A DNA stretch of 64,000 nt, taken from positions 15,972 through 79,971 of the forward strand of contig CAZOBP010000002.1 of the NCBI GenBank assembly GCA_964577995.1. Reading direction: 5' to 3'. The notes below the pieces were generated by a model, which was not told where the DNA came from, did not search any database, and was given only the letters and a program-made list of their open reading frames with translations. Source of the stretch: an uncultured Anaerolineales bacterium (GTDB taxonomy: Bacteria; Chloroflexota; Anaerolineae; UBA7937; B3-Chlor). A program made the position numbers and the translations under genes. This document shows positions 1 through 64,000 of this stretch, one piece after another (the first letter of the stretch is position 1; the number at the start of each line of letters is the position of its first letter).

Positions 1-1
1 C

Positions 2-466
2 GGTTACGTCTACATCGCTGTGGGCAACGACAGGCAATGGCAGGCTATGACGGAGTTGTCAGGGTTCGAGTCACTTCACAGCGAGGAGCGCAAGACCAAC
101 GCCGGGCGGATAGCAGATGTGGAGCGCTTGAATCAGGAGATCAGTGAGGTAACCAGAACCAGGGGCACGGAGGATCTGATAGAACTGTTCCGCAGCATTA
201 CAGTCCCTATTTCCACCGTGAGTCGCATTGAGGATGTGGTTGAAGATCCGCTGGTCAAGGATAGGTTGATAACAGCCACCGATCCGCGAACAGGCACGGT
301 GGCGTTCCTGCCACCTACACCGGTGATCACCGAGTATCTACGCTCCACAGGTATGCGGATGTCATTCCCTCCACGCCTGGGAGAGCACAACGACGAGATC
401 TATGGGGGTGCGCTGGGCTATGGAGCTCAGAGAGTGCGCGAGTTGAGAGACGCCGGCGTCATCTGA
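2..466 (+). CDS. Family III CoA-transferase (CaiB/BaiF type), C-terminal part; 5' end cut by window edge
   Basis: The frame is open from nt 2 (GYVYIAVGNDRQWQAM...), so the gene starts upstream of the window. The G-N-D-x-Q-W block and overall C-terminal sequence resemble family III CoA-transferases. Confidence 0.6.
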   Translation, partial: GYVYIAVGNDRQWQAMTELSGFESLHSEERKTNAGRIADVERLNQEISEVTRTRGTEDLIELFRSITVPISTVSRIEDVVEDPLVKDRLITATDPRTGTVAFLPPTPVITEYLRSTGMRMSFPPRLGEHNDEIYGGALGYGAQRVRELRDAGVI

Positions 467-494
467 GGAGACTGCACGGAGAGGAGCGGATGTT

Positions 495-1607
495 GTGGTG
501 GAAGGGCTGACCCTTGACCCGAACCTGTTGCGCGTTCCCATTCGCAAGGTGGGGAAGCCGACGGAGGAACTGCGCCTAGATTACGGCCTGGAGACGATCA
601 TCGGTCTCTCGGCAAATGAGAACCCTCTAGGTCCGTCGTCCTTGGCTGTGGAAGCGATGAGGGAGGCGTTGCCCTTTTCCAATCGATATCCCGGAGTGTG
701 CGAGACAGAGATTCGCGCGAAGATCGCCAGACTCATGGGATCGGGGTTCGACGAGGAGAACGTCGTCGTGGCCAACGGCTCCTCCGATCTCCTGCGGTTG
801 GTGTGCCAGGCGTTCTTGTCCGGAGGCGGCGAAAGCGTCGTCTGCGCCGCCACCTTCCCCCTCTACCGACTCTTCACCGAGATGTACGGCGGTGAAGCGG
901 TGCTTGTGGACGCCAAGAACTACGCCTACGACCTCCCTTCAATGGTCGAGGAGATCGGCGATCAGACGCGACTGTTCTTTGTCTGCAACCCCAACAACCC
1001 CACTGGGACGGTACTCACCCAGCGGCAGGTCGATGACTTGATGAAGCAGGTTCCCGACCGGGTGGTGGTGCTGTTCGACGAAGCGTACCGCGAGTACGTG
1101 GAGGACGATGAATACGCCGATGTAAGAGAGTACATCGAGGAGGGACGCAACGTTCTCCTCGTTCGTACCTTCTCGAAGATCTATGGTTTGGCTGGACTCC
1201 GCGTAGGGTATGGCGTGGGCAAGAAGGAGCTGGTCCAGTACTTGCGGCGCGCCCTTTCGGCCTTCCACGTGGCTGCGCTGAATCTCATTGGAGCCGCCGC
1301 GAGCCTGGACGACGAAGAGCACATTCTGAGGAGTAGAGAGCACAACTCCAGGGAGAAGCAGTTCCTCTACAAGCACTTCGACAGACTGGGCCTTCGCTAC
1401 GTTCCTTCACAATGCAACTTCGTATTGCTCGTGGAACTGGGACGCGATGTGCAAGGCCTGTGGGAGGCTCTCGTTCGTCGCGGCGTGGTCGTGACTCCGG
1501 CCCAAGGGTTTGGAGTCCCCGACGCCCTTCGTATCAGCGTGGGCACCCGGGAGGAGGACGAACGACTCGTGGAGGCTCTAGGACAAGCGCTGCACGAAGT
1601 GCCTTGA
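495..1607 (+). CDS. hisC: Histidinol-phosphate aminotransferase (class II aminotransferase)
   Basis: 370-aa ORF with LSANENPLGP, NPNNPTG and the PLP-lysine motif RTFSKIYGLAGLRVGY. Confidence 0.85.
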   Translation: MVEGLTLDPNLLRVPIRKVGKPTEELRLDYGLETIIGLSANENPLGPSSLAVEAMREALPFSNRYPGVCETEIRAKIARLMGSGFDEENVVVANGSSDLLRLVCQAFLSGGGESVVCAATFPLYRLFTEMYGGEAVLVDAKNYAYDLPSMVEEIGDQTRLFFVCNPNNPTGTVLTQRQVDDLMKQVPDRVVVLFDEAYREYVEDDEYADVREYIEEGRNVLLVRTFSKIYGLAGLRVGYGVGKKELVQYLRRALSAFHVAALNLIGAAASLDDEEHILRSREHNSREKQFLYKHFDRLGLRYVPSQCNFVLLVELGRDVQGLWEALVRRGVVVTPAQGFGVPDALRISVGTREEDERLVEALGQALHEVP

Positions 1608-1653
1608 GCGTGAGCGGGCGCGGTGAGCGTGCACCGGCCAGGAGCGGGAAACT

Positions 1654-2793
1654 GTGGATCTCTCTTTCAGCGAAGAGCAGGAGCTCCTGAGGCGCAGCGT
1701 AGCAGACTTCGTGGATAGGGAGGTCGTGCCGGCTGCCGCCCGGATCGACGAGGAAGGGCAATTCCCGTGGCCGCTGTTCCAGAAGACGGCTGAACTGGGC
1801 TACCTGGGCCTGCGCTATCCCGAGGAGTACGGCGGCTCCGGCGGCGACAATGTCATGTTCACGCTGATGTGCGAAGAGTTAGCCCGGGGATCGATGAGCC
1901 TGGCCGCCTGCGTGTCTATGCAGTGCCTGATGGGAACCGACTTCATCCACCGCTTCGGGACAGAGGGGCAGAGACAGCGGCTGCTAGTGCCCGCCATTAG
2001 AGGTGAGAAGATGGGTGTCATCGCCATGACGGAACCTGACGCCGGGTCCGATCTGGGAGCCATCCAGACCACTGCCCTGTGCGACGGTGACCACTACGTG
2101 CTCAACGGACGAAAGATCTGGGTCACCAACGCTAGGCTGGCCGATTTCTTCACCGTCGCGGCCAAGACGGATCCCCAAGAGGGGTTCAGGGGCATAGACA
2201 TGTTCCTTGTAGAGAGGGGCACTCCAGGGCTCAGCATCGGTGGGGACATCGCCAAGATGGGAGTCTTGGGCCAGAGTGCGGCTGAGATAATCTTGGAGGA
2301 CTGTCGCCTCCCAGCCTAGAACCTGCTTGGAGAGCGAGGGACAGGCTTTCGCAACCTTCGAGGGATCCTGGCGGAGATACGCATCATGATGGGTGCCCTC
2401 AGCCTTGGTCTGGGGCAAGCTGCGCTAGAGGCGGGCGTCAGATATGCTCAGGAGAGAGTGCAGTTCGGGCGCCCCATCGTCGGGTTTCAGGCCATCTCTC
2501 ACCGGCTGGTGGACATGGCTACCCAGTTGGAGGCGGCGCGGCTGATGGTCTACCGAGCGGCGTCACTTCTCGACAGCGGAGAGCGCGACATGAAGCTGGC
2601 GTCCATGGCCAAGCTCTTCACGTCGGAGATGGCCAACCAGGTGGCTGATGGTACTTCACGCATCTTCGCCAGCTATGGTTTCGCAACGGAGTACCCGGCA
2701 CAGCGCTACTTCCGGGATGCACGCTTCCTGCTACTTGGAGGAGGAACGTCGGAGATTCTGCGAGGCATCATCGCCCACGAGATGGGTTTGTGA
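1654..2793 (+). pseudogene. Acyl-CoA dehydrogenase interrupted by one in-frame TAG (2317-2319)
   Basis: ORFs 1654..2319 and 2386..2793 share a frame. The 66 nt between them also read as ACAD sequence. The whole 380-codon frame aligns with the intact paralog at 2846..3991 (MTEPDAGSD, QFGRPI, GGGTSEI). Confidence 0.75.
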
Positions 2794-2845
2794 CAGTATC
2801 CACGAAGCCTGAAGGAGCACGGGCTCGTAGGGGAGCGGAGGAAGG

Positions 2846-3991
2846 ATGGATTTCAATTTCACCCCCGAACAGGATCTTTTCCGTCAGAGTGTGCGGGAGT
2901 TCGCCGACAGACACGTGAGGCCTCGCATTAAGGAGATGGAGGAGAAGGAGGACGTTCCGCAAGACCTGATGCGCCAGATGGCCGAGCAAGGTTTCTACGG
3001 CATCCGCTACGCAGAGGAGTGGGGTGGTCAGGGCGGGGACAATGTGATGTTTGCCATCTTCAACGAAGAGATGGCTCGCTGCTATATGAGTGCGGCAGCC
3101 AGAGCGATGATGCAATGTCTGATGGGCACCGAATTCATCAACCTCTATGGAACGGAGGAGCAGAAAAACAACTTCCTGGTCCCGGCCATCCAGGGGGAGA
3201 TGTACGGCACCTTGGCCATCACTGAGCCGGCTGGCGGGACGGACCTCGGTGCTATGCAGACCACTGCGGTGCGGGATGGAGACGAGTACGTCATCAATGG
3301 TCATAAGAGCTGGATTACCGCCGCACATGTCGTCGACTTTCTCACGATAGCCGCCAAGACCGACCCTGAGGCAGGGTTCAGGGGTGTGGACATGTTTCTA
3401 TTGGAGAGGGACAGGCCAGGTGTGGTAATCGGGGACAAGATAGACAAGCTGATCGCCCGTGCTTCCGGGTGTTATGAGGTCTTTTTCAACGATGTCCGTA
3501 TCCCAGCGGATCGCCTGTTTGGTGGAGAGGAGGGCAAAGGGTTCGCGCTTCTCCGTGCCATCCTGAATGACATTCGCGTACATACGGCCGCTCTCGGGTT
3601 GGGGATAGCCCGGGCCGCGTACGAGGAGTCGCTGGAGTACGCCAAGCAACGCGTGGCCTATGGTCGCCCTATCATCAAGTGGCAAGCCATTCAGCACAAG
3701 CTAGCGAAGATGAGGGTGGACATCGACGCGGCCAAGCTGATGATCTACTACGCTGCTTGGCGTATGGATCAAGGTCTACCGGTGAACATTGAGGCCGCGA
3801 CCTGCAAGTACTTCATCACCGAGGCGGTGCTGAGGATCGTCGATGATGCCTCGCGCATCTTTGGCGGCTATGGGGCTTCCATGGACATGAACATTCAGAG
3901 GTATCTCCGGGATGCCCGCTGGCTCCTCTACGGCGGTGGCACTCAGACTATGATCCTCAACATCATTGCGGCTGAGATAGGTAGAGAGTAG
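2846..3991 (+). CDS. Acyl-CoA dehydrogenase
   Basis: 381-aa ORF preceded by GGAGGAAGG, with ITEPAGGTDLGA, YGRPIIKWQAIQHKLA and LYGGGTQTM. Confidence 0.9.
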   Translation: MDFNFTPEQDLFRQSVREFADRHVRPRIKEMEEKEDVPQDLMRQMAEQGFYGIRYAEEWGGQGGDNVMFAIFNEEMARCYMSAAARAMMQCLMGTEFINLYGTEEQKNNFLVPAIQGEMYGTLAITEPAGGTDLGAMQTTAVRDGDEYVINGHKSWITAAHVVDFLTIAAKTDPEAGFRGVDMFLLERDRPGVVIGDKIDKLIARASGCYEVFFNDVRIPADRLFGGEEGKGFALLRAILNDIRVHTAALGLGIARAAYEESLEYAKQRVAYGRPIIKWQAIQHKLAKMRVDIDAAKLMIYYAAWRMDQGLPVNIEAATCKYFITEAVLRIVDDASRIFGGYGASMDMNIQRYLRDARWLLYGGGTQTMILNIIAAEIGRE

Positions 3992-4004
3992 GGAGGGATT
4001 GGCG

Positions 4005-4991
4005 ATGCAGTTGCCTGGCTTCCAGCATCTACAACCCGGGTCCTTGAGCGAGGCCCTGGAGCTTCTTGCCGAACACGGGGAAGAGGCCAGGATCATTGCT
4101 GGCGGAACCGAACTGCTGGTGTCCATGAAGCAGGGACTCCTGGCTCCGGCGTATGTGATCGATCTCAAAGCGATCCCTGAACTGGACTTCATCGACGACG
4201 ATGATGGCGGGCTGCGCATCGGGGCCCTCACCAGGCTAGTTACGATCATCAATTCCAGCCTGATCTGTGAGAGGTCTCCTGTTCTCGCGCAGGCCTCCTC
4301 CATGGTTGCCGCTCCCCCGCTTCAGAACATGGGAACGCTCGGCGGAAACCTGTGTCTGAATACGCGGTGCTTCTACTTCAATCAATCACGATCCTGGAGG
4401 CAGACTCGAGGATCCTGCTACAAGACTGGCGGCGACACGTGCCACGTGGTCAAGGGCGGCAACCGGTGTTTCGCCACCTACCAGGGCGACGTGGCGCCTG
4501 CTCTGATGGCTCTGGACGCCAAAGTGAGGATTGCCAGCAAGGGCAGTGAGCGGACCGTCCCGCTCGCAGATCTCTACACAGGGAAGGGGAAACGACCTCT
4601 AGCCCTGGAACCAGGGGAGGTGCTGGTCGAGGTGCAGGTGCCGCCCTCTCCCTCCAAGACGGGGGGAGACTACCAGAAGTTGCGCTACAGAGGCTCGATG
4701 GACTTTCCGCTCGTCGGCGTGGCGGCAGTAGTGAGCAGGGATGACTCCGGTGTCTGCACGGGCGGGAAGGTTGTGCTCACGGCAGTGAGCAGAGGCCCGC
4801 TGGAGGTTGGGGAAGCCGGCCAGATGCTTGAGGGCCGCGAGGTCACAGACCAGGTAGCAGCTCAGGTCGCCGATGCTGCGTTCGAGGCGGCACGTCCCGT
4901 CGACAACGTCGGCAGCGACGCTTCGTATCGAAGAAAGATGGTCAGAGTGCTCACCCAGAGGGCTATTCTGAATGCATGGGGGAGGGAGTGA
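4005..4991 (+). CDS. Molybdenum hydroxylase FAD-binding medium subunit with Cys-rich [4Fe-4S]-type insertion (HcrB-like)
   Basis: CoxM/XdhB-type N-terminus (IIAGGTELLV). A C-x15-C-x7-C-x8-C insert lies at nt 4368-4469. ATG 4005 follows GGGAGGGA; TTG 3999 is an alternative start. Confidence 0.8.
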   Translation: MQLPGFQHLQPGSLSEALELLAEHGEEARIIAGGTELLVSMKQGLLAPAYVIDLKAIPELDFIDDDDGGLRIGALTRLVTIINSSLICERSPVLAQASSMVAAPPLQNMGTLGGNLCLNTRCFYFNQSRSWRQTRGSCYKTGGDTCHVVKGGNRCFATYQGDVAPALMALDAKVRIASKGSERTVPLADLYTGKGKRPLALEPGEVLVEVQVPPSPSKTGGDYQKLRYRGSMDFPLVGVAAVVSRDDSGVCTGGKVVLTAVSRGPLEVGEAGQMLEGREVTDQVAAQVADAAFEAARPVDNVGSDASYRRKMVRVLTQRAILNAWGRE

Positions 4992-4995
4992 GGCG

Positions 4996-5463
4996 ATGGA
5001 GAAGCGACTTATCCAATTGAGGGTCAATGGAGAGGAATATGATGTCGCCGTCACGCCCAACGAAACCCTGGTCGAAGTCCTGCGGGAGAGGCTGGAACTG
5101 ACAGGGACCAAGGCCGGATGTGGCGAGGGGGCCTGTGGGACCTGTACCATACTGCTGGATGGAAAACCGGTACGCTCCTGCCTGACTCTGGCGATTGAAG
5201 TCCAGGGCAAGGAGATAGTGACCATCGAAGGGCTGGCCAAGGGGATGGAACTCCATCCCGTGCAGAAGGCCTTCATCGAACATGGGGCCATTCAATGTGG
5301 CTTTTGTAGCCCGGCCATGATCCTGACCAGCAAGGCTCTCTTGGACGAGAACCCTCACCCGACCGAGGAAGAGGTCAGGCGTGCCATCTCTGGGGTCGTG
5401 TGTCGCTGCACCGGCTATGCCAAGATCGTCGAAGCGGTTCTGGCAGCGGCGGATAGTCTGTAA
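4996..5463 (+). CDS. Molybdenum hydroxylase [2Fe-2S] small subunit (CoxS/HcrC-like)
   Basis: 155 aa with CGEGACGTCT (plant-type 2Fe-2S), CGFCSPAM and CRCTGY (second 2Fe-2S). Confidence 0.9.
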   Translation: MEKRLIQLRVNGEEYDVAVTPNETLVEVLRERLELTGTKAGCGEGACGTCTILLDGKPVRSCLTLAIEVQGKEIVTIEGLAKGMELHPVQKAFIEHGAIQCGFCSPAMILTSKALLDENPHPTEEEVRRAISGVVCRCTGYAKIVEAVLAAADSL

Positions 5464-5479
5464 GGGGAGGAGATGCACA

Positions 5480-7759
5480 ATGGCGGAACACGAACTGGTG
5501 GGCCAGAGTGTGGTCAGGATCGATTCACTGGCCAAGGCCACGGGGCAGGCCCGCTACACAGCCGACCTGACTCTACCTCGAATGCTTCACGCAAAGGTGC
5601 TGAGGAGTCCCCACGCCCACGCCAGGATTCTGAACATCGACACCAGCAAAGCGGAGAAGCTCCGCGGTGTGGAGGCAGTGGTCACGGGAAAGGACGCCGC
5701 CGGCGTAAAGTGGGGGGTATTCCGCTACACGCGCGATCATGAACTGCTGCCCGCCGGGAAGGTCCGGTACATCGGCGAGGACGTGGCCGCAGTGGCGGCG
5801 GTGGACGAAGAGACCGCCATGGAGGCGCTGGAGTTGATCGCGGTGGAATACGAAGTCCTGCCTGCCGTGTTCGATCCTCTGGAGGCCATGAGGGAAGGTG
5901 CCCCTCAGATACACGATCACGCCGAGAACAACATCAACATCCACGTCCCCATCGAGGTGGGCGATGTGGACAGGGCGTTCGAGGAAGCGTACTACGTTAG
6001 AGAGGATCGGTTCGTCGACAGTGAGTACACGTATTGTCAGGCCGAACCCTATGCGGTACTGGTCAACTACGACAGTGCGGGCAATCTGGAGATCTGGACA
6101 CCCAACGCTTCTCCTCACACCAAGGCCAAGGCACTGTCCAATCTGTTGGAGATGCCTCTCGTCAAGGTCAAAGTCCGAAGGGTGAGCACAGGCGGGGCCT
6201 TCGGCGGTCGGTCAGACATCTTCCCCGGTGAGTTCATCGCTGCACTTCTGGCCATCAAGGCTGGCAGGCCGGTCAAGATGGTGTACACCAGAGAGGAGAG
6301 CTTCACCAGTGTGAGACAGGTGCACAGCATGGTTGTGGACTTGAAGACCGGCGTGACGAGAGACGGTCGTTTCCTGGCCAATGAGATCAAGGTGGTGATG
6401 GATGGTGGCGCTTACAGCAGCACCGGACCCATCGCCACTTCCGTGCCCTTCTTGGTCTGGGAGGAGACGTATCGTCTGCCGAACTTGCGCTTCAACGGAT
6501 ACCGTATCTACACCAACAAGCCCGTTCGAGGGATGTACCGTTGTCATGGCCGGTCTTTCTTGGGTGGGTTGGGCATGCAGTTGGACATGATGGCCGAGGA
6601 ACTGGGCATCGATCCGCTGGAGATGCGTCTCCGGAATGCACTCAAGACCGGTGAGAAACAGGCTACAGGTTCCAGGAGCATCAGTTGCGGCCTCAGCGAA
6701 GCCCTCGAGGAGGCGGCTGAGAAGTCGGGGTGGAAGGACAAGAGGGGAAAACTGCCCTACGGCAGGGGTATCGGCATGGGTGCCAATGGCATGATGGTGG
6801 GCTTTCCCATGGGGATACGAGGTGGATCGGCGGCCATTCTCAAGTTCAACGAGGACGGAGGGGCTACTCTCATCTCGGGCGTGGTGGACAATGGCCAGGG
6901 TAATGAGAGTATGGTCGTCCAAATCGCTGCCGACGTGCTGGGCCTGAGGATGGAGGACATCAATCTGGTGTCCGCCGACTCGGAGGTCACACCCCTGGAT
7001 CAGGGAGCCTATTCGCAAGCCGCAACCTTCGTCTCCGGGAATGCAGCCAGGGCCGCGGCTATTGATGCCAGGGAGCAGATCCTGAACATCGCCTCGGATA
7101 TGCTGGATGCCGTGCCCGAGCAGCTAGAGCTGAAAGACGGGCACGTATTCGTCAAGGACAGACCGGAGCGAAACCTCTGGCTGGGCAAGGTCATGCGCAA
7201 AGCCCTCATCGACAACACCCCCGTAGTGGGGCGGGGTTCATACATGCCCAAGGTCGATCAGAGGAGGGAGTGGGTGAGCAACCCCAAGGGACAGCACGCC
7301 GGGACCTTCAGCTACGGAGCGGTGGTAGCGGAGGTGGAGGTGGATACCGAGACCGGCCAGGTTAGAGTGGTCAACGTCACGGGAGCGCACGATTGCGGCT
7401 TCGCCATCAATCCCAGGGCGGTGGAGGGTCAACTGGAGGGCTCCGTGGCGTCAGGAGGGGTGGGTGCCACTCTACTGGAGGAACACCATTGGGACGGCGG
7501 ACAGATGCTCAACGCCAACATGCTGGAGTACAAGGTGCCTCTGTCCGTGGACATGCCGCAGATCACACCCATCATCGTGGAAACCATGGATCCTGAAGGT
7601 CCTTTCGGGGCCAAGGAGGCCGGTCTGTGGGGATCCATGAACATGTTCCAGGCCATCGGCAACGCCGTCTACGACGCCGTGGGCGTGTGGATCAAGGAGT
7701 TCCCCATCACGCCAGACAAGGTGCTCAAGGCCCTGGAGGAGAAGGACAGGGACTCATGA
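5480..7759 (+). CDS. Molybdopterin-binding large subunit of the xanthine dehydrogenase/aldehyde oxidase family (CoxL/HcrA-like)
   Basis: 759 aa from ATG 5480 after AAGGGGAGGAG, with GQARYTAD, GGAFGGR, AHDCGFAINP and PFGAKEAG blocks. Confidence 0.9.
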   Translation: MAEHELVGQSVVRIDSLAKATGQARYTADLTLPRMLHAKVLRSPHAHARILNIDTSKAEKLRGVEAVVTGKDAAGVKWGVFRYTRDHELLPAGKVRYIGEDVAAVAAVDEETAMEALELIAVEYEVLPAVFDPLEAMREGAPQIHDHAENNINIHVPIEVGDVDRAFEEAYYVREDRFVDSEYTYCQAEPYAVLVNYDSAGNLEIWTPNASPHTKAKALSNLLEMPLVKVKVRRVSTGGAFGGRSDIFPGEFIAALLAIKAGRPVKMVYTREESFTSVRQVHSMVVDLKTGVTRDGRFLANEIKVVMDGGAYSSTGPIATSVPFLVWEETYRLPNLRFNGYRIYTNKPVRGMYRCHGRSFLGGLGMQLDMMAEELGIDPLEMRLRNALKTGEKQATGSRSISCGLSEALEEAAEKSGWKDKRGKLPYGRGIGMGANGMMVGFPMGIRGGSAAILKFNEDGGATLISGVVDNGQGNESMVVQIAADVLGLRMEDINLVSADSEVTPLDQGAYSQAATFVSGNAARAAAIDAREQILNIASDMLDAVPEQLELKDGHVFVKDRPERNLWLGKVMRKALIDNTPVVGRGSYMPKVDQRREWVSNPKGQHAGTFSYGAVVAEVEVDTETGQVRVVNVTGAHDCGFAINPRAVEGQLEGSVASGGVGATLLEEHHWDGGQMLNANMLEYKVPLSVDMPQITPIIVETMDPEGPFGAKEAGLWGSMNMFQAIGNAVYDAVGVWIKEFPITPDKVLKALEEKDRDS

Positions 7760-8199
7760 AACTCGAGGCCATAGATCATCTATGTTTCGCGGTCAGAGAT
7801 CTAGATCGGGCCCGCAAGGCGTACGAGGAGGACCTGGGACTGGAGCTTGACGGTCTCTACGTCTCCAGGACTGAGAGGATCCGAGTGGCCCGCTACTACG
7901 TTGGAGAGGTAGCTCTGGAGCTCATAGAGCCAACTTCCCCCGATAGCGAAGTGGCCAGGTTCCTCGACAAGCGGGGTGAGGGCTTCTATCTCATCTCGTA
8001 TCGCGTGGGAAACGTGGACGAGGCACTGTCTGAGTTGAGATCGAAGCACGTCAAGACCATCGATCGAGTCCCACGCCGGTTGAAAGGCAACAGCTACGCC
8101 TTCATTCACTTCCCAAGAGACCTCTCCGGTGTCCTCACGGAGGTACTGGATGGGGAGTTCGACTACGGCGAGGAGGAGAATGAGCAAGAAGCCGATTAG
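7756..8199 (+). CDS. VOC/glyoxalase-family protein, methylmalonyl-CoA epimerase-like
   Basis: ATG 7756 overlaps the upstream stop (ATGA). The N-terminus [17 protein letters not shown] and the ~147-aa size fit epimerase/VOC proteins. Confidence 0.7.
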
Positions 8200-8578
8200 A
8201 GTGCTGGTGGCCAAGCCTGGCCTGGACGGGCACGATCGTGGAGCAAAGGTGGTCGCGCACGCCTTGCGTGATGCGGGAATGGAGGTCATCTATACCGGCT
8301 TGCACCAGACGGTGGAGCAGATAGCGGAGGCGGCTCTGCAAGAGGATGTGGACGTGATTGGCCTCTCCGTACTCTCGGGAGCGCACCTGCCGCTCACCGA
8401 GAAGCTGATGGCGCTCCTCAGAGAGAAGAACCTGGGCGACTTGTTGGTGATCGTGGGCGGGAACGTGCCCCGAAGAGATGTCGAGAAGCTCGAAGCCCTG
8501 GGCGTGGGTGGGGTTTTCCGTACCGGTGCCCGCTTCGAGGACATCGTGAGCTTCATCGAGGGAAGAGTCACCCGGTGA
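8180..8578 (+). CDS. Cobalamin-binding domain protein (methylmalonyl-CoA mutase small/C-terminal subunit type)
   Basis: ATG 8180 follows [28 protein letters not shown] carries the DxHxxG B12-binding signature. Confidence 0.85.
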
Positions 8579-9045
8579 CATAGTCACGGCCAGGGTACCG
8601 GGGCTCAACTACCCTACAATCGCCCGCCAGCACCTATCCTCTGTCTGGTCATGGTTTCATCCAGTTTCATCCACCCGAAGCCCGGTCATTTGCCGTTCTG
8701 CTGACCTCGGGTCCCGGCAGCGCGGTTGATGGTCCGCAGGCCAGTGCTAGACCCCGGTTGCGCCTGCATCGAGCAGTCCTCTGACCTGTAGCCGCCACTG
8801 TCACGGCCACCGAGATGGTCGTTTCGCGAAGTCGCCTGCCAGTCGTGCTTGTGCCGCTTCGCTATCTCCTGACCTCTCGTGTCTAGGTCATTCCCCCCGC
8901 TGTCTGGGCTTGCCCGTGGGCAATCACAGGGCCTCTCTGCAATCCTGGGGTGCCAGTGATCAGGCGTGGTGTGCAGGGGTGAGTGGTTTCCGATGTGAGT
9001 GAAGCGGTCAATGATGGTCCGGGGACAGAGCCGGGTCCGGGGAGT

Positions 9046-9744
9046 CTAGGGCGCCTTCTCGAAGCGGTAGCCCACGCCTATCTCGGTCTGGATGTACCTG
9101 GGGTTCTTGGGGTCCTGCTCCAACTTCTGCCGGAGATGCCAGACATAGACCCGCACGTAGTCCAGATCGTCTTGGTACTCCCACCCCCAGACGTTCTGGA
9201 GGATTTGCGTGAAGGTGAGGACCTGACCCGCATTCTGGACGAGGTAGGCCAATAGACGGTACTCGGTGGCCGTGAGCTTCACCTGTTCTCCCCCTACGGT
9301 CACGCGACGCTCCTTGAGATCGATGGTGAGGAAGTCGTCTGCGTAGGTGGTAGGCTCAGCGTACTCAGCGGGGGGCAGGGCAGCTCGACGGAGGACTGCT
9401 CGAGCATGAGCGAGCAGGACCTTGATGCTGAAGGGCTTGGTGAGGTAGTCGTCGGCCCCGTACTCCAGGCCGCGGACGATGTCTTCGTCCTGTCCGCGCG
9501 CGGTGAGCATCACAATGGGGGCATCCGAAACTTCTCGAATGCGCCGGCAGGTCTCCCATCCATCCATGCGGGGCATCATGATATCCAGAATGACCAGGTC
9601 TGGCTTGTGAGCGAAGAACTCCCTCAAAGCCTCCTTGCCGTCGCAGGCCGTGAGAACCTCGTAACCTTCCCGGGCAAAGGTGTATTCGATCAGAGGGAGC
9701 AGTGCAGGATCGTCGTCGACGACCAGGACTCTCTTTTGTTCCAT
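9046..9744 (-). CDS. OmpR-family response regulator
   Basis: REC domain (VLVVDDDP, LDIMMPRMDG, LTKPF) plus a winged-helix output (TEYRLLAYL, GVGYRF). The likely start is the ATG at 9744. Confidence 0.9.
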   Translation of the reverse strand: MEQKRVLVVDDDPALLPLIEYTFAREGYEVLTACDGKEALREFFAHKPDLVILDIMMPRMDGWETCRRIREVSDAPIVMLTARGQDEDIVRGLEYGADDYLTKPFSIKVLLAHARAVLRRAALPPAEYAEPTTYADDFLTIDLKERRVTVGGEQVKLTATEYRLLAYLVQNAGQVLTFTQILQNVWGWEYQDDLDYVRVYVWHLRQKLEQDPKNPRYIQTEIGVGYRFEKAP

Positions 9745-10091
9745 CCGCTGGGCCGCACCTCGGTGGTACACTCAGTGACTAGTGCTAATCATACTGCAAC
9801 TGGCCCTTGAGGGCAAAGACCACACAGTGAGGTCAGCGTCGTGCTGTGGTTCTTGGCGCGCCGCGTTTGTCCAGAGGTGGTCGCAGATCGTGCCCCTGGG
9901 GCTAGCTGGTGCAAAGCTGAGTCTTGCCCGTGGAACGACCTGTCTCCGGCGTCCTGGTTGGTGCGCGCCACGTGGTTTGCGAGGGAGCAGGACGGCTTGC
10001 GACCCTCCTGCATGACATGGCAAAGTGAGGTGGGAAGGCGAGGGTCGTGGGCGCGGTCGCCAGAGTTCGACAACAGAGTACTTTTTTCCCA

Positions 10092-10121
10092 TTGACGCAG
10101 ATACTATCAATCCAGTATAAT
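10092..10121 (+). promoter_or_regulatory. Sigma70-like promoter TTGACG-18nt-TATAAT
   Basis: TTGACG at 10092-10097 and TATAAT at 10116-10121, in a locally AT-rich patch about 40 nt upstream of the riboswitch aptamer. Confidence 0.55.
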
Positions 10122-10163
10122 TGGGTCAGAACCTAGTCAAACGATACATCGCGTGCTGGATCA

Positions 10164-10263
10164 CAGCGATAAAGGCAAACCCATCGAAAGGTGGGGACGC
10201 AAAGCCATGGATCTAAGGCTCCGGGAGGGGCGATGATCGCCAGGCTGCCGAAAGTGACCGCTG
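10164..10263 (+). promoter_or_regulatory. c-di-GMP-I (GEMM-I) riboswitch aptamer
   Basis: AAAGGCAAACCCAUCGAAAGGUGGGGACGCAAAGCC matches the GEMM-I core: GCAAAC, a GAAA tetraloop hairpin and GGGACGCAAAGCC. The second arm has a CUAAG tetraloop-receptor-like element. A closing helix pairs CAGCG (10164-68) with CGCUG (10259-63). Confidence 0.8.
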
Positions 10264-10291
10264 CACACCGCGGACGTTCTTCCACTGATCG

Positions 10292-10318
10292 ACGCCTGGC
10301 GTGAGCCAGGCGTTTTTC
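10292..10318 (+). terminator. Intrinsic terminator forming the riboswitch expression platform
   Basis: ACGCCTGGC-GTGA-GCCAGGCGT followed by TTTTT. GCCAGGC also occurs inside the aptamer (10239-45) and could pair with 10294-10300 instead. Confidence 0.75.
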
Positions 10319-10448
10319 TATCTCCATCGCCCAGGTACCAAGGACCCTGGCAGGAATCGGGTCTTTTCGTTGGCGAAATCAGGATTCTCCCGATACACAG
10401 CCTGGCCAAGACTGGGTATTCTAGAAAGTGAGATGGGGAGGGCATAGT

Positions 10449-10649
10449 GTGAGGAACCGAAAGGAGAGGTTGCTCAGGGCTAAGGAAGCAGCCGAGTACC
10501 TCGGAGTGAGCCTTGTAACCCTGCGTAGGATGGAGAAGCAGGGCGCGCTCTCACCCTATCGTACGCCGGGAGGACACCGTAGATACAGCATAGAGATGCT
10601 TGAGGAGTACCTGGAGAGTTCTCGAAGATTCTCAGGCGCGACTCAATAG
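10449..10649 (+). CDS. Small HTH DNA-binding protein (excisionase/MerR-type HTH_17-like)
   Basis: LLRAKEAAEYLGVSLVTLRRMEKQGALSPYRTPGGHRRY is a typical excisionase-family HTH. GTG 10449 follows GGGGAGGG; GTG 10428 is an alternative start. Confidence 0.7.
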   Translation: MRNRKERLLRAKEAAEYLGVSLVTLRRMEKQGALSPYRTPGGHRRYSIEMLEEYLESSRRFSGATQ

Positions 10650-10944
10650 CAGGCCACGGCCGGTGATTCGGTTGGGATCATTCCTCACACCCAGGTCGTG
10701 GAGCGCGAACTGCGGAGTTGTCCCGCCGGCGGCGGATAGCACAGACTCGATGCCGATTGTATGGGGTGAGCGGGGAGTTTGCGATGACCATGACGAGCAG
10801 TACGATCACTGTGGCCAGGAACGAATACTGGTGTTCGCTGTGTAGCATGGGTGAGCAGACAGATAGCGTGCCCTGAAAACGTTGGGACTACGGGCTAGCT
10901 ACCTGGTTCTTCACAAGGACCGGAGGGTGATGAGGCGCTAAACG

Positions 10945-12146
10945 ATGACTCAGAGCAAGGTTCTCATAGTTGATGATGATAGGCTGACCCTGACCATAGT
11001 GGCAGATACGCTGCGAGAGGCTGGGTTGGTGGTGGAAACCGCGCAGAACGGTCAAGAAGCACTGCACAAGCTAGCGGATTCAACCCTGACCTGATCGTCC
11101 TGGACGTGGTCATGCCCGACTTGGACGGCTACGAGGTCGCTCGTCGGTTGCGACAGGATCCCGCTTGGGCGCTGATTCCCATCATCATGCTCACCACCAA
11201 GGGTGGTATCGCCGACAAGGTGACTGCTTTCCAGGCAGGGGCAGACGATTACCTGACCAAGCCTTTCGATCCGGTCGAACTCGAGGTGAGGGTCAAGGCG
11301 CATCTGGCAAGGACCCGAGCAGCGCTGGGTGTACAGCGCACCAAGCCCAGAGGCAAGGTCATCACGCTATTCAGCCTGCGAGGCGGAGCGGGCGTGACGT
11401 CCCTGGCGGTCAATCTCGCCGCAGCACTAGCTCAATTGTGGCAGGTGGAGGTACCTCTGCTCGATCTGGCTCTGGAATCCGGTCATGCAGCCCTGATGCT
11501 TGACGTGAGGCCCAAATACACGCTGGCAGAACTGGCGCGGAAGTCGCTGGCCGATGTCGAGTTTGGCCTCTTGGCTGGCTATCTGGCGGACCACGAGTCC
11601 GGAGTGAGAGTCCTGGCGGCGCCCAGAAGTGCGGAAGAGGCTGGCCTGGTGACGCCATCCCTGGTGGACAAGATCCTTTCCCTACTCAGGGAGCGGTTCG
11701 AGTACCTGGTCATAGATACTCCGTCGGCCTTCACCGAAGTCACTCTGGCGACGCTCGATGCTTCCGATCTGATCATCCTGGTGGTCACGCCGGAGATCGC
11801 GGGAGTGAAGGTGATGGTGAACACACTAGATATCTTCGCGTCACTGGGCTACCCCGAGGAGCGGCTACTGGCGGTCGTCAACCACAACCTGCCAAAGGGA
11901 GCACTACCCACGGAGAACATTCAGGCTTCTCTGCGTATACCAGTGATGGACGGTGTGCCGTATGACAGCGGGGCGTTCGTGCAAGGCATTAACAAAGGTG
12001 TGCCCTTCGTGTTGAGCGGGACTTCGAGCGACGCAGCCAGGGTGGTAGCGCGCCTGGCGTACCAAGTGAGCAAGCCGGAGATGCAGCAGAGCAGGCCCGA
12101 ATCGCCCTCACCTTTGCTGCAGAGCGTCCGGCGGACTCTGAAGTGA
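10945..12146 (+). pseudogene. TadZ/CpaE-like protein (receiver domain + ParA/MinD-type ATPase) with a 1-nt frameshift inside the receiver domain
   Basis: ATG 10945 gives MTQSKVLIVDDD...EALHKLADS and then stops at 11092. The frame of ORF 11106..12146 already reads NPDLIVLDVVMPDLDG from 11082. The C-terminal part has FSLRGGAGVTSLAVNLA (deviant Walker A) and LVIDTP. Confidence 0.75.
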
Positions 12147-12156
12147 GGCAAGAAGG

Positions 12157-13383
12157 ATGAACTGTCCAGAATGCGGGGAAGAACTTGTGGGCAATGAGGC
12201 GGTATGTCCTCATTGTCTGACCCGATTGGCTGTCCTGGAGCAGCAAGGGGAAGCCAACTCGGTTGTGTCGGAAAGTCCCGTGGGTCCGGTGCTGCTGCGA
12301 CCGCTGGGCAAGCGGTTCTCCGCACCTTCTGTCCCAAAGCGCAGGTTGGTGATAGGTGCACTGATACCAGTCGCCCTGATCGTGGTTGCCTCGCTGTGGG
12401 TGACCAGAGCGCAGCGCGACGCGGCGTACTACTTCAATGAGGCCGAGAGGCTCTATGAGGGACGGCAATACGAATCTGCGCTTGTATCCTATCGCAGGGT
12501 GACGGACTTGGAGCCTGAACTTGGTGTGGTCTACGCTCGAATGGGATGGTGCTACTACCACCTGGCGCGCGACGAGGAGTCGGTTCCGCAGTTCCGGAGG
12601 GCCATCGAGCTCGAGCCAGAATTGGCGGAAGCGCACGCGGGCTTGGGTCAGGCCTACTACTACCTGAGGGAGTATCCAGAGGCGGAGAGTGCTCTACGGG
12701 GGGCCATCGAACTGGACAATCGAAGGGCGGAAAGCTATGGCTATCTCGGCTCTGCTCTCTTCTGGCAGGACAGGTATGAAGAGGCGATACAGCCGTTGAC
12801 GGAGGCTACTCGCCTCGATCCATTCGATGCTGACTCTCATGAGTTCCTTGGGCGCTCCTACTTCCTGCTGGGCAGGTACAACGACGCACTGAGCCCTCTG
12901 AGCACGGCCATTGGACTCGATGCTGATGACGTTGACGTGACGCGAGCTCTGGCACAAACCTACTACGAGTTGGGACGGTACGAGCAGGCCGGCCCCTACT
13001 TCTTGGATTTGCTAGCCTACGAACCAGACGACCCAGAGCTCTATCTACTGCTAGGTCGCTCCTTGTACGAGGATGGAGACTATGGTCAGGCCATCGCCCA
13101 GTTGAACGTAGCTCTGGACAAACTGAGCGTGGGCCTCGTGGCGCCAGCAAGCTACCGTTATCTGGGCTGGTCCTATTATGAACTCGAGCGGTACCAAGAG
13201 GCGATCTATCTCTTTGAGCGGTCGCTGATCTTCGAAGCGGAACAGGCGGACACCTACAGTGGCCTCGGCTGGTGCTATCAACGTCTGGACAGATGCGAGG
13301 AGGCAGTGCCCATGTTCGAGCGGGCACTGGAGCTGGATCACACCCTACAGACAGCTAGAGGAGGTCTCGATGCGTGCCGGTAG
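12157..13383 (+). CDS. Zinc-ribbon / single-TM / TPR-repeat protein
   Basis: N-terminal CPECG...CPHC, one hydrophobic helix (LVIGALIPVALIVVASLWV), then about 8 TPR-like repeats (A..Y...G.Y.EA...). Confidence 0.8.
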   Translation: MNCPECGEELVGNEAVCPHCLTRLAVLEQQGEANSVVSESPVGPVLLRPLGKRFSAPSVPKRRLVIGALIPVALIVVASLWVTRAQRDAAYYFNEAERLYEGRQYESALVSYRRVTDLEPELGVVYARMGWCYYHLARDEESVPQFRRAIELEPELAEAHAGLGQAYYYLREYPEAESALRGAIELDNRRAESYGYLGSALFWQDRYEEAIQPLTEATRLDPFDADSHEFLGRSYFLLGRYNDALSPLSTAIGLDADDVDVTRALAQTYYELGRYEQAGPYFLDLLAYEPDDPELYLLLGRSLYEDGDYGQAIAQLNVALDKLSVGLVAPASYRYLGWSYYELERYQEAIYLFERSLIFEAEQADTYSGLGWCYQRLDRCEEAVPMFERALELDHTLQTARGGLDACR

Positions 13384-14035
13384 GTTGTACTCAGTTGGTG
13401 CGTCAGGAAGTGAGGCGGAAACGGGGCAGGGCCTGGTCGAGTACGCGCTGATCGTGGCCCTGGTGGCCCTAGTCGTCAGCGCTGTGCTGATTGCCCTGGG
13501 ACCAGCGATTGGCGACGCCTTCAGAGCTGTCCAGGACAGGATGCGCGAGCTTGGTGCCGGTGCAGCGACTCCCGTCGCCACCAGCGAGCCAGGTGTTACA
13601 GTTACCCCAGGTCCTGCTGAGGTCGTCATCGACCCCTCCTGTTCCTGCTTTGACTGCAAGGGTTCATCGAAGGGAAAGCCCTCTGAACGCACCCCCGAGG
13701 AGGAGCATATATGCTTCACCAACCGAGAAGCATACGCGGTGGACATGACAGGGTGGACGGTGACGGATGCGGTGAATCACCGCTACACCTTCCCGCGTTT
13801 CCACCTCCAGGCGGGGGCGAGTGTCAAGCTGTATAGTGACAGGGGCGCCGATACGGAGACCGATCTCTACTGGGGAACGGAAGGCAACATCTGGAACGAC
13901 AAGGGCGACACTGCATACCTACGTAATGCAACCGGCGTCCTGGTTGACGAGTACTCGTATGGACGCATGGTACCTCCAGCTGCGACGTTGGTGCCTGATC
14001 CGAGCCCGCCGCCGGTGAGTCCTGTGCTGCCCTAG
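13370..14035 (+). CDS. Flp-type prepilin-like N-terminus fused to a lamin-tail-domain (LTD)-like C-terminus
   Basis: ATG 13370 follows AGAGGAGG. The leader MRAGRLYSVGASGSEAETG precedes QGLVEYALIVALVALVV (a G-x4-EY class III signal), then ...LGPAIGDAFRAV. After a linker comes AVDMTGWTVTD..YTFP..L.AG..V.LYS...IWNDKGDTAYL, which is LTD-like. Confidence 0.6.
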   Translation: MRAGRLYSVGASGSEAETGQGLVEYALIVALVALVVSAVLIALGPAIGDAFRAVQDRMRELGAGAATPVATSEPGVTVTPGPAEVVIDPSCSCFDCKGSSKGKPSERTPEEEHICFTNREAYAVDMTGWTVTDAVNHRYTFPRFHLQAGASVKLYSDRGADTETDLYWGTEGNIWNDKGDTAYLRNATGVLVDEYSYGRMVPPAATLVPDPSPPPVSPVLP

Positions 14036-14211
14036 CTAGGGGTGATGGTGGTCAAAAGGTGCACGCTGAAGAAGACTGTGGCAATCTATTGGCGGTTGTG
14101 CAGGAAAGCGGGGGGCAGGCAGCCCGACCGCGCTTGGATACCGTGACAAACTCGATCTCCGTGCGTAGAGAAGTGGCAATTCCGGAAGCAGGCGCCCTTG
14201 AATCGGCCGGC

Positions 14212-14985
14212 ATGCGCGCTGCCCGGGTGGCAGATTGCACCGGTGGCATGGAGACCGGTCAGTCATTGGTCGAGTATTGCCTGTTATTGCTTCTGGTAGC
14301 GATCATCGTGCTGGGGGGCGTGTGGCTGGTAGGAATGCGGGTGTCGAGAGCGTACGGGAGAGTGACCACGAACATCGGCGAGTCCGAGGAGGTGCCCACG
14401 CCCGTGCCCACAGCCACGCCCGAGGAGGGTAGTTCATCCTGGCAGGAGTGGCAAGAAGCGGCTGGCAGCGGGTGGCGTGCGGAGACGACGCGGTACTGTG
14501 TGGATCAGCAGGGTGAGCACAGATCGTTCTACGGCGCTGAGAACTGGACGGACTACATCATTCGAGTGAAGGCCAATCTCTATCAAGGGGAGGGCTATGG
14601 CGTGTTCTTCAGGGCCGTCGATGTGAGTCACGTCAGCGGCTATGTGTTCCAGTATGAGCCTACCTGTAGGTATCTGGGCCGAGAAGGATGTTTCAGTCTC
14701 CGAAAGGTTGTCGGCGGCCGTGTTGAGTACCCGTTCGCCCGAAGCAGCGTGCCGTCTGACTACGAATGGTACAACGCTCCAAGAGACATCGAAGTGCAAG
14801 TGGAGGGTAGCTCTTTCAGAGCCTTCATCGACGGCGAGGAGGTATTGATGGGGACGGATGGTGAGTACACCCACGGTCAGGTGGGTCTACGCACCTGGGA
14901 CGCATCGGAAGTCTGCTTCTGGGAGTTCACGATCACTTTCCTCGAGCAGCCGGATCGGGATCGTGACGATCGGGATGGACAGTAG
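14212..14985 (+). CDS. Flp-type prepilin-like N-terminus fused to a ConA-like/DUF1080-like beta-sandwich domain
   Basis: MRAARVADCTGGMETG precedes QSLVEYCLLLLLVAIIVL (G-x4-EY). After a P/T/E linker come WTDYIIRVKA, GYGVFFRA, GYVFQY and GQVGLRTW, as in 3-keto-disaccharide-hydrolase/LamG-like domains. The start could be ATG 14248. Confidence 0.55.
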   Translation: MRAARVADCTGGMETGQSLVEYCLLLLLVAIIVLGGVWLVGMRVSRAYGRVTTNIGESEEVPTPVPTATPEEGSSSWQEWQEAAGSGWRAETTRYCVDQQGEHRSFYGAENWTDYIIRVKANLYQGEGYGVFFRAVDVSHVSGYVFQYEPTCRYLGREGCFSLRKVVGGRVEYPFARSSVPSDYEWYNAPRDIEVQVEGSSFRAFIDGEEVLMGTDGEYTHGQVGLRTWDASEVCFWEFTITFLEQPDRDRDDRDGQ

Positions 14986-15080
14986 AAGGGAGGAGACCCG
15001 GTCAACTGATCGCGCATTGATGGAGGGCAGTGCTTGAGCGGCGTATGTATGGGTGCAGGGTGATCACTCTGCGAGAATGA

Positions 15081-15470
15081 ATGGCTGGTGATGAGATGGA
15101 CGTAGCGAAATACAAGGACTTGTATCTCACCGAGGCTTACGCACAGGTCGCTGTGATGGAAGAGGGGGTTGCGGCGCTTGGGGACTCTCCGGCAGACTCT
15201 GAACTCCTGTCGAGCATCAGTCGCGCTGCCCACACGTTGAAGGGTATGTCTGCGACGATGGGGTATGAGAAACTGGCTCGGCTAGCCGGCGGAGTGGAGA
15301 GACTGATGGACTCGAACACACTCCGGAGCGTAGCCGGTACGTCTGAGCTCGGTGATCTGCTGACTGACTGCATCGAAACACTTCGCCTACTCTTAGGGCA
15401 GGTTGTCGACGGGAGCGCCTGCGAAGTCGAGTTGGACGCCTTACTGCGGCGGATGGAGCTTCTTGCCTAG
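15081..15470 (+). CDS. Stand-alone Hpt (histidine phosphotransfer) domain protein
   Basis: AAHTLKGMSATMGYEKLARLA is the HxLKG Hpt signature. The size is about 125 aa. Confidence 0.75.
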   Translation: MAGDEMDVAKYKDLYLTEAYAQVAVMEEGVAALGDSPADSELLSSISRAAHTLKGMSATMGYEKLARLAGGVERLMDSNTLRSVAGTSELGDLLTDCIETLRLLLGQVVDGSACEVELDALLRRMELLA

Positions 15471-15528
15471 CAAGAACGACTATGCTGATCTGCTTCGAGT
15501 CACCAGTCGAACAGGAGGGAGGGGGAGC

Positions 15529-15909
15529 GTGGTAAGAATACTGTTGGTCGAGGACGAGGCAAGCCTTCGGCGCTTGATCGAGTATGCACTTCAAACCAGG
15601 GGGTATGAAGTGGTCGTGGCTGCCGACGGGCGCCAGGGACTGGACAAGGCACGATCTGAATCGCCGGATCTCATTCTCCTCGACATGGTCATGCCGGAAA
15701 TGGGCGGAATGGAGGTCCTCAGCGCGTTGAAGAAGGATGCGCGTTTGAAGGACATTCCGGTGCTGATTGTGACTGCCAGTGCGCAGAAAGGGGATGCGGA
15801 GAAGGCCATGGGTATGGGCGCGGCAGGCTATCTGACCAAGCCTTTCCACGTGCCCACTCTGTACGACAGAGTTGAAGAACTCCTGTCCGGTGTAGCCGAG
15901 AAAGGTTAG
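15529..15909 (+). CDS. Single-domain CheY-like response regulator
   Basis: GTG 15529 follows GGAGGGAGGGGGAG, with ILLVEDE, LILLDMVMPEMGG and YLTKPF. Confidence 0.9.
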   Translation: MVRILLVEDEASLRRLIEYALQTRGYEVVVAADGRQGLDKARSESPDLILLDMVMPEMGGMEVLSALKKDARLKDIPVLIVTASAQKGDAEKAMGMGAAGYLTKPFHVPTLYDRVEELLSGVAEKG

Positions 15910-15924
15910 AGGGGATGAGAGTAG

Positions 15925-16320
15925 ATGGGCAGAATCCTTGTGGTGGATGATTCTCCATTCATGGTGCGCCTCGTAACGTACATGCTGGAGTCCGCAGGCC
16001 ATGAGACGGCGAGCGCTGAGAACGGGAAAGTCGCGCTTGGCCTTATGGCCGAGGAGGTCCCGGACCTGGTGTTCCTTGACAGCATGATGCCCGAGATGGA
16101 CGGTTTGGAGACGCTGCGCGCAATCAGAGCGAACCCCAACACCATGGACGTGCCGGTCCTCATGCTGACGGCCAAGGCCCAGGACGACGACTACCTGGCT
16201 GCCAGGGAGGCGGGCGCCAATGGGTACCTGACCAAGCCGTTCAACCGGGCTGACGTGTTGGACAGCGTGGCTCGGTGCCTGGGTCCCGGATCTGAAGGAG
16301 CGGACGAGGAAGATGAGTGA
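15925..16320 (+). CDS. Single-domain CheY-like response regulator
   Basis: ILVVDDSP, VFLDSMMPEMDG and YLTKPF. The stop overlaps the start of the next gene. Confidence 0.9.
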   Translation: MGRILVVDDSPFMVRLVTYMLESAGHETASAENGKVALGLMAEEVPDLVFLDSMMPEMDGLETLRAIRANPNTMDVPVLMLTAKAQDDDYLAAREAGANGYLTKPFNRADVLDSVARCLGPGSEGADEEDE

Positions 16321-17146
16321 GAGTCCCGGTGCCAGAGAGGAAGTAGTCCGGCTGAAGTGGTACGTCGTGGCTGCCACCGTCGCTCTCATTACCCTCTTGG
16401 AGGTGTTCTATCTGACGGTGGTGGAAGTGCCACCGGTGGAGTGTCTGATCCAGTGGATAGTGGTTACGGGTTTGGCCCTGGCACTCATCCACTTCACGTT
16501 CACGATGGCGCTCAGGGAGCATGACCGCGTCGAACAACAGGCGCGGCAACTAGCAAGGCCGCTTGCGGAGGGCGAGAAAGACCGGGATGCCATCAGACGC
16601 CTGGCGTATCACGACGAACTGACCGGTTTGCCCAACCGTGCGCTGTTCTAAGATCGACTGGAGGTGGCGACATCTCGTGCGCGACGCAACGGTTCCAAGC
16701 TTGTGGTGATGTTGATGGACTTGGATCGGTTCAAGGAGATCAACGACACACTTGGGCATGCGGCGGGGGATCGCTTGCTACAGAGGGTTGGGGAGCGGCT
16801 GACGGCCACTGTGCGGAAGAGCGATACCGTATGTCGGATGGGTGGCGATGAGTTCCTCTTGCTCTTCCCTGACCCGGACCGCTCGGAGGAGGCGGACGTA
16901 ATCGCCGATAAGGTTCTGACAGCGATCAGGGACCCTATTGGTGTGGGTGATCTGCAACTACAGATCACCACCAGCCTTGGCGCAGCGCTGTACCCAGATC
17001 ATGGCATAGATTGTGATACTCTCATTAGCAGCGCTGACATCGCCATGTACCATGTCAAGGATAATGGGCGAGACGGCTATCAGTGGCATGCTCCAACGCA
17101 GAAGAGGGGGCAGCTTCCTGGTCCGGATCTCGCGGCCGGGAGGTGA
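16313..17146 (+). pseudogene. Membrane-anchored GGDEF diguanylate cyclase interrupted by one in-frame TAA (16649-16651)
   Basis: ORFs 16313..16651 and 16664..17146 share a frame. The read is ...DELTGLPNRALF*DRLEVA...LMDLDRFKEINDTLGHAAGD...RKSDTVCRMGGDEFLL. Two N-terminal TM helices are present, and the GGDEF and RxxD I-site motifs are intact. Confidence 0.75.
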
Positions 17147-17151
17147 GAGCT

Positions 17152-20100
17152 GTGACAGACGAGCGCATGACCAGGGAGCAGTTGATGGGCGAGGTGCTCG
17201 AGCTACGGCACAAAGTCGCCGAACTGGAGTCATTGGAGCAGGGGGGGAGGAGGGCCGAGGAGGAGGCCCGCAAGGAGCGGGACAAGACCCAGAAATACCT
17301 CGACGTCGCAGGGGTGATCTTCGTGGTCATCGGCGTAAACGAAGAGGTGGAGCTTGTCAACAAGCAGGGCTGTGAGGTTCTGGGGTACGACGAGCATGAG
17401 ATCGTCGGCCGGAACTGGTTCGAGACGTTTCTCCCGGCCCGAGTCAGGGATGACGTGCGGGCGGTTTTCACCTCACTGATGAACGGCGCTCTCGAGCCGG
17501 CCGAACGTTATGAGAATCCCATCCTGGCCAAGGCCGGGGAGGAGCGCACCATCGTCTGGCACAATACTGTTCTCACGGACGAAACAGGTGTCATTGTCGG
17601 GGCTATCTCGTCAGGGCAGGACATTACTGAGCGCAGGCAGGCGGAAAAGGCCTTACGAGAGAGTGAGAGGAGCTTCAGGGCACTGGCCGACAATGCCAGT
17701 GATGGTATTCTCATCGGGACGAGTAGTGGTCTACACATATACGCCAATCGACGGGCAGCAGAGATCACAGGCTACGAAGCGGATGAGTTGGTGGATATGG
17801 GGATTCGAGATCTCGTCCATCCCGATGAGCTGTCGACGGTTCTCGAGACCTACAGGAAGCGATTGGAGGGCCAATCGGCTCCGCGCCACTACGAGACGCG
17901 CTTTGTGCGGAACGACGGGACGACGGTGGCGGTGGAGTTGGCGGGTGCGAAGACCGTCTGGCAGGGACTGCCCGCCGACCTAGTTCTCTTTCGCGACATA
18001 GCCGAGCGCAAGCAGGCCGAGACCGAACTCAGAGATTCCGAGGAGCGACTCAGAACACTGTTCGAGTCCGCGCCCGTGGCCTACTACCTGAATGATCTGC
18101 GAGGGACATTCCTCGACGGCAATAGAGCTGCGGAGCAACTGTTCGGCTACGCACGGGAGGAGTTGGTCGGAAGCAGCCTCCTGGAGCTGAGACTGCTCTC
18201 CGCAGACCAGCTTCCTCGCTCCTCTGCTCTCCTGGCCAGAAGTGCTATGGGTGACGCTACCGGCCCCGATGAGTTCGTGCTGAACCGCAGAGACGGCACG
18301 GAGGTCGCCATGGAGATAAGCACATACCCGGTCAAGTTGAAGGGCGACTCTGTGATCCTCGGTATTGCCAGGGACATCACCCAGAGTAAAGATGCTGAAG
18401 AGGCGCTGAGGGAGAACGAACAGCGCTATCGCGGGTTGTTCGAGAACTCTCCCATCGCCCTCTGGGAGGAGGATGCCTCGGAAGTCAAGAGATACATAGA
18501 TGAACTGCGTGCCTCGGGTGTCAAGGACTACAGGAGCTACTTTGGCAGTCACCCAGGGGCCGTTCGCGAGTGCACGGGATTGGTCAGAATACTCGACGTG
18601 AATCAGGCTACCCTGGACTTGTACGGGGCAGAGAGTAAGGAGGAACTGCTGGCAGGTCTGGACCAGGTACTCGCCGAAGGCTCGTATGACATCTTCAAGG
18701 AGGAAGTGCTTGCCATCGCCGAAGGCAGAACCCAATTCGATGCTGAGACGAGAGCGCGAACTCTCTCGGGCGAGGCCCGGGATATTGCCTTGAGATGGAC
18801 GGTGGCCCCTGGCTGCGAGGAGACCTTCTCGAGCGTGTTGGTCTCAGACATAGATGTCACTGAGCGCACAAGGGCGGAAAGGGAGATCAGGCATCGCACG
18901 AGCCAGTTGACTCTTGTCAACAAAGTGGGGCAAAGGCTGGCTCCCATCCTGGAGTCTGTCCAGCTCTACACGATGGTGGTCCAGGCTGTCCAGGAGGAGT
19001 TCGGCTACCAGATGGTCGGCTTCTTCTTGGTGAGAGGCGACGAGTTGGTCGTGGAGGCGGCGGCTGGACCCTTTAAGGAATCCATCCCGGTGGGGCACAG
19101 TCAGAAGATAGGCGAAGGCACCCTGGGCTGGGTGGCCGAGCACGGAAAGCCGTTGCTGGTCAACGATGCAAGCGAGGAATCTCGCTTCTTGGAGGTGGAG
19201 ACACTAGACATCGCAGCCGAGCTGGACGTGCCCGTGACTGTCGCTGGTCAGACGATAGGCGTGATAGCGGTCGCGAGTGACTCTGCCAACGTCTTTTCCG
19301 AGACGGACGTCACGGCCATGGAGGCGATAGCCGGTCAGGTTGCCCGCGCCATCGAGAACTCCCGGCTGTACGAGCAGGAGCGGCGTCGCGGGATTCAGAG
19401 AGAGACGATCGCCGAAGTGGGGCGGGCGATCGCCGCTATTCTGGACATGGACACTCTGCTCTCACGGGTTGTGGAACTGGTGGCACAGAACTTCGGATAC
19501 TATGCAGTGAATGTGTTCGAGGTCGATGCAGCGTCTGAATACGCTGCCTTCAGAGCCTCAACGGTGGAATCCGAGGGCAGCGGGCGGGAAGGTCTCCGGC
19601 TCAGAGTAGGTGAGGAGGGGATTGTGGGATGGGTAGCCGGCAGTGGGCAACCGCTGATGGTCGATGACGTCAGTCGCGAGCCCCGTTTCCGATTCGACCC
19701 GGCGGTTGCTGACACACGTTCAGAGGTGGCGGTACCCATCAGGCTTGGAGACAAGGTCGTCGGCGTGTTGGACGTGCTCAGTGATGAGGTAGATGCCTTC
19801 GACGAGAGCGTTTTGGGGACCCTGGAAACTCTGGCGCACTCACTGGCCGTGGCCATGGAGAACGCCCGCCTGTATGAGGAGGAGAGGAGACGATCTGAGG
19901 AACTATCGGCGCTCCTGGATACGGCGCAAGCCCTGGCCTCGTCGCTGGACTTGGAGGAGGTTTTGGAGATCGTAGCGCGCCAGGTGAAGGCACTGACCCA
20001 AGCGGACGGTGGTCGTATCTACTTGTTGGAGCCCGATGGGCAGACGCTACGGCCCCTTGTGGCGCTGGGGGTGGAGGCGGAAGAGATGATGGCCTTCTCC

Positions 20101-21504
20101 TTTGGCATTGGGCAGGGCATTACTGGCCAAGTGGCTGCCACAGGGAATGCAGAGGTGGTGAATGATGTCCATAGGGATCCGAGAGGCTTGCACATCCCCG
20201 GGACCACACAAGAACCGATGTCTATGCTGTGTGTGCCACTTGCCATCAAGGGGGATGTGGCAGGAGTGATGGCAGTGTCTAGGTTCGGAGAGCGGCCCTT
20301 CGATGACCAGGATCTCCAGTTGGCGATCAGCATGGCGAGCCATGCGGCGACCGCCATCGAGAACTCCCGGCTCTATCAATCGGTTGCTGACAGAGAGACC
20401 AAACTCCGGGACCAGATCGAATCTGCCGCCGATGCCATCTTCAATCTGGATCCCCAGGGGAGGTTAACGCTCTTCAACGGGGAGGCGGAGAGGCTCTCTG
20501 GCTTCAGGCGCGATGAGGTATTGGGATACCACTACACTCAGATGCTGTGGCCGGAGCAGACCGAGCAGATGCGCAGTCTGCTGTCGCCCGATGTCGGTGG
20601 GGAAGTATTACAGCAAGCCTATGAGATCGATTTCCTCGACAAGTGGGGACAGCGGGTTCCTATGGAGATCCGCGTCAGCGCTCTCGAGCGTGCAGGACGT
20701 CTGGAGGGCTGGCAAGTCATCGGTCGGGATGTCAGCGAGCGACGGCGTCTTGAGGAGATGAAGAGCCAGTTCCTGGCTACCGTGTCGCATGATTTGAGAA
20801 CGCCCTTGGCATCAATCATGGGTTTCACCGAGATGCTTGTGGAGGGAAGCCCCGGTCCCTTGACAGAGATACAGGATGAGTTCCTCGGGATAGTCTTCGA
20901 GAACTCCCAGCGCCTGATGGCTCTGGTCAACGATCTCCTGGACATCTCCAAGTTGGAGGTTGGGCGGACCAGCCTGGTGGTGAAGACCATAGAGTTGCCG
21001 CGCCTGATCGCTGGTGTGATTGACGAGATGAGCCCGCTGACCTACAGGAAGAACATCTCGCTCGAGGTAGACTGTGCAGAGACGCTGCCCCCGACACAAG
21101 GCGATCAAAGGCGACTGGAGCAGGTCCTCAACAACCTGCTTTCCAACGCAGTGAAGTTCACGCCTGAGGGAGGAAGGGTGGAAGTCAAGGCGGAGCTGGA
21201 AGGGGAGCAGTTGGTGGTCACCGTGAGAGACACGGGTCTCGGCATACCTCCGGACGATCTGCCCCATCTGTTTCAGCCGTTTCACCGAGGTGGGAATGTG
21301 ACCGAGCAGGCTATCGAGGGGACGGGTCTGGGCCTGAGCATTGCCAAGGCTTTGGTCGAGGCGCACGGTGGCGACATGGGAGTGGAGAGCGAGTTGGGCA
21401 AAGGTAGCACGTTCTGGTTCACGTTACCTGTCAAGGAACCTGCGCTGTCTGAGCCAGTCCAGACCGATGGAGGACCGGATCTGGGATCGTTGCCACGTGG
21501 TTGA
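17152..21504 (+). CDS. Large multi-PAS/multi-GAF sensor histidine kinase
   Basis: Coiled-coil N-terminus, repeated PAS blocks, three GAF-like blocks, H-box SHDLRTPL and HATPase boxes [27 protein letters not shown] 17152 follows GGGAGGTGAGAG. There is no receiver domain. Confidence 0.9.
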
Positions 21505-21654
21505 CAGGTGGGAATGGGTTTTTGAGGGAGTTGCTGGGCAAGCTATCTCCTCGCCGACGGCGGAGAACGGACCCTGGCGTGGTCCACTTCCCACTCTGGG
21601 TGCGCCGGGTGCCAGGCTCCATGATCCGCTCGCAGTGTCTTGAAGGGGCCTTGC

Positions 21655-21682
21655 TTGCAATGGGGGCATACCTGGGTATAAT
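21655..21682 (+). promoter_or_regulatory. Sigma70-like promoter TTGCAA-16nt-TATAAT
   Basis: TTGCAA at 21655-60 and TATAAT at 21677-82, 64 nt upstream of the ferredoxin ATG. Confidence 0.5.
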
Positions 21683-21685
21683 TAG

Positions 21686-22015
<330 letters not shown>

Positions 22016-22063
22016 GGAGCTTCCTGCGATCGCAGACGGTGTCCTCTAGACCAATTGCCGAAG

Positions 22064-22116
22064 AAAAAGCCCGGGAAACGGGAGTGTCCGTACTCCCTCC
22101 CACCCAGGCTTTTTTG
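22064..22116. terminator. Bidirectional intrinsic terminator between convergent genes
   Basis: AAAAAGCCCGGG...(inner hairpin CGGGAGT-GTCCGT-ACTCCC)...CCCAGGCTTTTTT, with an A-tract 5' and a T-tract 3'. Confidence 0.65.
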
Positions 22117-22260
22117 CTGTCCGCCACCCGCTTGGTGTTGGCCTCTCCCGACGTCAGGCGGCCACACCTGCGCACGCGGAACGGCTTCCGAGTGCCTGGC
22201 GAGTGGTTCTCTCTGGCCCAGAGTGGCGAGAAGTGATGCCGAGGCTTAGCACGCTGGTGG

Positions 22261-22446
22261 TCACACGAAGGCGTTGATCAGCAGAACGAGAGGCGTCTCG
22301 AGTGGCGCCGGCGTTGGTGTGGGTGGAGTCGGTGAGGGCATGGCGGTCAGCACATAGCCTATGGCCATGCTTATGACCACCAGGAGACTTAAGATGATGA
22401 AGAGGATCTGACTGGTTCGGGGTTTCTGCGATCGTTTTCGAGCCAA
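22261..22446 (-). CDS. Small membrane protein (61 aa), function unknown
   Basis: TTG start 5 nt after GGGAGGAG. The protein has a basic N-terminus, one TM helix (ILFIILSLLVVISMAIGYVL) and a Pro/Thr-rich tail. A TTGCAT-17-TACAAT promoter-like pair lies on the minus strand at 22505-22477. Confidence 0.45.
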   Translation of the reverse strand: MARKRSQKPRTSQILFIILSLLVVISMAIGYVLTAMPSPTPPTPTPAPLETPLVLLINAFV

Positions 22447-22723
22447 CTGCTCCTCCCTTGACAGGACTTCTGCTTTATTGTAAGACAGTTATCGCCGGGA
22501 TGCAAAGTGACATGGTCGAACGAGCAGCCGGAGCATGTCCAGGTTCCGGGGTAGGTGGATCGGGAGGGGCGGTCCTGGGAGAGGGAGGTAGGGGCAGACC
22601 CTGTATCTCGGTCGCCGCATCTCGAGGCGGAGACGGGCACTCAGCTGCTGGAACAGGGTGTCGAGATCTGGCACGCCCGCCATCGGGAGTCGTCTTGATT
22701 GGGCAGCAGCGTGCGTCCCTTGC

Positions 22724-22752
22724 TTGACTTTGGGACCTAGCGATGGTAAGAT
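22724..22752 (+). promoter_or_regulatory. Sigma70-like promoter TTGACT-17nt-TAAGAT
   Basis: TTGACT at 22724-29 and TAAGAT at 22747-52, upstream of the GAF kinase gene. Confidence 0.45.
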
Positions 22753-22805
22753 GCGACGCGTGCCTCCAGGTCGTGCTCGGCGACACAGACTAGCGCGAGG
22801 CTTGT

Positions 22806-25145
22806 GTGACTGTGTGTTCGGCAACAGGCGACGTCGAGGATTGCGGATCCGGTGCTTCGCACCGTGAGTTGATGGCACTCGATGCGCTTGTCAAATCGAG
22901 TGCGGAATCCGCAGATCTAGACGAAGTGCTCTGGCTTGCCCTGGACAGGATTGCGGAGATCACAGGGCTTGAGATCGCCTACGTCAGCCTGTATGACGAG
23001 GAGAGGCGGGAACTGGAGGTCGTCGCCCATACGGCTCGGGACGAGGACCCTTCTGGCAAGGATAGTTGGACGATGTTGCCCCAGGACCTTGTGGGGCGAG
23101 TTGCTCGCACGGCGGAAGCAGTATTGGTTGAGGACACCTGGGTAGATCCCAGATTCTCCGATGGGACGGCTGCGCAGCCGCAAGTTCGTAGCGCTGCGAG
23201 CATACCGCTCAAGTCTAGAGGGACCGTGTTGGGCGTCTTGAGCGTGGCGAGTGCACAGCCGTTTCGATTCACCCCCCTTCATCAGGCCTTCTTGTCCGTC
23301 CTGGCTGGTCAACTGAGTTGGGCGATTGAGAGCACCGTTCTGCGAGAGAGGCTGAATAGCTCTCGGCTCCATCTGCGAGAACGGGTCAAGGAACTCAGCA
23401 TCCTCTATGACGTTAGCCGGGAAGCTCTGGTGGCTGAGAACGTTGAACGCTTCTTGACCTTTGTGGCCCGGCGACTACCGGCCTCGATGCAGCACCAGCG
23501 GGCGAAGGCAGTCGTGTTCTGCAGCGCGGGGACCTGCGACTACTCGACGTGGTCAGACAATGTGGACGAGGCCATCGCGGAGAGGTTGGCCGTCGTCCCT
23601 GGTGAGGGGACACTGGGCAAGCTCCTGGTCGATAGGGGAGTGCTCTTGGAGTATGCAATCTCCAGGCTGGACGATCTCCTGGGGGAGTGCGACGTCAAGT
23701 CCGTGCTGGCGGTACCGGTCTTCGTCAACGGGGAGACGATAGGCTCGATTGCCGTGTACTACCAGAATGATAGATGGCGCTTCCTGGAGGAGGAGATCGA
23801 TCTGCTTCGCGGGATCTCAGAGCAAGTGGCGCAGTACCTCGCGCGGGATGCCATAGAACGGGAGAACCAGCGCCACGTTCAAGAGGTTTCCACTCTCTTC
23901 GAGGTCTCCAAGGCACTTGCATCTGTCGTGGATATTGAGGGGCTACTGCCCGCCATCCAACACACGCTGATGGAGGCGGTCGGACCTGCCGAAGCCGGGG
24001 TTCTCTTGCTGTTCGACAAGGTGACGGGGATGCTCCGGGTTGCATCCTCTTTCGGCTACGACGTCGAGACCTTGCACAGGGTCAGCTTGCGAACAGGCGA
24101 GTCCATATCCGGCCAAGTGTTCGAATCTGGCATGCCGGGGGTCTGGAGCACTCCAGACGAGTCTGAGTCTGCCATGGCCACCATGACCGCGCACAACCGT
24201 GAGTTCTTCAGGCAGGCATCGCGCGGTCTGGACTTTCCCAGAAGTGCAATTGGCGTACCGCTCATATATCGGGATGAGAAGATTGGCGTGCTCACGCTGG
24301 AGACCTTTGGCAGCGCTGAGTGGTTCTCGGGGTCACACGTTCCGTTCCTGCAAGCCCTTGCCGAGTTGTTGGTCATCAATCTAACTCAGATCCGACTGCT
24401 ACAGGAGACAGAGGAAGCTCGGGCCGTGCAGGAGGCGGACCGGTTGAGATCGGAACTGATCGCGGCGTTGGCGCATGATATGCGCACCCCGCTGACCTCC
24501 ATACAGGGTTACGCGTCGGCGTTGTTGCTCGACGACGTCGAGTGGGACGAAACATCCCGGGCAAGACAGTTGCAGATCATAGAAGCGGAGGCCAGGGATC
24601 TGCAGGCCATGGTCCAGGACTTGCTGGAATCATCTATTGTCGACGCCGGCCTGCTGACATTGGCTAAGGAACCCACTCTGGTGCCTCGCCTGGTCGAGAG
24701 TCTAGTGCGTGAGATGGCTCGTCGCACGGCAAGGCATCGATTTGTGCTAAGCTTCCCCGCTGACTTTCCGATCATAGATGCGGACCCCCGGCGTCTCGAG
24801 CAAGTGATACGCAACGTGCTCGACAATGCCGTGAAGTATTCGCCTGACGGCGGGCTGGTGGTCGTAAGGGGGCAGGTGGCTGGTGACGAGGTCATCATCA
24901 GCGTGGCCGACAATGGCGTGGGAATCGCCCCAGAACACCTGAACCGACTCTTCGAGAAGTTCTTCCGGGTGAAGTCGCCCATTGGTGAAAAAGTGCGGGG
25001 CACGGGACTTGGGCTTCCAGTATCCCGCACTATAGTGGAAAGCCACGGCGGCAGGATCTGGGCCGAGAGCGAGGTGGGCAAGGGAACGACCATGTACTTC
25101 TCTCTGCCCTGCCGGCAAGGCGCAGATACACATGCATCCGACTGA
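22806..25145 (+). CDS. Multi-GAF sensor histidine kinase
   Basis: GAF-like blocks, H-box AHDMRTPLTSI and HATPase boxes NVLDNAVKYS, DNGVGI, GTGLGL. The start is uncertain (GTG 22806 or ATG 22872). Confidence 0.9.
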   Translation: MTVCSATGDVEDCGSGASHRELMALDALVKSSAESADLDEVLWLALDRIAEITGLEIAYVSLYDEERRELEVVAHTARDEDPSGKDSWTMLPQDLVGRVARTAEAVLVEDTWVDPRFSDGTAAQPQVRSAASIPLKSRGTVLGVLSVASAQPFRFTPLHQAFLSVLAGQLSWAIESTVLRERLNSSRLHLRERVKELSILYDVSREALVAENVERFLTFVARRLPASMQHQRAKAVVFCSAGTCDYSTWSDNVDEAIAERLAVVPGEGTLGKLLVDRGVLLEYAISRLDDLLGECDVKSVLAVPVFVNGETIGSIAVYYQNDRWRFLEEEIDLLRGISEQVAQYLARDAIERENQRHVQEVSTLFEVSKALASVVDIEGLLPAIQHTLMEAVGPAEAGVLLLFDKVTGMLRVASSFGYDVETLHRVSLRTGESISGQVFESGMPGVWSTPDESESAMATMTAHNREFFRQASRGLDFPRSAIGVPLIYRDEKIGVLTLETFGSAEWFSGSHVPFLQALAELLVINLTQIRLLQETEEARAVQEADRLRSELIAALAHDMRTPLTSIQGYASALLLDDVEWDETSRARQLQIIEAEARDLQAMVQDLLESSIVDAGLLTLAKEPTLVPRLVESLVREMARRTARHRFVLSFPADFPIIDADPRRLEQVIRNVLDNAVKYSPDGGLVVVRGQVAGDEVIISVADNGVGIAPEHLNRLFEKFFRVKSPIGEKVRGTGLGLPVSRTIVESHGGRIWAESEVGKGTTMYFSLPCRQGADTHASD

Positions 25146-25186
25146 CGCTCATCCGTCAGACTAAAATGTAAGGAGAATGGAGAATC

Positions 25187-26434
25187 ATGGATAAGCTGAA
25201 CCCGTTCGAGATCGCGCAGAGGCAGCTAGATGAAGCTGCGGAGATCCTGGGCCTCGACCCAGGGATGCATGCCCTTCTGCGAGAGCCGCTGCGGGAGCTG
25301 CACGTGACCCTCCCGGTCAGGATGGACGATGGTTCCGTGGAGGTCTTCAAAGGCTTCCGTGTACAGTACAACGACGCCCGCGGCCCAGCCAAGGGCGGCC
25401 TGCGCTTTCATCCGGAGGAGACCATTGACACTGTGCGGGCTTTGGCCGCCTGGATGACCTGGAAGACTGCGGTGGTGGACATACCGCTGGGAGGCGGCAA
25501 AGGGGGAATAATCTGCAACCCCAAGGAGATGTCTCAGGCTGAGTTGGAGCGACTGAGCAGGGCGTACATTCGGCAAGTGGGTCGCATACTGGGACCCAAG
25601 TCAGACGTTCCGGCGCCTGACGTGTATACGAACCCTCAGATCATGGCCTGGATGATGGACGAGTACTCCGTGATGCAGGGGCACAGCGAGCCCGGCGTCA
25701 TTACGGGCAAGCCGTTGGCCCTGGGAGGGTCTGCCGGCCGTATGGATGCCACGGCCAGAGGAGGCATGTATTGTCTGCGTGAAGCAGGCAAGGTGCTGGG
25801 CATCGACTTGAAGGGTGCTACCACTGCCATCCAAGGCTATGGCAACGCTGGCTACTACGGCCAGGTCCTTGGGGAGGAGTTGCTGGGGCTGAATGTCATC
25901 TGCGTGAGCGACTCGAGGGGCGGAATCGTCTGCGACGGTGGCCTGGAGTGCGAAGAGGTCAAGGGCCACAAGGACGAGACCGGTACTTGTGTGGGCCTAC
26001 CCGACTCCGAGCCCATCAGCAACGAGGAGCTGCTGGAGTTGGACGTGGACGTGCTGGTTCCGGCCGCGCTGGAGAACGTCATCACCGAGGAGAACGCTCA
26101 TCGGGTGAAGGCGAAGATCGTGGTCGAACTTGCCAATGGACCTACGACACCGGAAGCCGACAGAATACTCCACGAGAACGGGGTATACGTCATTCCCGAT
26201 TTCCTGTGCAACGCCGGAGGAGTCGTCGTCTCCTACTTCGAGGGAGTGCAGAACGCCTACAACTACTACTGGGACCTCGAGGAGGTTTACGAAAGGCTGG
26301 ATCGGAAGATGACAGCCGCCTTCCACGCGGTGCACGAGATGGCTCAAGCCAAGGGGGTACACAACCGGCTGGCGGCCTATCTGGTGGCAGTGGCCAGGGT
26401 CGCCGACGCCGTGAAACTCCGTGGCTGGGCGTGA
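25187..26434 (+). CDS. gdhA: Glutamate dehydrogenase
   Basis: 415 aa with [16 protein letters not shown] and GYGNAGYY (Glu/Leu/Phe/Val dehydrogenase family). AAGGAGAATGGAG RBS. Confidence 0.95.
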
Positions 26435-26499
26435 ACCATCAGTAGCACCCTGGGGAGGAGGTCGCCGGGCAGCGCCAACTGGAATTGGCGGGATGCGAA

Positions 26500-27207
26500 G
26501 TGAAAAAAGAAGCCATTCTCGTGGTTGATGATGAGCCGCGGCTTGTCAGGCTGGTGCACGAGATCATGACGGCGGTGGGCTACGACGTACTCAGTGCACG
26601 CGATGGCAAGGAGGCATTGGAGGTCCTGGCCATCGAGGAACCAGACCTGGTTCTGCTGGACATCATGTTGCCTGGCGACATGGACGGCTATGATGTGTGC
26701 AGGCGGGTGAGAGAGTTCTCGGCCGTACCCGTCGTCATGCTGACGGCCAAGACGCGCGAGGTGGACATGCTGGAAGGCTTCGACGTCGGCGCTGATGACT
26801 ATCTGACCAAGCCTTTCAATGCCAAGGAGCTGATCGCGAGGGTCAAGGCGGTCTTGCGCCGCAGTACACTGCCTGGCAAGGAAGCCATGATCACGGCTGA
26901 CCTGTCGTGCGGCGACCTGACAGTCAGCTTCGCCCGGCGCAACGTCAGGATGGGGGAGCGGGAAATTGCCCTCACGCCAACCGAGTTCAAGCTGCTCCAG
27001 CAGCTAGCGCTGAACACGAACCGCGTGATGCTGCACGAGGACTTACTGACGGAGGTCTGGGGTCCTCAGTATCGCGACGACATAGACTATCTTCGAGCAT
27101 ACGTGCGCCATCTGCGGCTGAAGATAGAAGACGATCCGTCTCAACCCTGCTACATCCTCACCACCCCTGGGGTGGGCTACATGCTTTCGTGCCCCGAGGG
27201 CAGCTAG
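26500..27207 (+). CDS. OmpR-family response regulator
   Basis: ILVVDDEP, LLDIMLPGDMDG, YLTKPF, then a winged helix (TEFKLL, GVGYML). The likely start is GTG 26500. Confidence 0.9.
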   Translation: MKKEAILVVDDEPRLVRLVHEIMTAVGYDVLSARDGKEALEVLAIEEPDLVLLDIMLPGDMDGYDVCRRVREFSAVPVVMLTAKTREVDMLEGFDVGADDYLTKPFNAKELIARVKAVLRRSTLPGKEAMITADLSCGDLTVSFARRNVRMGEREIALTPTEFKLLQQLALNTNRVMLHEDLLTEVWGPQYRDDIDYLRAYVRHLRLKIEDDPSQPCYILTTPGVGYMLSCPEGS

Positions 27208-27250
27208 AAGACCCTCCATAGCACGCGCACTGCCATACTTGCATGCGAAG

Positions 27251-27278
27251 AACCCGTGATTTTTCACGGGTTTTTCAT
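27251..27278 (+). terminator. Intrinsic terminator
   Basis: AACCCGTGA-TTTT-TCACGGGTT followed by a T-rich run. Confidence 0.75.
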
Positions 27279-27367
27279 TTCTCTGCCCCTCCCTTTTATG
27301 AGAACTCCACGGATTGTCCGGTAGAATGATACTGGCGCGATGCGTTGTAGCCACGAGACCTTCAGAC

Positions 27368-27384
27368 TACACGTGCGACGTGTA
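27368..27384. promoter_or_regulatory. 17-bp palindrome TACACGT-GCG-ACGTGTA upstream of the redox operon (candidate operator or 5'-UTR hairpin)
   Basis: Perfect 7-bp inverted arms, 39 nt upstream of the GTG at 27423. No family assignment. Confidence 0.25.
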
Positions 27385-27422
27385 AGCAGCGCTCGGATGG
27401 GGCGGTAACAAGGAGGGGCAAA

Positions 27423-27914
27423 GTGGATTTCCAGCTGGCGTTTGACGCGAGTGAGATTGATGACTTGTTGAATGGCAAGAGAGATGGCGGAAACGGATCT
27501 CTGATGGATGTGTTGGAGGAAGTCCAGGCGCGCTACCGGTATCTGCCGAGGGATGCGCTGATCTTGATCAGCGAGAGCATGGGAGTGCCGTTGAGCCAGA
27601 CTTACGGTGTGGCTACCTTCTACAATGCCTTCAGCCTGAAGCCCAAGGGCAGGCATGTCATCAACGTGTGCACTGGGACAGCGTGCATGGTCCGAGGCGC
27701 CAAGAAGGTCCTAGAGAGGATCTCCGAGAGGCTGGGCATACAGCCTGGCGAGACTACGGAAGACGGGCAATTCACGTTGGAGACGGTGAATTGCCTGGGT
27801 GCCTGTGCTTTGGGACCCGTGGTTGTGGCGGACGGTGCATACTCCGGGGAGATGACCAGTGCGAAGACAGACGCGTTGCTGAAAGAAGTGATGAGTGAGG
27901 TCGAGACGGTATAG
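27423..27914 (+). CDS. NuoE/HoxE-like thioredoxin-fold [2Fe-2S] protein
   Basis: CTGTAC ... CLGAC cluster motifs and ATFYN. AAGGAGGGG RBS before the GTG. Confidence 0.9.
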   Translation: MDFQLAFDASEIDDLLNGKRDGGNGSLMDVLEEVQARYRYLPRDALILISESMGVPLSQTYGVATFYNAFSLKPKGRHVINVCTGTACMVRGAKKVLERISERLGIQPGETTEDGQFTLETVNCLGACALGPVVVADGAYSGEMTSAKTDALLKEVMSEVETV

Positions 27915-27917
27915 CAC

Positions 27918-29771
27918 ATGACCATGGTACGAACCCCCGAAGAGTTGGAGAGCCTCAAGCAGAAGCTGCTGGCAGCAAGGGAACCCGACAAGCCGCGGGT
28001 CTCCGTGTGTTGCGGGACCGGCTGTCGGGTCCATGGAAGCATGGATGTGATCGAGGCTTTTCGACAGGAGATTGACAAGCGGAATCTGAACGGGGACATC
28101 AGCGTCGTCGGCACAGGATGCCATGGGTTCTGTGAAAAGGGTCCCGTTGTCGTCCTCAAGCCAAGCGGCGTCTTCTATCAGAGAGTGGGTCTAGGGGATG
28201 TCCCTGAGATCGTCTCCGAGACTGTGCTCAATGGGGCGGTCATCGACAGGCTGACCTACGTAGATCCGGCAAGCGGTGCGAAGGTAGTCTACGAAGAGGA
28301 CGTGCCCTTCTATCGCAAGCAGCAGCGGCTGGTGCTGGACCTGAACGGTGACATCGATCCCACCAACATAGAGGACTACATTGCCTTTGGCGGATACGCG
28401 GCGTTGGGCAAGGCTCTGCACCAGATGAAGCCTGAAGGGGTGATCGAGGAGGTTGTGGAGTCCGGACTGCGAGGGCGAGGCGGCGCAGGGTTCCCAGCGG
28501 GGATCAAGTGGAGACTGTGCCGAGAGGCAGATGGAGACACCAAGTACATCATCTGCAATGCAGACGAGGGCGACCCGGGTGCATACATGGATCGCAGCAT
28601 CATGGAGGGCAATCCTCACAGAGTAGTGGAGGGCATGATCATCGGCGCCTGGGCCATTGGCGCGCACGAGGGATACGTCTACATCCGCAATGAGTATCCT
28701 CTAGCGGTGGAGAACCTCAGAATAGCCATAGGGCAGGCGCAGGAGTATGGATTCCTCGGCCATGACATTCTGGGTTCGGGCTTCGATTTCTCGATCCACA
28801 TACGCCCCGGGAGCGGCGCGTTCGTGTGTGGCGAGGAGACCGCCCTGATGGCGTCCATTGAGGACAGGATTGGGGAGCCGAGACCGAGACCGCCATATCC
28901 AGCGGAAAGGGGTCTGTGGGGCAAGCCGACCAACATCAACAATGTGGAGACCTGGGCGAACGTACCCATCGTGATCGATCGGGGAGGAGAGTTGTACTCC
29001 CAGATAGGCACGGACAAGAGCAAGGGCACCAAGATCTTCTCAGTGGTGGGGAACATCAACAACACAGGGCTGGTCGAGGTGCCCATGGGGACCACTTTGT
29101 CCGAGATCGTTTACGACATCGGCGGTGGCGTTCCGGGGGGCAAGGAGTGCAAGGCAGTTCAGCTTGGCGGACCGTCCGGAGGATGTCTGCCTCGGGAGCA
29201 TTTCGATGTCCCTATCGACTTCGAGTCCTTGCAGGAACTTGGTGCCATCATGGGCTCTGGCGGCATGGTGGTCTGTGACGAGGATACCTGTATGGTGGAG
29301 TTTGCCAGGTACTTCATGGATTTCGTTCAGCAGGAATCCTGCGGCAAATGCGTGCCCTGTCGTCTGGGGACGAGGGCCATGCTAGAGGTGCTCACCAGGA
29401 TCACGCAGGGAGAGGGCCAGGAAGGAGACATCGAATACCTGGAGGAGTTGGCCAAACAGATCAGGGAGTCCTCTCTGTGTGGCCTGGGGCAGACTGCGCC
29501 CAATCCCGTGCTCTCGACAATACGTTACTTCCGCGATGAGTACGAAGCGCATATCCGGGACAAGCACTGTCCGGCTCACGTTTGCAGGGCTCTGATTCAC
29601 TATTCCGTTGATCCCGAGAAGTGCACTGGCTGCGGACGCTGCCTTCGCAACTGTCCGGCTGAGGCCATAAGCGGCGCCAAGAAGGAACCCCACAACATAG
29701 ACCAGGAGAAGTGCATCAAGTGCGGTTCCTGCTATGAGCTGTGCAAGTTCGATGCAATCGTCGTGGAGTAG
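27918..29771 (+). CDS. NuoF/HoxF/HydB-like NAD(H)-binding FMN flavoprotein with extra Fe-S domains
   Basis: N-terminal Trx-like 2Fe-2S (CCGTGC, CHGFCEKGP), GLRGRGGAGFPAGIKW, ESCGKCVPCR, and two C-terminal CxxCxxCxxxCP-type motifs. Confidence 0.9.
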   Translation: MTMVRTPEELESLKQKLLAAREPDKPRVSVCCGTGCRVHGSMDVIEAFRQEIDKRNLNGDISVVGTGCHGFCEKGPVVVLKPSGVFYQRVGLGDVPEIVSETVLNGAVIDRLTYVDPASGAKVVYEEDVPFYRKQQRLVLDLNGDIDPTNIEDYIAFGGYAALGKALHQMKPEGVIEEVVESGLRGRGGAGFPAGIKWRLCREADGDTKYIICNADEGDPGAYMDRSIMEGNPHRVVEGMIIGAWAIGAHEGYVYIRNEYPLAVENLRIAIGQAQEYGFLGHDILGSGFDFSIHIRPGSGAFVCGEETALMASIEDRIGEPRPRPPYPAERGLWGKPTNINNVETWANVPIVIDRGGELYSQIGTDKSKGTKIFSVVGNINNTGLVEVPMGTTLSEIVYDIGGGVPGGKECKAVQLGGPSGGCLPREHFDVPIDFESLQELGAIMGSGGMVVCDEDTCMVEFARYFMDFVQQESCGKCVPCRLGTRAMLEVLTRITQGEGQEGDIEYLEELAKQIRESSLCGLGQTAPNPVLSTIRYFRDEYEAHIRDKHCPAHVCRALIHYSVDPEKCTGCGRCLRNCPAEAISGAKKEPHNIDQEKCIKCGSCYELCKFDAIVVE

Positions 29772-29785
29772 AAAGGCGACAGTGG

Positions 29786-30469
29786 ATGATCATCCTAACC
29801 ATCAATGGCCGGGAAGTTGAGGCCATAGAAGGTTCAACGATACTGGAAGCTGCGCGGGAGAACGGCATCGAGATTCCGACTCTTTGCTACCATGAGGCTC
29901 TCGAGCCCTACGGTAGCTGCCGCCTCTGTGTGGTCGAGCTGGCTACGCCCAGGGGGCCTCGCCTGGTTGCGTCCTGCGTTTATCCTGCCGAGGAAGGGGC
30001 GGTAGTGAAGACCGATTCCGAGATGGTGCAGCGCTCGCGCCGCATGACTGTGGAGTTGCTGTTGGCTTCTGCTCCCCACGCGAAGGTCATACAGGAGTTG
30101 GCTGCGGAAATGGGCGTGCAGGAGCCTCGGGTGAGCCTGGGCGACAACGATTGCATACTATGCGGCCTGTGCGTACGGGCCTGTCGCGAGATTGTCGGGG
30201 CCAACGCCATTAGTCTTGTCAATCGAGGCTTCAGCAAAGAGGTAAGCCCTCCCTTCGAGATCGGCTCCAATGCCTGTATTGGTTGCACAACCTGCGTCTT
30301 CATCTGTCCGACGGGCGCCATCAAGCTGGAGGATGTTCTGGCCAACAGATCTGTGCATCGTTGGGCCTCGGATTTCGAGGCCACAGCTTGCAAGATCTGT
30401 GGTGACCACTATCTTGCGCCCGAGTTCGCGGCGGAAGTGGAACAGCCGCTCGATGCAAAGGGCGTGTGA
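29786..30469 (+). CDS. [2Fe-2S]/[4Fe-4S] protein resembling the NuoG/HydA N-terminal Fe-S module, with no catalytic domain
   Basis: INGREVEA..GSTILEAA, CYHEALEPYGSCRLC, CILCGLCVRAC and CIGCTTCVFICP. Confidence 0.8.
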   Translation: MIILTINGREVEAIEGSTILEAARENGIEIPTLCYHEALEPYGSCRLCVVELATPRGPRLVASCVYPAEEGAVVKTDSEMVQRSRRMTVELLLASAPHAKVIQELAAEMGVQEPRVSLGDNDCILCGLCVRACREIVGANAISLVNRGFSKEVSPPFEIGSNACIGCTTCVFICPTGAIKLEDVLANRSVHRWASDFEATACKICGDHYLAPEFAAEVEQPLDAKGV

Positions 30470-30505
30470 TCGGCAGTCTGGGACCTACCTGAAGGAGCAT
30501 GGGAA

Positions 30506-32629
30506 GTGACCGTTGAAGGCGAAGTCAGAATCGGCGTTTTCGTGTGCGAGTGCGGAGGGAAGATCTCGGATGCCGTTGACGTGGGGATGGTGGTAGAAGG
30601 CGCCGCGAAGATGCCCGGCGTAGTGCTGGCGCGGCGAGAACTCTATGGCTGCTCCAAGGCAGGACTCTGCGACATTGGGCAAGCGATAGAGGAACGGGGC
30701 CTGAATCGCGTGGTGATTGTCGGCTGCACACCTCGTACCCATGGGCCGCTGTTCGAGGGGGCCTTGAGCAAAGCAGGCTTGAGTGCCTCACTCTTTGAGA
30801 TGGTCAACGCCCGAGAGCAGTGCGCACTGGTGCACGCTGAGGATAAGGACGGGGCGAACAAGAAGGCCCTGGACTTGACACGAATGGGAGTGGCCAAGGC
30901 AGCGGTGCTAGAGCCTGTGCAGAAGGTGGAAGTCAACGTGGCACCGATGGCCTTAGTCATCGGCGGGGGAATAGCTGGCCTCACCGCGGCCACGACGGTG
31001 GCCGCGAGAGGGTTTCCCGTCAAACTGGTGGAGAAAGCACCGCAGTTGGGTGGTCAGGTCGCTCGACTGCATACTCTCTATCCATCCGGCGAGAGTGCCA
31101 AGGAGTTCATTGAGAAGAAGATCCGAGCTGCGAAGGAGCATGAGGATATCGAGGTGCTAGTTGGCGCCAGAGTGACAGACCTGTCAGGCCCGGCAGGTGA
31201 CTACAAGGTTACCGTGGCCCAGGACGGGAGGAATCTGGAGTTTCACGTGGGGGCGGTGATAGTGGCCACAGGGGCCCAAGAGGCTGAGCCTGGCGAGGGA
31301 TACGAGCACAGCAGTGTCCAAGTGATGACCCAGTCTGAGATGGAGCAGGCGTTGCAGCAGGGTGGTCCCCACGCCAAGCGTGCGGCGATAGTGGTGGTCG
31401 AGCCAAACCCCGAGCAGTACTCCTCAGTATCCGCCGCGGCAGCGCTGAAGAACTCCGCAGTGTTGAAGCGCAGAGATCCCGAAGCCACGGTTTCTCTGCT
31501 CTTCAACGATCTCTCTTCGGACCTCACTAGCACAATGATCGGGGAAGCGAGGGGCCTGGGCGTCCAGTTCTACAAATACGATGGAGATTTGCCTCCGCGC
31601 ATCACCGACCAGGGCGTGGAGGTCTTCGATCATTTGCGCGGAGGCCAAGCCACTATCCCCTGCGACCTGGTTGTGCTGGCTATGCCTTTGGTCCCACAGT
31701 CGGATGCCGCATCGGTTTCCAGAATGCTGGCCGTACCACTGGACGAGCGCGGCTTCCTGCTGGAACCCAGCATACGGCTGCGACCCGGGAGCTACATCCC
31801 CAGGGGCATCTTCGCATGTGGCAGCGCGCACTATCCGACGAATGCGCACGAGAGCATCTTCCAAGGCTATCGCGCAGGTGTGAGAGCCTTGAGCCATCTT
31901 TCGTCGGGCAGGCTCACCAGTCACGGGCCACGTCCCCGCGTGATTGACAGTCGCTGTGTGGGTTGCGGGACCTGTGTCGAGTCCTGCCCCTTCCATGCCA
32001 TTTCGATGCTCACCAGGGAAGGAACGCTGAGTGTGTCCCGGATCGATGTCTCGCTGTGCAACGGGTGCGGCAACTGCACGGTGGTATGTCCGGCCAAGGC
32101 CATCATCATGGAGACCTACGGAGACAGGGAGCTGATCGCTCAGATCAATGCAGCGTTGGCTGCTCGGAGGAACGGTGAGTCGCGGATACTCGCATTCCTC
32201 TGTGAGTGGAGCGGCTACGCGGCAGCCGACTTGGCCGGAGCCGAGGGCCGGCAGTATCCGTCCAACGTACGGATCATACGGGTCGGGTGTTCGGCACGTT
32301 TCGATCCCTATCTGGTTTTGTGGGCCTTCCTACAAGGTGCCGACGGCGTCCTATTGGGTGCATGCGATCCAGGCATGTGCCACTACATAGACGGAAACAG
32401 GTGGGCGGCAGAGCGGGTGGAGATGCTGGGCCGGATGCTCGAGCAAGCCGGCTTCGACTCCAGAAGACTGCATCTGGAGTGGTTCAAGCCCGATGATGCC
32501 CAGCAGTTTGTGAAAGTCGTGAGGGAATTCGCAGACGAGATAGAGTACCTGGGACCCATAGGCGAAGTTGACGCCGATCAGAGCCACTGGGCCACTGTGG
32601 GCGAGGAACTGCTGGTCTCTGAATCGTAG
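30506..32629 (+). CDS. HdrA-like FAD/Fe-S oxidoreductase fused to a C-terminal MvhD-like domain
   Basis: VFVCECGGKI...VIVGCTPRTH block, Rossmann VIGGGIAGLTAA..LVEK..LGG, CVGCGTCVESCP and CNGCGNCTVVCP. The C-terminus FLCEWSGYAAADLAG..RVGCSARFD..GACDPGMCHY is MvhD-like. Confidence 0.85.
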   Translation: MTVEGEVRIGVFVCECGGKISDAVDVGMVVEGAAKMPGVVLARRELYGCSKAGLCDIGQAIEERGLNRVVIVGCTPRTHGPLFEGALSKAGLSASLFEMVNAREQCALVHAEDKDGANKKALDLTRMGVAKAAVLEPVQKVEVNVAPMALVIGGGIAGLTAATTVAARGFPVKLVEKAPQLGGQVARLHTLYPSGESAKEFIEKKIRAAKEHEDIEVLVGARVTDLSGPAGDYKVTVAQDGRNLEFHVGAVIVATGAQEAEPGEGYEHSSVQVMTQSEMEQALQQGGPHAKRAAIVVVEPNPEQYSSVSAAAALKNSAVLKRRDPEATVSLLFNDLSSDLTSTMIGEARGLGVQFYKYDGDLPPRITDQGVEVFDHLRGGQATIPCDLVVLAMPLVPQSDAASVSRMLAVPLDERGFLLEPSIRLRPGSYIPRGIFACGSAHYPTNAHESIFQGYRAGVRALSHLSSGRLTSHGPRPRVIDSRCVGCGTCVESCPFHAISMLTREGTLSVSRIDVSLCNGCGNCTVVCPAKAIIMETYGDRELIAQINAALAARRNGESRILAFLCEWSGYAAADLAGAEGRQYPSNVRIIRVGCSARFDPYLVLWAFLQGADGVLLGACDPGMCHYIDGNRWAAERVEMLGRMLEQAGFDSRRLHLEWFKPDDAQQFVKVVREFADEIEYLGPIGEVDADQSHWATVGEELLVSES

Positions 32630-32662
32630 ATTCGAGGATGTAGGAGTTAGGGAGGACGCTTG

Positions 32663-33847
32663 ATGGTGAAGCGGATGGAATTGGAGGTTTGGGACCTGGA
32701 CAGATGTGCGGGCTGTGGCCTCTGCGTGGCCACGTGCTCCAAGGGCATGCTGCACTGGGATGGCGAGGCAAACCATCCGGTTAGAGAGGTAAGGCAGAAG
32801 AGGATCGGTCTCACAAACATCCCTCTCGATAGTTGCACTTTCTGCCAGGTGTTCTGTGAGGAGACGTGTCCCAGGCTTCATCAGTGGGAGGAGTTGCCAA
32901 CCCGTCGAGTGGTTTCGGCGAGGGCAGTGGGACCCGTCGAGAGCGGTGAGCCCATGGATGTGATCAAGGCACTCATGATCGGCAATCTGTCCGCCGGTGC
33001 AATAGATGGCGTGATCGCGAACGATATCAATGATTGGACCCTCCAACCGCGCGCAGAGGTGAAAACCACCGTCGAGGCGATGGCGGACAGCCTTGGGTTG
33101 CAGGGACTTTGGGTGCCCACCTTGGACAGACTCAACGAGGCGGTGTACGAGCGAAGACTGAGCAACATCGCAGTCGTCGGCCCCCCATGTTCTGCTGAGG
33201 CCATCAGAACGCTAAGAGCTTCGGGCAATGAGCGGCTGGCCCCATACAAGGACGCGCTGCGCTTGAGCGTTGCCTTGTTCTGTACGGGCGTTTACTACCC
33301 TGGCCAGGTGCGGGAGTTCCTCGAGGAGTCGATGGGCATAGTGGGCCGAGACGTGAAGCAGATCCACAGTTCGCCGCGCGAGAAGGAGCTGAGGGTCGTG
33401 CTGTGGGACGGTTCAACCATCACGGTTCCTCTGGCCAAGATAGAAGCCTATACACGACCGGGCTGCGCCACTTGCGGCGATTTCCTGGGAGAATCCGCAG
33501 ACATCTCTGTGGGTAAGGTGGGTGCGAAGGCAGGCTACTGTACACTGATCACCAGAAGCGCAACTGGCGATGATTGCCTACAAAACGCCGTCGATCTGGG
33601 ACTACTGGAGACTGTGGATGAGGTGGACGAGAAAGCGTTGCTTGCAGCAAAGGAGGACAAGGAGCGCAGGGAAAGGGCCCAGGCCTTCGATGACTTGATG
33701 CTGATGATGCTGGACGCTCTGAGAGAGCCTCAGAAGCGAGCTGAGGTGAGGCAAGAGTTCGTGAGGTTGTACGAGGTAGAGAGTGTACCTGAATCACTGC
33801 AGGAGGGAACGAGCCATGGCGCATGCGGCGAGTGTGCTGGATGCTAA
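32663..33847 (+). CDS. FrhB/FdhB-family (F420-hydrogenase/dehydrogenase beta-like) Fe-S flavoprotein
   Basis: CAGCGLCVATC and CTFCQVFCEETCP, then VVGPPCSAEAIRTL, ALFCTG and GCATCGDF..ADISVG. Confidence 0.8.
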   Translation: MVKRMELEVWDLDRCAGCGLCVATCSKGMLHWDGEANHPVREVRQKRIGLTNIPLDSCTFCQVFCEETCPRLHQWEELPTRRVVSARAVGPVESGEPMDVIKALMIGNLSAGAIDGVIANDINDWTLQPRAEVKTTVEAMADSLGLQGLWVPTLDRLNEAVYERRLSNIAVVGPPCSAEAIRTLRASGNERLAPYKDALRLSVALFCTGVYYPGQVREFLEESMGIVGRDVKQIHSSPREKELRVVLWDGSTITVPLAKIEAYTRPGCATCGDFLGESADISVGKVGAKAGYCTLITRSATGDDCLQNAVDLGLLETVDEVDEKALLAAKEDKERRERAQAFDDLMLMMLDALREPQKRAEVRQEFVRLYEVESVPESLQEGTSHGACGECAGC

Positions 33848-34481
33848 GGGAAAGGACTTGAGGGCGGCGAGTACAGAGCTCAAGTCTCTGCTCGCCAAGG
33901 AGCCGGTAGTTGTGAAGAACGCTTCCCATTTACACGGACTGTGTGGGGGACTCAAGCGCGGCGAGATAACCATAGACGGAGATGGGGGAGACTATCTGGG
34001 TGTGGTGAACAGTGGGGCCTTGATCAAGGTCACTGGCAATGCAGGCAAGTACGTCGCGGACAACATGACCTCGGGAAAAGTGATCGTAGAGGGAGATGCC
34101 GACTACGGCGCAGGTCAGTACTGCTATGGCGGCGAGGTGGTGGTCAAGGGTAACGCTGGCGATTTCACGGCCACGATGAACAAGGGTGCCACGATCGTGA
34201 TCGGCGGCGACGTGGGAGACGAAACCGCCACCTACATGGTCGGTGGCGATGTGGTCATCGTCGGCGACGCCGGAGAGAACCTGGGCAATTATCTCATCAG
34301 GGGCAACGTCTACATCGGGGGCGATTGGGACAGTCTGGGCCACAACTGCGCTGTTAGCGAAGTGGGTGTTGAGGACATCCAGAGATTGGAGTCTCTGTTA
34401 AGGGAGCACGGCGTCATTGTGAATGCCAAGACGTTCCGCAAGATCGTGCCCTTGTCGGACAAACCGTTCTACTCTCACTAG
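33816..34481 (+). CDS. GXGXG beta-helix protein (glutamate synthase alpha-subunit C-terminal domain / FwdC-like)
   Basis: Serial VTGNAGKYV, VEGDADYG, VKGNAGDF, IGGDVGDE and IVGDAGEN. ATG 33816 follows AGGAGGGA and overlaps the upstream gene by 32 nt. Confidence 0.8.
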   Translation: MAHAASVLDAKGKDLRAASTELKSLLAKEPVVVKNASHLHGLCGGLKRGEITIDGDGGDYLGVVNSGALIKVTGNAGKYVADNMTSGKVIVEGDADYGAGQYCYGGEVVVKGNAGDFTATMNKGATIVIGGDVGDETATYMVGGDVVIVGDAGENLGNYLIRGNVYIGGDWDSLGHNCAVSEVGVEDIQRLESLLREHGVIVNAKTFRKIVPLSDKPFYSH

Positions 34482-34492
34482 GAGGATTTCTG

Positions 34493-36037
34493 ATGTCGAC
34501 TGTCGGTGCCTTTTGCGTCACGCTGAACAAAGATCAGTGCATAAACGCTCGGATGCCTGGCAAGTGCGCAACGTGCGTGGAGATATGCCCGTATGGTGTC
34601 TATGGCCTCAATGGAAGCAACGAAGTAGTCGTACAGAACTACAACGCCTGTGTGGGTTGCCGCCTCTGCGCAGAGTTCTGCCCAGAGAACGCGATTCGCA
34701 TCAACCCGGCCGAGTCCGAGTTGGTTTCGCGATTTCCTTGGACCCTCGGGACTATCGAGGAGATCCACCACAAGGCCCTGACGGGCGGCTACGCGTTGAG
34801 GGGCTTCGGCACCATGGGGCCCACGCCGCATTTTGACACCATCGTGGTTGTGCCCTCGCAGCTAGCCTCTGCCTCGCCGAGAGACAAGTACCGCGAGGAG
34901 TGCAATATGGAGGTGGTGATCGGCGAAGACACGTGCGAGAAGCCGATCAGGTTGCAGTACCCGTTCATCTTTCCGGCCATGTCGTACGGTGCCCTGTCCA
35001 GGGAGGCGAAGCTCGCATTGGCTATCGCAGCAGCGAAGACGGGCATCTTGACCAACACCGGTGAGGGAGGCGTGGTCGAAGAAGAGCCCTACTACGCCAA
35101 TGGCTATGAGAAACCCAGCAGGAAGAAGAAGCGGTGGGAGCCTGGAGGCTACCTGGCTATCCAGTGGTCTACCGGACGATGGGGTGTCTCGGCCGACTAC
35201 GTCGATGCCGGGGACGCCGTGGAGGTCAAGATAGGTCAGGGTGCCAAACCCGGGATGGGTGGTCACCTGCTGGGCGATAAAGTCACAGAGGACATCGCGA
35301 GAATCCGCGGCATTCCTGTAGGTAGTGACGCATTGTCGCCGTGCAGGTACTACGATGTCACCGAGCCTGGTGATATCAAGAAGCAGGTGGGTTTTCTGAG
35401 GGACATCAGCAACTACGAGAAGCCGATCTTGATGAAGCTCGGTCCCAGCAGGCCGTATGACGACGTCAAGGCGGCGGCGCTGGCTGGGGTAGATGCCATC
35501 TCCATCGATGGGCTCGTCGGCGGGACCGGGTGTTCGCCCGAGGTCGTCACCCAGGGAGTGGGCATACCGACCATCGCCCTGATCGGCCCGGCGGTGAGGG
35601 CTCTCAAGGACCTGGGTCTCCATCGGAAGGTCAAGCTCTTCGCGCTGGGTGGAATGAGGAATGGGCTCGATGCCTACAAGGCGATGGCCATGGGCGCGGA
35701 TGGTGTAGGGTTTGGATCCGCTGCTGAGATAGCGATGGGGTGCCGAGGCTGCATGGCCTGTCACCAGGGCAACTGCCCGTATGGCATAACCTCGCAGAAC
35801 CCCAAGATGAGAGAGCGTCTCGATCCTGAGGAGATAGGTCAGCGTTTGGCGAACTTCATCAACGCATCGGCGGAAGAGGTGAAGATCTTGACCATGTTGT
35901 CGGGCCATTCGGATGTCAAAGAGCTGAGCGAAGAAGATCTGCGCGCCTTGGATGTGGACACAGCGGCGATAACTGGCTTGAAGTTGGTTGGTTATGAGAG
36001 GCCTCTGCCCTGGTGGGAGAACGGCCGTGGGAACTAG
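34493..36037 (+). CDS. Ferredoxin-domain + glutamate-synthase central (FMN) domain protein (archaeal-type GltB domain 2-like)
   Basis: CATCVEICP and CVGCRLCAEFCP, then TGEGG, KIGQGAKPGMGGHL, IDGLVGGTG and LGGMRNG. Confidence 0.85.
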   Translation: MSTVGAFCVTLNKDQCINARMPGKCATCVEICPYGVYGLNGSNEVVVQNYNACVGCRLCAEFCPENAIRINPAESELVSRFPWTLGTIEEIHHKALTGGYALRGFGTMGPTPHFDTIVVVPSQLASASPRDKYREECNMEVVIGEDTCEKPIRLQYPFIFPAMSYGALSREAKLALAIAAAKTGILTNTGEGGVVEEEPYYANGYEKPSRKKKRWEPGGYLAIQWSTGRWGVSADYVDAGDAVEVKIGQGAKPGMGGHLLGDKVTEDIARIRGIPVGSDALSPCRYYDVTEPGDIKKQVGFLRDISNYEKPILMKLGPSRPYDDVKAAALAGVDAISIDGLVGGTGCSPEVVTQGVGIPTIALIGPAVRALKDLGLHRKVKLFALGGMRNGLDAYKAMAMGADGVGFGSAAEIAMGCRGCMACHQGNCPYGITSQNPKMRERLDPEEIGQRLANFINASAEEVKILTMLSGHSDVKELSEEDLRALDVDTAAITGLKLVGYERPLPWWENGRGN

Positions 36038-36213
36038 CCCGGTGGCACCGCGTCTGGAAGCTTCGGGCCAGCGCCGGACTGATCGCCGGCGGTTGAGCAT
36101 GGTGGAGGGCAGGCGGGCTGGCAAAGTGGTGATTCGTGAGAGAACAGCAGACAAGGGAGGGCGAAATGAGGGCGGTTGGTGTGGGGGTAGGCACGATGCA
36201 TGAAGGAGGTAAC

Positions 36214-36744
36214 ATGGGTACAGTCACGATTGATGGCACTGCCATCCAAGACATGGTGCAGAGTGCGCTGGCGTTCTCCGCTCAGAAGGCGGTCTTACCA
36301 GCCGTGGATGAGGTGCGGCAGGCTGTCGCAGGTGGCGACTGCATCGTGTGTGGGTACCTTAGGTATGCACTGTCCAAGGAGATAGGTGAATACCTTGGTA
36401 CGATAGACACATCGGTGCAAGCCGTCTATGCTTACGAGCCTGAGTACGCTGCAGGTGCGCTTCACATTGACTCTGCTCGGCCAGCGATGGACGCCGGCAT
36501 CAACCTCATCGTCTCCGTGGACCGGAAGAACGCTGCACTCAGCTCCATTGTCGCGTCCCTGGAGGACGCAGTCAAGGAAGGGGTGAAGTCCCTGCTTTGC
36601 TCGAACGCCAATGGGTCTTGCTACGCCTTCGACGTCAGGGTGGTTGATGGCGAAGAAGTGGCTTCGAGGCATGGCTACGGGGCGCTCGTCTCGTCGATCT
36701 ACGCAGCCCCTGTCAAGCTTTGGGCCAGGGGTGACGGAGCCTAG
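36214..36744 (+). CDS. Hypothetical protein (176 aa)
   Basis: ATG 36214 follows GAAGGAGG. I recognise no motif. It is followed by a strong hairpin. Confidence 0.5.
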   Translation: MGTVTIDGTAIQDMVQSALAFSAQKAVLPAVDEVRQAVAGGDCIVCGYLRYALSKEIGEYLGTIDTSVQAVYAYEPEYAAGALHIDSARPAMDAGINLIVSVDRKNAALSSIVASLEDAVKEGVKSLLCSNANGSCYAFDVRVVDGEEVASRHGYGALVSSIYAAPVKLWARGDGA

Positions 36745-36828
36745 GTCAGCGTGACTGTTGGGTAGCGGAGACGACTATCCCGTAGGCACTGCGAAGTTGC
36801 GTGGTGACATTCTTCCTTCTCCTTACAT

Positions 36829-36862
36829 ACCCGCAGCACGGGGGGAACCTCGTGCTGCGGGT
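36829..36862. terminator. 12-bp perfect hairpin between convergent genes
   Basis: ACCCGCAGCACG-GGGGGAACCT-CGTGCTGCGGGT. There is no clear U-tract, so terminator function is inferred from position. Confidence 0.5.
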
Positions 36863-37027
36863 GCATTAGGCCTCGGATAGGACGGAGTGGGGTGTCCTCG
36901 TTAGCCCATTGGTGTCCGTCGGCGCTGCGACTACCGGGGAGCCATGCATAGGTGAGCTGTGTGGCACCATGGGGCTACCGCGTGGACTACACCGATCCGC
37001 TCTGCGGGGGAGCCGAGCGGCAGGGGC

Positions 37028-37828
37028 TTAGAAGGCCTCCAGCGTTCCCCTGCGCTTGGCCGTCATCTCGAACCAACCGAAGAGCAGATAGCCGATGAGG
37101 ACGTACACCGCGCCGATGAGTAGCTCCCCCGACAGGAGGGGTGCCACCTCAGCGAGGCTGGAACCAGCGATGACCAGGCGCGCTGCTTGGATGCCTCTAG
37201 TCAGAGGAAGCAGATGGGCGGCGTTCTGGACCCACACGGGGAAGTTGGTCAGTGGTACATTGGCTCCGCTGAACACCAGCAAGAGGAAGTAGATAGTGTT
37301 ATTGATGAACATCACATTGACAGTGAGAAGGCTCATGCAGCCCATCAGCAAGCCAAGCCCACACGTACTGACCGTGGTGATGAAGACGGTCAGGGCCAGG
37401 GCCAGCAGATCAGCCCTCGAGTAGTCGACACCGATCAGTAGGCCTGCCCAGACCAGCCCCATGACCACGCCCAGCATCCCATCCAGAATGTGAACTAGGG
37501 CCCTCCCCAGGAAGGTGAGGAGCCGGTTGGCAGGGCTGCCAAACAGGTAGATCAGAGTCCCCTCGTTTCTCTCTCCGCCGATGCTCATGGTGACCCCATA
37601 GATGCCACTCATGGCGGTCAGTTGTATGGCGTTGCCGATGGCATAGAAGCTGGCGCTGTCGCGACCTGTGGCAAAGGTACCCAGCAGAGTGAAGAAGAGT
37701 ATCTGGTTGAGCGGCACGATGATCTTGGTGGCGATGTACGGCTCCAACCTGAACCACCGGAAAAGGGCCTTGTAGGAGAGGACCGCCCCGCCAAGGAATA
37801 TACGAAGGGAGTTCGTGAGTTTCTTCAT
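37028..37828 (-). CDS. ABC-2 type transporter permease
   Basis: 266 aa with about 6 TM helices. It is the last gene of an ATPase-permease-permease string. Confidence 0.8.
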   Translation of the reverse strand: MKKLTNSLRIFLGGAVLSYKALFRWFRLEPYIATKIIVPLNQILFFTLLGTFATGRDSASFYAIGNAIQLTAMSGIYGVTMSIGGERNEGTLIYLFGSPANRLLTFLGRALVHILDGMLGVVMGLVWAGLLIGVDYSRADLLALALTVFITTVSTCGLGLLMGCMSLLTVNVMFINNTIYFLLLVFSGANVPLTNFPVWVQNAAHLLPLTRGIQAARLVIAGSSLAEVAPLLSGELLIGAVYVLIGYLLFGWFEMTAKRRGTLEAF

Positions 37829-37841
37829 CTCCGTATGTTTC

Positions 37842-38624
37842 TCACATCAAGCTCAGTGTGGCTTCCACTCGCGCGCGACGGAGCACGATTCCAAACAGGC
37901 GGTAGGACGCTGCTATGTAGAACGCCCCTAGAAGAAGCATCATGGACCAACTCAGCAGGATCTCCGCAGGAGTGGCGGTGCCGTTGCTTGCGGCATGTAA
38001 CACTCTTGCAGCCCAATAGGGCGCCAGCAGATAGCTGAAGGGGTTGCTCCAGCCGGGCAACAGCAGAATAGGGAACAGAAAGCCACCGAGGATGTACATG
38101 GGATACTCCAGGGCGTTCACCCAGCCGGTCAGGGACAGGTTCACCGCCATCAGCGGCGAGATCAGCAGGCCAAAGGATATGAAGGCCAAGATCGTCACCA
38201 GCAGGGAGGCGACAAACACCGCTGGCTGGGCGATGCTCAAAGGAAAACGGAAGACTGCGGATGCCAGCCCGTAGCTGAAGATCATAGACAGCAGGGATAG
38301 GGAAACGCTGGCCAGCGTCTTACCCAAAACCACGGAGGCGAGAGATGTGGGACTGGCCACTATCCCCTCCAGCGTGCCCATGAAGCGCTCAGCGTTGATG
38401 CTGAAGGTGCCACGGAACAGCAGACTGGTCCACAGTCCCGTCATACCACTGCCTACAACGACATAGATGCCGCGCGACGCGTCACGCTCCTGGAGCATGT
38501 AGATGGCCATGATCGCGATGAGCAAAGGCTGGATCAAGATCCCGAAGATCATGAACAGGTCGACGGCTTGTTGTTTGATGTCCAGCTCGAAAGTGGTGCG
38601 AATGACGCGCAGGTTGGCGATCAT
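37842..38624 (-). CDS. ABC-2 type transporter permease
   Basis: 260 aa, multi-TM. The start overlaps the ATPase stop by 4 nt. Confidence 0.8.
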   Translation of the reverse strand: MIANLRVIRTTFELDIKQQAVDLFMIFGILIQPLLIAIMAIYMLQERDASRGIYVVVGSGMTGLWTSLLFRGTFSINAERFMGTLEGIVASPTSLASVVLGKTLASVSLSLLSMIFSYGLASAVFRFPLSIAQPAVFVASLLVTILAFISFGLLISPLMAVNLSLTGWVNALEYPMYILGGFLFPILLLPGWSNPFSYLLAPYWAARVLHAASNGTATPAEILLSWSMMLLLGAFYIAASYRLFGIVLRRARVEATLSLM

Positions 38625-39598
38625 GCCTCTCCCCTCACGAGACGTACGTAGGCGTCTTCGAGCGTCGGTTCTCGTACTGTCACCCTGCCTATCGTGACGC
38701 CATTGCCATCCAGTCGCTGCATGATCTGGGGCACAATCGCTGAGCCCAGGTGGGAGTGCACCCGTAGCGCCTGCTTCTGATCGCGGTTCTCCACGGAGAC
38801 GGTATCGACCTCAGGTATCTGGCGCAGCAAGTCGACCATCTCGGGCGCGATGCCGAAGACCTCCAGTTCGATGACGGAGAGGTCTTCTACGTGCCGCTTC
38901 AGCCCTTCAGGCGTGTCCAGAGCGACGATCTTGCCGCGGTTGATGACCGCTACTCTCTCGCAGAGGGCATCTGCCTCGAACATGTAGTGCGTGGTCAGGA
39001 AGACCGTCTTGTCTTGAGCCACCAGGTTGTTGATGACCTGTCTCAGCTCGCGAGCCCCTACGGGGTCCAGGCCCATGGTAGGCTCGTCGAGGAACAGTAC
39101 CTGCGGGTCGTGGAGCAAGCAGCGTGCGACGTGCAAGCGCTGCCTCATGCCCCGCGAATAGCCCTCTACCTTCTCGTCCTCACGCCCAGAGAGACCGACG
39201 AGTTCGATCAGTTCCGGCAGACGTTGCTTGGCGACGTCAGGGTCCACGTGGTAGAGATCGGCGAAGTAGCGCAAGTTGTCTTTGGCAGAAAGGCGCCAGT
39301 ACAAGCCTCGTTCCCCGCCGAAGATGAAGCCGATACGGGACCTGATGGCGTCTGCGTCACTGACAACATCGTGCCCCAGTATAGTGGCCGATCCACTTGT
39401 GGGGATGAGCAGCGTGGTGAGCATCTTGACGGTGGTGGTCTTGCCGGCGCCATTCGGTCCCAGCAGCCCAAAGAGCTCGCCATCCCGGACATTAAAAGAG
39501 ATGCCGTCTACCGCCACCACCTCCCTGGTCTTTCGGCGGATGGTGCCGATGGTCGCTCGGAACACCCGATGCAAGTCACGTACTTCTATTGCGTTCAT
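38621..39598 (-). CDS. ABC transporter ATP-binding protein (DrrA-like)
   Basis: Walker A GPNGAGKTT, signature YSRGMRQRL, Walker B LFLDEPT. Confidence 0.9.
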   Translation of the reverse strand: MNAIEVRDLHRVFRATIGTIRRKTREVVAVDGISFNVRDGELFGLLGPNGAGKTTTVKMLTTLLIPTSGSATILGHDVVSDADAIRSRIGFIFGGERGLYWRLSAKDNLRYFADLYHVDPDVAKQRLPELIELVGLSGREDEKVEGYSRGMRQRLHVARCLLHDPQVLFLDEPTMGLDPVGARELRQVINNLVAQDKTVFLTTHYMFEADALCERVAVINRGKIVALDTPEGLKRHVEDLSVIELEVFGIAPEMVDLLRQIPEVDTVSVENRDQKQALRVHSHLGSAIVPQIMQRLDGNGVTIGRVTVREPTLEDAYVRLVRGEA

Positions 39599-40914
39599 TT
39601 CTCCTCATTCGAGCGATGATTGTGCCCGGCTGCAGCGTTCCTCGCTAGAGAGGGGTGTGGAGATTCCGCGGCACTTGCGACTTCAACTCCACAGGCAACC
39701 GGCTCAATAGGGCGTCTCTCTGTCCTGGTCTGCATTCCGATCAGCAAGAAGGAGACAGCGGTCAGAAGTGCCACGCCGGCCATGGAGTACCAAACCAGGA
39801 CGGGGCTGAGGCTATCGTTGATCATACCCCCCACCGCGGGCGCCAAGCCGAAGGAAAGACCGAAGCTCATACCGTACACACCCATGTAGCGGCCCCTCAT
39901 GGTCTCAGGGGCCACGTTGGCCACGAAAGCGGTCGATGAAGGAGCGAAGATCAGCTCGCCAACAGTAACGACGATCATGCTCACCAGGAACATGGAGAAA
40001 GTGGACGAGACGGCTACCGTGCCCAGCCCGAGGGCCACGAAGAGTGAGCTCACACTCAGCGCGGGCGCCAAGGCAACCCTCTTCAGCAGCTTCGCCATCG
40101 GGTACTGGAACAGAACCACCATGGCTGCATTGGTGGCCATGATCAGCCCGTATTGGCTCTCGACGATCTGGTATTGATCTTTGATGTAGACAGGCAGGAT
40201 GGTCATCACCTGTGCGTAGGCTATGCCCATCACGCCCAAGGTTACGCAGAAGGCGAGGAAGGGGACATCTCGCACAAGGCGTCCGTAGCCTTGGGTCAGC
40301 GCGGCAGCGTCCGTATCCGCGACGAAAGTCGTGGGCTTGGTCTCTTTGGTGAAGAAGAGAATGATCAGGAAGTAGATCGCCGAGGCAAGGGCTGCTGCCG
40401 CGAAGGAGATGAGATATGAGCGTGTGGCGATGAAACCTCCTATCGCCGGTCCAATGGCGATGCCCAGGTTGGATACGATTCTCATCAGACCGTAGGCTTC
40501 TATCCTCTTCTCCGGTTCGACCATGTCGGCCACCATGGCGTTGAGTGCGGGGTTGAAGAGGCTGCCGCAGAATCCGGAGAGCATGATCAGGGTGACGAAG
40601 GAGGGTAGTGTGTCCGCCAGTCCAAGACTGATCATGATCGCGGACCGCGAGCCGAGGCTGACGGCCATGGCGATCTTCCTGCCGAACCGATCCACTAGCG
40701 GTCCGCCGATGACTTGTGACACGAGGCCGGCGCCGGAGTTCGCGGCCAAGACGAGCCCGACCACGGTAAGGGTAACGTCCAGCTTTTCGCGGACGTAGAT
40801 AGTCATGAAGGGCCATACCAGGCTCATGCCTATGGAGCTCACGAGCTGGCCGAAGAACAGGATCCAGAACTGTCTCGGATAGTCTGATAGCCGGTCCGTG
40901 AGGGTCGAAGGCAC
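39595..40914 (-). CDS. MFS transporter
   Basis: 12-TM-like hydrophobic profile with the GGPLVDRFGRK MFS loop motif. GTG 40914 follows GAGGAG; the ORF is open to 40947. Confidence 0.85.
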   Translation of the reverse strand: MPSTLTDRLSDYPRQFWILFFGQLVSSIGMSLVWPFMTIYVREKLDVTLTVVGLVLAANSGAGLVSQVIGGPLVDRFGRKIAMAVSLGSRSAIMISLGLADTLPSFVTLIMLSGFCGSLFNPALNAMVADMVEPEKRIEAYGLMRIVSNLGIAIGPAIGGFIATRSYLISFAAAALASAIYFLIILFFTKETKPTTFVADTDAAALTQGYGRLVRDVPFLAFCVTLGVMGIAYAQVMTILPVYIKDQYQIVESQYGLIMATNAAMVVLFQYPMAKLLKRVALAPALSVSSLFVALGLGTVAVSSTFSMFLVSMIVVTVGELIFAPSSTAFVANVAPETMRGRYMGVYGMSFGLSFGLAPAVGGMINDSLSPVLVWYSMAGVALLTAVSFLLIGMQTRTERRPIEPVACGVEVASAAESPHPSLARNAAAGHNHRSNEEK

Positions 40915-40918
40915 CGAT

Positions 40919-41992
40919 TCACTCCTCTTCGTACAGATAGGCCACAAGCTGTGGTGCGAGAGCTTCGAGGCGCTCCCTGGAGACTTCGTAGGTGATGTGG
41001 TTGTCCACCGGTTTTTCCTCTACTATGCCGGCCTCTTTGAGGATTCGAAGGTGTCTGGAGACGGAAGGCTGCGAGATGTGGCATAGCTTGGCCAGCTTGC
41101 TGCCGTATACCTGCGGGTCGCTCGCGATCCATCTCAGCAACCTCAGGCGCGTCTTGTCCCCCAGAGCCTTGGCTGTGGCGATGATCTCTTCCTCGATCTC
41201 GTGCAGTTCTTCCCTGCGTCGTTCAGTCAACTGGCAATCGTAGATGACCGTGATAGATCCATATCCGTAGAACATGAGATGATGCCGCGCGAAGTAGGAG
41301 GGCACGAGAACCACCTCTTGCAGAGGGTATCCCTGGGGTATCTGGTCGGGCAGAGTCGATTTGTTGGACAGTGTCTTGACGAACTCCAGAGCATCCTGGT
41401 GCCTGAGAGCCTGGGATTTCTCCCGTATGCTGCTGTCCCAAAGCCCGACGTATTGCTTGCTTTCCTCCTCGAAGAAGGCCTGCCAGTAGTTTCTCCACAG
41501 TCTCAACAGCCTTGCTTTATAGGCCCCTGGCTCTGCGACCAGTTGAAGATAGCCCTCTGTCCTGAACCTGCTCTCAGTGTGCGGGCAGCCTTCAGGGAAG
41601 GCGTGGGTGATTATGGAGAGCAGCGATTCCATGTTGGGTTGCACCTTGGCCATCTCGTCAGGTGGGGCCAGTCGCCCAAGAGTGTAGAACAGGAACTGGG
41701 CTGTGCTCAGCCCCTCAACGTAGTTGATAAACCCGGGGATGTCGTGGTGGTCAGTATAGTCAACCGCCAATTCCATCAGCAGGACACCGTTCTCGAACCT
41801 GCTGTACAGGAAGTCCAAGTCGTCCAACACATCTTTGGATAGCCGAGGTCTGACCTCAGCCGCCCATCTCTCATGACGAGCAGTCGGGCGGTGCAGCGCT
41901 CCCAAGCTGAGCATCATCTCGTATATCGCTGAGCTGCGGAAGCTGACCATCGAAGGCGATTCTTCAGTATCTGTGCGGACCAGTGGCGACAT
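40919..41992 (-). CDS. ArsR-family transcriptional regulator with a ~270-aa N-terminal domain of unknown function
   Basis: C-terminal ALGDKTRLRLLRWIA...LAKLCHISQPSVSRHLRILKEAGIV is an ArsR HTH. The likely start is the ATG at 41992; the ORF is open to 42073. Confidence 0.8.
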   Translation of the reverse strand: MSPLVRTDTEESPSMVSFRSSAIYEMMLSLGALHRPTARHERWAAEVRPRLSKDVLDDLDFLYSRFENGVLLMELAVDYTDHHDIPGFINYVEGLSTAQFLFYTLGRLAPPDEMAKVQPNMESLLSIITHAFPEGCPHTESRFRTEGYLQLVAEPGAYKARLLRLWRNYWQAFFEEESKQYVGLWDSSIREKSQALRHQDALEFVKTLSNKSTLPDQIPQGYPLQEVVLVPSYFARHHLMFYGYGSITVIYDCQLTERRREELHEIEEEIIATAKALGDKTRLRLLRWIASDPQVYGSKLAKLCHISQPSVSRHLRILKEAGIVEEKPVDNHITYEVSRERLEALAPQLVAYLYEEE

Positions 41993-42087
41993 GGTGGTGC
42001 TCCCAACTTTCCTTGTTCCGCCGCTATTGGTACGCCGTGTCCGAAGATGCCGGCATTCCAGACCAGTGGACAAGGGGGTATATGTGT

Positions 42088-42099
42088 AATTAGCTAATT
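42088..42099. promoter_or_regulatory. Perfect 12-bp palindrome AATTAGCTAATT in an AT-rich patch (candidate ArsR operator/promoter)
   Basis: Seen directly. It lies just upstream of the ArsR-MFS-ABC operon, in the only strongly AT-rich stretch of this region (42080-42140). Confidence 0.35.
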
Positions 42100-42386
42100 G
42101 TCGAATGAGCTATATCATATATTCTGTATGATGTCAAGCTTCTGACGCCCACGGAACCTTAAGAGATGTACCGTTTGGTGCTAAAGGGCGACCGCAGTGA
42201 AAGGGGGTCGAGAGCCTTCCCCGGGGTAGGTCCCGCGCAGGACTTCAGTCAGTCGCTAGCGCTGGGAAGGCGGCTTGAGCCAGTCCGGGAAAATGCCGGA
42301 AGCATCTTCCCCTCTTCCCGCAGTATCGACGGCACCCACCCTAGGCGCTGTGAGAACGCTTTTCTTCACATTCTCCACCGAGATTC

Positions 42387-42415
42387 TTGACTTTGGCCTG
42401 CTGGAAGGCTAGAAT
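42387..42415 (+). promoter_or_regulatory. Sigma70-like promoter TTGACT-17nt-TAGAAT
   Basis: TTGACT at 42387-92 and TAGAAT at 42410-15, 42 nt upstream of the htrA-like GTG. Confidence 0.55.
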
Positions 42416-42456
42416 GGGTTATCAGGAGAATCTCGCGAGACAACCGAGGTGTGTAA

Positions 42457-43683
42457 GTGAATAGCGGGAGTGGGAGTGAGTCCGTAACTTCCGTGAGCAG
42501 GGGCCGATGGCGGCTCTCAGCGTTGTGCTCACTACTATTGACCAGTGTGCTCTTGGCCTGTGTGCCTCTTCCGGCGAGCTTCACCTCCTCCGAGACGGAG
42601 GAGAGCGCCAGTCCGACGCCGATCGTGGTCGTAGCCACTCCCACCGCGATACCGGCCGAGGTGCTCGACGAAGCGTCGGCCGAGGACCTACTTCTGATCA
42701 ACCTCTACGAGCGGGTGAACCCATCTGTGGTCAACATCGAGATACTGATATCAGCTGCGTCCTCGTTGGGCGGTGACCTCTATGCGGAGGGTGAAGGATC
42801 GGGCTTCATCATCGACAAAGAGGGACGCATTGTCACCAACAACCATGTGGTGGAAGGGGCGGAAGAGGTCCAGGTCACACTGTACGACGGGACGATGGCG
42901 GAGGCCCGGGTGCTGGGCACAGACCCCCACAGTGATCTGGCTGTGATCGAGGTAGACCTTCCCGCGGAGGTTCTTCATCCTGTGCAGTTGGGTGACTCCG
43001 ACCAGCTCAGGGTCGGACAGCGAGTCATCGCCATCGGGAACCCCTATGGTCTGGAGGGGACGATGACCACAGGCATCGTCAGTGCCTTGGGACGCACCCT
43101 GCCTGCGGAGAGCCAGTTCGCCATACCAAACGTCGTCCAAACAGACGCAGCAATCAATCCGGGCAACTCAGGGGGGCCGTTGCTCGACTCCGAAGGGCTG
43201 CTGATCGGCGTCAACACGGCCATCAGTACCACTACGGGGGGAAACAGCGGGGTCGGCTTCGCGGTGCCCGTGAACCTCTTAAAGCGAGTGGTGCTTGAGC
43301 TCATCTCCAGCGGTCACTACGATCACCCCCAGCTTGGCATCAAGGGTATGACGATCACCCCTCTTCTCGTCAAAGAGTTGGACCTGGCTGTCGAAAGTGG
43401 TGTCCTAGTGTCCGAGGCCACCGCGGATGGCCCTGCTGACAAGGCCGGCATCCGAGGGGGCAGCACGGAGGTCTCCATACGGGGCAACCTGGTGCGTACG
43501 GGAGGCGACATCATAGTCAGCATAGACGGGTACGAGATAGAGCAGTTCGAGGATTTGCTGTCCTACATCGTCATGGAGACGGAGGTCGGGCAGGAGGTGG
43601 CGCTGGGCATCGTGCGCGACGGAGAGGAACGAGTCATCAAGGTCGCCTTGGGAGCCCGCCCCGAGGTGGAGATTGGCGGCTAG
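42457..43683 (+). CDS. HtrA/DegP-family serine protease with PDZ domain
   Basis: TNNHVV (His), D in HSDLAV, GNSGGPL (Ser) and a C-terminal PDZ. The N-terminal signal has an LLAC lipobox-like site. Confidence 0.9.
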   Translation: MNSGSGSESVTSVSRGRWRLSALCSLLLTSVLLACVPLPASFTSSETEESASPTPIVVVATPTAIPAEVLDEASAEDLLLINLYERVNPSVVNIEILISAASSLGGDLYAEGEGSGFIIDKEGRIVTNNHVVEGAEEVQVTLYDGTMAEARVLGTDPHSDLAVIEVDLPAEVLHPVQLGDSDQLRVGQRVIAIGNPYGLEGTMTTGIVSALGRTLPAESQFAIPNVVQTDAAINPGNSGGPLLDSEGLLIGVNTAISTTTGGNSGVGFAVPVNLLKRVVLELISSGHYDHPQLGIKGMTITPLLVKELDLAVESGVLVSEATADGPADKAGIRGGSTEVSIRGNLVRTGGDIIVSIDGYEIEQFEDLLSYIVMETEVGQEVALGIVRDGEERVIKVALGARPEVEIGG

Positions 43684-43736
43684 GGGCCGTCCGTGCCGGT
43701 GGATTCGACGGTGGAGCATACTGACGGGAGAGAGAC

Positions 43737-44081
43737 CTGGAGCCCGGTGAACTCGCAAAAGAGCTGGTAGAAGCGATCAGCGACAAGAAGGGATCGGACA
43801 TCGTCCTGCTTGATGTTCGACCGGTGTCGCTGTTGGCCGACTACTTCATCATTTGTAGCGGAGACACGGAGCGGCAGGTCAAGGCTATCGTTGACGAGGT
43901 ACGCGAGAGAGGACAGGATGCCGAATTGCGGCCCTCGCAGGTCGAAGGCACGCCCAGCTCCGGTTGGATGGTTCTGGACTACGGCGTGGTGATCGTGCAT
44001 GTGTTCCTGCCATCTGAGCGTGACTACTACCAGTTGGAGGAGTTGTGGAGCGACGCCACGCTGGTGGTCAGCATACAGTGA
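43737..44081 (+). CDS. rsfS: Ribosome silencing factor RsfS (iojap); start codon unresolved
   Basis: ELAKELVEAISDKKGSDIVLLDV...ADYFIICSG.S.RQVKAI...W.LLDYG.VIVHVF is RsfS-like. The homology begins upstream of the first canonical in-frame start (GTG 43824). Only a CTG at 43737 is available after the in-frame TGA at 43722. Confidence 0.7.
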   Translation: MEPGELAKELVEAISDKKGSDIVLLDVRPVSLLADYFIICSGDTERQVKAIVDEVRERGQDAELRPSQVEGTPSSGWMVLDYGVVIVHVFLPSERDYYQLEELWSDATLVVSIQ

Positions 44082-44088
44082 AATAGCG

Positions 44089-44814
44089 CTAAGCTACGCT
44101 TTGGCAGTCTTGCCTGAGTCTGTCCCAGAGGCCGGGCAGTACCTCAGCGGCGGACCCCAGAAGGACCTCGTCCGCGTAGGGAGAGAGAGGCGTTCTCTCC
44201 AGGTTCACCTCAATGAGATACGCCCCGTGGTGCTTCGCTATGGCAGGTAGGGACGCAGCCGGCTGAACCACGGCTGACGTGCCGACGACCAGCATCAGGT
44301 CACATCTCTCAGCGGCAGCGTGGGCCGCTTGCAGCAAGCTGTGATCAAGTGATTCCCCGAACCATACTACATGGGGCCGCAGGGGTGCACCGCAGGAGCA
44401 CCTGGGTGGTATCTGAGGCAGAGGCACGTCCTCGTTGACAAACACCGAGCCCTCTGCGGTACAGCGTACCTGCCAGATGTTGCCGTGAAGCTCGACCATT
44501 CGTTCGCTGCCCGCTCGCTGATGCAGGCCGTCCACATTCTGGGTGATGAGGATGAATTCCTCGCATTCCCTTTCCATCTCCACCAGAGTGCCGTGGGCAG
44601 CGTTGGGCTCGCAAGCAGCTATCAGCCCACGGCGCCAGTCGTACCATTCCCAGACCAGGGCAGCGTCTCTCGCGAAAGCCTGAGGGGTGGCCAGTTCCTC
44701 GGCGCGATAGTGGCGCCATAGTCCGTCCTCGCCACGAAAGGTGGGTACTCCGCTTTCGGCGGAGATCCCAGAACCTGTGAGCACGGTGACGGAGGTGTAC
44801 CTCATCTCATCCAC
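44089..44814 (-). CDS. NAD-dependent protein deacylase, Sir2/CobB family
   Basis: GSGISAESGVPTFRG, QNVDGLH, a Zn-ribbon with Cys pairs, and VVWFGE. Confidence 0.9.
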   Translation of the reverse strand: MDEMRYTSVTVLTGSGISAESGVPTFRGEDGLWRHYRAEELATPQAFARDAALVWEWYDWRRGLIAACEPNAAHGTLVEMERECEEFILITQNVDGLHQRAGSERMVELHGNIWQVRCTAEGSVFVNEDVPLPQIPPRCSCGAPLRPHVVWFGESLDHSLLQAAHAAAERCDLMLVVGTSAVVQPAASLPAIAKHHGAYLIEVNLERTPLSPYADEVLLGSAAEVLPGLWDRLRQDCQSVA

Positions 44815-44832
44815 CTGTGTGTGGATCCCCCA

Positions 44833-45423
44833 CTAGAACATGACGGTCTCTGCGGCAGTTTCGTAGGAGCACAGTTCGTCTTCTGAGAACCAGTGACTGA
44901 TCTCGTGGGCGGCCTCGTCGTGATCGCTCGAGGCGTGGACGAGGTTCCTGACCGCTCTCTTCAACTCGTTCGCGACTATGGGCGAGGTGATGGAGAAATC
45001 GCCTCTTATGGTGCCAGGCTCCGCGAAGGCGGGCAGCGTGAAGCCACACATCTTGCGGACGACGCTTATGGCGTGGGCACCTTCCACTACCAGGGCCACC
45101 AGTGGCCCAGACGTCAGGTAGTCTACGTTCCAGTCCTTGATCATGTTGCCGATCTCCGTCGGGTCGGCGGTACCGATCTCCTGGACGGGGTCCTTTCCCT
45201 GGTCCTGGTAGGTCTGAAGTGTCTTTTCGCCCATGCCCTTGATCCACTCCGGGGTGTTAGGGTAATGGTTCGCGGCGTGCTCCCTGGAGACCTGCACGAG
45301 CTTCAGGGCCACGATCTTGAGGCCTACCTCCTCGAATCTGGTGAGCACTCTGCCCACGATGCCTCTCTTCACGCAGTCGGGTTTGATGAGCACGAGTGTC
45401 GTCTCCACGCAGTCCGATTTCAT
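44833..45423 (-). CDS. Nucleoside-diphosphate kinase-like protein with an internal insertion
   Basis: TLVLIKPD, GTIRGDF and NLVHAS (catalytic His context). It is 196 aa, against about 140-150 for canonical Ndk. Confidence 0.7.
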   Translation of the reverse strand: MKSDCVETTLVLIKPDCVKRGIVGRVLTRFEEVGLKIVALKLVQVSREHAANHYPNTPEWIKGMGEKTLQTYQDQGKDPVQEIGTADPTEIGNMIKDWNVDYLTSGPLVALVVEGAHAISVVRKMCGFTLPAFAEPGTIRGDFSITSPIVANELKRAVRNLVHASSDHDEAAHEISHWFSEDELCSYETAAETVMF

Positions 45424-45524
45424 CTTCCAAGTCCTTTCTCCACTGTCCGGTCACAGTCTGAAGGCGTGCAGCGGGCGCCACACGCCTTCGGTAGTAGATG
45501 AGTCCGCATTCACGCGAGCGTACG

Positions 45525-48500
45525 TCAACGAGCAAACATGACTCTCAGCCAGCGATACTTGTCCAGGGCTTTCTGTAGTTGGCCACTCCTCATGTAGGCG
45601 TCGGCGAGAAGCTCCTGAGTGCGTAGGTGATCTGGGGTGCTCTCCACGGCGATCTCTAGATCGGAAGTGACCTCATGTATCATACCTCCAAACGAGAGCA
45701 TCATCTGATATTGCAGTGCTGCCTGATCCAGGTCGCCCGCCTGTGAGTAGGCCCGTGCCAGGGCTAGGCGCGCGGTGTGATCGCGAGGATTGGCATCGAG
45801 GTGTTCGATATACTGCTCAAGGTCCCAGTCGGGTTGAGGCGTCTCCTCCAATGGGCGCTCCGGAGAGATATCCTCTGCCTCTGCGAAAGCCTCGGCCACT
45901 AGTGGCTTCTCCTCGACAGCCTGAGGGGCGACGGGCTCCTGAGGGACGGCCTCTGCTTCCTCGTCAGGCCAGGTTGCAGCCTCATGGACGGCCGCTTCGG
46001 CTGCTGGAGTCTCAACAGCCGCCGCACTCTTTGCTGCTCCCGCTCGCAGGTCGCGCAGCCAGGACGGTAGCTCTTCTTCTTGTATTGCTGGCAAGGGCGC
46101 CTCATCGGACGCGGCAGTCCTTTCCAGGAGAGCGCCTGTCTCTCCCTCTGCGGCTTGCGCTCTCAACTCGCGGAGCCATGAAGGCACGTGCTCGTCGAGA
46201 GGAGGTGCGACCATGTCGGCAACTCCTGGCTCCTCAGGGCGGATGGCTTCGATAGGCTGCCTTTCTTCTGAAGGGTGCACCGGCCAGGACGGCGCCTCCG
46301 CGGTCGGCGACTCCCTCTCTTCGGCCTCGAGCGCCGGTTGCTCCCCAGCTACCTCCGCCTTCAACTCCTCGAGCCAGGATGGGAGCTCTGCTTCCACCCT
46401 ATGGGCTGAAAGATCCTCCTGTGGCAGGGTTTCGGGTTCCTCGGCTGAAACCAGTGGTTCTTCTCTGTATGCCTCTGCCCGCAGCTCCTGTAGCCAGGGT
46501 GGCACCTCCTCTTCCCCTGTGGGGAGAGGCTCGGTTGCCTCGGGCGGGAGCTCACCGCCTTCTGGCTGGTACGGCGGTTCTACGCCGGTTGCCTCTGCAC
46601 GCAATTGGCGCAGCCAGGAGGGCATCTCCTCCTCCACCACGATGGCCGGTGACGTGTCCTCAGCAGGACTCCTCGGCTCCCCTTGTGGCACCGATGGTTC
46701 CTCTCTGGCTGCCTCTTCGCGCAGGTCGTGCAGCCAGGAGGGCATCTCTTCTTCCTCCGCGCCAGGCATGGCCGTCTCCGGAGCAGGGGTCTCGGCTTCC
46801 ACTCGCGGTGCCGGTGGTTCCCCTCTGGCTGTCTCTTCGCGCAGGTCGCGCAGCCAGGAGGGCATCTCCTCTTCGTTCGCCATCGGAAGCCCTGGCTCCT
46901 CGGGAGGAACCATCGTTGGTGCCTCGGGGGCGATGACAGCCTCTTCCATGGCTGCCTCTTCCTCCAGGACGCGCTCCGCGGCTGCTGTCTCTTCTGCCTC
47001 TGGGAACACCTCCTCGCTAATCGGCTCAAGTCCCGCTAGGAGGCCAGCCTCTTCCAACTCGCCTGCTACGTCCTCGTCCTCCAAGCCCGACCCCACCTCT
47101 TGCGGAGGCGGTAGCACTTCGTCGTCCATGGCCTTGGGCTTCATCTCCCTCAGCCAGGTTGGTATCTCGTCTTCCTGGGTGGGGATCGCTGCTTCCTCTG
47201 TTGGCGCCCCAGAGTCCTCTTCGAGCAATGCCTCTTCTGCACCCTCGGCCTCAGGTCGAAGATCGCGCAGCCAGGTCGGCATCTGCTCTTGCTCGGTGGT
47301 CTCCGACAGAGGCTCGGACTCCTGCGCTGGTTGCAGTTCCTCCAGGGCGGCCGCAGGGATCTCCCCTTCCCCGAGCAATGCCTTCGACTCTTCCATCCAG
47401 GTCATGATCTCGTCAATGGAGGCTGATTCGTCGGGCATAGTCTCCCGCAGGCGATCCATGGTCTGTCCGGTGATGTTCGAGGGCTCCTCCTCAGGTGCCG
47501 CGAACTCCCCTTCAGACAGCGCTGTGGCGGATAGAACGCTCTCCACTTCTTGCTCACCAACAATGGGCTCCTGTGCGGGTTGGTCTGAGGCCGCCTCCTG
47601 CCGCAGGCTGCGGAGCCAATCTGGTGTTTCGTCTGGTTCGCCAGGCTCCTCCTCTGGCTCTACACTTGACGGTACGGGCTGGATGACTTCACCTTCGGCC
47701 TGGAAAGGCCCTGCCGCGCCCTCGGGCTGCGCCAAGATCTCCTGTGCCTTTGCACCCATCTCTTCGTCCGGCTGAGCAACGGTCTCAGGTCCTATGGGTG
47801 GGACTATCTCCTCAGACGGAAGATCTCCGGCCTCCTCTTTCAGATCGCCGAGCCACTGGGGTATGCCTTCATCGATCTCGTGGCCGGGTGGACCACCGGC
47901 GTCCGCTACATCGGTGGTCTGCTCGGGGCTCTCTTCAGCCAGCTCTCGGAGCCAAGCAGGCATCTCCTGCGCCTCGGATGGCGTGGCGACCTCCTCAGGC
48001 GTGGCTTCCTTTTCTTCCTCTTGGAGCTTGCGCAGCCAATCTGGTGTCGCCTCGTCCAGGCGCTTGCCTGCGTCTGAGGGAGGGCCTTCCTTCCGGGCAC
48101 CGGTGCCCTTGTCAGCTACCGGAGCCTCAGACTTGAGTTCTTCGAGCTGCTCATCCAGCTCTTCCCGATCCAGTCTGGGCACGGTGACCGTCCCAGGCGG
48201 AAGTGGAGACTTATCGTGGAACAACTCGTGGGCGACGACACTCTCCGGGTCCATAGCTTGAGCTGTGTCGAGGAGAGACTGAGCTTCTGGCTGCCGACCG
48301 GCACTGAGCAGGATCTCGCCGAGTATGAGGTTGGCTTTGAGGCAATTGGGGTACTGCTCCAGCAAGGCTTCGCAGATCCTTGCCGCTTCTTGCCTCTGTT
48401 CGCTCCACGAGAGTGCCTGGGCCAGTGCGATCTGGATGTCTGCGCGTTCAGGGTCTTCTTCCAAGACCGCTCTGAACTCATCTATAGCGCGCTGGTACAG

Positions 48501-48932
48501 TTCCTCCCTCATGTACAAGCGACCTAGCGCCGCAGAAGTGAGCTTCAGCTTCTGGGGAGCGGCTCCGTCGCGATCACTGTAGAGCCTTTGCAGTTCCTTT
48601 CTGATCTCAGCATTGCCGGGGTTGATCTCGAAGGCGCGTTCGAGTTGCCAGATCGCTTCGTCCAGAGCGCCCTGCTCGTCGAAGACAATGCCCAGGCCTA
48701 CGTAGACCACCATGTCTTCCATGTCAGCGCCCAGTACCCGCTTGAAAAGGTTGGCCGCCTCGATGTAGTCGCCCTTCTCGAGACATGCCTCGCCCATGAG
48801 CCGGTAGGCTCTGACGTACCTGGGATACAGTTTCAGGATGTGCCGGCAGATGGCGATGGCCTGATCATATGAGTCGGCCCTGATCAGCTCCCTTGCTTCG
48901 TCACAGTATTTGCTCAGGGTTACCTCAGCCAT
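45525..48932 (-). CDS. Large TPR protein with a central acidic array of PxWL(R)(D/E)L(R) repeats
   Basis: TPR repeats at both termini. The central ~750 aa is E/P/A-rich with about 13 copies of (E/D)-hydrophobic-P-x-W-L-x-x-L. ATG 48932 follows GGCGGAGGAAG. Confidence 0.8.
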   Translation of the reverse strand: MAEVTLSKYCDEARELIRADSYDQAIAICRHILKLYPRYVRAYRLMGEACLEKGDYIEAANLFKRVLGADMEDMVVYVGLGIVFDEQGALDEAIWQLERAFEINPGNAEIRKELQRLYSDRDGAAPQKLKLTSAALGRLYMREELYQRAIDEFRAVLEEDPERADIQIALAQALSWSEQRQEAARICEALLEQYPNCLKANLILGEILLSAGRQPEAQSLLDTAQAMDPESVVAHELFHDKSPLPPGTVTVPRLDREELDEQLEELKSEAPVADKGTGARKEGPPSDAGKRLDEATPDWLRKLQEEEKEATPEEVATPSEAQEMPAWLRELAEESPEQTTDVADAGGPPGHEIDEGIPQWLGDLKEEAGDLPSEEIVPPIGPETVAQPDEEMGAKAQEILAQPEGAAGPFQAEGEVIQPVPSSVEPEEEPGEPDETPDWLRSLRQEAASDQPAQEPIVGEQEVESVLSATALSEGEFAAPEEEPSNITGQTMDRLRETMPDESASIDEIMTWMEESKALLGEGEIPAAALEELQPAQESEPLSETTEQEQMPTWLRDLRPEAEGAEEALLEEDSGAPTEEAAIPTQEDEIPTWLREMKPKAMDDEVLPPPQEVGSGLEDEDVAGELEEAGLLAGLEPISEEVFPEAEETAAAERVLEEEAAMEEAVIAPEAPTMVPPEEPGLPMANEEEMPSWLRDLREETARGEPPAPRVEAETPAPETAMPGAEEEEMPSWLHDLREEAAREEPSVPQGEPRSPAEDTSPAIVVEEEMPSWLRQLRAEATGVEPPYQPEGGELPPEATEPLPTGEEEVPPWLQELRAEAYREEPLVSAEEPETLPQEDLSAHRVEAELPSWLEELKAEVAGEQPALEAEERESPTAEAPSWPVHPSEERQPIEAIRPEEPGVADMVAPPLDEHVPSWLRELRAQAAEGETGALLERTAASDEAPLPAIQEEELPSWLRDLRAGAAKSAAAVETPAAEAAVHEAATWPDEEAEAVPQEPVAPQAVEEKPLVAEAFAEAEDISPERPLEETPQPDWDLEQYIEHLDANPRDHTARLALARAYSQAGDLDQAALQYQMMLSFGGMIHEVTSDLEIAVESTPDHLRTQELLADAYMRSGQLQKALDKYRWLRVMFAR
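46561..46920. repeat. Three tandem 120-nt (40-codon) repeat units inside the TPR/acidic gene
   Basis: GCGCAGCCAGGAGGGCATCTC recurs at 46609, 46729 and 46849 with similar flanks (plus-strand view). More diverged copies lie on both sides. Confidence 0.85.
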
Positions 48933-48979
48933 GGTTCTTCCTCCGCCAACATTAAGAAGCCGGGGTTCCACCCAATAGT

Positions 48980-49008
48980 ATTATGCCTTCTTTTGACGAG
49001 ATTGTCAA
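48980..49008 (-). promoter_or_regulatory. Sigma70-like promoter TTGACA-17nt-CATAAT (minus strand)
   Basis: The minus strand reads TTGACAatctcgtcaaaagaaggCATAAT, about 45 nt upstream of the TPR gene ATG. Confidence 0.5.
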
Positions 49009-49137
49009 TGTCAGTTCTCCGCGGTTGGTTGAATAGGGACCATCATCGGGGCACACGCGGGACGAACCGGGGTCCATGCCCACCATATCGGGCAGAAGTA
49101 TGGCGCTGATCATCAACAATCAGCGATCAGGTCGACG

Positions 49138-50163
49138 CTAGACCAAACGATGTGCGCCTTTGACGTGGATGATCAAGTCATCGATGGGCACACTTGGCTG
49201 CGGTGAAGGGCCCAGCGGGTCGTAGACCTCGTCTCCTACCAGCGCTTGCAGGGTGGCCGCGATGGAATGGGACGTGGCTCGCAGATCGTATCCACCTTCC
49301 AGGGTGAAGGCCAGACGACCATGACACAGCTCCTCAGCCATCTCCTTCAACGTGCTCGCCAGATGGGCATAGCCGGTAGTAGAGAGCTGCATCATGCCCA
49401 GGGGATCTCCCCAATGCGCGTCGTATCCTGCGGAGACCAGGATGATCTGGGGGCGATATCGCTCGGCGAGGGGATAGAGTATCTCGTCGAAGACACGTTC
49501 GTAGCCCTCGTCTCCAACACCTGCCGGTAGCGGTACGTTCACTGTATACCCTTGCCCATCTCCTTCACCGACCTCTGACCAGTGGCCGCTCCCAGGGTAG
49601 TGAGGATACTGGTGCGTTGAGAAGTACATGACCTGACTCGTGTCGTAGAAGATCTCCTGGGTGCCGTTGCCGTGGTGCAGGTCGAAGTCCACGATGAGGA
49701 CACGGGAGAGACCCCTGTGCTGCAGGGCGTACGCGGTGCTCACTGCGATATTGTTGAAGAGGCAGAATCCCATACCGCGACCGCGCAGGGCATGATGTCC
49801 AGGTGGTCGCACCAGGGCGAAACCGTCGGCTACCTCGCCGTTCATGATTGCGTCTACGAGATTCAGCAACCCCCCTGCGGCGAGCAGTGCGACGTCAAAG
49901 GAACGGTCGTTCACATAGGTGTCGGGATCGAGATTGCCACCGCTTCTTTCTGACACCTCCCTAACGAGCTTGACGTAGTGCTCGTGATGGATCTCCAGCA
50001 GGTGGTCCATGAGCACCTGTGTGGGCCGGACCTCGACCAACCGGTCCAGCAGCCGCTGCTCGCGCAGCACCTGCATCGCCGTCTCCAGACGTTCCCTACA
50101 CTCAACGTGTCCTACTCGGTTGTGCTCCAGATAGAGCGGATCGTAGACGTAGCCGGTGGACAT
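49138..50163 (-). CDS. Zn-dependent histone-deacetylase-family deacetylase (AcuC/HDAC class)
   Basis: RPPGHHA, DFDLHHGNGTQ and EGGYD motifs. Confidence 0.9.
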   Translation of the reverse strand: MSTGYVYDPLYLEHNRVGHVECRERLETAMQVLREQRLLDRLVEVRPTQVLMDHLLEIHHEHYVKLVREVSERSGGNLDPDTYVNDRSFDVALLAAGGLLNLVDAIMNGEVADGFALVRPPGHHALRGRGMGFCLFNNIAVSTAYALQHRGLSRVLIVDFDLHHGNGTQEIFYDTSQVMYFSTHQYPHYPGSGHWSEVGEGDGQGYTVNVPLPAGVGDEGYERVFDEILYPLAERYRPQIILVSAGYDAHWGDPLGMMQLSTTGYAHLASTLKEMAEELCHGRLAFTLEGGYDLRATSHSIAATLQALVGDEVYDPLGPSPQPSVPIDDLIIHVKGAHRLV

Positions 50164-50230
50164 GCCTTACCTTCTTCCGTCTGGTGCGGCGATCGCCCCA
50201 GCTTCATGGCTGCACGGGGCTGCTGCGTAC

Positions 50231-51337
50231 CTACTCGTAGAACACCTCGTCAACGAGGGCGTGGATCTTGTCCCAGTCAGGGTACAGGAGACTGGGCTCG
50301 TCCCCGGCCTGCCGCTGGCTAGGGTCGAGATAGGAACGGTCGATGACCACGGACCGCACGTTGTCCGGACCCACCCGGCTGGCCATTTCGGCCAGGCGGA
50401 TGAGTGTTGTCGGCGAGAGGTCCGTGTAGAAGGTGTTGCTCATGGCTTGAAGTAGCTCGGGTAGGCGCGGCAGCATCTGCAGGCTCAAGGCCTTCTTGGT
50501 CAGAGCCACCAGTGCCTTCTGCTGTCTGGCCATGCGGTGGAAATCGTCGCTGCCGTGCCTGGAGCGGCAGTAGATGAGCAGCGTCTCGCTGTCCATGTGT
50601 TGTTGCCCTGCTGGTATGTGGATGGTGATCTCGCTGCCTCGATCATCGGGATAGCTGCTATCCCAGATCTCCTTGTCGACGTAGATGTCCACTCCCCCGA
50701 GCAGATCGACTACCTCTCTGAAGCCTTGGAAGTTGATCATCACGTACCCGTGGAGAGGTATGCCGAAGTTCTGTTGTATCGTATCCATCAGCAGAGCTGG
50801 TCCGCCCCCGGGATAGTCCTGAGTCTCACCCAGCACGTGTGCTATGTTGATGCGCTGTTTTCCGTGACCAGGGACCTCCACGTACAGGTCCCGTGGAATG
50901 GAGAACAGCATCGCCTCGTTGGTCTCGGGATGCAGGGAGGCAATCATCATGGTGTCAGTTCGGAACGCTCTGTGCTCCACCTCCCACCTTTGGTCCAAGC
51001 CTACCAGGAGGATGTTGATCCGAGGGTTGCTGCCCGTTGCGAGCTCGGTGGCTTGCTGGTCCGGGACGCTCTCGAACCGTGGACCTACAGCGGGGAGCAG
51101 TCCGCTGGCCTCCAGCGGATGGACGAGGCTGCGGTACAGGTCGTAGAAATACGGTATTTCGATCACTTCGTAGAACAGATATCCTGATGCAACGCCAGCC
51201 AGCGTACAGATGGTCATGGTGGCAGATGCGAGGATAGCCAGAACTAGGGGGCGGAGTCCGCCTATACTCGTCTTGGTGGTCTTGTTCGGCATGTTGTTCG
51301 TAGAAACCATGTAGTTTTTGTTACGCACTCCCTCCAT
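50231..51337 (-). CDS. LytR-CpsA-Psr (LCP) family protein
   Basis: N-terminal TM anchor, then NILLVGLDQR, RTDTMMIASL and FSIPRDLYV. The start is ambiguous (ATG at 51337, 51310 or 51292; the ORF is open to 51505). Confidence 0.8.
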   Translation of the reverse strand: MEGVRNKNYMVSTNNMPNKTTKTSIGGLRPLVLAILASATMTICTLAGVASGYLFYEVIEIPYFYDLYRSLVHPLEASGLLPAVGPRFESVPDQQATELATGSNPRINILLVGLDQRWEVEHRAFRTDTMMIASLHPETNEAMLFSIPRDLYVEVPGHGKQRINIAHVLGETQDYPGGGPALLMDTIQQNFGIPLHGYVMINFQGFREVVDLLGGVDIYVDKEIWDSSYPDDRGSEITIHIPAGQQHMDSETLLIYCRSRHGSDDFHRMARQQKALVALTKKALSLQMLPRLPELLQAMSNTFYTDLSPTTLIRLAEMASRVGPDNVRSVVIDRSYLDPSQRQAGDEPSLLYPDWDKIHALVDEVFYE

Positions 51338-51512
51338 TATACCATTTTCGGATAGCGTGTCAAAACACTCGGGCGGGTTGGCGTTGCGTCCATCTTCGCT
51401 CGGAAGATCAACCTCGCTCTGGCTAGGCCTTGATCGAGGTCTCCCCAGCAGACACGTCACTCGTACACGGCCGCCGGTTCGCGATCTTCGCCAGTTGAGG
51501 ATCAAACAACAG

Positions 51513-51545
51513 GCCCCGTGTCAATGTTGGTGGTCGACACGGGGC
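51513..51545 (-). terminator. Hairpin downstream of hppA
   Basis: GCCCCGTGTC...GACACGGGGC forms a 10-bp stem. It is followed on the minus strand by CUGUUGUUUGAU. Confidence 0.45.
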
Positions 51546-51643
51546 TCGTCGTATCATCAATGGAGACGGCTGCCACGCCTTTCACCCCATAAGTGGAAAG
51601 GCTCCACGGTGAGGGCAGGCCCGTCTATGATTCAGCCATTCAT

Positions 51644-53914
51644 CTATGCAGGCTCTTGCGTCGATTCCTGACCAATCTCCCTCTTGCTCTGCCAGATGCC
51701 CCAGATGAGGAGGACGGCCAGGACCACTACCGCTAACCAGGCCGCCGGCTTGCCCCTGGATTCGACGATGAGCGGGGCCGCCAGAAGACTGACTAGGTTC
51801 ACAACCTTGATCAGAGGGTTGAGCGCCGGACCAGCCGTGTCCTTCAGCGGGTCGCCCACGGTGTCGCCCTCTACGGCAGCCTTGTGGGCTGGGGATCCCT
51901 TGCCACCGAAGTGGCCGTCTTCGATGTACTTCTTGGCGTTGTCCAGAGCGCCCCCGGAGATGGCCATGAAGACGGCCATCAATTGACCGACGAGGATGAC
52001 ACCCGCCAGGAAGGCGCCCAGCGCCTCCAGTGAGAACAACAGGCCGACGAGCAGCGGCAAGGTTACCGCGATGACCACCAGGCTGACCAGCTCCTTCTGG
52101 GCAGCGGCGGTGGTTATGGCCACGACCTTGCCGTAGTCCGGAGTAGTTGTACCTTCCATCACGCCAGGGATCTTGAACTGGCGGCGCACCTCGTTGACCA
52201 CCAAATACGCGCCACGAGACACCGCGCGAAGGCAGAAGGCTGAGAAGAGAAAGACTAGTGCCCCTCCCAGCAGGAAGCCAATGGTGCCGTCAAGGGTGGA
52301 AACGCGGATGCCGCGCTCCAAGAGTTCGGCCACCGGCACGCCTGGGTGGGCCAGAGACAGCGAATCGGCCACAAAGGAGAAGAACAGCGCTGTGGCCGCG
52401 ACCACAGCCGATGCAATGGCCACCTGTTTGGTGATGGCCTTGGTGGTGTTGCCCACTGCGTCCAGTTCGGTCAGCATCGACTGTGCCTTCTTGTCCGCGC
52501 CGGCCATCTCGCCGATGCCACTGGCGTTGTCGGCGATAGGGCCGTAGGAGTCCATGGCCACGTTATTGCCGGTGTGGGAAAGCATGCCGATGCCTACCAT
52601 GGCCACGCCGTAGAGGACGTGGATCAGGGACTCGCTCCTAAACACGACCAGGCTGGCGCCCATGGCTACCACGATGGCAAGCAGACTCCAGACACTGCTC
52701 TCCATTCCCAGCGCCAGGCCCGACAGGACGGTGGTGGCCGTGCCGGTCTGCGTGGACTCTGCGATCTCCTGCACTGGCCTGCGCTTGACCGAAGTGAAGA
52801 GTGAGGTCAAAGGGTTGAAGGCCACCGCCAGGCCCACACCTACCGCATTCAACGTCGCCAGTTGCCACTCGTGAGCGTAGAGAAGCGAGAAGAGGAAGGC
52901 GAAGATCACGGTGTTGACTGACGATACTTCGTAGGAGCGGAACATGGATTCCTCGGCATCTTTGGCCCTCAAGAACTTGATGGGGAAGTTCTCCCAGAAG
53001 GGCACGGCAAGGGTCCCCAAGATGGAGGAGATGACGCCGATGGCGCGCACTATGAGCGGGTAGACGATCCAGAACGTGTCACCCGTCTGGTGGTACAGAA
53101 ACAAGCCCAGAACGAGGGCGGATACGATGGTCACCTCGTAGCTCTCGAAGATGTCCGCTGCCATTCCGGCGCAGTCGCCCACGTTGTCGCCCACCAGGTC
53201 GGCCACGACGGCAGCGTTACGTGGGTCATCCTCCGGCAGCCCGTGCTCGACCTTGCCCACCAGGTCGGCGCCGACGTCAGCGGCCTTGGTGTAGATGCCT
53301 CCTCCAATCCTCATGAAGAGCGCCACCAGGGTGCCGCCGAAGCCGAAGCCCATCAGGGCGTCCGGGGCTGCTTTGCCGAAGATGATGAAGATGAGCGTGC
53401 CTCCCAGCAGTCCCAGGCCGTCGGTCAGCATCCCAGTGAAGGTGCCTGCCCGATAGGCCACCGTGAGAGCACCGTTGTAGTTGTCCTTCGCGGCTTGAGC
53501 GGCCACTCGGATGTTGCCCTCAATAGCCACCCTCATCCCGAGTTGCCCCACCAGAATGGAAAACGTCGCGCCTGCAACGAAGGCCAGGCTCCTACCGATG
53601 CCCATCCAGAAGCGGGCGGTGTTCTGGTCGTGCTGGAACAGGGCCAGAGCCTCTTCACTGGGCTGGACCACGTACACGCTGAAGAACAGCAACACCGCCA
53701 GTATCACTAGTACTGGGAGGATGGTCTTCAACTGCTTCCGCAGATAGGCGTTGGCGCCCGCCTTGATGGCGCGCCAGACCTTCTGCATGTCCTCGCCTGC
53801 CTTCTCTCGTCGGAGTGTGTCGCGCCACAGCCAGTATGCATACGCCAGGCTGATGAACGCTACGCCGATCACCGCGTAGAGCATCGTCGCTTCGAAACTG
53901 CTTAGCTCTCCCAT
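51644..53914 (-). CDS. hppA: Membrane-bound ion-translocating pyrophosphatase
   Basis: 756 aa, about 16 TM, with GGIYTKAADVGADLVGKVE, DNVGDCAGMAADIFESYE and GDTVGDPLKDT. Confidence 0.95.
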   Translation of the reverse strand: MGELSSFEATMLYAVIGVAFISLAYAYWLWRDTLRREKAGEDMQKVWRAIKAGANAYLRKQLKTILPVLVILAVLLFFSVYVVQPSEEALALFQHDQNTARFWMGIGRSLAFVAGATFSILVGQLGMRVAIEGNIRVAAQAAKDNYNGALTVAYRAGTFTGMLTDGLGLLGGTLIFIIFGKAAPDALMGFGFGGTLVALFMRIGGGIYTKAADVGADLVGKVEHGLPEDDPRNAAVVADLVGDNVGDCAGMAADIFESYEVTIVSALVLGLFLYHQTGDTFWIVYPLIVRAIGVISSILGTLAVPFWENFPIKFLRAKDAEESMFRSYEVSSVNTVIFAFLFSLLYAHEWQLATLNAVGVGLAVAFNPLTSLFTSVKRRPVQEIAESTQTGTATTVLSGLALGMESSVWSLLAIVVAMGASLVVFRSESLIHVLYGVAMVGIGMLSHTGNNVAMDSYGPIADNASGIGEMAGADKKAQSMLTELDAVGNTTKAITKQVAIASAVVAATALFFSFVADSLSLAHPGVPVAELLERGIRVSTLDGTIGFLLGGALVFLFSAFCLRAVSRGAYLVVNEVRRQFKIPGVMEGTTTPDYGKVVAITTAAAQKELVSLVVIAVTLPLLVGLLFSLEALGAFLAGVILVGQLMAVFMAISGGALDNAKKYIEDGHFGGKGSPAHKAAVEGDTVGDPLKDTAGPALNPLIKVVNLVSLLAAPLIVESRGKPAAWLAVVVLAVLLIWGIWQSKREIGQESTQEPA

Positions 53915-54604
53915 ATACGTCTGCCTCCTATCCGTACTCTGTAATACGTGCTTCGCCGCCGCGTGGGCAGAACGACCGTGTGCTCAGGGCACCAAGCGCT
54001 CTTGCCATCTCTATCCGGTCGCCGACTTCGGCGCCGGACACGCACAGCCAGACATTCTATCAAGGGACTGGACTCAAGTCAAATGCACCCACCATGGTGT
54101 TGAAGAACGCACTGGGGATAGCTCCCGTGCAGAACTGACGTCCTGCACCAGTTGTAAGGAACCGGCTTCGGCCGGTTTCAATAAGGTGCTTCCGGAGTGT
54201 TTCACTCCGCCCGTTGCATCGGCGGTCCACCCCGATGCGTCGTGAGGACCCTTTTTGCACGCAGTCCCTACCAGGGTATGGGAAAGGGGGTGAGAACCGC
54301 CGTGGGCCACATCCTGGGGAGGGACCGCAGGCCCTCTCAAACAAGTGAGGCAACGTCGGTGGGGACGTGAGCCACTTGACAGGCATGTCTGCGAGACTCC
54401 TGCTACGCTCTCCCTGTGCCCCATAGAGAAGCACTCTGTACTGCTCGAGCGCGGCTAGTGAAGCACGGACCTTCTTGATTGGTGCCACCACCACATTGTA
54501 GTCTCACTGAGTCGGAATCTGGTCCTATGCAGGTCGTAATCAGGTCCAAACTGGCTCGCTGCTGGCGTGGACGATCTGGCTTCACGATCGGGAGTGCACA
54601 ACCA

Positions 54605-54634
54605 TTGCTAGGGTCAATGTGTCGATGCTATAAT
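54605..54634 (+). promoter_or_regulatory. Sigma70-like promoter TTGCTA-18nt-TATAAT
   Basis: TTGCTA at 54605-10 and TATAAT at 54629-34. An AAAGGGGG RBS precedes the GTG at 54670. Confidence 0.5.
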
Positions 54635-54669
54635 AGCAACGGTGCAGGTTACGAAAGGGGGCTCTCACC

Positions 54670-55326
54670 GTGACTCGTGAGACATTCGACGAACAGCTAA
54701 GAGCGCTCGAGCAAGATGTCCTGGAAATGGGCAAGATGGTCGACAAGGCGATTGACCTCAGTGTCGAGGCTCTCAAGAAGCGAGACATCGATCTCTCCCG
54801 GCAGGTGGTACGAGACGACTTGGCGATCAACCAGGCCCAACACGACATCGAGGAGCAGTGTCTCGTGTTGATTGCCACGCAGCAGCCCCTGGCCAGTGAT
54901 CTTAGAGTGATCTTTGCCATCGCCAACATAGCCACAGAGCTGGAGCGGATGGCGGACCACGCCAAGGGGATTGGGCAGATCGGAGTCATGATGGGCCCTC
55001 GTGAACCCCTCAAGCCGCTCGTGGACATCCCCCGCATGGCCAGGAAGGGCCGCTGGCTGCTGGAGCAGGAGCTGACGGCCTTCGTCAACCGTGACACCGA
55101 GCTGGCCAGAAGCCTGGGCGACGAGGATGACGAGGTGGACAGGCTCTACGACCAGGTCTTCCGGGAGTTGCTCATCTTCATGATGGACGACCCGCGTACC
55201 ATCACCAGGGCGACTTATCTTCTCTGGGTCGCTCACAATCTCGAGCGGATTGCCGACCGTGCGATCAACATCGGAGAACGAGTGGTGTTTCTGGTCAGCG
55301 GCGAGGTTGAAGAGCACAATGCCTAG
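54670..55326 (+). CDS. phoU: Phosphate-signalling regulator PhoU
   Basis: 218 aa with two PhoU repeats, each carrying the E..ERIADHA/DRA-type motif (LERMADHAKGI, LERIADRAINI). Confidence 0.9.
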   Translation: MTRETFDEQLRALEQDVLEMGKMVDKAIDLSVEALKKRDIDLSRQVVRDDLAINQAQHDIEEQCLVLIATQQPLASDLRVIFAIANIATELERMADHAKGIGQIGVMMGPREPLKPLVDIPRMARKGRWLLEQELTAFVNRDTELARSLGDEDDEVDRLYDQVFRELLIFMMDDPRTITRATYLLWVAHNLERIADRAINIGERVVFLVSGEVEEHNA

Positions 55327-56467
55327 GGAGAAGTCGGGGAGCGACATGGATGCCCGCGAGACCAGACAGCGCGTGGACTGGCTTGACCAGGAGCGACAGC
55401 GCGACAAGGCGCTTCTTGCTGAACTACAGAAGAGGGTGGAGCAGCAGGAGGCACAACTCACTCACGCTCAGGAGGCCACGGAGGCGTTGTCGGAAACCTT
55501 GAGCCGCGGCTCAGTCGAGGCGAGGAGTCTGTCCAGGTTCGAAAAGGCGTTGCAGCAGTTCAAGGAAGAGATCATGCTGGAGCTCCGTAAGGCTGAGGAG
55601 CATCTGGCCAAGGATAGTCAGAGCGCGGACAGCCATCTGCGGGAGGAAAGGCGTGAGCGGCAGAATGCCCTCGCTCGACTTGAGCAGCGCATAGAGGAGG
55701 CGTTCCGACTGGAGGTCACACTGCGTACCCAGCGGGTGGACATAGACCGTCTGACCAAGACTGCGGCGGCCCTAGGTACACAGATGGAGGGGATGTTCAA
55801 AGAGAGGCGGGAACAGCAGGAGACGTTGCTGGCACTTGAGGACCGAATCAGAAGAAGTGAAGAGAGGACGACCGATCTCCTCCAGGCACGCGAAGCGGCG
55901 AGCTCGAGGTCCGACGACATCGTCGAAAGTCTTAGGCTTGCGCAGACTCAGATAGAGCGACTATCCCAGCAGACTTCGGATCTGGAATCGTCTCGTGAAG
56001 AGGTCAGGCAGGAACACACTGCGATTGCCGAGGAACTCCGGGCGGTGGATGACAGGGTGAAGAAGCAGATCGCCGGCTGGACAAAGGAGATGGGCAAGTG
56101 GCGCGGCAGTGCAGAGGAGTTGAGGGAGCGCGTGGCACTATCGGACAAGCAACTCAGAAACGGCGAGAAGATGCTGGCGTCTTTGCATGAGATGAGCATC
56201 CAACTGGAGAAGGATCGGGAGTCCATTCAGCATGTAGAGCGGACGGCAGAGGAACGGCAACGACAGCAGCTCGAGGAGTGGCGACAGGAGAATGCACTCC
56301 TCTGGTTGAGAAACGACGAGAGGTGGGAGCAACTGGCCGGGGAGAACGCCAAGCGCGATGACCACATAAGGGGATTGTGGGGGACCCAGTTGTCATACCT
56401 GCGACGTGAGGTCGGCGAACTGGAGAAGTTGATGAAGGAACTGGGGAAGCGGCTTACACGCCGGTAG
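55319..56467 (+). CDS. Coiled-coil protein of unknown function
   Basis: About 380 aa rich in E/R/L/Q, with a heptad-like character throughout. The ATG overlaps the phoU stop region. Confidence 0.55.
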   Translation: MPREKSGSDMDARETRQRVDWLDQERQRDKALLAELQKRVEQQEAQLTHAQEATEALSETLSRGSVEARSLSRFEKALQQFKEEIMLELRKAEEHLAKDSQSADSHLREERRERQNALARLEQRIEEAFRLEVTLRTQRVDIDRLTKTAAALGTQMEGMFKERREQQETLLALEDRIRRSEERTTDLLQAREAASSRSDDIVESLRLAQTQIERLSQQTSDLESSREEVRQEHTAIAEELRAVDDRVKKQIAGWTKEMGKWRGSAEELRERVALSDKQLRNGEKMLASLHEMSIQLEKDRESIQHVERTAEERQRQQLEEWRQENALLWLRNDERWEQLAGENAKRDDHIRGLWGTQLSYLRREVGELEKLMKELGKRLTRR

Positions 56468-56472
56468 GCAAC

Positions 56473-58389
56473 ATGACGCAGTCCATTCGGACCATCGGAA
56501 CAGCAGGGCACGTTGACCACGGCAAGTCTGCCCTCGTGAAGGCACTCACCGGCATAGATCCCGACCGGCTCAAGGAAGAGAAGGAGAGGGAGATGACCAT
56601 CGACCTGGGCTTTGCCTGGCTGACGTTGCCCAGCGGCGCAGTGGCGAGCATCGTGGACGTGCCGGGACACGAGAGCTTCATCAAGAACATGCTGGCTGGT
56701 GTAGGTGGCATAGATGCTGCTCTGTTTGTCGTGGCTGCTGACGAGGGTATCATGCCCCAGACCCGGGAGCATCTCGACATACTTGACCTTCTGCTGCTGG
56801 AGCACGGCGTAGTCGCCATCACCAAAGTGGACGTCGTCGAGGACCAGGAGTGGCTGGAGTTGGTCACGGACGACGTCGCAGAACTGATCGAAGATACTAC
56901 ACTTTCAGAGGCTGAGATTGTGCCCGTCTCCGCCGTAACTGGCGCGGGAATCGATTCACTGCTGGGGAAGCTAGATGACTTATTGGAGCATGTCCCTCCC
57001 AAACGAGATATCGGGAAACCGCGCCTCCCCATCGACAGGGTGTTCGTGATGTCCGGTTTTGGCACCGTGGTCACCGGGACGCTCGTCGATGGTAGTCTCG
57101 AGGTGGGCCAGGAAGTGGAGATTCTGCCATCCGGGCTCAAAGCGCGCATACGGGGTTTGCAGACTCACCGTCAGAAGCTGGAAGCGACTGCTCCTGGTGG
57201 TCGAGTGGCCGTAAATCTCGGGGGTGTGAGCAGCGACCAATTGCGGCGAGGAGACGTGCTGACGCTGCCTGGCCGGCTGGAGCGCAGTTTCCTGGTGGAT
57301 GCACGGCTCAGTCTGTTGCCGACTGCCCCCAGAGTCCTCAAACACAATGTGCCGGTGGAGTTCTACAGCGGTTCAGCCCAGATCATGGCCCATCTCCGGC
57401 TGCTTGATGACGAGACCCTACGGCCAGGCGAGGAGGGCTGGGTCCAGTTTCGATTGTCGTCGCCAACCGCTGTGCTGCGCGGCGATCGCTTCATCATACG
57501 GCAACCTTCTCCCAGCCTGACCATTGGCGGCGGAGTGGTCGTCGATCCAGTCCCACGACGTCGTCATCGGCGCTTCCGTCCTGTGCTGGTGCAGCGGCTC
57601 GAGGCTCTGTTGCGCGGGAGTCCCGAGGAGATCCTGCTGGAGGCTGCGCAGGGCCCGCGCCCGCGACAGGTGGGCGAGGTGGTGAACGACAGCGGCTTGG
57701 TGGAGGACAACGGTAGAGAGGCTCTGGGCGGGCTTCTGCGCACAGGGCAGGTGCTACTGCTCGGTGCAGGTGACTCAGCGGCCAGTGGCCCGGCGACCGA
57801 TGACCGGTATGTGATGGCCATCACCAGCTACCAAGAACTGATGAGTCGCATGGAGGCCTGGTTGCAGGAGTACCACCAACGCTATCCACTACGCCCTGGC
57901 ATGCCACGCGAGGAACTGAAGAGCAGGTCGAACCTCCCTAGCCGTGCGTTCAGCCAGTTCCTGGAGCGCGCCGCTGATCAAGGTGGACTGGTCGAAGCAG
58001 GAGCAGTCGTCAGGTTGCCACAACATCAGGTCAGATTCAGTGCCGAACAGCAGCGAAGGGTCGACGAGTTGCTGGCGACGTTGGCCGAGAGTGCGTACTC
58101 CACCCCGTCGGTGGCCGAGACCGAGGCCGCAGTAGGGTTGGAGGCGCTCAATCTGTTGCTGGATGAAGGGCGCTTGGTGCGTGTGAGCGAGACCGTTCTC
58201 TTCCTGCGGGAAACCTATCAGGAGATGGTGGAGCGTGTGATCGCTCACATCGAGGAGCACGGGAGCATCACTGTCGCACAGGTGCGCGACATGTTCCAGG
58301 CGAGCCGTAAGTACGCCCTGGCCCTGATGGAACATCTGGACGATCAGCGCATTACCAAGAGGGTGGGCGATGAGCGAGTGCTGCGCTGA
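56473..58389 (+). CDS. selB: Selenocysteine-specific translation elongation factor SelB
   Basis: IGTAGHVDHGKSALVKALTGIDPDRLKEEKEREMTIDLGFA, DVPGHE and TKVD. A long C-terminal winged-helix extension gives 638 aa. Confidence 0.9.
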   Translation: MTQSIRTIGTAGHVDHGKSALVKALTGIDPDRLKEEKEREMTIDLGFAWLTLPSGAVASIVDVPGHESFIKNMLAGVGGIDAALFVVAADEGIMPQTREHLDILDLLLLEHGVVAITKVDVVEDQEWLELVTDDVAELIEDTTLSEAEIVPVSAVTGAGIDSLLGKLDDLLEHVPPKRDIGKPRLPIDRVFVMSGFGTVVTGTLVDGSLEVGQEVEILPSGLKARIRGLQTHRQKLEATAPGGRVAVNLGGVSSDQLRRGDVLTLPGRLERSFLVDARLSLLPTAPRVLKHNVPVEFYSGSAQIMAHLRLLDDETLRPGEEGWVQFRLSSPTAVLRGDRFIIRQPSPSLTIGGGVVVDPVPRRRHRRFRPVLVQRLEALLRGSPEEILLEAAQGPRPRQVGEVVNDSGLVEDNGREALGGLLRTGQVLLLGAGDSAASGPATDDRYVMAITSYQELMSRMEAWLQEYHQRYPLRPGMPREELKSRSNLPSRAFSQFLERAADQGGLVEAGAVVRLPQHQVRFSAEQQRRVDELLATLAESAYSTPSVAETEAAVGLEALNLLLDEGRLVRVSETVLFLRETYQEMVERVIAHIEEHGSITVAQVRDMFQASRKYALALMEHLDDQRITKRVGDERVLR

Positions 58390-58398
58390 GCGCGGACC

Positions 58399-59571
58399 AT
58401 GCCGCTGAAGCTGGACTTGCTCGGTCAGCGAATAACCGAGATGGTGCAGGCCAGCGCTGCGGAGGATCGCGGGCGCTGGGTCGAGAGGGCGCTACAGCTC
58501 TTGGACTCCGTCGGTCCAGAGCAGCTCAGAGCCAAGTTGGAGGAGCGTGTTGTCCGGCTGCCTTGGCTCGTGGGTATCCCTGACGGCGGCGTCAATGGAG
58601 CGTTCGAGGTGCAGGAGTGCCCTTCGAGCTTCAGTGTGGTGGCTGCGGACGGCTCCTACATAGCTCCGGATCGGCACAGTCCTTTTCGGTTCTACGTCCT
58701 CAACACTGGCTACGCCGTCCTCACCTACGGAAGGCAGCCCTCCGCTGTCCTCGACTCCTCGGCTCAACTCTACTTCCAAGAGCAAGACCTGTACCTGGAT
58801 CCTCTGGTACGGAGTGCGCCGGTAGAAGGTGCGCGCCTGAGCGCCAAGATGTGCCTGGCGGAGATGAGAGCGCTGCTGGAGGCGGCTGAGCGGGTCGAGG
58901 GACGCCCATTGGTGGCTCTGCGCGACGGGTCGCTGATCACCTGGGGGCTACAGACCGAAGACCCCGCTTTTGTACAAGAGCGATTCCTCACCGAGTTCTT
59001 GACCTACCTGGAGAGGTTCGATGCACTGGGTATTCCGCTAGTCAGTTACATCAGCTATCCAGGGGCTCGTGACGTGGTCAACTCACTCAGGGTCTGGTTG
59101 TGCACCCAGGGCGACATGGACTGCGCCAGGTGTCCATCCGCTGACGTCGAGCAGTTCTGCAGGGCCTTGAGGGAGATCCGAGACCGGGAGTTGTTCGGCT
59201 TCCTCCAGGACGGTGAGCGTTCGGATGTCTTCGGCAGCAAGTCGGCCATTCTGAATCGATATGGGCTTCATCGTATTCATTTCTTCTACATGAACGTCGG
59301 TGGCGAGGTTGTGCGGCTGGAAGCTCCTCAGTGGGTAACCGGTGACTCCCAGACGTTGCGCCTGGTGCAGGCGCTGATCTACGATCAGGCCCGGAGGAGC
59401 GCCATCCACCCGCCGTACCCTCCCGCCTTGCAGGAGGCCCATGAGGAGGCGTTCATCTCGGGGTCCGATAGACGACTGGTCCAGCTCCTGGTAGAACGCT
59501 CACTGGCAGAGCGGGGATTCGTCTACAGTGGCTCGGCGAAGAGCGGCAGCAAGAGAAGGCGAGGTGTATGA
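58399..59571 (+). CDS. nurA: NurA-domain nuclease
   Basis: VVAADGSYIAPD and ALRDGSLITWGL are typical NurA D-G-S blocks. 390 aa; the stop overlaps the next start (ATGA). Confidence 0.7.
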   Translation: MPLKLDLLGQRITEMVQASAAEDRGRWVERALQLLDSVGPEQLRAKLEERVVRLPWLVGIPDGGVNGAFEVQECPSSFSVVAADGSYIAPDRHSPFRFYVLNTGYAVLTYGRQPSAVLDSSAQLYFQEQDLYLDPLVRSAPVEGARLSAKMCLAEMRALLEAAERVEGRPLVALRDGSLITWGLQTEDPAFVQERFLTEFLTYLERFDALGIPLVSYISYPGARDVVNSLRVWLCTQGDMDCARCPSADVEQFCRALREIRDRELFGFLQDGERSDVFGSKSAILNRYGLHRIHFFYMNVGGEVVRLEAPQWVTGDSQTLRLVQALIYDQARRSAIHPPYPPALQEAHEEAFISGSDRRLVQLLVERSLAERGFVYSGSAKSGSKRRRGV

Positions 59572-60158
59572 GAATCGGGGAGATCGTCGAGAGTACCAGC
59601 ACGCACTTCGTGGCAGAGAGCCTCGACTTGGGACGCCCGCCCGAACTGGGAAGACTGGTCAAAGTGCACCTTGCAGAGGACCGCGATCTGTGCGCTGTGG
59701 TCTGCCACGGTGAGACGGGCAGCCTCGATCCGGGTCGGCGCGCCGTGCGGAGGAGCACGGAAGAGGTGTACGACGATCAGGTATATCGGGAGCACCCACA
59801 GCTCGAACACGTCCTTCGTACCCAGTTCACCAGCCTCGCGGTGGGGGTCATTGACAAGGAAGTCGTTCACCAGGGTCTGCCTTCTCAGCCTCCCCCGCTC
59901 CATTACTCTGTGCATGGGTGCGACGAGGAGGAGACGACCCGCTTCACGCAGGACCTGTACTACTTCCGTCTTCTGCTGGGGGTGCCGGTTCGGATCCCGG
60001 TGGAACTCGTTCTCGCGGGGCACCTGAGGTGGGTGTACCGCGGGCGAGGCCACGACGAGGAGTGGCTGCAAGTGGCTGCACGAGAGGTCGCGAAGCTGTT
60101 GAAGCAGGACTACGAACGGCTGGCGACCGTTCTGTACGCCATCGAGCGCGATACCTAG
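59568..60158 (+). CDS. Hypothetical protein, N-terminus resembles a HerA-type HAS-barrel
   Basis: IGEIVESTSTHFVAESLDLGRPPELGRLVKVHL follows the same pattern as the HerA N-terminus downstream (LGLVTGGTFKTGLGVRL...LRVGEMVVIE). This is similarity by eye only. Confidence 0.4.
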   Translation: MRIGEIVESTSTHFVAESLDLGRPPELGRLVKVHLAEDRDLCAVVCHGETGSLDPGRRAVRRSTEEVYDDQVYREHPQLEHVLRTQFTSLAVGVIDKEVVHQGLPSQPPPLHYSVHGCDEEETTRFTQDLYYFRLLLGVPVRIPVELVLAGHLRWVYRGRGHDEEWLQVAAREVAKLLKQDYERLATVLYAIERDT

Positions 60159-60183
60159 CTCCACAGGGAGGAGTCTTGGTGGG

Positions 60184-61797
60184 ATGAGGCGAACGCGATT
60201 AGGCTTGGTCACGGGTGGGACCTTCAAGACAGGGTTGGGGGTCAGGTTGGATGCTGACTGCACGACCGAGGACCTGCGCGTTGGGGAGATGGTCGTCATC
60301 GAAGGAGCCTCCAATCGCTACTTCGGCATGATAACCGACATGCAACTCCAGGCCACCGATCCCAGACTGCTCGCTTCTCCCCCGGAGGCTGGATCGACCC
60401 TGCTGGCGCAAGCTTTGACCGGAACCGTCAACTACGCCACGGTAGAGGTCAAACCCATGCTGATGCTGGAACTGAAAGCCGATCTCGACGAGCAGAGGGG
60501 CCCTGGACCGGTTCGGACCATACCCATGCACTTCGCCGCTCTGCGCAAGGCCAGCGCCATGGACTTCGACACCGTGTTCGGGAAGGAAGGGGGCACCAAC
60601 TTCGCTGTAGGCACGCCTGTGCCCATGGACATCCCCATCCGCCTACGTCTGGATAGGTTCGTGGAGCGCTCCAATGGCATCTTTGGTCAGTCGGGCACGG
60701 GCAAGAGCTTCCTGGCGCGGGTGCTGCTGTGCGGCGTGATCAGGACGCGTGCCGCAGCCAACCTGATCTTCGACATGCACAGCGAATATGCCTTCGACAA
60801 GCAGACCGAGGACGGTCACTTTGTGAGGGGCCTGCGCGACCTGTTTGGCCCTCAGATTCTGGTCTACTCGCTGGATGAGGGGGCTGCGGCTCGGCGTAAC
60901 GTAGACGTGACCCTGGCGGTCGGTCTGAACCAGATCGAGGCCGAGGATATCATGCTCCTGGCCGACGAACTGGACTTGACGTCTACCACGGCCGCCACGG
61001 CGGGGCTGCTGGGGGACCAGTACGGCAAGGAGTGGCTGCGCCAGCTCTTGGCGATGTCAGCGGACGACGTGGCGGAGTTCTGCCAATCCTCTGGAGCTCA
61101 TCCCGAAGCGACGCGAGCACTACAGCGCAAGCTGAGGGGGGTCCAGCGTCGTGCATATCTCAAGGAGGAGGCGCCTTTCTCCCTCATCGACGAGATGGTG
61201 GCGGCATTGGGGAGGGGCCGCAGCATCATCCTCGAGTTTGGGCGGTTCGACAGTCCTCTGGACTACATGCTGGTCGCCAACATCGTGACACGCCGCATCC
61301 GCAGGCTGTACCAGCAGAAGGTGGAGCGCTTCGAGGAGACGAAGGCTGAGTCCGACAGGCCGCTTCAGTTAGTGATCACCCTGGAGGAGGCGCACAAGTT
61401 CCTTAGCCCCGCCGTGGCCAGCCAGACCATCTTTGGGACCATCGCCCGTGAGATGCGGAAATACAACGTCACGCTGATGGTCATCGACCAGCGCCCCAGC
61501 GGTATTGACCCCGAGGTAATGTCCCAGTTGGGCACAAGGGTGACAGGCTTGCTGACCGAGGAACGGGACATAGACGCGGTCTTCACAGGGGTGGGCGGCC
61601 GCTCCTTCCTGAGAGGCGCCTTGGCCAGCCTGGACACCCGCCAGCAGGTTCTCCTGATGGGTCACGCGGTGCCCATGCCCGTGGTGGTTCAGACGCGTAC
61701 TTACGATGAGGAGTTCTACCGGGCGGTGGGGAGCTCTGGCTCCTGGACAGAGGACAGAGAGATCAACGCTACCGACATCTGGGGGAAAAAGCAGTAA
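60184..61797 (+). CDS. herA: HerA/FtsK-like hexameric ATPase (DUF87 type)
   Basis: N-terminal barrel, Walker A GQSGTGKSFL, Walker B LVITLEEAHKFL, and MVIDQRPS. Confidence 0.8.
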   Translation: MRRTRLGLVTGGTFKTGLGVRLDADCTTEDLRVGEMVVIEGASNRYFGMITDMQLQATDPRLLASPPEAGSTLLAQALTGTVNYATVEVKPMLMLELKADLDEQRGPGPVRTIPMHFAALRKASAMDFDTVFGKEGGTNFAVGTPVPMDIPIRLRLDRFVERSNGIFGQSGTGKSFLARVLLCGVIRTRAAANLIFDMHSEYAFDKQTEDGHFVRGLRDLFGPQILVYSLDEGAAARRNVDVTLAVGLNQIEAEDIMLLADELDLTSTTAATAGLLGDQYGKEWLRQLLAMSADDVAEFCQSSGAHPEATRALQRKLRGVQRRAYLKEEAPFSLIDEMVAALGRGRSIILEFGRFDSPLDYMLVANIVTRRIRRLYQQKVERFEETKAESDRPLQLVITLEEAHKFLSPAVASQTIFGTIAREMRKYNVTLMVIDQRPSGIDPEVMSQLGTRVTGLLTEERDIDAVFTGVGGRSFLRGALASLDTRQQVLLMGHAVPMPVVVQTRTYDEEFYRAVGSSGSWTEDREINATDIWGKKQ

Positions 61798-61826
61798 CAG
61801 GCGGCCGGTCTCGAGCCAGCCCCAGC

Positions 61827-64000
61827 CTACGCGGCCGAGCGTATTCTGTGAATCCAGGACTTGACGGGTCCCTGGTAGCGTTTGACGATCATCACCGTTT
61901 TCGAGCATTCCCTGGCTACACGCTCGGGCAGGGCGCCGAAGAGCAGTTGCTCGAAGAACCCCTCTTCCGTCGCTCCCAACACGACCAGGTTGGATTTCTC
62001 CGCTTCTTGCAGTATGCCCTCCAGGATGGTGGGAGCGGAGATCACTTTGGGCTCGATCGGGTAGTCAAAGGGGGCCATGGCCTTGTCCAAGATCCCCTCA
62101 CCCAGCTCTATCAGTCTCCGGTCACCGCCACGGGCGACGTAGAGCGCCGTGATGTGGGGCTGGAACCCGTTTGCTCTTTCGTACTCTCGCGCTTGAGCGA
62201 TAGCCAGCTCCAGGGCGAGAGAGGAGCTAGGTCCGCCACCCGTCGGCACCAGGATCTCGTGCAGGTCCTCTCGCTTCCTGTATCGTACCATAGCCACGTC
62301 GCACGGTGGGTTCTTGCTGACCGCATCGATGACACTGCCGAAGGCCCTTCCTTCGCCGCTGGTAGTGCCTAGCCAGCCGAGGAGAATGAGGTCGGAGTTG
62401 CGCTCGCGGGCGGTGTCAATGACGGCCTGGCTAACGTCGCGCCCGAAGCGGATCATGGTGTTCACGGGCACATCCAACGCCTTGGCCTGAGCGATCACCT
62501 CCTCCAGGATGGGCTTCCCGTGCTTGAGGAAGAACCGGCCGTCGGTGATGCTAAGTTGCTTTGGCACGCGCACCACGTGCAGAGCGAATACCTCACCGTC
62601 CTTGTCTCTGGCGATGGGCGCGGCCAGAGTGCCCAGCAGGCGTGCTTGCAGCTCATCAGCCACAGGGATGAGTATGGAGTATCTCCCCGTAGAGACTATC
62701 TCCTGGTGGATGACCTCGAAAGGCTCCTTCATGGGCTCGGTTCGGGAGGCATAGACTACGTAGAAGACCAGCCCCGCCGCGATCCAGAGCCCTCCTATGT
62801 GCCAAGCCTGGGGGCTCAAGCGAAAGAGGAAGACGATCACCGTTGCCTGAGAAATGATGCCCAAGATGGGGATCAATGGCATCAACGGGATTCTGAAACC
62901 TCTCTCCAAATCCGGCCGGAGGTGGCGCATGCGGATGGCCGTGACGTTGACCATCATGAAAAGGAGCAGGAACATGATGTCGGCGGCGCTGGCCACCGAC
63001 GTGACAGGTAGGGCCACGGCGATGAGAGCTACCAAGGTGCCAGAGATCAGTATGGCAGACTGCGGTGTGTGCCGATTCGGGTGCACCTGCCCGAAGAGTG
63101 CGGGCAGGTTGCGATCCCGACCCATGGCGAAGGAGACTCGCGACGAAGCGTAAATGGTGGCGTTCAGCGCCGACATCGTGGACATCAGGCCGCCAACTAT
63201 CATCACGAATGCTCCAAGAGGCATCAACTGACGGGCCGCCTCTATGATTGCCGTCTCCTCGAACCGTGCAAGGAACTGCCACGTTGCCATCCCCGGGATT
63301 GACGGCTCCACGGCGCCCAACGCCACGAAGGCCACTCCAAGGTAGACGGCAACTGCTACCCCTATGGCGGCGAAGGTGGCTCGTGGCAGGTTGCGCTTGG
63401 GCTCACATATCTCCTCGCCACACTGGGCAATGATCTCGTACCCTTGGAAGGCAATGGTAGTCAAGCCAGCAGCCATCACCACTCCAGCGAGGCCCGTGGG
63501 GAAGAAAGGCTCGAACCTGAACGTCCAATCTCCTTGCCGCAGCATGCTCAGCAGACCGAAGCCAACAAAGAGGCCCAGAATCGCTATCTTGGACAGGGTC
63601 AGGATGTTGCCCACCTTGCCGGTCTCGGAGACGCCTTGGAGATTGATGTACGTGAAAAGAGCAGTGATGGCGACCGCGATTGCTACGGCCAGCACGTTGG
63701 TGTCCACGAAGGTGGGGCTAAGTCCAAGTCGTTCGAGGAGATCCGCGGTATAGTGACCGAACCCCAGAGCATACAAGCTGCAGGCCACCGAGTGGCCAAA
63801 CCAGGTGATCCAGCCGCTGAGGAATCCCAATAGGGGAGAAAGAGTCTGTTTGATCCAGAGGTAGCCGCCGCCAGCATTGGGGAACATGGAGCCTAGTTCG
63901 GCGTACGAGGCAGCGGTGAAAGTCGTCATTATGCCGTTGAGCAGGAAGGCAAGGATCAGAGCTGGCCCGGCGACCCCAGCAGCGATGCCCGTCAGCACGA
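61827..64000 (-). CDS. APC-family amino-acid/polyamine permease fused to two C-terminal universal-stress-protein (USP) domains; N-terminus beyond the window
   Basis: The N-terminal region reads AELGSMFPNAGGGYLW and is multi-TM. The C-terminal ~280 aa holds two USP-like units (ILIPVAD...LILLGW; ILVPTGGG...LVVLGA). The ORF is still open at 63998. Confidence 0.85.
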   Translation of the reverse strand, partial: VLTGIAAGVAGPALILAFLLNGIMTTFTAASYAELGSMFPNAGGGYLWIKQTLSPLLGFLSGWITWFGHSVACSLYALGFGHYTADLLERLGLSPTFVDTNVLAVAIAVAITALFTYINLQGVSETGKVGNILTLSKIAILGLFVGFGLLSMLRQGDWTFRFEPFFPTGLAGVVMAAGLTTIAFQGYEIIAQCGEEICEPKRNLPRATFAAIGVAVAVYLGVAFVALGAVEPSIPGMATWQFLARFEETAIIEAARQLMPLGAFVMIVGGLMSTMSALNATIYASSRVSFAMGRDRNLPALFGQVHPNRHTPQSAILISGTLVALIAVALPVTSVASAADIMFLLLFMMVNVTAIRMRHLRPDLERGFRIPLMPLIPILGIISQATVIVFLFRLSPQAWHIGGLWIAAGLVFYVVYASRTEPMKEPFEVIHQEIVSTGRYSILIPVADELQARLLGTLAAPIARDKDGEVFALHVVRVPKQLSITDGRFFLKHGKPILEEVIAQAKALDVPVNTMIRFGRDVSQAVIDTARERNSDLILLGWLGTTSGEGRAFGSVIDAVSKNPPCDVAMVRYRKREDLHEILVPTGGGPSSSLALELAIAQAREYERANGFQPHITALYVARGGDRRLIELGEGILDKAMAPFDYPIEPKVISAPTILEGILQEAEKSNLVVLGATEEGFFEQLLFGALPERVARECSKTVMIVKRYQGPVKSWIHRIRSAA

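Follow-up and report, generated by a model that had tools for sequence, protein, structure and literature searches.

A class I c-di-GMP riboswitch with a predicted OFF-type terminator upstream of an excisionase-type regulator gene in an uncultured Anaerolineae bacterium

The stretch of DNA analysed here (the window, 64 kb in length) belongs to an uncultured bacterium of the Anaerolineae (Chloroflexota) and carries an element that, judged from its sequence, is a genuine and canonical class I c-di-GMP riboswitch (GEMM-I). Folding models suggest, with a probability of about two in three, that this element works as a transcriptional OFF switch in a 5' leader, in which high c-di-GMP would stop the expression of a HTH gene and of the cluster behind it. 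A preliminary description of the same DNA had read the region as a complete unit of promoter, c-di-GMP-I aptamer and terminator with competing folds, located 5' of an excisionase-type HTH gene, and this core reading is correct.

The c-di-GMP-I riboswitch family includes thousands of known examples. When the whole 64-kb window was compared with 4227 Rfam families using cmscan, the sole match above gathering was RF01051 (c-di-GMP-I), which extends over 10164-10252 (+), covers model positions 1-87 of 87 and reaches 87.4 bits (E 6.2e-16). The gathering score of this family is 35 bits, so that the score, suggested earlier as a check on the element, is 2.5 times that value. The same aptamer occupies the corresponding position in 11 further, related loci, with scores of 70-89 bits. 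The features of the leader are the following:

10092-10121, + strand: sigma-70-type promoter (TTGACG 10092-97, 18-nt spacer, TATAAT 10116-21), 11 of 12 consensus matches
10161-10257, + strand: c-di-GMP-I (GEMM-I) aptamer including the closing helix P1a, from the RF01051 match and the alignment with 7 relatives
10161-64 with 10254-57, + strand: outer part of P1a, UCAC/GUGA, conserved pairing
10167-68 with 10249-50, + strand: inner part of P1a, CG/CG, conserved pairing
10174, + strand: G equivalent to Vc2 G20, unpaired and directly preceding the 5' hairpin (Rfam alignment)
10175-10200, + strand: 5' hairpin with GAAA loop at 10186-89 (RF01051 alignment)
10203-10246, + strand: 3' hairpin with tetraloop-receptor-like UCUAAG 10212-17 / GAUGA 10232-36 (RF01051 alignment)
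10239-10256, + strand: predicted 5' strand of the antiterminator (minimum-free-energy folds, RNAalifold)
10283-10300, + strand: predicted 3' strand of the antiterminator, CACU 10283-86, UCG 10289-91, C10293 and GCCUGGC 10294-10300 (folds, RNAalifold)
10291-10318, + strand: intrinsic terminator T1, GACGCCUGGC / GUGA loop / GCCAGGCGUU, with U-tract UUUUU at 10314-18 (terminator scan)
10342-10368, + strand: weak terminator-like hairpin T2, GGACCCUGGCAGGAAUCGGGUC + UUUUCGUU (weak scan match, -9.7 kcal/mol)

The TTGACG-18-TATAAT site is the sole strong promoter-like site of the + strand between 9000 and 12000, and it lies exactly where it had been placed, at 10092-10121, with 11 of the 12 consensus positions. 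TTGAC-N18-TATAAT is kept in 8 of the 8 syntenic relatives examined, and the promoter of L056 reads TTGACA-N17-TATATT. Transcription would start near 10128, about 7 nt past the TATAAT. The aptamer is located between this conserved promoter and the HTH gene (10449), on the same strand as both, and T1 starts 34 nt past it.

The GEMM-I hallmarks that had been listed for the aptamer are all found at their positions: GCAAAC (10175-10180), a GAAA-capped hairpin (10180-10195), GGGACGCAAAGCC (10194-10206) and CUAAG (10213-10217). The UCUAAG/GAUGA element agrees with the consensus receptor columns of RF01051, and the linker between both hairpins consists of AA (10201-02) plus the paired A10203. In an alignment with 7 relatives, 98.5% of the 196 aptamer pair cells are paired and the 5' hairpin contains compensatory changes. 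On the other hand, the closing helix proposed in the preliminary description, CAGCG/CGCUG (10164-68 with 10259-63), stands in part: it can form in this sequence, but it is not the conserved closure, being paired in 81.8% of cells in the 7 relatives, broken in L007, L055 and L056, and absent from clade 2, a more distant syntenic clade. The conserved closing helix is UCAC/GUGA plus CG/CG, which is 100% paired in the 7 relatives and shows a compensatory change at 10163:10255 (A-U to G-C) in L055 and L056.

The intrinsic terminator that had been described downstream of the aptamer is borne out as T1 (10291-10318), whose 10-bp stem with 7 G-C pairs folds at -20.3 kcal/mol. As had also been noticed, the heptamer GCCAGGC occurs both at 10239-10245 and at 10305-10311, and its complement lies at 10294-10300. 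The antiterminator extends beyond this heptamer, pairing 10239-10256 with 10283-10300 and thereby taking up the 3' strand of P1a as well; its 5' strand is composed of GCCAGGC 10239-45 (3' strand of the 3' hairpin), 10247-51 (ligand pocket and inner P1a) and AGUG 10253-56 (outer P1a), and 10291-10300 in its 3' strand doubles as the 5' arm of T1. For transcripts ending at 10301 or 10304, before the 3' arm of T1 exists, the minimum-free-energy fold is the antiterminator, which lies 6.0 and 2.6 kcal/mol, respectively, below the aptamer fold without ligand. A ligand with a Kd in the pM-nM range, as reported for c-di-GMP (PMC6140456), is expected to contribute more binding energy than this margin. 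Folded in isolation, the antiterminator has an energy of -27.4 kcal/mol and T1 of -20.3 kcal/mol; when the aptamer is bound, the T1 5' arm has a single alternative partner, which folds at -13.5 kcal/mol.

The same helix recurs in the related leaders. The pairing of 10239-45 with 10294-10300 is kept in 49 of 49 cells in the 7 relatives, and the antiterminator is predicted by their unconstrained RNAalifold consensus. The pair 10245:10294 varies from C-G to U.G and U-A, a covariation that is thin, given that 151 of 500 shuffles do as well and that the relatives are close (mean column identity 85%). In folds of truncated leaders, this antiterminator helix also appears for L050 and L056, and L055 has a covarying variant of it, GCGAUGAU:AUCAUCGC.

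The architecture of an OFF switch is present: the terminator lies clear of the aptamer, and an aptamer strand and the 5' arm of T1 make up the antiterminator. The aptamer ends at 10257 and T1 starts at 10291, so that a bound aptamer would leave T1 free to form; moreover, the antiterminator is built from the 3' strands of P2 and P1a (10239-10256), and therefore ligand binding should free T1. In the mechanism proposed, the RNA started near 10128 would fold its aptamer (10161-10257) into two hairpins docked via the GAAA tetraloop and its receptor and closed by the short P1a, and c-di-GMP would be read by G10174, A10201 and C10248. At low c-di-GMP, 10283-10300 would capture 10239-10256, the antiterminator would hold the 5' arm of T1, and RNA polymerase would read into the HTH_17 gene and probably on into the TadZ-like, Flp-fusion, phosphorelay, GGDEF and histidine-kinase genes. 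At high c-di-GMP, the ligand would lock P1a and P2, no antiterminator would be made, and T1 would fold and stop transcription at its U-tract. Real riboswitches are under kinetic control, and the sign proposed here rests on thermodynamic folds of truncated transcripts. The preliminary description gave no sign for the switch, which is thus an addition to it. Termination-type OFF switches account for 7 of the 7 functional class I riboswitches of C. difficile (PMC6366702).

T1 and its U-tract are kept in L009, L045, L007 and L050, with the 3' arm GCCGGGC in three of these four. In clade 2 (L008, L046, L052-54), T1 is found without a U-tract and the homologue of T2 is a strong terminator, GGACCCUGGCGAACAGGGUC-UUUUUU, the only one there with a U-tract. 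The dominant terminator differs, then, by lineage (T1 in the clade of the window, T2 in clade 2); in the window T2 may act as a back-up terminator. Any single folding model is weakened because the near-palindromic GCCWGGC repeats allow many alternative pairings, which in clade 2 include one with the 5' strand of P2, and the expression platform of that clade differs. A relay model was also considered, in which S1 is GCCAGGC 10239-45, S2 and S3 are the 5' and 3' arms of T1, S4 and S5 are those of T2, and a freed S3 pairs with S4. The complementarity between S3 and S4 is present, yet constrained folding of 10160-10372 did not produce this pairing, and the model was dropped as unsupported. The 130-nt segment from T1 to the start codon gave no sign of a translational layer: its fold z-score is +1.1, it is poorly conserved and its length is variable, and neither sequestration of the Shine-Dalgarno sequence nor a conserved structure is supported there.

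The genes found behind the leader, and the Shine-Dalgarno sequence of the first one, are the following:

10434-41, + strand: Shine-Dalgarno sequence GGGGAGGG of the HTH gene
10449-10649, + strand: HTH_17/excisionase-family (MerR-like, BldC-like) DNA-binding protein, 66 aa, GTG start (PF12728, E 2.9e-13)
10945-12146, + strand: TadZ/CpaE-like gene (receiver plus MinD/ParA-type ATPase domain), disrupted (Pfam Response_reg, AAA_31, ParA)
12157-13383, + strand: TPR protein (Pfam)
13370-14035, + strand: Flp-like prepilin N-terminus fused to a Lamin-tail domain (LTD 69.7 bits)
14059-14985, + strand: Flp-like N-terminus fused to a 3-keto-disaccharide-hydrolase-like domain (3keto-disac_hyd, weak)
15081-15470, + strand: Hpt (Pfam)
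15529-15909 and 15925-16320, + strand: two receiver proteins (Pfam)
16313-17146, + strand: TM-GGDEF diguanylate cyclase gene, interrupted by an in-frame TAA at 16649-51 (Pfam)
17152-21504, + strand: PAS/GAF histidine kinase, 1450 aa (Pfam)

The excisionase-type nature of the first gene, proposed from the sequence, agrees with its HTH_17 match and with TIGR01764 'excise' (43.6 bits, cutoff 28.8); HTH_BldC is below its cutoff. About 650 HTH_17 homologues of this protein were counted. The GTG start is also called by independent metagenome annotations, and the alternative start, TTG at 10470, is CTG in L009. Downstream, the TadZ-type architecture (REC plus MinD/ParA-like) that had been reported was confirmed, with NCBIfam MinD and CpaE_hom_Actino matches below their cutoffs. 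The Flp fusions were likewise recognised as two proteins with Flp-type N-termini (GQGLVEYAL and GQSLVEYCL) on globular domains; the G/xxxxEY motifs of Flp are visible in the translations and the Flp_Fap match, of 23.4 bits, is below cutoff. The terminator scan gave no convincing + strand terminator between 10370 and 21500, and the genes from the HTH gene through the signalling genes (to 21504) are probably co-transcribed. By its predicted domains the locus behind the leader consists mostly of signalling genes, and the scanned ORFs include no Tad assembly genes. Its interpretation as a Tad/Flp pilus locus was rejected, as assembly genes (TadA/CpaF, TadB/TadC, prepilin peptidase) were not found there; Pfam searches of the large ORFs in 17083-36037 and 37028-50163 detected no T2SSE/T2SSF or peptidase A24 genes.

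Two genes of this presumed operon are disrupted in this lineage. In the TadZ-like gene a 1-nt deletion near 11063 leaves a 49-aa fragment (10945-11094, stop included) and an ORF at 11106-12146, as shown by three-frame translation and alignment to the intact L007 and L008 genes, and the same split is called in the independent assemblies L001-L003. In the diguanylate cyclase gene, the in-frame TAA is located inside the start of the GGDEF domain, and the L007 counterpart is an intact 301-aa ORF. Both genes being intact in a relative with a 90%-identical TadZ-like protein, it could be argued that the aptamer binds c-di-GMP while the leader no longer regulates, as a ligand-independent relic before a decaying operon. 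The full-length, ligand-free transcript adds weight to this possibility, as its lowest-energy fold is aptamer plus T1 (-60.5 vs -58.8 kcal/mol); because this minimum already holds T1, the switch could terminate constitutively. Furthermore, Bc1, with its dual terminators, binds the ligand and gives no response (PMC11218506), and 5 of the 16 c-di-GMP riboswitches of C. difficile are non-functional (PMC6366702). Nevertheless, the window has an intact promoter, aptamer, antiterminator and T1 with all ligand-contact bases, which differ very little from those of relatives whose genes are whole, and the first gene (HTH) is intact and highly conserved, all of which makes the loss of regulation an unlikely explanation.

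A slightly less probable reading keeps the same aptamer and reverses the sign: the bound aptamer would free 10264-10290 to sequester the 5' arm of T1, or the effect would be exerted through T2 or on translation, to give an ON switch. When the aptamer is enforced, 10264-10303 can indeed fold into a hairpin that takes in the 5' arm of T1, but this hairpin folds at -13.5 kcal/mol vs -20.3 for T1. c-di-GMP usually up-regulates adhesion and pilus functions, as an ON switch before these genes would also do. ON-type GEMM-I switches exist, such as Bc2 (PMC6366702), and in 78 of the 322 original GEMM examples the terminator overlaps P2 (PMC1950547); such an overlap between terminator and aptamer, the hallmark of the ON design (PMC1950547), is absent for T1. 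Besides, the alternative pairing of the T1 5' arm that is conserved and covaries is with the 3' strand of the aptamer itself, and such a pairing corresponds to OFF logic. The OFF reading consequently remains the preferred one. It may be observed that c-di-GMP as a rule promotes adhesion, and an OFF switch before Flp/Tad-like genes is contrary to this.

As regards the ligand, G10174, A10201 and C10248, which we take to be the counterparts of Vc2 G20, A47 and C92 (the numbering being drawn in part from the Rfam alignment), are invariant in the 7 relatives (alignment A3). The Vc2 residues have known roles in ligand contact, G20 recognising G-alpha of the ligand (PMC6140456, PMC11705072), and GEMM-I members that sense cGAMP have A at the G20 position (PMC6140456). 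It is highly improbable that the element is a GEMM-Ib-type or other variant aptamer sensing 3'3'-cGAMP or another dinucleotide rather than c-di-GMP: position 10174 is G in the window and in all 7 relatives, which agrees with the c-di-GMP pattern proposed earlier and not with the A of GEMM-Ib (PMC6140456). The variant c-di-GMP-I-GGC (RF03167) is the best clan model by E-value for L007, L045, L050 and L056, but the G expected in this variant, as defined by the Rfam consensus, is A in every sequence (GCAAAG, not GCGAAG), cmscan flags a mismatch to the GGC model at that position in L007, and for the window sequence RF01051 out-scores the other clan members. A chance resemblance, with no structured RNA at the locus, has a negligible probability. 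Although fold z-scores of -1.8 and -1.9 do not make the region stand out, the element matches an Rfam covariance model over its full length (E 6e-16), is kept upstream of homologous genes across three genomic contexts and shows compensatory base changes.

Within the Anaerolineae, the riboswitch and the HTH gene occur together in no fewer than three different contexts: the cluster with TadZ-like, Flp-fusion and phosphorelay genes, clusters with KaiC-like ATPases, and a receiver-domain cluster. On the contrary, no c-di-GMP-I match was found at distant TadZ-like loci of KSB1, Chloroflexia and Limnocylindrales (30-32% identity) or on a metagenome contig of 52% identity, so that the riboswitch is not a general feature of TadZ-like genes. 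It is tempting to propose a conserved two-step module in Anaerolineae, in which a c-di-GMP-repressed HTH_17 (BldC-like) factor would head at least three unrelated clusters as the main output of c-di-GMP riboswitches in this class, which is little studied and for the most part uncultured, with negative feedback in the intact operon, where a c-di-GMP OFF switch would control a diguanylate cyclase, and with a hand-over between T1 and T2 among lineages; this generalisation is speculative and, on balance, doubtful. In the literature on c-di-GMP riboswitches, nothing was found in combination with Anaerolineae or excisionase, and with Chloroflexi there were incidental mentions only.

The practical value of these results is a reliable annotation: a 677-nt intergenic region that seemed empty holds a promoter, a putative c-di-GMP sensor and a conditional terminator, and the cluster behind the riboswitch can be labelled as presumably c-di-GMP-controlled in an uncultured Anaerolineae lineage. 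Genetic work on filamentous Chloroflexota, which abound in sediments and anaerobic digesters, is almost non-existent. Should the OFF logic and the riboswitch-HTH module prove true, they would offer a testable entry to the second-messenger control of surface and lifestyle functions in these bacteria, and the intact operon would be a less common case, with an enzyme of c-di-GMP synthesis placed under a c-di-GMP riboswitch; such control is rare (PMC6366702).

The known working of the riboswitch class is left unchanged by the window element, a well-built further example of a known device, and its likenesses to the systems already described are several. With Cd1 (Cdi-1-3) and other class I riboswitches of C. 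difficile it has the aptamer class (GEMM-I/RF01051) in common. In Cd1-type switches the ligand favours an intrinsic terminator in the 5' leader, shutting off a long operon whose early products include a regulator (PMC6366702), and the same mechanism and outcome are predicted for the window. The differences are that C. difficile belongs to the Firmicutes and its operon concerns flagella, whereas the window comes from Anaerolineae (Chloroflexota), and has a HTH_17 regulator with TadZ-like, Flp-fusion and phosphorelay genes.

With Vc2 of Vibrio cholerae the element shares the two-hairpin architecture, the GAAA tetraloop and receptor, the AAA-type linker and the contacts equivalent to G20, A47 and C92 (PMC6140456, PMC11705072), and each lies upstream of a regulator gene. 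Vc2 does not act via transcription termination (PMC6366702), which is predicted for the window, and the P1a of the window, a 2-bp and a 4-bp helix with an internal loop between them, is unlike that of Vc2. In Bc1 of Bacillus thuringiensis, as in the window, a class I aptamer precedes a pair of terminator-like hairpins separated by a few tens of nt, and the dominant terminator varies by condition in Bc1 (PMC11218506) and by lineage here. Bc1 binds c-di-GMP yet does not regulate (PMC11218506): c-di-GMP unfolds its T1, an ON-type behaviour that is masked by T2, whereas in the window the ligand is predicted to favour T1 and T2 is weak (-9.7 kcal/mol). Finally, in the ON-type GEMM design of Weinberg et al. 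2007 (PMC1950547), a study whose listed gene families include cpaA, GGDEF, PAS and histidine kinase, the switching strand is the 3' side of the second hairpin, as it is in the window. In that design the 5' arm of the terminator overlaps this strand and the ligand prevents termination, whereas in the window the arm is complementary to it, so that the predicted logic is inverted.

A scan of the entire 64 kb on both strands against 4227 Rfam families returned a single match above the gathering threshold, RF01051 at 10164-10252 (+), at 87.4 bits (threshold 35, E-value 6.2e-16). The match spans the complete 87-position model, was reproduced with permissive filters and places the leader element in the c-di-GMP-I riboswitch class, as the preliminary description had proposed, and it passes the threshold check suggested there; all the sequence-testable defining features of RF01051 are present. 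The promoter, the four aptamer motifs, the intrinsic terminator and the excisionase-type first gene of that description were all recovered, and the leader is organised as follows:

10092-10121 (+): promoter, TTGACG (10092-10097), 18-nt spacer and TATAAT (10116-10121), read directly from the sequence
10161-64 with 10254-57 (+): UCAC/GUGA, outer part of the aptamer closing helix P1a, beyond a small internal loop
10167-68 with 10249-50 (+): CG/CG, inner part of P1a, directly below the ligand pocket
10175-80 (+): GCAAAC, read directly
10180-95 (+): GAAA-capped hairpin, read directly
10194-10206 (+): GGGACGCAAAGCC, read directly
10213-17 (+): CUAAG, read directly
10291-10318 (+): first terminator hairpin T1, GACGCCUGGC-GUGA-GCCAGGCGUU with a U-run, from the terminator scan
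10342-10368 (+): second terminator-like hairpin T2, weak, with UUUUCGUU, from the terminator scan and folding
from 10449 (+): HTH_17 gene (PF12728, TIGR01764), 66 aa, GTG start, Shine-Dalgarno GGGGAGGG

The promoter is the sole site matching 11 of 12 consensus positions in a scan of 9000-12000, and TTGAC-N18-TATAAT is kept in every syntenic locus with sufficient upstream sequence; a c-di-GMP-I aptamer occupies the same position in every syntenic locus. G10174 (unpaired, immediately 5' of the first hairpin), A10201 (the first linker A) and C10248 (the first C 3' of the second hairpin), which we take to be the equivalents of G20, A47 and C92 of the Vibrio cholerae reference Vc2, are invariant across seven distinct related leaders; the G previously assigned to the G20 position stands. 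Among the ligand contacts, G20 recognises one guanine and C92 pairs with the other, and in cGAMP-sensing relatives A replaces G20 (PMC6140456; PMC11705072). For some relatives the variant model c-di-GMP-I-GGC scored best; this assignment was rejected, the variant-defining position carrying the canonical A, and the top score is probably due only to the inclusion of the closing stem in that model.

The closure first proposed, CAGCG/CGCUG (10164-68 with 10259-63), appears in a fold of the window fragment by itself, yet it is not conserved: 81.8% of cells are paired, it is broken in the related locus L007 and in the non-syntenic loci L055 and L056, and its 3' strand is deleted in a second syntenic clade (L008, L046, L052-54). 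The conserved closure is P1a, with CG/CG and UCAC/GUGA paired in 7/7 sequences and an A-U pair replaced by G-C in L055 and L056, and the aptamer therefore comprises 10161-10257.

The heptamer GCCAGGC is present twice (10239-45 and 10305-11) and its first copy pairs with 10294-10300 in the folds, as had been noted. When transcripts are cut at 10301 or 10304, before the 3' arm of T1 has been made, the minimum free energy fold is an antiterminator formed by 10239-45/10294-10300, G10247/C10293, 10249-51/10289-91 and 10253-56/10283-86. Three aptamer segments, namely the 3' sides of the second hairpin and of P1a and the strand of the pocket, are taken up by this structure, which is thus mutually exclusive with ligand binding. 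The aptamer, antiterminator and terminator folds had been described as mutually exclusive; the aptamer, which ends at 10257, and T1, which starts at 10291, are compatible, and T1 is free to form beside a ligand-locked aptamer.

The antiterminator is ahead of the ligand-free aptamer fold by 6.0 kcal/mol (to 10301) and 2.6 kcal/mol (to 10304), a margin that would be small relative to the free energy of a ligand bound in the pM-nM range (PMC6140456). As isolated helices, the antiterminator and T1 reach -27.4 and -20.3 kcal/mol, respectively, and with the aptamer enforced the sole other partner open to the T1 5' arm folds at -13.5 kcal/mol. Helix 10239-45:10294-300 is paired in 49/49 cells of seven relatives, one pair appearing as C-G, U.G and U-A, and unconstrained RNAalifold on the same alignment gives the antiterminator and not the second hairpin with T1. 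Truncated leaders of L050 (another relative) and L056 adopt the same fold, and that of L055 a covarying variant, GCGAUGAU:AUCAUCGC, which likewise consumes the 3' strand of P1a. Taken together, these thermodynamic and comparative data argue for an OFF switch, i.e. c-di-GMP-induced termination, with a probability of about two in three. The relatives are close, and 151/500 shuffles matched the covariation of the antiterminator; besides, the full-length transcript without ligand already has aptamer plus T1 as its marginally best fold, and the repeated near-palindrome GCCWGGC permits alternative pairings. In the antiterminated RNAalifold structure GAUCA 10159-10163 (P1a 5' strand) pairs with UGAUC 10234-10238, high on the 3' side of the second hairpin. 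All seven relatives retain these pairs, two of them with G.U in place of A-U, and the interaction may be a second stabiliser of the ligand-free state.

In the second syntenic clade T1 has no U-tract and the T2 homologue is a strong terminator, GGACCCUGGCGAACAGGGUC-U6; the working terminator of the tandem pair has therefore been swapped within the family, which recalls the dual-terminator platform of Bc1 from B. thuringiensis (PMC11218506). A relay model joining T1 and T2 in the window was unsupported by constrained folding.

The HTH protein matches PF12728 (E 2.9e-13) and, above cutoff, TIGR01764 ('excise'), and its resemblance to BldC is sub-threshold; a TTG at 10470 that also resembles a start codon is CTG in the related locus L009. 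The TadZ-like gene and Flp fusions reported earlier were also found, in this order:

10945-12146: TadZ/CpaE-architecture gene (receiver and MinD/ParA-type), after a gap of 296 nt
next: TPR protein gene
13370-14035: Flp-type prepilin N-terminus with lamin-tail domain (…ETGQGLVEYALIVALV…)
14059-14985: Flp-type prepilin N-terminus with 3-keto-disaccharide-hydrolase/DUF1080-like domain (…METGQSLVEYCLLLLLV…)
next: Hpt protein and two receiver proteins
16313-17146: membrane GGDEF protein gene
last: PAS/GAF histidine kinase, 1450 aa

Flp pilins normally have 50-80 aa, and the large globular C-terminal domains of the two adjacent fusions are unusual. No convincing + strand terminator was found in 10370-21500, so co-transcription of the cluster is plausible, though unproven. 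TadA/CpaF, TadB/C and prepilin peptidase genes were absent among the large ORFs scanned (17-50 kb), and 'Tad locus' is therefore an overstatement. Proteins of the cluster have identical copies on metagenome contigs, and the TadZ-like protein matches Anaerolineae/Anaerolineales MAGs (77-93% identity) and further metagenome contigs. On the other side of a common 677-nt intergenic region lies a divergent OmpR/PhoB-type response regulator (9046-9771, -), syntenic in all close relatives together with aldehyde-oxidase, glyoxalase and B12-binding genes further upstream.

Two genes of the predicted operon are disrupted. The TadZ/CpaE-like gene has a 1-nt deletion in its receiver domain near 11063-11064 (GCACT-GCACAAG, against GCACTCGAGAAAG in L007), leaving a 49-aa fragment followed by an ORF of 346 aa; the split is identical in independent assemblies of other samples (L001-L003), the gene is intact (385-400 aa) in L007, L050, L052 and L054, and the lesion is either a real pseudogene or frameshift in the population or a shared assembly error. 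The gene for the membrane-anchored GGDEF diguanylate cyclase carries an in-frame TAA (16649-16651) at the very start of the domain (...LTGLPNRALF*DRLE...), despite which the motif RMGGDEFLL is intact; it is also split in L001, L003, L005 and L006, and the L007 ORF is intact (301 aa).

Homologues of the HTH protein number about 650, most of them from Anaerolineae; eleven were sampled. Besides the syntenic loci, a c-di-GMP-I aptamer precedes the HTH homologue in two further contexts, in front of KaiC-like ATPase genes (L055, 88.6 bits; L063, 52.1 bits, truncated by the contig end) and in front of a receiver-domain cluster (L056); it is absent at sampled homologues adjoining greA, nusG or a pilB(MshEN)/pilC operon. 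This distribution suggests that the pairing is a mobile regulatory unit in Anaerolineae and not a one-off; a limited literature search found no published description of it. The leaders of L055 and L056 are longer than that of the window and show TTGACA-like and TA-rich hexamers between terminator and HTH start (~2085-2125 and ~1215-1255, respectively), which might form a second, riboswitch-independent promoter; none was found in the window by the consensus scan of 9000-12000. In contigs L057 and L058 a c-di-GMP-II-GAG variant (RF03169, 2351-2459, -, 44.3 bits against a gathering threshold of 40) lies in the intergenic region that separates an HTH_17 homologue from a divergent SIS/GAF-domain gene, facing the latter; riboswitches of a second c-di-GMP-related class may thus be used beside the same HTH family. 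In L064 and L065 (3001-6205) an HTH_17 homologue (66% identical) is directly 5' of a pilB-type ATPase gene (MshEN, a known c-di-GMP-binding domain) and pilC, with no riboswitch, and the family appears to adjoin pilus genes in this other arrangement.

The riboswitch of the window belongs to an already known class, in which termination-type OFF switches are well documented (PMC6366702), and the discovery paper already listed GEMM RNAs 5' of pilus (cpaA), GGDEF, PAS and histidine-kinase genes (PMC1950547). Features of modest local interest are the HTH module, the inverted role of the second-hairpin strand, the hand-over of terminators from one lineage to another and, in relatives with intact genes, the predicted riboswitch control of a diguanylate cyclase gene, a kind of control that is uncommon (PMC6366702). 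Many GEMM RNAs have been noted to follow an ON design, in which the 5' arm of the terminator overlaps the second hairpin (PMC1950547); in the window leader this logic would be inverted, and the predicted OFF switch would behave as do the seven functional class I switches of C. difficile, which terminate on ligand (PMC6366702).

Follow-up and report, generated by a model that had tools for sequence, protein, structure and literature searches.

The 64-kb stretch of DNA analysed here (the window), from an uncultured Anaerolineales bacterium, contained a promoter-like site and a c-di-GMP-I riboswitch aptamer followed by ten genes on the + strand, with the cluster ending at 21504. The sigma-70-type promoter-like site (TTGACG-18 nt-TATAAT; 10092..10121, + strand) matched 11 of 12 consensus positions and was the top site within 9700-22900, and CCCATTGAC and GTATAAT were unchanged across four orthologous leaders. 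The aptamer (10164..10252, + strand) scored 87.4 bits in a full-length match to RF01051 (gathering score 35; E 6e-16), its P1 helix being formed by UCAC and GUGA immediately beyond these positions. Spacing between the genes was short or the genes overlapped (the TPR, Flp and receiver genes), and a + strand scan of the cluster interior returned no promoter-like sites and no convincing terminators. Due to this packing and the lack of internal + strand signals, the ten genes and the riboswitch appear to form one operon with a single promoter. The initial annotation had described same-strand elements with short gaps or overlaps running from a riboswitch to a kinase; this gene content and order proved real by Pfam and RF01051, and as an observation its composition stood but the intactness of the REC-ParA and GGDEF genes did not.

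A small MerR-type DNA-binding protein of 66 aa with an excisionase/BldC-like HTH_17 domain (10449..10649, + strand; Pfam HTH_17 1.7e-13, MerR 8.6e-11; NCBIfam excisionase domain 2.5e-11, BldC subfamily model under cut-off) had 83-95% identity to its relatives. It was followed by a gene for a TadZ/CpaE-like response regulator, REC-ParA, combining a receiver with a MinD/ParA-like domain (10945..12146, + strand; Pfam Response_reg 6e-32, AAA_31/ParA). Intact orthologs are 400 aa, and the copy in the window is a pseudogene in which a 1-nt deletion near 11070-11075 ends frame 1 at a TGA (11089-11091) and leaves the remainder in another frame. Over its entire length REC-ParA aligned at 31% identity (E 6e-53) with the TadZ encoded in a genuine Tad locus of the order flp-tadZ-cpaF-tadB-tadC (L049), and its P-loop, RGGAGVTS, has the same lysine-less GGxGxT[TS] form as that TadZ. 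We infer that REC-ParA is paralogous to TadZ, the protein that positions Tad pili, and that its receiver can be phosphorylated. A TadZ/CpaE-like ATPase with a receiver had been proposed earlier; the homology and the receiver hold, whereas the missing lysine makes the label ATPase doubtful and the gene is frameshifted. The closest relatives outside the clade (33-54% identity) came from five different settings, all lacking Tad genes; none adjoined a pilin or Tad gene, one locus (L010) being a loose exception, so the REC-ParA gene alone is no evidence of pilus function. The next gene began 10 nt past REC-ParA and encoded a protein with a zinc ribbon, one transmembrane helix and TPR repeats (12157..13383, + strand; Pfam TPR families up to 8e-42, Zn_Ribbon_1), which was 408 aa here and in every relative and for which NCBIfam gave generic TPR matches alone, under cut-off.

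Overlapping the TPR gene by 14 nt was the first of two genes for modular Flp pilins. Flp pilin 1 (13370..14035, + strand; 221 aa) comprised a leader, a G/QGLVEY prepilin motif that was invariant in 11 orthologs, a hydrophobic helix, a Pro/Thr-rich linker and a lamin tail domain (Pfam LTD 3e-19, Flp_Fap 5e-5), and a low-confidence structure model (pLDDT 57) placed a helix at 20-62 followed by beta strands. Flp pilin 2 (14059..14985, + strand; an ORF of 308 aa with a likely start at 14212 or 14248) combined a G/QSLVEY motif, invariant among orthologs, with a hydrophobic helix, a Pro/Thr-rich linker and a CBM66/DUF1080-like beta-sandwich domain identified by profile searches and a weak Pfam 3keto-disac_hyd match; its structure model was of low confidence (pLDDT 44). 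The Flp pilin 2 family profile matched levanase CBM66 structures at 4e-18 (4B1M, 4AZZ, 4B1L) and, more weakly, Tad pilins (3e-5), and 3keto-disac_hyd was present in 19 of 20 family members, which identifies the C-terminal domain as a lectin-like relative of CBM66, a module that binds levan. This family counted 614 representatives at E<1e-3 and was broad in Anaerolineales, with members in Anaerolineales MAGs; 90 of the best 150 representatives carried a Flp-type N-terminus and several others a type IVa-like one. The occurrence of the domain behind both kinds of N-terminus speaks for display on pilins as its usual role. Flp pilins are typically 45-80 aa. A profile of the first 47 residues of both fusions matched thousands of Flp pilins of 48-55 aa (E about 1e-16) as well as two Tad pilins of known structure, 8U1K and 8U2B, with 58-68% identity to the ordinary 48-55 aa pilins over their full length, beyond the signal. 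Both N-termini are thus, as judged by homology, complete Flp pilins, as anticipated by an earlier claim of two Flp-type prepilin substrates. A third fusion type, Flp with an M23 peptidase, lay in L010 beside a related cluster of HTH_17, REC-ParA and relay genes.

The remaining genes encoded signalling proteins. An Hpt phosphotransfer protein of 129 aa with an AHTLKG motif (15081..15470, + strand; Pfam Hpt 1.3e-13) was kept in all relatives and was followed by two single-domain receivers: receiver 1 (15529..15909, + strand; 126 aa; Response_reg 1.3e-29), with an acidic pocket, phospho-acceptor Asp, Thr and Lys, and receiver 2 (15925..16320, + strand; 131 aa; Response_reg 1.4e-31), found as an identical protein on 14 contigs. 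Next came a gene for a GGDEF diguanylate cyclase (16313..17146, + strand; Pfam GGDEF 1.4e-50 with the stop masked), membrane-anchored and with both a GGDEF motif and an RxxD I-site (RKSD). This copy is a pseudogene whose in-frame TAA (16649-16651) falls on a codon that specifies Lys, Gln or Asn in relatives. The last gene (about 17152..21504, + strand, the start adopted from the L043 gene call) encoded a histidine kinase of about 1450 aa, a cytoplasmic sensor in which Pfam identified several PAS domains, three GAF domains, HisKA and HATPase_c and no receiver; its orthologs ranged from 1261 to more than 1811 aa. A phosphorelay and c-di-GMP source of the locus's own had been put forward; the kinase, Hpt and two receivers were found, but the GGDEF gene and the TadZ receiver gene are broken.

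The REC-ParA frameshift was common to the window, L007 and L043-L045, and the GGDEF stop was also present in L043, L044 and L046-L048. Six independent assemblies, built from different samples, showed the lesions again, and a strain 15 SNPs from the window has the frameshift (its contig ends upstream of the GGDEF gene); the lesions are therefore real and not sequencing errors. The window genome thus lacks an intact TadZ-like protein and an intact c-di-GMP source within the locus. The cyclase was intact (269-280 aa) in L003-L006, L009, L014 and L016, and independently broken in L001. The remaining eight genes were intact in all assemblies. The dN/dS between the window and L009 was 0.08-0.36 over all genes (0.12 and 0.25 for the broken ones), which puts every cluster gene under purifying selection. 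A nearby acyl-CoA dehydrogenase gene also contained a third in-frame stop.

In 7 of 7 related loci scanned, the same position was taken by an aptamer from the c-di-GMP-I clan of Rfam (64-87 bits), with the GGC-variant model outscoring the c-di-GMP-I model in L009. Downstream of the window's aptamer, by 36 nt and without overlap, lay an intrinsic terminator, T1 (10291..10320, + strand; GACGCCUGGC-GUGA-GCCAGGCGUU with a U-rich tail), with a 10-bp stem containing seven G-C pairs. A second terminator-like hairpin, T2 (10342..10372, + strand; GGACCCUGG...GGGUC then UUUUCGUU), was found by terminator/hairpin scan, and in seven related leaders its equivalent, GGACCCUGGCGAACAGGGUCCUUUU, has the form of a clean terminator. 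The 5' arm of T1 had a single strong competitor, the aptamer's own 3' strand, CGCCAGGC (10238..10245, + strand), a possible antiterminator strand that is the perfect complement of GCCUGGCG (10294-10301); in transcripts ending at 10300-10304 this pairing, with the aptamer opened, was the minimum-energy fold. In the full-length leader aptamer and T1 coexisted (-72.0 kcal/mol, compared to -61.3 for the antiterminated fold), so antitermination, 10.7 kcal/mol less stable, would have to be kinetic. As aptamer and T1 form together and the sole alternative pairs the aptamer 3' strand with the T1 5' arm, thermodynamic folding points to an OFF-switch layout in which c-di-GMP should favour termination. 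Most relatives differ in having a hairpin without a U-tract, H1, followed by the terminator T2; the aptamer 3' strand is nearly palindromic, making either H1 arm a possible partner, and a compensatory change was seen in just 1 of 47 consensus pairs. The initial annotation had the cyclase product feeding back on the riboswitch, implying positive gating; with an OFF layout, a cyclase inside the operon would give negative feedback instead.

None of the long ORFs of the 64 kb contained a T2SSE/CpaF, T2SSF/TadB-C, prepilin peptidase or secretin domain by Pfam, in agreement with the earlier remark that TadA/CpaF, TadB/C, secretin and prepilin peptidase are missing from the locus. The absence of a secretin would be expected of what is likely a single-membrane Chloroflexota cell. 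Flp genes can sit far from the machine genes, as in L018. Anaerolineales typically encode a flp-cpaB-cpaE-cpaF-tadB-tadC cluster as a locus of its own (PMC4877987), and L049 is an example.

The cluster was carried by only 3 of 185,579 species representatives, all within a narrow Anaerolineales clade. Genes and riboswitch were kept together in all relatives with enough sequence (L001, L003-L006, L009, L016, L041, L043-L048), and in L030 and L040 the cluster was gone as one block, replaced with the flanks retained. The expected co-conservation with the riboswitch was thus found, but within a single narrow clade whose flanking metabolic genes are equally syntenic, so it says less about functional coupling than it might seem to.

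The best explanation, to which we give an even chance, is a lineage-specific accessory operon that encodes modular Flp pilins with their own control circuit and relies on an assumed Tad machine elsewhere in the genome. Transcription would start at one promoter and pass through the c-di-GMP-I riboswitch, with bound c-di-GMP causing termination in the leader. The products would be two Flp prepilins, each with a Pro/Thr-rich linker and a binding module (the lamin tail domain or the CBM66-related lectin-like domain), together with the TadZ paralog, the membrane TPR protein, the small MerR-type regulator, the diguanylate cyclase and a four-step phosphorelay running from the PAS/GAF kinase to a receiver, Hpt and a receiver. 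Prepilin peptidase would cleave the fusion pilins and the assumed machine would add them to filaments or tips, so that pili acquire sugar-binding or other adhesive heads; the phosphorelay would act on the TadZ paralog to set when or where insertion happens, and the cyclase would raise c-di-GMP and shut the operon off again. The window genome still has the riboswitch, the regulator and the TPR protein, the two pilins and the greater part of the relay. From the initial annotation's interpretation this keeps the composition, the co-conservation and the Flp N-termini, but not the sign of c-di-GMP gating nor an intact cyclase and TadZ.

The entry of a subunit with a head of 170-200 aa into a Tad filament is hypothetical and counts against this explanation. 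The fusions might instead not be built into long pili, the Flp-type signal merely anchoring or releasing surface binding proteins or serving a short pseudopilus. Such a role would suit the absence of machine genes nearby, heads of this size on a type of pilin usually devoid of globular domains, and the carbohydrate-binding type of the second head; we nevertheless consider it unlikely, since the similarity extends to whole ordinary Flp pilins and not the signal alone, the same head also follows type IVa-like N-termini as in known modular pilins, and a TadZ paralog is translationally linked upstream. The sign of the switch could likewise be the reverse, with the same parts turned ON by c-di-GMP and the cyclase giving positive feedback. 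c-di-GMP promotes adhesion as a rule, the platform varies by lineage with covariation too thin to decide the sign, and a c-di-GMP riboswitch that activates type IV pilin genes offers a precedent (PMC6916266). We doubt this reversal, because T1 forms alongside the aptamer in competition with its 3' strand and no sequence was seen in the window leader that the bound aptamer would release to block T1.

That the locus is a decaying remnant, its intact genes simply not yet degraded, is somewhat improbable yet deserves more weight than either of these. The fixed frameshift and nonsense codon, the stop in the acyl-CoA dehydrogenase gene, the separate degradation of GGDEF in L001 and the replacement in L030 and L040 all favour decay; eight intact genes in all assemblies, low dN/dS even for the broken genes and an unchanged promoter, aptamer and terminator speak against it, and the loss of cyclase and receiver could rewire a system rather than kill it. 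The two broken genes, the break in L001 and the absence from L030 and L040 do indicate that the module is dispensable, and it may be inactive in the source organism. Much the least probable is that a signalling block and two surface protein genes came to lie side by side by chance and stay together only because all carriers are closely related: the equal synteny of the flanks, the three species representatives and the occurrence of HTH_17, REC-ParA and relay genes elsewhere without adjacent pilins would fit, but tight packing with overlaps, one strong promoter without internal terminators, loss as a whole block and a Flp fusion near the related cluster in L010 would not.

If the accessory-operon reading is true, the locus represents a new way of arming Tad pili, by riboswitch-controlled, head-bearing Flp pilins, with two of its genes broken in the source genome. 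The Sulfolobus bindosome, in which sugar-binding proteins carry class III signal peptides, resembles the surface-anchor alternative. In Myxococcus, the pilins of the tip clusters work with a Tad machine whose genes lie elsewhere (PMC12075869), a precedent for a pilin operon apart from its machine, which for the window is assumed. In the Clostridioides difficile pilA1 riboswitch, c-di-GMP switches type IV pilin genes on (Bordeleau et al. 2015, as cited in PMC6916266), whereas the window's leader has an OFF layout by predicted folding.

The ten genes 3' of the c-di-GMP-I aptamer were found by Pfam and ORF analysis to lie on the same strand with short or overlapping gaps. They encode, in order, an HTH_17/MerR protein of 66 aa; a receiver plus MinD/ParA-like protein (REC-ParA); a TPR protein with a zinc ribbon and a transmembrane segment; two fusions that begin with Flp-type N-termini and carry a lamin tail domain (Flp1; 13370-14035) or a DUF1080/3-keto-disaccharide-hydrolase-like domain (Flp2; 14059-14985); an Hpt protein; a pair of single-domain receivers; a GGDEF protein of the membrane; and a PAS/GAF histidine kinase (about 1450 aa) that has no receiver and ends at 21504. 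A sigma-70-type promoter-like site (TTGACG-18-TATAAT; 10092-10121, +) with 11 of 12 matches was the best in 9700-22900. The only other good + strand match lies 3' of the kinase at 21655, and no convincing internal terminator was found within the cluster. The parts listed in the initial annotation are thus present as described, although the REC-ParA and GGDEF genes are pseudogenes in the window. Neither the fusion pilins nor the TPR protein matched a specific family in a scan against NCBIfam. In L009, a relative that carries the cluster, a 68-aa ORF had been called in the gap between HTH and REC-ParA; it was discarded, since its protein sequence shows no conservation and this gap ranges from 137 to 295 nt in length.

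Directly after the kinase lies a small 4Fe-4S ferredoxin gene (21746-22015, +; region 21719-22021) with its own promoter-like site (21655-21682); its DNA is 87-88% identical to that of distant relatives, compared to about 79-82% for neighbouring genes. Further along the window, a gene for the selenocysteine elongation factor SelB (56473-58389, +) lies 3' of a 405-aa ORF that matches no Pfam family (region 55250-58389), and selenocysteine is probably used by this organism.

Both fusion proteins carry the leader of an Flp prepilin (G/XXXXEY), with a Gly end, Glu at +5 and Tyr at +6 followed by a hydrophobic helix, and the motifs are invariant in orthologs (G/QGLVEY in Flp1, G/QSLVEY in Flp2). 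Helices were predicted at residues 20-62 (Flp1) and 19-53 (Flp2), followed by beta strands, in models of low confidence (pLDDT 57 and 44). A profile of the first 47 residues matched thousands of ordinary Flp pilins of 48-55 aa from Anaerolineae and Ardenticatenales at E about 1e-16, with 58-68% identity over nearly their full length, and the family profiles matched the solved Tad pilins 8U1K and 8U2B at 3e-5 to 2e-3. This homology of the N-termini to entire Flp pilins indicates that each fusion consists of a whole Flp pilin, a Pro/Thr-rich linker and a head. Ordinary mature Flp/Fap pilins are about 45-80 aa long with no globular domain; the fusions exceed this size at 221 aa and about 245-257 aa, and have the build of modular pilins, in which prepilin signal, helix and Pro/Thr-rich linker precede a lamin tail domain or CBM66-like head.

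Head domains were assigned by profile-to-PDB sequence searches, the structure models being of low confidence. The head of Flp1 is a lamin tail domain (Pfam E 3e-19). The head of Flp2 belongs to a family with 614 representatives at E<1e-3, whose profile matches the CBM66 of Bacillus levanase over about 165 residues (E 4e-18), and Pfam 3keto-disac_hyd was found in 19 of 20 members. An Flp-type N-terminus is present in 90 of the 150 best representatives of this head family, and the named Flp2-family members are proteins of Anaerolineales MAGs annotated only as DUF1080. The same head was also observed behind type IVa-like pilin N-termini (GFTLIEM, AFTIIEI, GFSLLEM) in P0292, P0297, P0298 and P0349. 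Its occurrence behind both kinds of N-terminus indicates a module grafted onto two pilin classes. A further fusion was seen in L010 (5625-6197, -), where a 190-aa protein joins a canonical Flp N-terminus (G/QGTLEY; Pfam Flp_Fap and Class_IIIsignal) to Peptidase_M23 (E 7e-35), about 3.5 kb from a related signalling cluster of HTH_17, REC-ParA and kinase/Hpt/receiver genes. A pilin bearing a cell-wall hydrolase merits study in its own right.

Orthologs of REC-ParA have an intact frame of 400 aa. Their receiver is canonical and carries all phospho-acceptor residues, and the P-loop reads RGGAGVTS. The domain architecture (Pfam Response_reg plus ParA/AAA_31, Walker A without lysine) is that of TadZ/CpaE. 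The true Tad locus L049, from another MAG (flp, REC-ParA, CpaF, TadB, TadC), encodes a TadZ of the same architecture (P-loop KGGSGCTT), with which REC-ParA shares 31% identity in an end-to-end alignment (E 6e-53). The nearest homologs outside the clade, at 33-54% identity, occur in five other contexts (one with HTH_17 plus a phosphorelay, one among exopolysaccharide genes, one beside a microcompartment locus, one with SIR2 and a kinase, and one standing alone), and no Tad genes were found near them in any of the five. Neither cpaF/tadA nor tadB/tadC was found beside REC-ParA in the window or in any ortholog examined. The best PDB matches of the ParA-like domain were archaeal MinD (1HYQ, 6e-12) and other MinD/ParA/FleN proteins, with no chain named TadZ among 24 matches, and no TadZ/CpaE model was among the best 25 of 106 NCBIfam matches. 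The alignment is TadZ-like, yet the closer homologs have no Tad genes, and by this comparison REC-ParA would be a TadZ-family paralog and not a marker of a Tad machine. In the comparison locus L011 (10001-18348), two REC-ParA paralogs, a REC-GGDEF and an Hpt-HATPase gene lie immediately 5' of exopolysaccharide genes (those for a glycosyltransferase, Wzz and a ParA-like tyrosine kinase), an arrangement that suggests the subfamily serves several surface-structure pathways.

The initial annotation read the cluster as an accessory cassette for a Tad machine encoded elsewhere. T2SSE, T2SSF and peptidase A24 were absent from Pfam scans of all ORFs of at least 150 aa in the 64-kb window, and no CpaF, TadB/C, prepilin peptidase or secretin was found among the long ORFs; the other ORFs are metabolic, transport and signalling genes. 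The window therefore lacks a complete Tad secretion system (CpaF/TadA, TadB, TadC, TadV), and the reported absence of machine genes and secretin was confirmed. Two short Flp genes were followed as leads to the machine; one proved to be an orphan gene, and the other belonged to a true Tad locus (L049) of another organism. A separate flp-cpaB-cpaE-cpaF-tadB-tadC cluster is commonly carried by Anaerolineales (PMC4877987). The accessory cassette is the best available reading; it is, however, unproven because no Tad machine was found in the window. The private phosphorelay claimed alongside it has all its predicted parts: a HisKA/HATPase kinase without a receiver, receivers with the acceptor Asp and an Hpt with HxxKG, the motifs AHTLKG, LLDMVMP and FLDSMMP being readable in the sequences.

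Two genes of the cluster are broken in the window. The receiver frame of REC-ParA ends at a TGA (11089-11091) and the protein goes on in another frame, the window being one base short near 11070-11075 compared to orthologs, a deletion that is fixed in the population. An in-frame TAA (16649-16651) interrupts the GGDEF gene at a codon that specifies Lys, Gln or Asn in relatives. The gene is intact in seven relatives (L003-L006, L009, L014 and L016). The c-di-GMP source attributed to the operon retains its motifs (RKSD I-site and GGDEF) and is whole in relatives, but in the window the TAA cuts the domain. Sequencing error as the source of both lesions was excluded, as both occur in six assemblies from different samples, in which gene callers split REC-ParA into 49 + 344 aa and the GGDEF protein into 112 + 123 or 145 aa, and a strain 99.87% identical to the window (15 SNPs, no gaps) has the same REC-ParA frameshift. 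Reassignment of a stop codon was also rejected; all three stop codons terminate ordinary genes in the window, which makes recoding unlikely. The GGDEF gene of the relative L001 is separately degraded, by one stop and one frameshift. Outside the cluster, an acyl-CoA dehydrogenase gene (1654-2790, +) carries an in-frame TAG (2317-2319) where L009 has GAG (Glu), in an ortholog otherwise 91.6% identical over 379 aa. This is the third inactivating lesion within 21 kb of genome, and an intact paralog (2846-3991) adjoins the broken copy.

The aptamer (10164-10252) matched RF01051 over its full length (model positions 1-87) at 87.4 bits, compared to a curated gathering score of 35. It is located about 40 nt 3' of the promoter-like site in a 5' leader with an expression platform, with the terminator T1 (10291-10320) 36 nt and the first gene 200 nt downstream. 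In folding of transcripts cut at 10300-10304, the aptamer 3' strand CGCCAGGC (10238-10245) pairs with the 5' arm of T1, GCCUGGCG (10294-10301), and the full-length transcript folds into aptamer plus terminator (-72.0 compared to -61.3 kcal/mol). The aptamer is compatible with T1 and the antiterminator borrows an aptamer strand, giving the layout of an OFF switch. We predict from this folding, with somewhat more confidence than doubt, that the riboswitch turns expression off in response to c-di-GMP. The positive feedback by c-di-GMP implied in the initial annotation thus probably has the opposite sign in the window. Most relatives have a hairpin homologous to T1 that lacks a U-tract, followed by a conserved second terminator (T2); OFF logic can be drawn for this platform too, but less clearly. 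Between the two platform types the arms of the hairpin do not align in register, and among nine distinct leaders there was only one compensatory pair, so covariation is too sparse to test the OFF logic.

Rfam called the L009 aptamer (9135-9223) c-di-GMP-I-GGC (RF03167; 71 bits, cut-off 59). It has A and not G at the diagnostic position (GACGC[A]AAGC), the GGC variant was rejected and the call looks like a scoring artefact. On an unrelated 105-kb metagenome contig, L025, a c-di-GMP-I riboswitch with the same P1a stem (6697-8419, riboswitch oriented +) precedes genes for a secreted protein and for a protein resembling TadG, which passes the cut-offs of both Pfam Tad and Pfam Tad_C. By domain content this would be a second, independent link of the riboswitch class to Tad pilin-like genes.

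The cluster is narrowly distributed, with carriers in 3 of 185,579 species representatives scanned, and Flp-LTD relatives come from Anaerolineae MAGs and form only about 20 clusters (57-100% identity). Wherever the sequence of a relative reaches far enough, the whole cluster and riboswitch are present in the same order, and the co-conservation proposed as a check was borne out; the flanks are equally syntenic, which indicates that the carriers are one clade. dN/dS between the window and L009 was 0.08-0.36 for all genes. In two close relatives, L030 and L040 (stored loci read on the reverse strand), the upstream OmpR-type regulator, promoter, riboswitch and terminators are kept, and L030 also keeps the HTH gene; in place of the remaining cluster there are unrelated ORFs (for an 8xMP membrane protein, for a DUF4352 protein and several without family), with an ABC-ATPase fragment directly 3' of the leader in L040. 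That the cyclase, and in close strains the whole cluster, has been lost repeatedly suggests shifting selection on the module, which is traceable in existing metagenomes.

Tad pili are made of tiny helical subunits without a globular head, and to our knowledge little is understood of how they acquire binding specificity, above all in bacteria with a single membrane. It is possible, if on balance doubtful, that Anaerolineales make undescribed type IVc (Tad) pilins of a whole Flp plus a grafted head, with a dedicated circuit setting payload and timing. The grafted working heads would be lectins, lamin tail domains or M23 peptidases; the circuit would combine a riboswitch that c-di-GMP turns OFF with a phosphorylatable TadZ paralog, a phosphorelay and a cyclase that provides feedback; and the cluster would act as a switchable pilus-payload cassette separate from the machine. 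If true, Flp pilins with lectin-like, lamin tail or peptidase heads would be a simple answer to the question of Tad binding specificity. In Anaerolineales the fusion pilin family is a large one, and these bacteria abound in sediments and anaerobic digesters, settings in which cell aggregation is important; a riboswitch, cyclase and phosphorelay tied to a TadZ paralog would offer a concrete, testable circuit for control of pilus cargo. What limits the value of the finding is that the cluster is narrowly distributed and has decayed in the window genome, and that a cultured host is lacking.

In the literature searched, we came across neither Flp pilins that carry grafted domains nor a system with this combination of parts, in agreement with the original remark that no described system has such a composition. 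Modular type IV pilins are known from Streptococcus sanguinis (PilB and PilC), the module of PilC being a concanavalin-like lectin (PMC10191384, PMC6916266). Like PilB/PilC, the fusions join a prepilin signal and pilin helix through a linker to a grafted adhesive module, here a CBM66-like lectin or a lamin tail domain. Unlike these type IVa pilins, however, the pilin part is an Flp (type IVc, Tad) of about 47 residues without a globular domain, and the fusion genes lie outside the machine's cluster. In Myxococcus xanthus, the Kil/Tad 'Tip' clusters encode modular minor pilins away from the machine, and these TadE/F/G-type proteins customise Tad pilus binding as heterotrimeric tips (PMC12075869). 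The cluster resembles them as an accessory set apart from the Tad machine genes that encodes pilin-like proteins with variable C-terminal modules, but its modules sit directly on major-pilin-type Flp sequences, and it has its own riboswitch, TadZ paralog and phosphorelay.

REC-ParA shares with TadZ/CpaE, such as A. actinomycetemcomitans TadZ and Caulobacter CpaE, a receiver-like N-domain and a MinD/ParA-like domain whose P-loop lacks the usual lysine. Unlike the TadZ/CpaE of Tad loci, it has no cpaF, tadB or tadC neighbours, lies in an operon with a kinase, Hpt and receivers, and is frameshifted in the window. In mechanism, the leader is closer to the flagellar riboswitch Cd1 of Clostridioides difficile, a class I OFF switch, than to that of pilA1 in the same species. 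A c-di-GMP riboswitch in the leader of the pilA1 operon reportedly controls type IV pilin genes via transcription termination, as proposed here; its aptamer is of class II, and it switches ON a type IVa cluster that includes the machine (Bordeleau et al., 2015, cited in PMC6916266); the leader described here, in contrast, has a class I aptamer and an OFF-type layout, and precedes Flp-type fusion pilins with no machine. Finally, the Flp2 head family profile matched the CBM66 of Bacillus subtilis levanase SacC (4B1M, 4AZZ, 4B1L), but whereas in SacC this module is joined to a glycoside hydrolase, the putative CBM66-like head here is joined to a pilin.

Follow-up and report, generated by a model that had tools for sequence, protein, structure and literature searches.

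Organization of the locus

The window analysed here, a stretch of 64,000 nucleotides from a genome of Chloroflexota type, contains two adjacent genes whose products, designated protein A and protein B, share one architecture: a short polar leader, a complete Flp core (Glu5 and Tyr6 of the mature protein and a helix of about 30-40 residues), a flexible Pro/Thr linker, and a folded module. The original prediction had placed two adjacent proteins at 13370-14985, and both ORFs are present on the plus strand, at 13370-14035 and 14212-14985. Their parts are as follows.

13370-14035, plus strand: protein A, a predicted Flp-type prepilin fused to a lamin-tail domain, 221 aa (from the ORF, Pfam and homologues)
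13370-13426, plus strand: leader peptide of protein A, 19 aa, ending ETG, with predicted prepilin-peptidase cleavage after G19
13427-13552, plus strand: Flp core of protein A, mature residues 1-42, comprising QGLVEY, a hydrophobic helix and LGPAIGDAF
13553-13621, plus strand: linker of protein A, Ala/Pro/Thr-rich, GAGAATPVATSEPGVTVTPGPAE
13622-13963, plus strand: Cys cluster and lamin-tail Ig-like domain of protein A, SCSCFDC...C, four invariant Cys (Pfam LTD, Foldseek)
13964-14035, plus strand: C-terminal tail of protein A and stop codon, Pro-rich, P-x-P-x-P-P-x-V-x-P partly conserved
14212-14985, plus strand: protein B, a predicted Flp-type prepilin fused to a CBM66/DUF1080-type beta-sandwich, 257 aa from ATG 14212
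14212-14259, plus strand: leader peptide of protein B, 16 aa, ending ETG, with predicted cleavage after G16
14260-14352, plus strand: Flp core of protein B, QSLVEY and a hydrophobic helix (family profile, AlphaFold)
14353-14427, plus strand: linker of protein B, Pro/Thr/Glu-rich, YGRVTTNIGESEEVPTPVPTATPEE
14428-14940, plus strand: beta-sandwich of protein B, CBM66/DUF1080 type, with invariant C96 and C235
14941-14985, plus strand: C-terminal tail of protein B and stop codon, charged, LEQPDRDRDDRDGQ

The start of protein A lies 14 nt inside the end of the preceding TPR gene, with a ribosome-binding site, GGAGG, 6 nt 5' of it, and the homologues of A fall into 19 clusters, every one about 221-229 aa in length. 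For protein B, gene callers push the start 5' to GTG 14059, and the stretch added in this way is not conserved in the alignment; the homologues of B fall into 34 clusters with identity down to 32%. Both genes are real and are under purifying selection (omega 0.12 for A and 0.165 for B). This selection is strongest on the Flp core, which has the lowest dN in both proteins (dN 0.056 and dS 1.3 in A; dN 0.067 and dS 1.1 in B); the linkers are the least constrained regions (dN 0.41, dS 0.64 in B).

N-termini of proteins A and B

The N-terminus of protein A reads MRAGRLYSVGASGSEAETG/QGLVEYALIVALVALVVSAVLIALGPAIGDAF and that of protein B MRAARVADCTGGMETG/QSLVEYCLLLLLVAIIVLGGVWLVGMRVSRAY, where the slash marks the predicted cleavage behind leaders of 19 and 16 aa, respectively. 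Leaders of 16-19 aa ending in ETG and followed by Q(G/S)LVEY and a hydrophobic helix, as originally described, were seen in both proteins; an LG segment, also ascribed to both, was present in A (LGPAIGDAF) and not in B, which reads VG. In the alignment of the A family G19 is invariant and the leader sequence variable, and the G, Q, V, E and Y of the cleavage motif are all invariant; in that of the B family G-Q-S-L-V-E-Y is nearly invariant and the sequence 5' of the motif is not conserved. Judging from these sequences, the leader of A would be cleaved after G19 and that of B after G16, to give mature proteins of 202 and 241 aa, each with a folded C-terminal domain. When all six frames of the whole 64 kb were scanned for G-x3-[VILMAT]-E-[aromatic or aliphatic] with 12 or more hydrophobic residues after it, exactly two sites were found, one in protein A and one in protein B.

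The E-x-G/GQGLVEY junction of protein A is common to canonical Chloroflexota Flp pilins. Its Flp core is 64-67% identical to the 48-50-aa Chloroflexota Flp pilins P0066-P0068 across the whole mature pilin, and many Chloroflexota have short Flp genes (39-44 aa mature) that read almost identically to it. With the Pfam model Flp_Fap (PF04964), protein A scored 23.7 bits (E 4e-5), below the gathering cut-off of 32.2, and a search with protein B alone gave no match. At the family level, matches at E<=0.01 were obtained for 16/16 A relatives and 5/27 B relatives (best 7e-8), and several relatives carry a precomputed PF04964 assignment. We also searched the family profiles against 177,635 PDB sequences. 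The B profile matched the solved Tad pilins 8U1K (E 3.8e-4) and 8U2B (E 9e-4), with profile positions 14-51 aligned to residues 3-40 of Caulobacter PilA (8U1K), and the A profile matched the same two structures at E 2e-3; the matches of the two families span residues 3-41 of the 45-residue mature pilins. AlphaFold placed a helix at residues 17-61 of A, in a model of low overall confidence (pLDDT 56), and at residues 18-47 of B, with a pLDDT of about 90. The Flp-type N-termini proposed originally are therefore upheld by the identity of the A core to Flp pilins and by the matches of both family profiles to 8U1K and 8U2B. The N_methyl signal, sought in A, B and their families, gave no match.

C-terminal modules

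The linkers that follow the Flp cores are disordered in the models, with a pLDDT below 50 (residues 57-81 of A and 48-72 of B), and lead into folded domains. The C-terminal domain of protein A is a lamin-tail Ig-like fold. The LTD model (PF00932) covers its residues 107-198 with a score of 70 bits relative to a cut-off of 34.3 and also matches 16/16 A relatives; the top Foldseek match, obtained with a model of low confidence, was lamin B1 (3JT0, E 6e-5), and the Ig-fold of lamin A/C was likewise among the matches. Four Cys residues, C91, C93, C96 and C115, are invariant in the A family.

The compact, ConA-like beta-sandwich of protein B was modelled with a pLDDT above 90. Foldseek aligned it with the Bacillus subtilis CBM66 structures 4B1M and 4AZZ (E 3e-10, TM 0.82-0.84, rmsd 2.2 A), the B family profile reached the levanase CBM66 in the PDB at E 5e-10, and the domain length of about 165 residues is that of CBM66. 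The DUF1080/3keto-disac_hyd model (PF06439) gave 22.1 bits with protein B, below the cut-off of 26.8, and matched 26/27 B relatives. In contrast to the CBM66 structures, the enzymatic DUF1080 hydratase 8V31 aligned with a TM of only 0.45 and an rmsd of 9.7 A, and the GH16 motif E-x-D-x(1,2)-E, sought in the protein B sequence, was absent. Because the module is much closer to CBM66 than to 8V31 and is without the GH16 motif, the modelled domain looks like a non-catalytic CBM66 and not an enzyme. The assignments of an LTD-like domain to A and a DUF1080-like domain to B, made in the original prediction, thus gained both HMM and fold support, the DUF1080 assignment at the family level; of the "binding or enzymatic domains" that it suggested, the domain of B looks like the binding type. 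Each of the computational checks suggested in the original prediction turned out in its favour when applied to the families.

The RDRDDRD tail of the B family is kept down to about 45% identity. In two loci from two other phyla (L016 and L019) the DUF1080 module is carried by N-methyl-type pilins, in which the N_methyl signal was matched, and the head domain, lectin-like in B, is in distant relatives joined straight to the helix, without a linker, as in archaeal pilins.

Gene neighbourhood

The genes on either side of A and B are as follows.

10945-12146, plus strand: receiver plus TadZ/CpaE-like ParA/MinD ATPase (Response_reg and ParA/AAA_31), with a 1-nt deletion near 11066-11078
12157-13383, plus strand: protein of 408 aa with a Zn-ribbon, one transmembrane helix and TPR (TPR families, Zn_Ribbon_1)
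15081-21504, plus strand: downstream signalling block of Hpt, two receiver proteins, a GGDEF gene and a 1473-aa PAS/GAF histidine kinase

The A-B pair is conserved behind the TadZ-like ATPase and TPR genes and ahead of signalling genes. A link to Tad, absent from the original prediction, is the receiver-TadZ-like gene, which four divergent lineages (that of the window, L004, L011 and L014) have directly upstream; the gene for the TPR membrane protein always lies between it and A (L001, L004, L006, L058 and L059). In the source population the TadZ-like gene is frameshifted, with the identical deletion in an independent assembly, and intact orthologues of 400 aa occur in L001 and L006. The Walker-A-like sequence of the ATPase, SLRGGAGVTS, fits the TadZ consensus K/RGGXGXS/T (bioRxiv 10.64898/2026.07.08.737194), and FSLRGGxG[VT][TS][ST] is invariant. 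Its top solved match was 3EA0 (E 3e-24), which carries KGGDGGS. MinD was also among the PDB matches, the E. rectale TadZ structure was not among them at E<=1, and BcsQ, which has a similar motif, reached only E 0.3. The receiver is canonical and phosphorylatable (DD, D54, T84 and K106), not "atypical". ATPases of the TadZ type are pilus-assembly factors.

Downstream of B, the GGDEF gene is broken by an in-frame TAA at 16649-16651. The order of the signalling block is identical in L001 and L006; L004 has a Che operon in its place, and L014 a hybrid kinase. Genes for TadA, TadB/C and TadV and short flp genes were found neither within the 64-kb window nor beside any homologue examined, so that what ties A and B to Tad is their sequence similarity and the TadZ-like gene next to them.

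Discussion

We consider it probable, though by no means assured, that proteins A and B count as modular pilins, and as members of the Flp/Tad (type IVc) class. Since a complete Tad/Flp pilin start continues into a lamin-tail or CBM66-like domain, the source bacteria probably hang binding modules on pilus subunits. In the mechanism that we propose, an aspartic prepilin peptidase of the TadV type, with its gene elsewhere in the genome, would cut behind the glycine of ETG, and the helix would anchor the protein in the membrane so that the module lies outside. The Tad machine could then polymerise this helix along with ordinary 40-aa Flp subunits, and the linker would project the module outward, most likely from a low-abundance or tip subunit. 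[quoted passage not shown] The extracytoplasmic modules are a Cys-knotted lamin-tail Ig-like domain in A and a compact, lectin-like beta-sandwich of CBM66 type in B; going by the predicted folds, B may bind carbohydrate and A some ligand, and together they may give the pilus adhesive specificity. The receiver-TadZ-like ATPase and TPR membrane protein genes upstream and the kinase, Hpt and Che genes downstream suggest that deployment of these subunits would be under signal control. To our knowledge, the solved Tad pili are all bare helices, as opposed to the 17-19 kDa appendage on A and B, and we counted this against the modular-pilin interpretation. Also counted against it were the lack of Tad machine genes near A, B and the homologues examined, the Flp_Fap results for A and B themselves, the frameshift in the TadZ-like gene and the broken GGDEF gene, the match of the ATPase to MinD and 3EA0 and not to the E. 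rectale TadZ, the signalling genes as constant neighbours, and the low confidence of the A model.

Two alternatives concern the N-termini. It is very improbable that these are ordinary uncleaved signal-anchor helices, with A and B being type II membrane proteins with tethered ectodomains and the likeness to Flp being compositional; protein A did score below the Flp_Fap cut-off, B gave no match, and short hydrophobic queries yield weak E-values, but a G-Q-G/S-L-V-E-Y that is invariant and sits exactly where the helix begins, behind a variable leader, is more than a signal anchor requires. The identity of the A core to bona fide Flp pilins extends over their whole mature length, and the profiles pick the solved Tad pilins specifically from the PDB. 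We give hardly any credence to the possibility, raised in the original prediction, that A and B are pseudopilins (minor pilins) of the TadE/TadF/TadG type. Such proteins are known to exceed Flp in size, as A and B do, and the TadG-like CpaL of Caulobacter, proposed to sit at the pilus tip, has a vWA domain together with a pilin-like one (PMC13170226). However, none of 43 members of the A and B families matched the TadE (PF07811) or Tad (PF13400) models at E<=0.01, whereas the true TadE and TadG genes of locus L029, where a short Flp gene is followed by TadE and TadG-like genes, scored 2e-17 and 9e-12 as positive controls, and it is Flp, with the major pilins 8U1K and 8U2B, that the cores of A and B match.

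Other alternatives accept the leader and core and differ in what the proteins do. One makes protein B an enzyme, either secreted or anchored, of the kind of the 3-keto-glycoside hydrolases, lyases and hydratases or of a "family 16 glycoside hydrolase". We find this improbable: PF06439 is named after an enzyme family, NCBI labels the relatives P0047 and P0054 "family 16 glycoside hydrolase", and enzymatic DUF1080 structures occur further down the Foldseek list, yet the best profile and fold matches are to the non-catalytic CBM66, the module has the size of CBM66, and both the poor fit to the hydratase and the lack of the GH16 motif argue against catalysis. An unlikely interpretation, but one that deserves serious weight, is that the Flp-type signal serves for export and anchoring only, so that cleaved A and B stay in the membrane or in a short pseudopilus and never enter long pili, their lectin and Ig modules lying in the wall zone and serving the adjacent kinase, Hpt or Che proteins as co-sensors or as receptors for ligands. 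The conserved neighbours are signalling genes and include no genes of the pilus machine, the receiver on the upstream ATPase is phosphorylatable, and membrane pools of Caulobacter PilA are reported to signal (PMC7196804); the constant signalling neighbours fit sensors and adhesins equally well. Against this, the most constrained region is the complete Flp core, including, at its C-terminal end, LGPxIGxxF, which mere anchoring does not need, N-methyl-type pilins, themselves filament subunits, carry the same module, and ATPases of the TadZ type belong to pilus assembly.

A bolder extension of the modular-pilin interpretation, which we regard as doubtful, is that A and B define a distinct, signal-controlled Tad branch in the Chloroflexota, in which a phosphorylatable TadZ paralogue dedicated to this task would pick Flp-type pilins with head domains. 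These would form a "lectin pilus" or pseudopilus as the major subunits of a new filament type, and not as occasional decorations on ordinary Tad pili. If this were true, the chemosensory or two-component systems that control gliding and aggregation would be coupled to the recognition of glycans or surfaces.

Comparison with known systems

In the archaeal "bindosome" of Sulfolobus, sugar-binding proteins bear class III signals, and the pilin-type signal presents solute- and sugar-binding domains at the cell surface. The sensor interpretation of A and B resembles this archaeal use of class III signals; the Sulfolobus proteins are processed by PibD, their signal is not Flp-type, and their domains are ABC-transporter binding proteins. 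The nearest match of the protein B module in both sequence and fold is the CBM66 of the B. subtilis levanase SacC (4AZZ, 4B1M), which is non-catalytic and binds the terminal fructose of levan (PMC12678895); identity is only 18-19%, however, and the SacC domain is attached to a GH32 enzyme whereas that of protein B is attached to a pilin.

Within Tad systems, CpaL/TadG (PMC13170226) is similar in being a subunit with a pilin-like part and an adhesive domain, for which a tip position has been proposed, but it belongs to TadE/G-like families that A and B do not match; A and B use the core of a major (Flp) pilin and other modules. Canonical Flp/PilA pilins (8U1K, 8U2B; PMC10710030) share with A and B the cleavage motif, Glu5-Tyr6, the helix length and the LG-x-x-[IV]-x-x-x-F end; they differ in having about 40-60 residues when mature, to which A and B add 160-210 residues including a folded domain.

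A close parallel in design is offered by the modular type IV pilins, such as PilB (vWA module) and PilC (ConA-like lectin module) of Streptococcus sanguinis (PMC8179133, PMC9934059). As in A and B, a linker connects the pilin module to a domain with no specific tie to pilus biology, and lectin-type beta-sandwiches are among the known grafts, the DUF1080 module of B itself being found on the N-methyl-type pilins of L016 and L019. The survey of modular pilins by Raynaud et al. (2021) was defined by IPR012902 and did not extend to Tad (type IVc) pilins; modular pilins have so far been known only for N-methyl-type pilins, and Tad pilins have been described as being without any C-terminal domain. 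Members of the known class carry the IPR012902/N-methyl signal by definition and also have their own globular pilin domain, whereas in proteins A and B the carrier is a bare Flp helix.

Genes A and B

Genes A and B, which had intact reading frames in the window, were delimited as follows.

Coordinates of the two fusion genes
13370 to 14035, + strand: ORF A, 221 aa; GGAGG 6 nt before the start; 14-nt overlap with the stop of the preceding gene
14212 (ATG) to 14985, + strand: ORF B, 257 aa; started by gene callers at GTG 14059

As the N-terminal extension of B from GTG 14059 was without conservation and relatives mostly began 15 to 20 residues before the conserved motif, the true start of B is likely to be ATG 14212. 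The N-terminus of A is MRAGRLYSVGASGSEAETG↓QGLVEYALIVALVALVVSAVLIALGPAIGDAFRAVQ and that of B is MRAARVADCTGGMETG↓QSLVEYCLLLLLVAIIVLGGVWLVGMRVSRAYGRV, the arrow here and below marking the predicted cleavage; when all six frames of the window were scanned, only these two proteins showed prepilin motif sites. Comparison with orthologues (79% and 59% amino acid identity for A; 73% and 57% for B) gave omega values of 0.12 to 0.17, with the lowest dN in the Flp cores (0.056 and 0.067, at dS >1), while the least constrained region of B was its linker (dN 0.41, dS 0.64). A scan for promoters and terminators around the genes performed no better than with shuffled sequence, and an NCBIfam scan of A and B yielded nothing useful.

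Flp character of the N-termini

When the window sequences were used alone, A matched the Pfam Flp_Fap model with 23.7 bits (E 4e-5), under the cut-off of 32.2, and B gave no match to it. At the level of the families, Flp_Fap was matched by 16 of 16 A relatives (E≤0.01, best 7e-8) and by 5 of the 27 B relatives, and in alignments the leader was variable but the junction residues G, Q, V, E, and Y never changed within the A family and rarely within the B family. When 177,635 PDB sequences were searched with profiles of the two families, both solved Tad pilins were recovered: the B profile found Caulobacter PilA 8U1K at E 3.8e-4 and 8U2B at E 9e-4, and the A profile found them at 1.7e-3 and 2.2e-3, the alignments spanning residues 3 to 41 of the 45-residue mature pilins with E5-Y6 in register.

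With the 62-aa N-terminus of A as query, a word-indexed search for homologues returned only 3 matches; hence, an exhaustive phmmer search was carried out, which gave 1246 matches at E≤1e-3 among 1.84 billion representatives. Short Flp-sized proteins were the majority of the best 150 of these 1246 matches, and canonical 48- to 50-aa Flp pilins with 64 to 67% identity were found with the first 62 residues of A. Many Chloroflexota genomes contain short Flp genes encoding ...E-x-G↓GQGLVEYALILVLVAIVVIAxLxxLGPxIGNVFSxI, near-identical to the A core. At the homologous locus L029, TadE (2e-17) and TadG-like (9e-12) genes come after a short Flp gene, a gene order which identifies the Flp subtype of the A core as a Tad pilin.

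Identity of A and B as TadE/TadG pseudopilins was rejected, since TadE or Tad models matched none of the 43 A and B relatives but did match the L029 genes used as positive controls. The original prediction of Flp-type N-termini with a class III signal was thus upheld at the family level by Flp_Fap, 8U1K, and 8U2B, as was its expectation, put to this HMM comparison, that they are not pseudopilins; its description of individual residues was accurate except that the "LG" segment reads "VG" in B. We consider that the support for the Flp nature of A and B is weak for each sequence taken singly and strong for the families.

C-terminal modules

In A the core is followed by a linker of 23 residues (Ala/Pro/Thr), four invariant cysteines (SCSCFDC...C, window 13637 to 13714), which may form disulfides or a metal site, and, directly behind these, the lamin-tail domain (Pfam, 70 bits), present in 16 of 16 relatives and itself followed by a Pro-rich tail. 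The AlphaFold model of A was poor overall (pLDDT 56), with a helix at 17 to 61 and a beta domain, for which the top PDB matches from this model were lamin Ig-folds (E 6e-5, TM 0.6). The model of B was good (pLDDT 81), with a helix at 18 to 47, a disordered stretch from 48 to 72, and a beta-sandwich from 81 to 243 with pLDDT above 90. This sandwich was closest to the non-catalytic CBM66 of B. subtilis levanase (Foldseek E 3e-10, TM 0.82 to 0.84, rmsd 2.2 A), and CBM66 was also the top match by sequence profile (E 5e-10); CBM66 binds levan at its terminal fructose (PMC12678895). A far poorer fit to B (TM 0.45) was obtained with 8V31, an enzymatic DUF1080 member, and the GH16 catalytic motif was absent from the B sequence; a GH16 or other enzymatic reading of B is therefore disfavoured. 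Accordingly, the lamin-tail-like domain proposed for A was confirmed, and of the ConA/DUF1080-like beta-sandwich proposed for B the fold held, whereas the enzymatic option did not fare well. NCBI names some relatives "family 16 glycoside hydrolase" and JGI automatic annotation calls most of them "Flp pilus assembly pilin Flp"; database names of A/B-type proteins are currently wrong (the glycoside hydrolase name) or missing. B ends in a charged tail, PDRDRDDRDGQ (RDRDDRD core, window 14941 to 14982), which is kept in relatives down to about 45% identity and might serve in wall or partner binding.

Distribution and architectures

Homologous loci from GTDB species genomes numbered 48, nearly all in Chloroflexota (Anaerolineae, Chloroflexia, Ktedonobacterales, Caldilineae, and Ardenticatenaceae), and contained four kinds of protein, kind one being canonical Flp pilins of 39 to 44 mature residues, often in tandem. 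A "mid" Flp class among these loci (L024 to L027, L031, L033, L034, L042, L043, L045, L051, and L052) has 86 to 140 mature residues, comprising a canonical GQGLVEY core plus 60 to 100 extra residues in beta-rich extensions that are rich in Cys and Thr/Val (VTVTVT-type strands); the only Pfam match was a weak one, to Big_7. Flp-DUF1080 fusions at the GTDB loci have 215 to 233 residues, with the sandwich following the helix without a long linker, and Ca. Chloroploca asiatica has three Flp-like fusions in tandem. The same DUF1080/CBM66-like module was found at the C-terminus of N-methyl-type pilins (G↓FTL[IV]E), as follows.

N-methyl-type pilins with the DUF1080 module
L016, 9554 to 10444: Erysipelotrichaceae MAG
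L019, 9476 to 10450: Syntrophaceae MAG

In phyla other than Chloroflexota, therefore, pilins of another class bear this graft. Among GTDB proteins, B was matched best by a DUF1080 protein with another pilin-like N-terminus, QSG↓AETLEFLVVVFLLAIAV, encoded on a "Chromatiaceae" MAG contig (L010, 9977 to 10681); this could reflect mis-binning of the contig or carriage of the module by a further pilin subtype.

Of the best 144 representatives with a single match to the A core, 24 (17%) had >50 residues beyond the core, 7 had >100, and 2, the query included, had >150; by these counts extended Flp proteins are not rare in Chloroflexota, unlike large fusions in which a domain can be recognised. Two database proteins contained several separate Flp-like stretches, 11 in P0071 (1237 aa) and 4 in P0070 (418 aa); these could be true poly-Flp proteins, or else tandem flp genes that were called as one.

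Gene neighbourhood and the TadZ-like ATPase

The genes upstream in the window are, in order, an excisionase-type HTH gene, a receiver plus ParA/MinD-like ATPase gene, and a gene for a 408-aa Zn-ribbon/transmembrane/TPR protein, then A and B; after B come Hpt, two receiver proteins, GGDEF, and a 1473-aa PAS/GAF histidine kinase. This order is kept, at 57 to 80% identity, in the orthologous contigs L001 (a 1.1-Mb contig), L006, L007, and L058. In L004, a distant Chloroflexota MAG, the ATPase and TPR genes are followed by a different Flp fusion (EVG↓QGLVEV..., a Pro/Thr linker, and a domain without Pfam match), a Flp-DUF1080 gene, and then a Che operon; in L011 and L014 the receiver-ATPase gene lies directly 5' of the Flp-DUF1080 gene, with a hybrid kinase 3' in L014.

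The ATPase motif FSLRGGxG[VT][TS][ST] is invariant and agrees with the TadZ Walker-A-like consensus, K/RGGXGXS/T (bioRxiv 10.64898/2026.07.08.737194). Its closest solved relative is 3EA0 (KGGDGGS), whereas MinD matches have GKGGxGKT. Because the PDB search did not recover the E. rectale TadZ structure, we regard the assignment of the ATPase to TadZ as only probable.

The search for TadA, TadB/C, TadV, and short flp genes covered the entire window plus L003, L004, and L011 to L018, and it found none in the window or beside any of these homologues. TadE and TadG were found only at L029 among the loci with short flp genes that were checked (L023, L029, L035, and L037). ORFs near the tandem short flp genes of L023, L035, and L037 were considered as tadA/B/C and rejected, being amidohydrolase, GGDEF, arginase, and RadA-like genes.

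Relative to its L001 and L006 orthologues, the receiver-TadZ-like gene has a 1-nt deletion near 11066 to 11078 which splits the receiver domain: frame 0 stops at ...EALHKLADSTLT, and the other frame runs on ...GFNPDLIVLDVVMPDLDG. As an independent JGI metagenome assembly (L058) carries the identical deletion, it is probably a true feature of the population rather than an error of assembly. The GGDEF diguanylate cyclase gene (window 16313 to 17146) has an in-frame TAA at 16649 to 16651, and in two relatives it is broken up or reduced in length (L001, 13192 to 13724; L006, 12179 to 12593), which suggests its repeated decay while A and B remain intact. Elsewhere in the window, a full-length acyl-CoA dehydrogenase gene (2846 to 3991, 381 aa) is closely preceded by a truncated copy with N and middle domains only (1654 to 2319, 221 aa); the shorter copy may be a remnant, or it may owe its length to another frameshift.

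Five distant loci in Chloroflexota, but not the window lineage, share a conserved gene (about 145 aa) immediately 3' of the one for the Flp-DUF1080 fusion; the product of this conserved gene comprises a short N-terminal segment in the cytoplasm, a single transmembrane helix, and a beta domain (annotated CarboxypepD_reg in L003).

Positions of the ~145-aa gene
L003, 8606 to 9064
L011, 4660 to 5088
L012, 893 to 1321
L013, 10697 to 11131
L018, 6863 to 7303

Proposed role of A and B

A and B consist of a prepilin leader, a complete Flp core, a flexible linker, and a folded module, and this architecture is conserved, under purifying selection, and genomically linked to an ATPase that is probably of the TadZ type. 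We propose that a TadV-type peptidase would cut after the glycine of ETG, that the Tad machine would co-polymerise the A/B core with ordinary Flp, and that the module would then point outward from the filament, where B could play a lectin-like adhesive role and A could bind some ligand; regulation might come from the adjoining kinase/Che genes and the phosphorylatable TadZ-like protein. Adhesive subunits would be biologically sensible, since the three Chloroflexales genomes examined in an earlier study have Tad pili only, the proposed gliding motor (PMC7332563).

The main rival explanation is that after cleavage A and B remain anchored, or build a pseudopilus, and act as ligand receptors for the adjacent signalling systems, and the data here fit this reading as well as incorporation into the pilus. 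If A and B are true pilus subunits, the strategy of grafting modules reaches the most widespread pilus class and offers a concrete handle on adhesion, aggregation, and gliding in Chloroflexota, and the structural question becomes how a bare-helix filament accommodates a 17- to 19-kDa appendage. The conserved pairing with the phosphorylatable TadZ-like ATPase and kinase/Che genes suggests a route from signal to pilus composition.

Comparison with known systems

The Tad/Flp pilin is the textbook case of a pilin cut down to a single helix. Tad major pilins have been described as without any C-terminal domain (PMC10710030), and full-text literature searches found no description of Flp fusions with LTD, DUF1080, or CBM66. 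The window-type ATPase differs from classical TadZ in that its receiver keeps all phospho-acceptor residues. The TadG-like CpaL combines a pilin-like domain with a vWA domain at the tip (PMC13170226) and belongs to families other than those of A and B. Modular pilins are well described for the N-methyl type, including the ConA-like lectin module of S. sanguinis PilC, and the survey that described them searched IPR012902, the N-methyl-type signal, only (PMC8179133, PMC9934059). Modular design on N-methyl-type pilins is thus known, and what appears to be new in A and B is the use of Flp (Tad) cores as the carriers.
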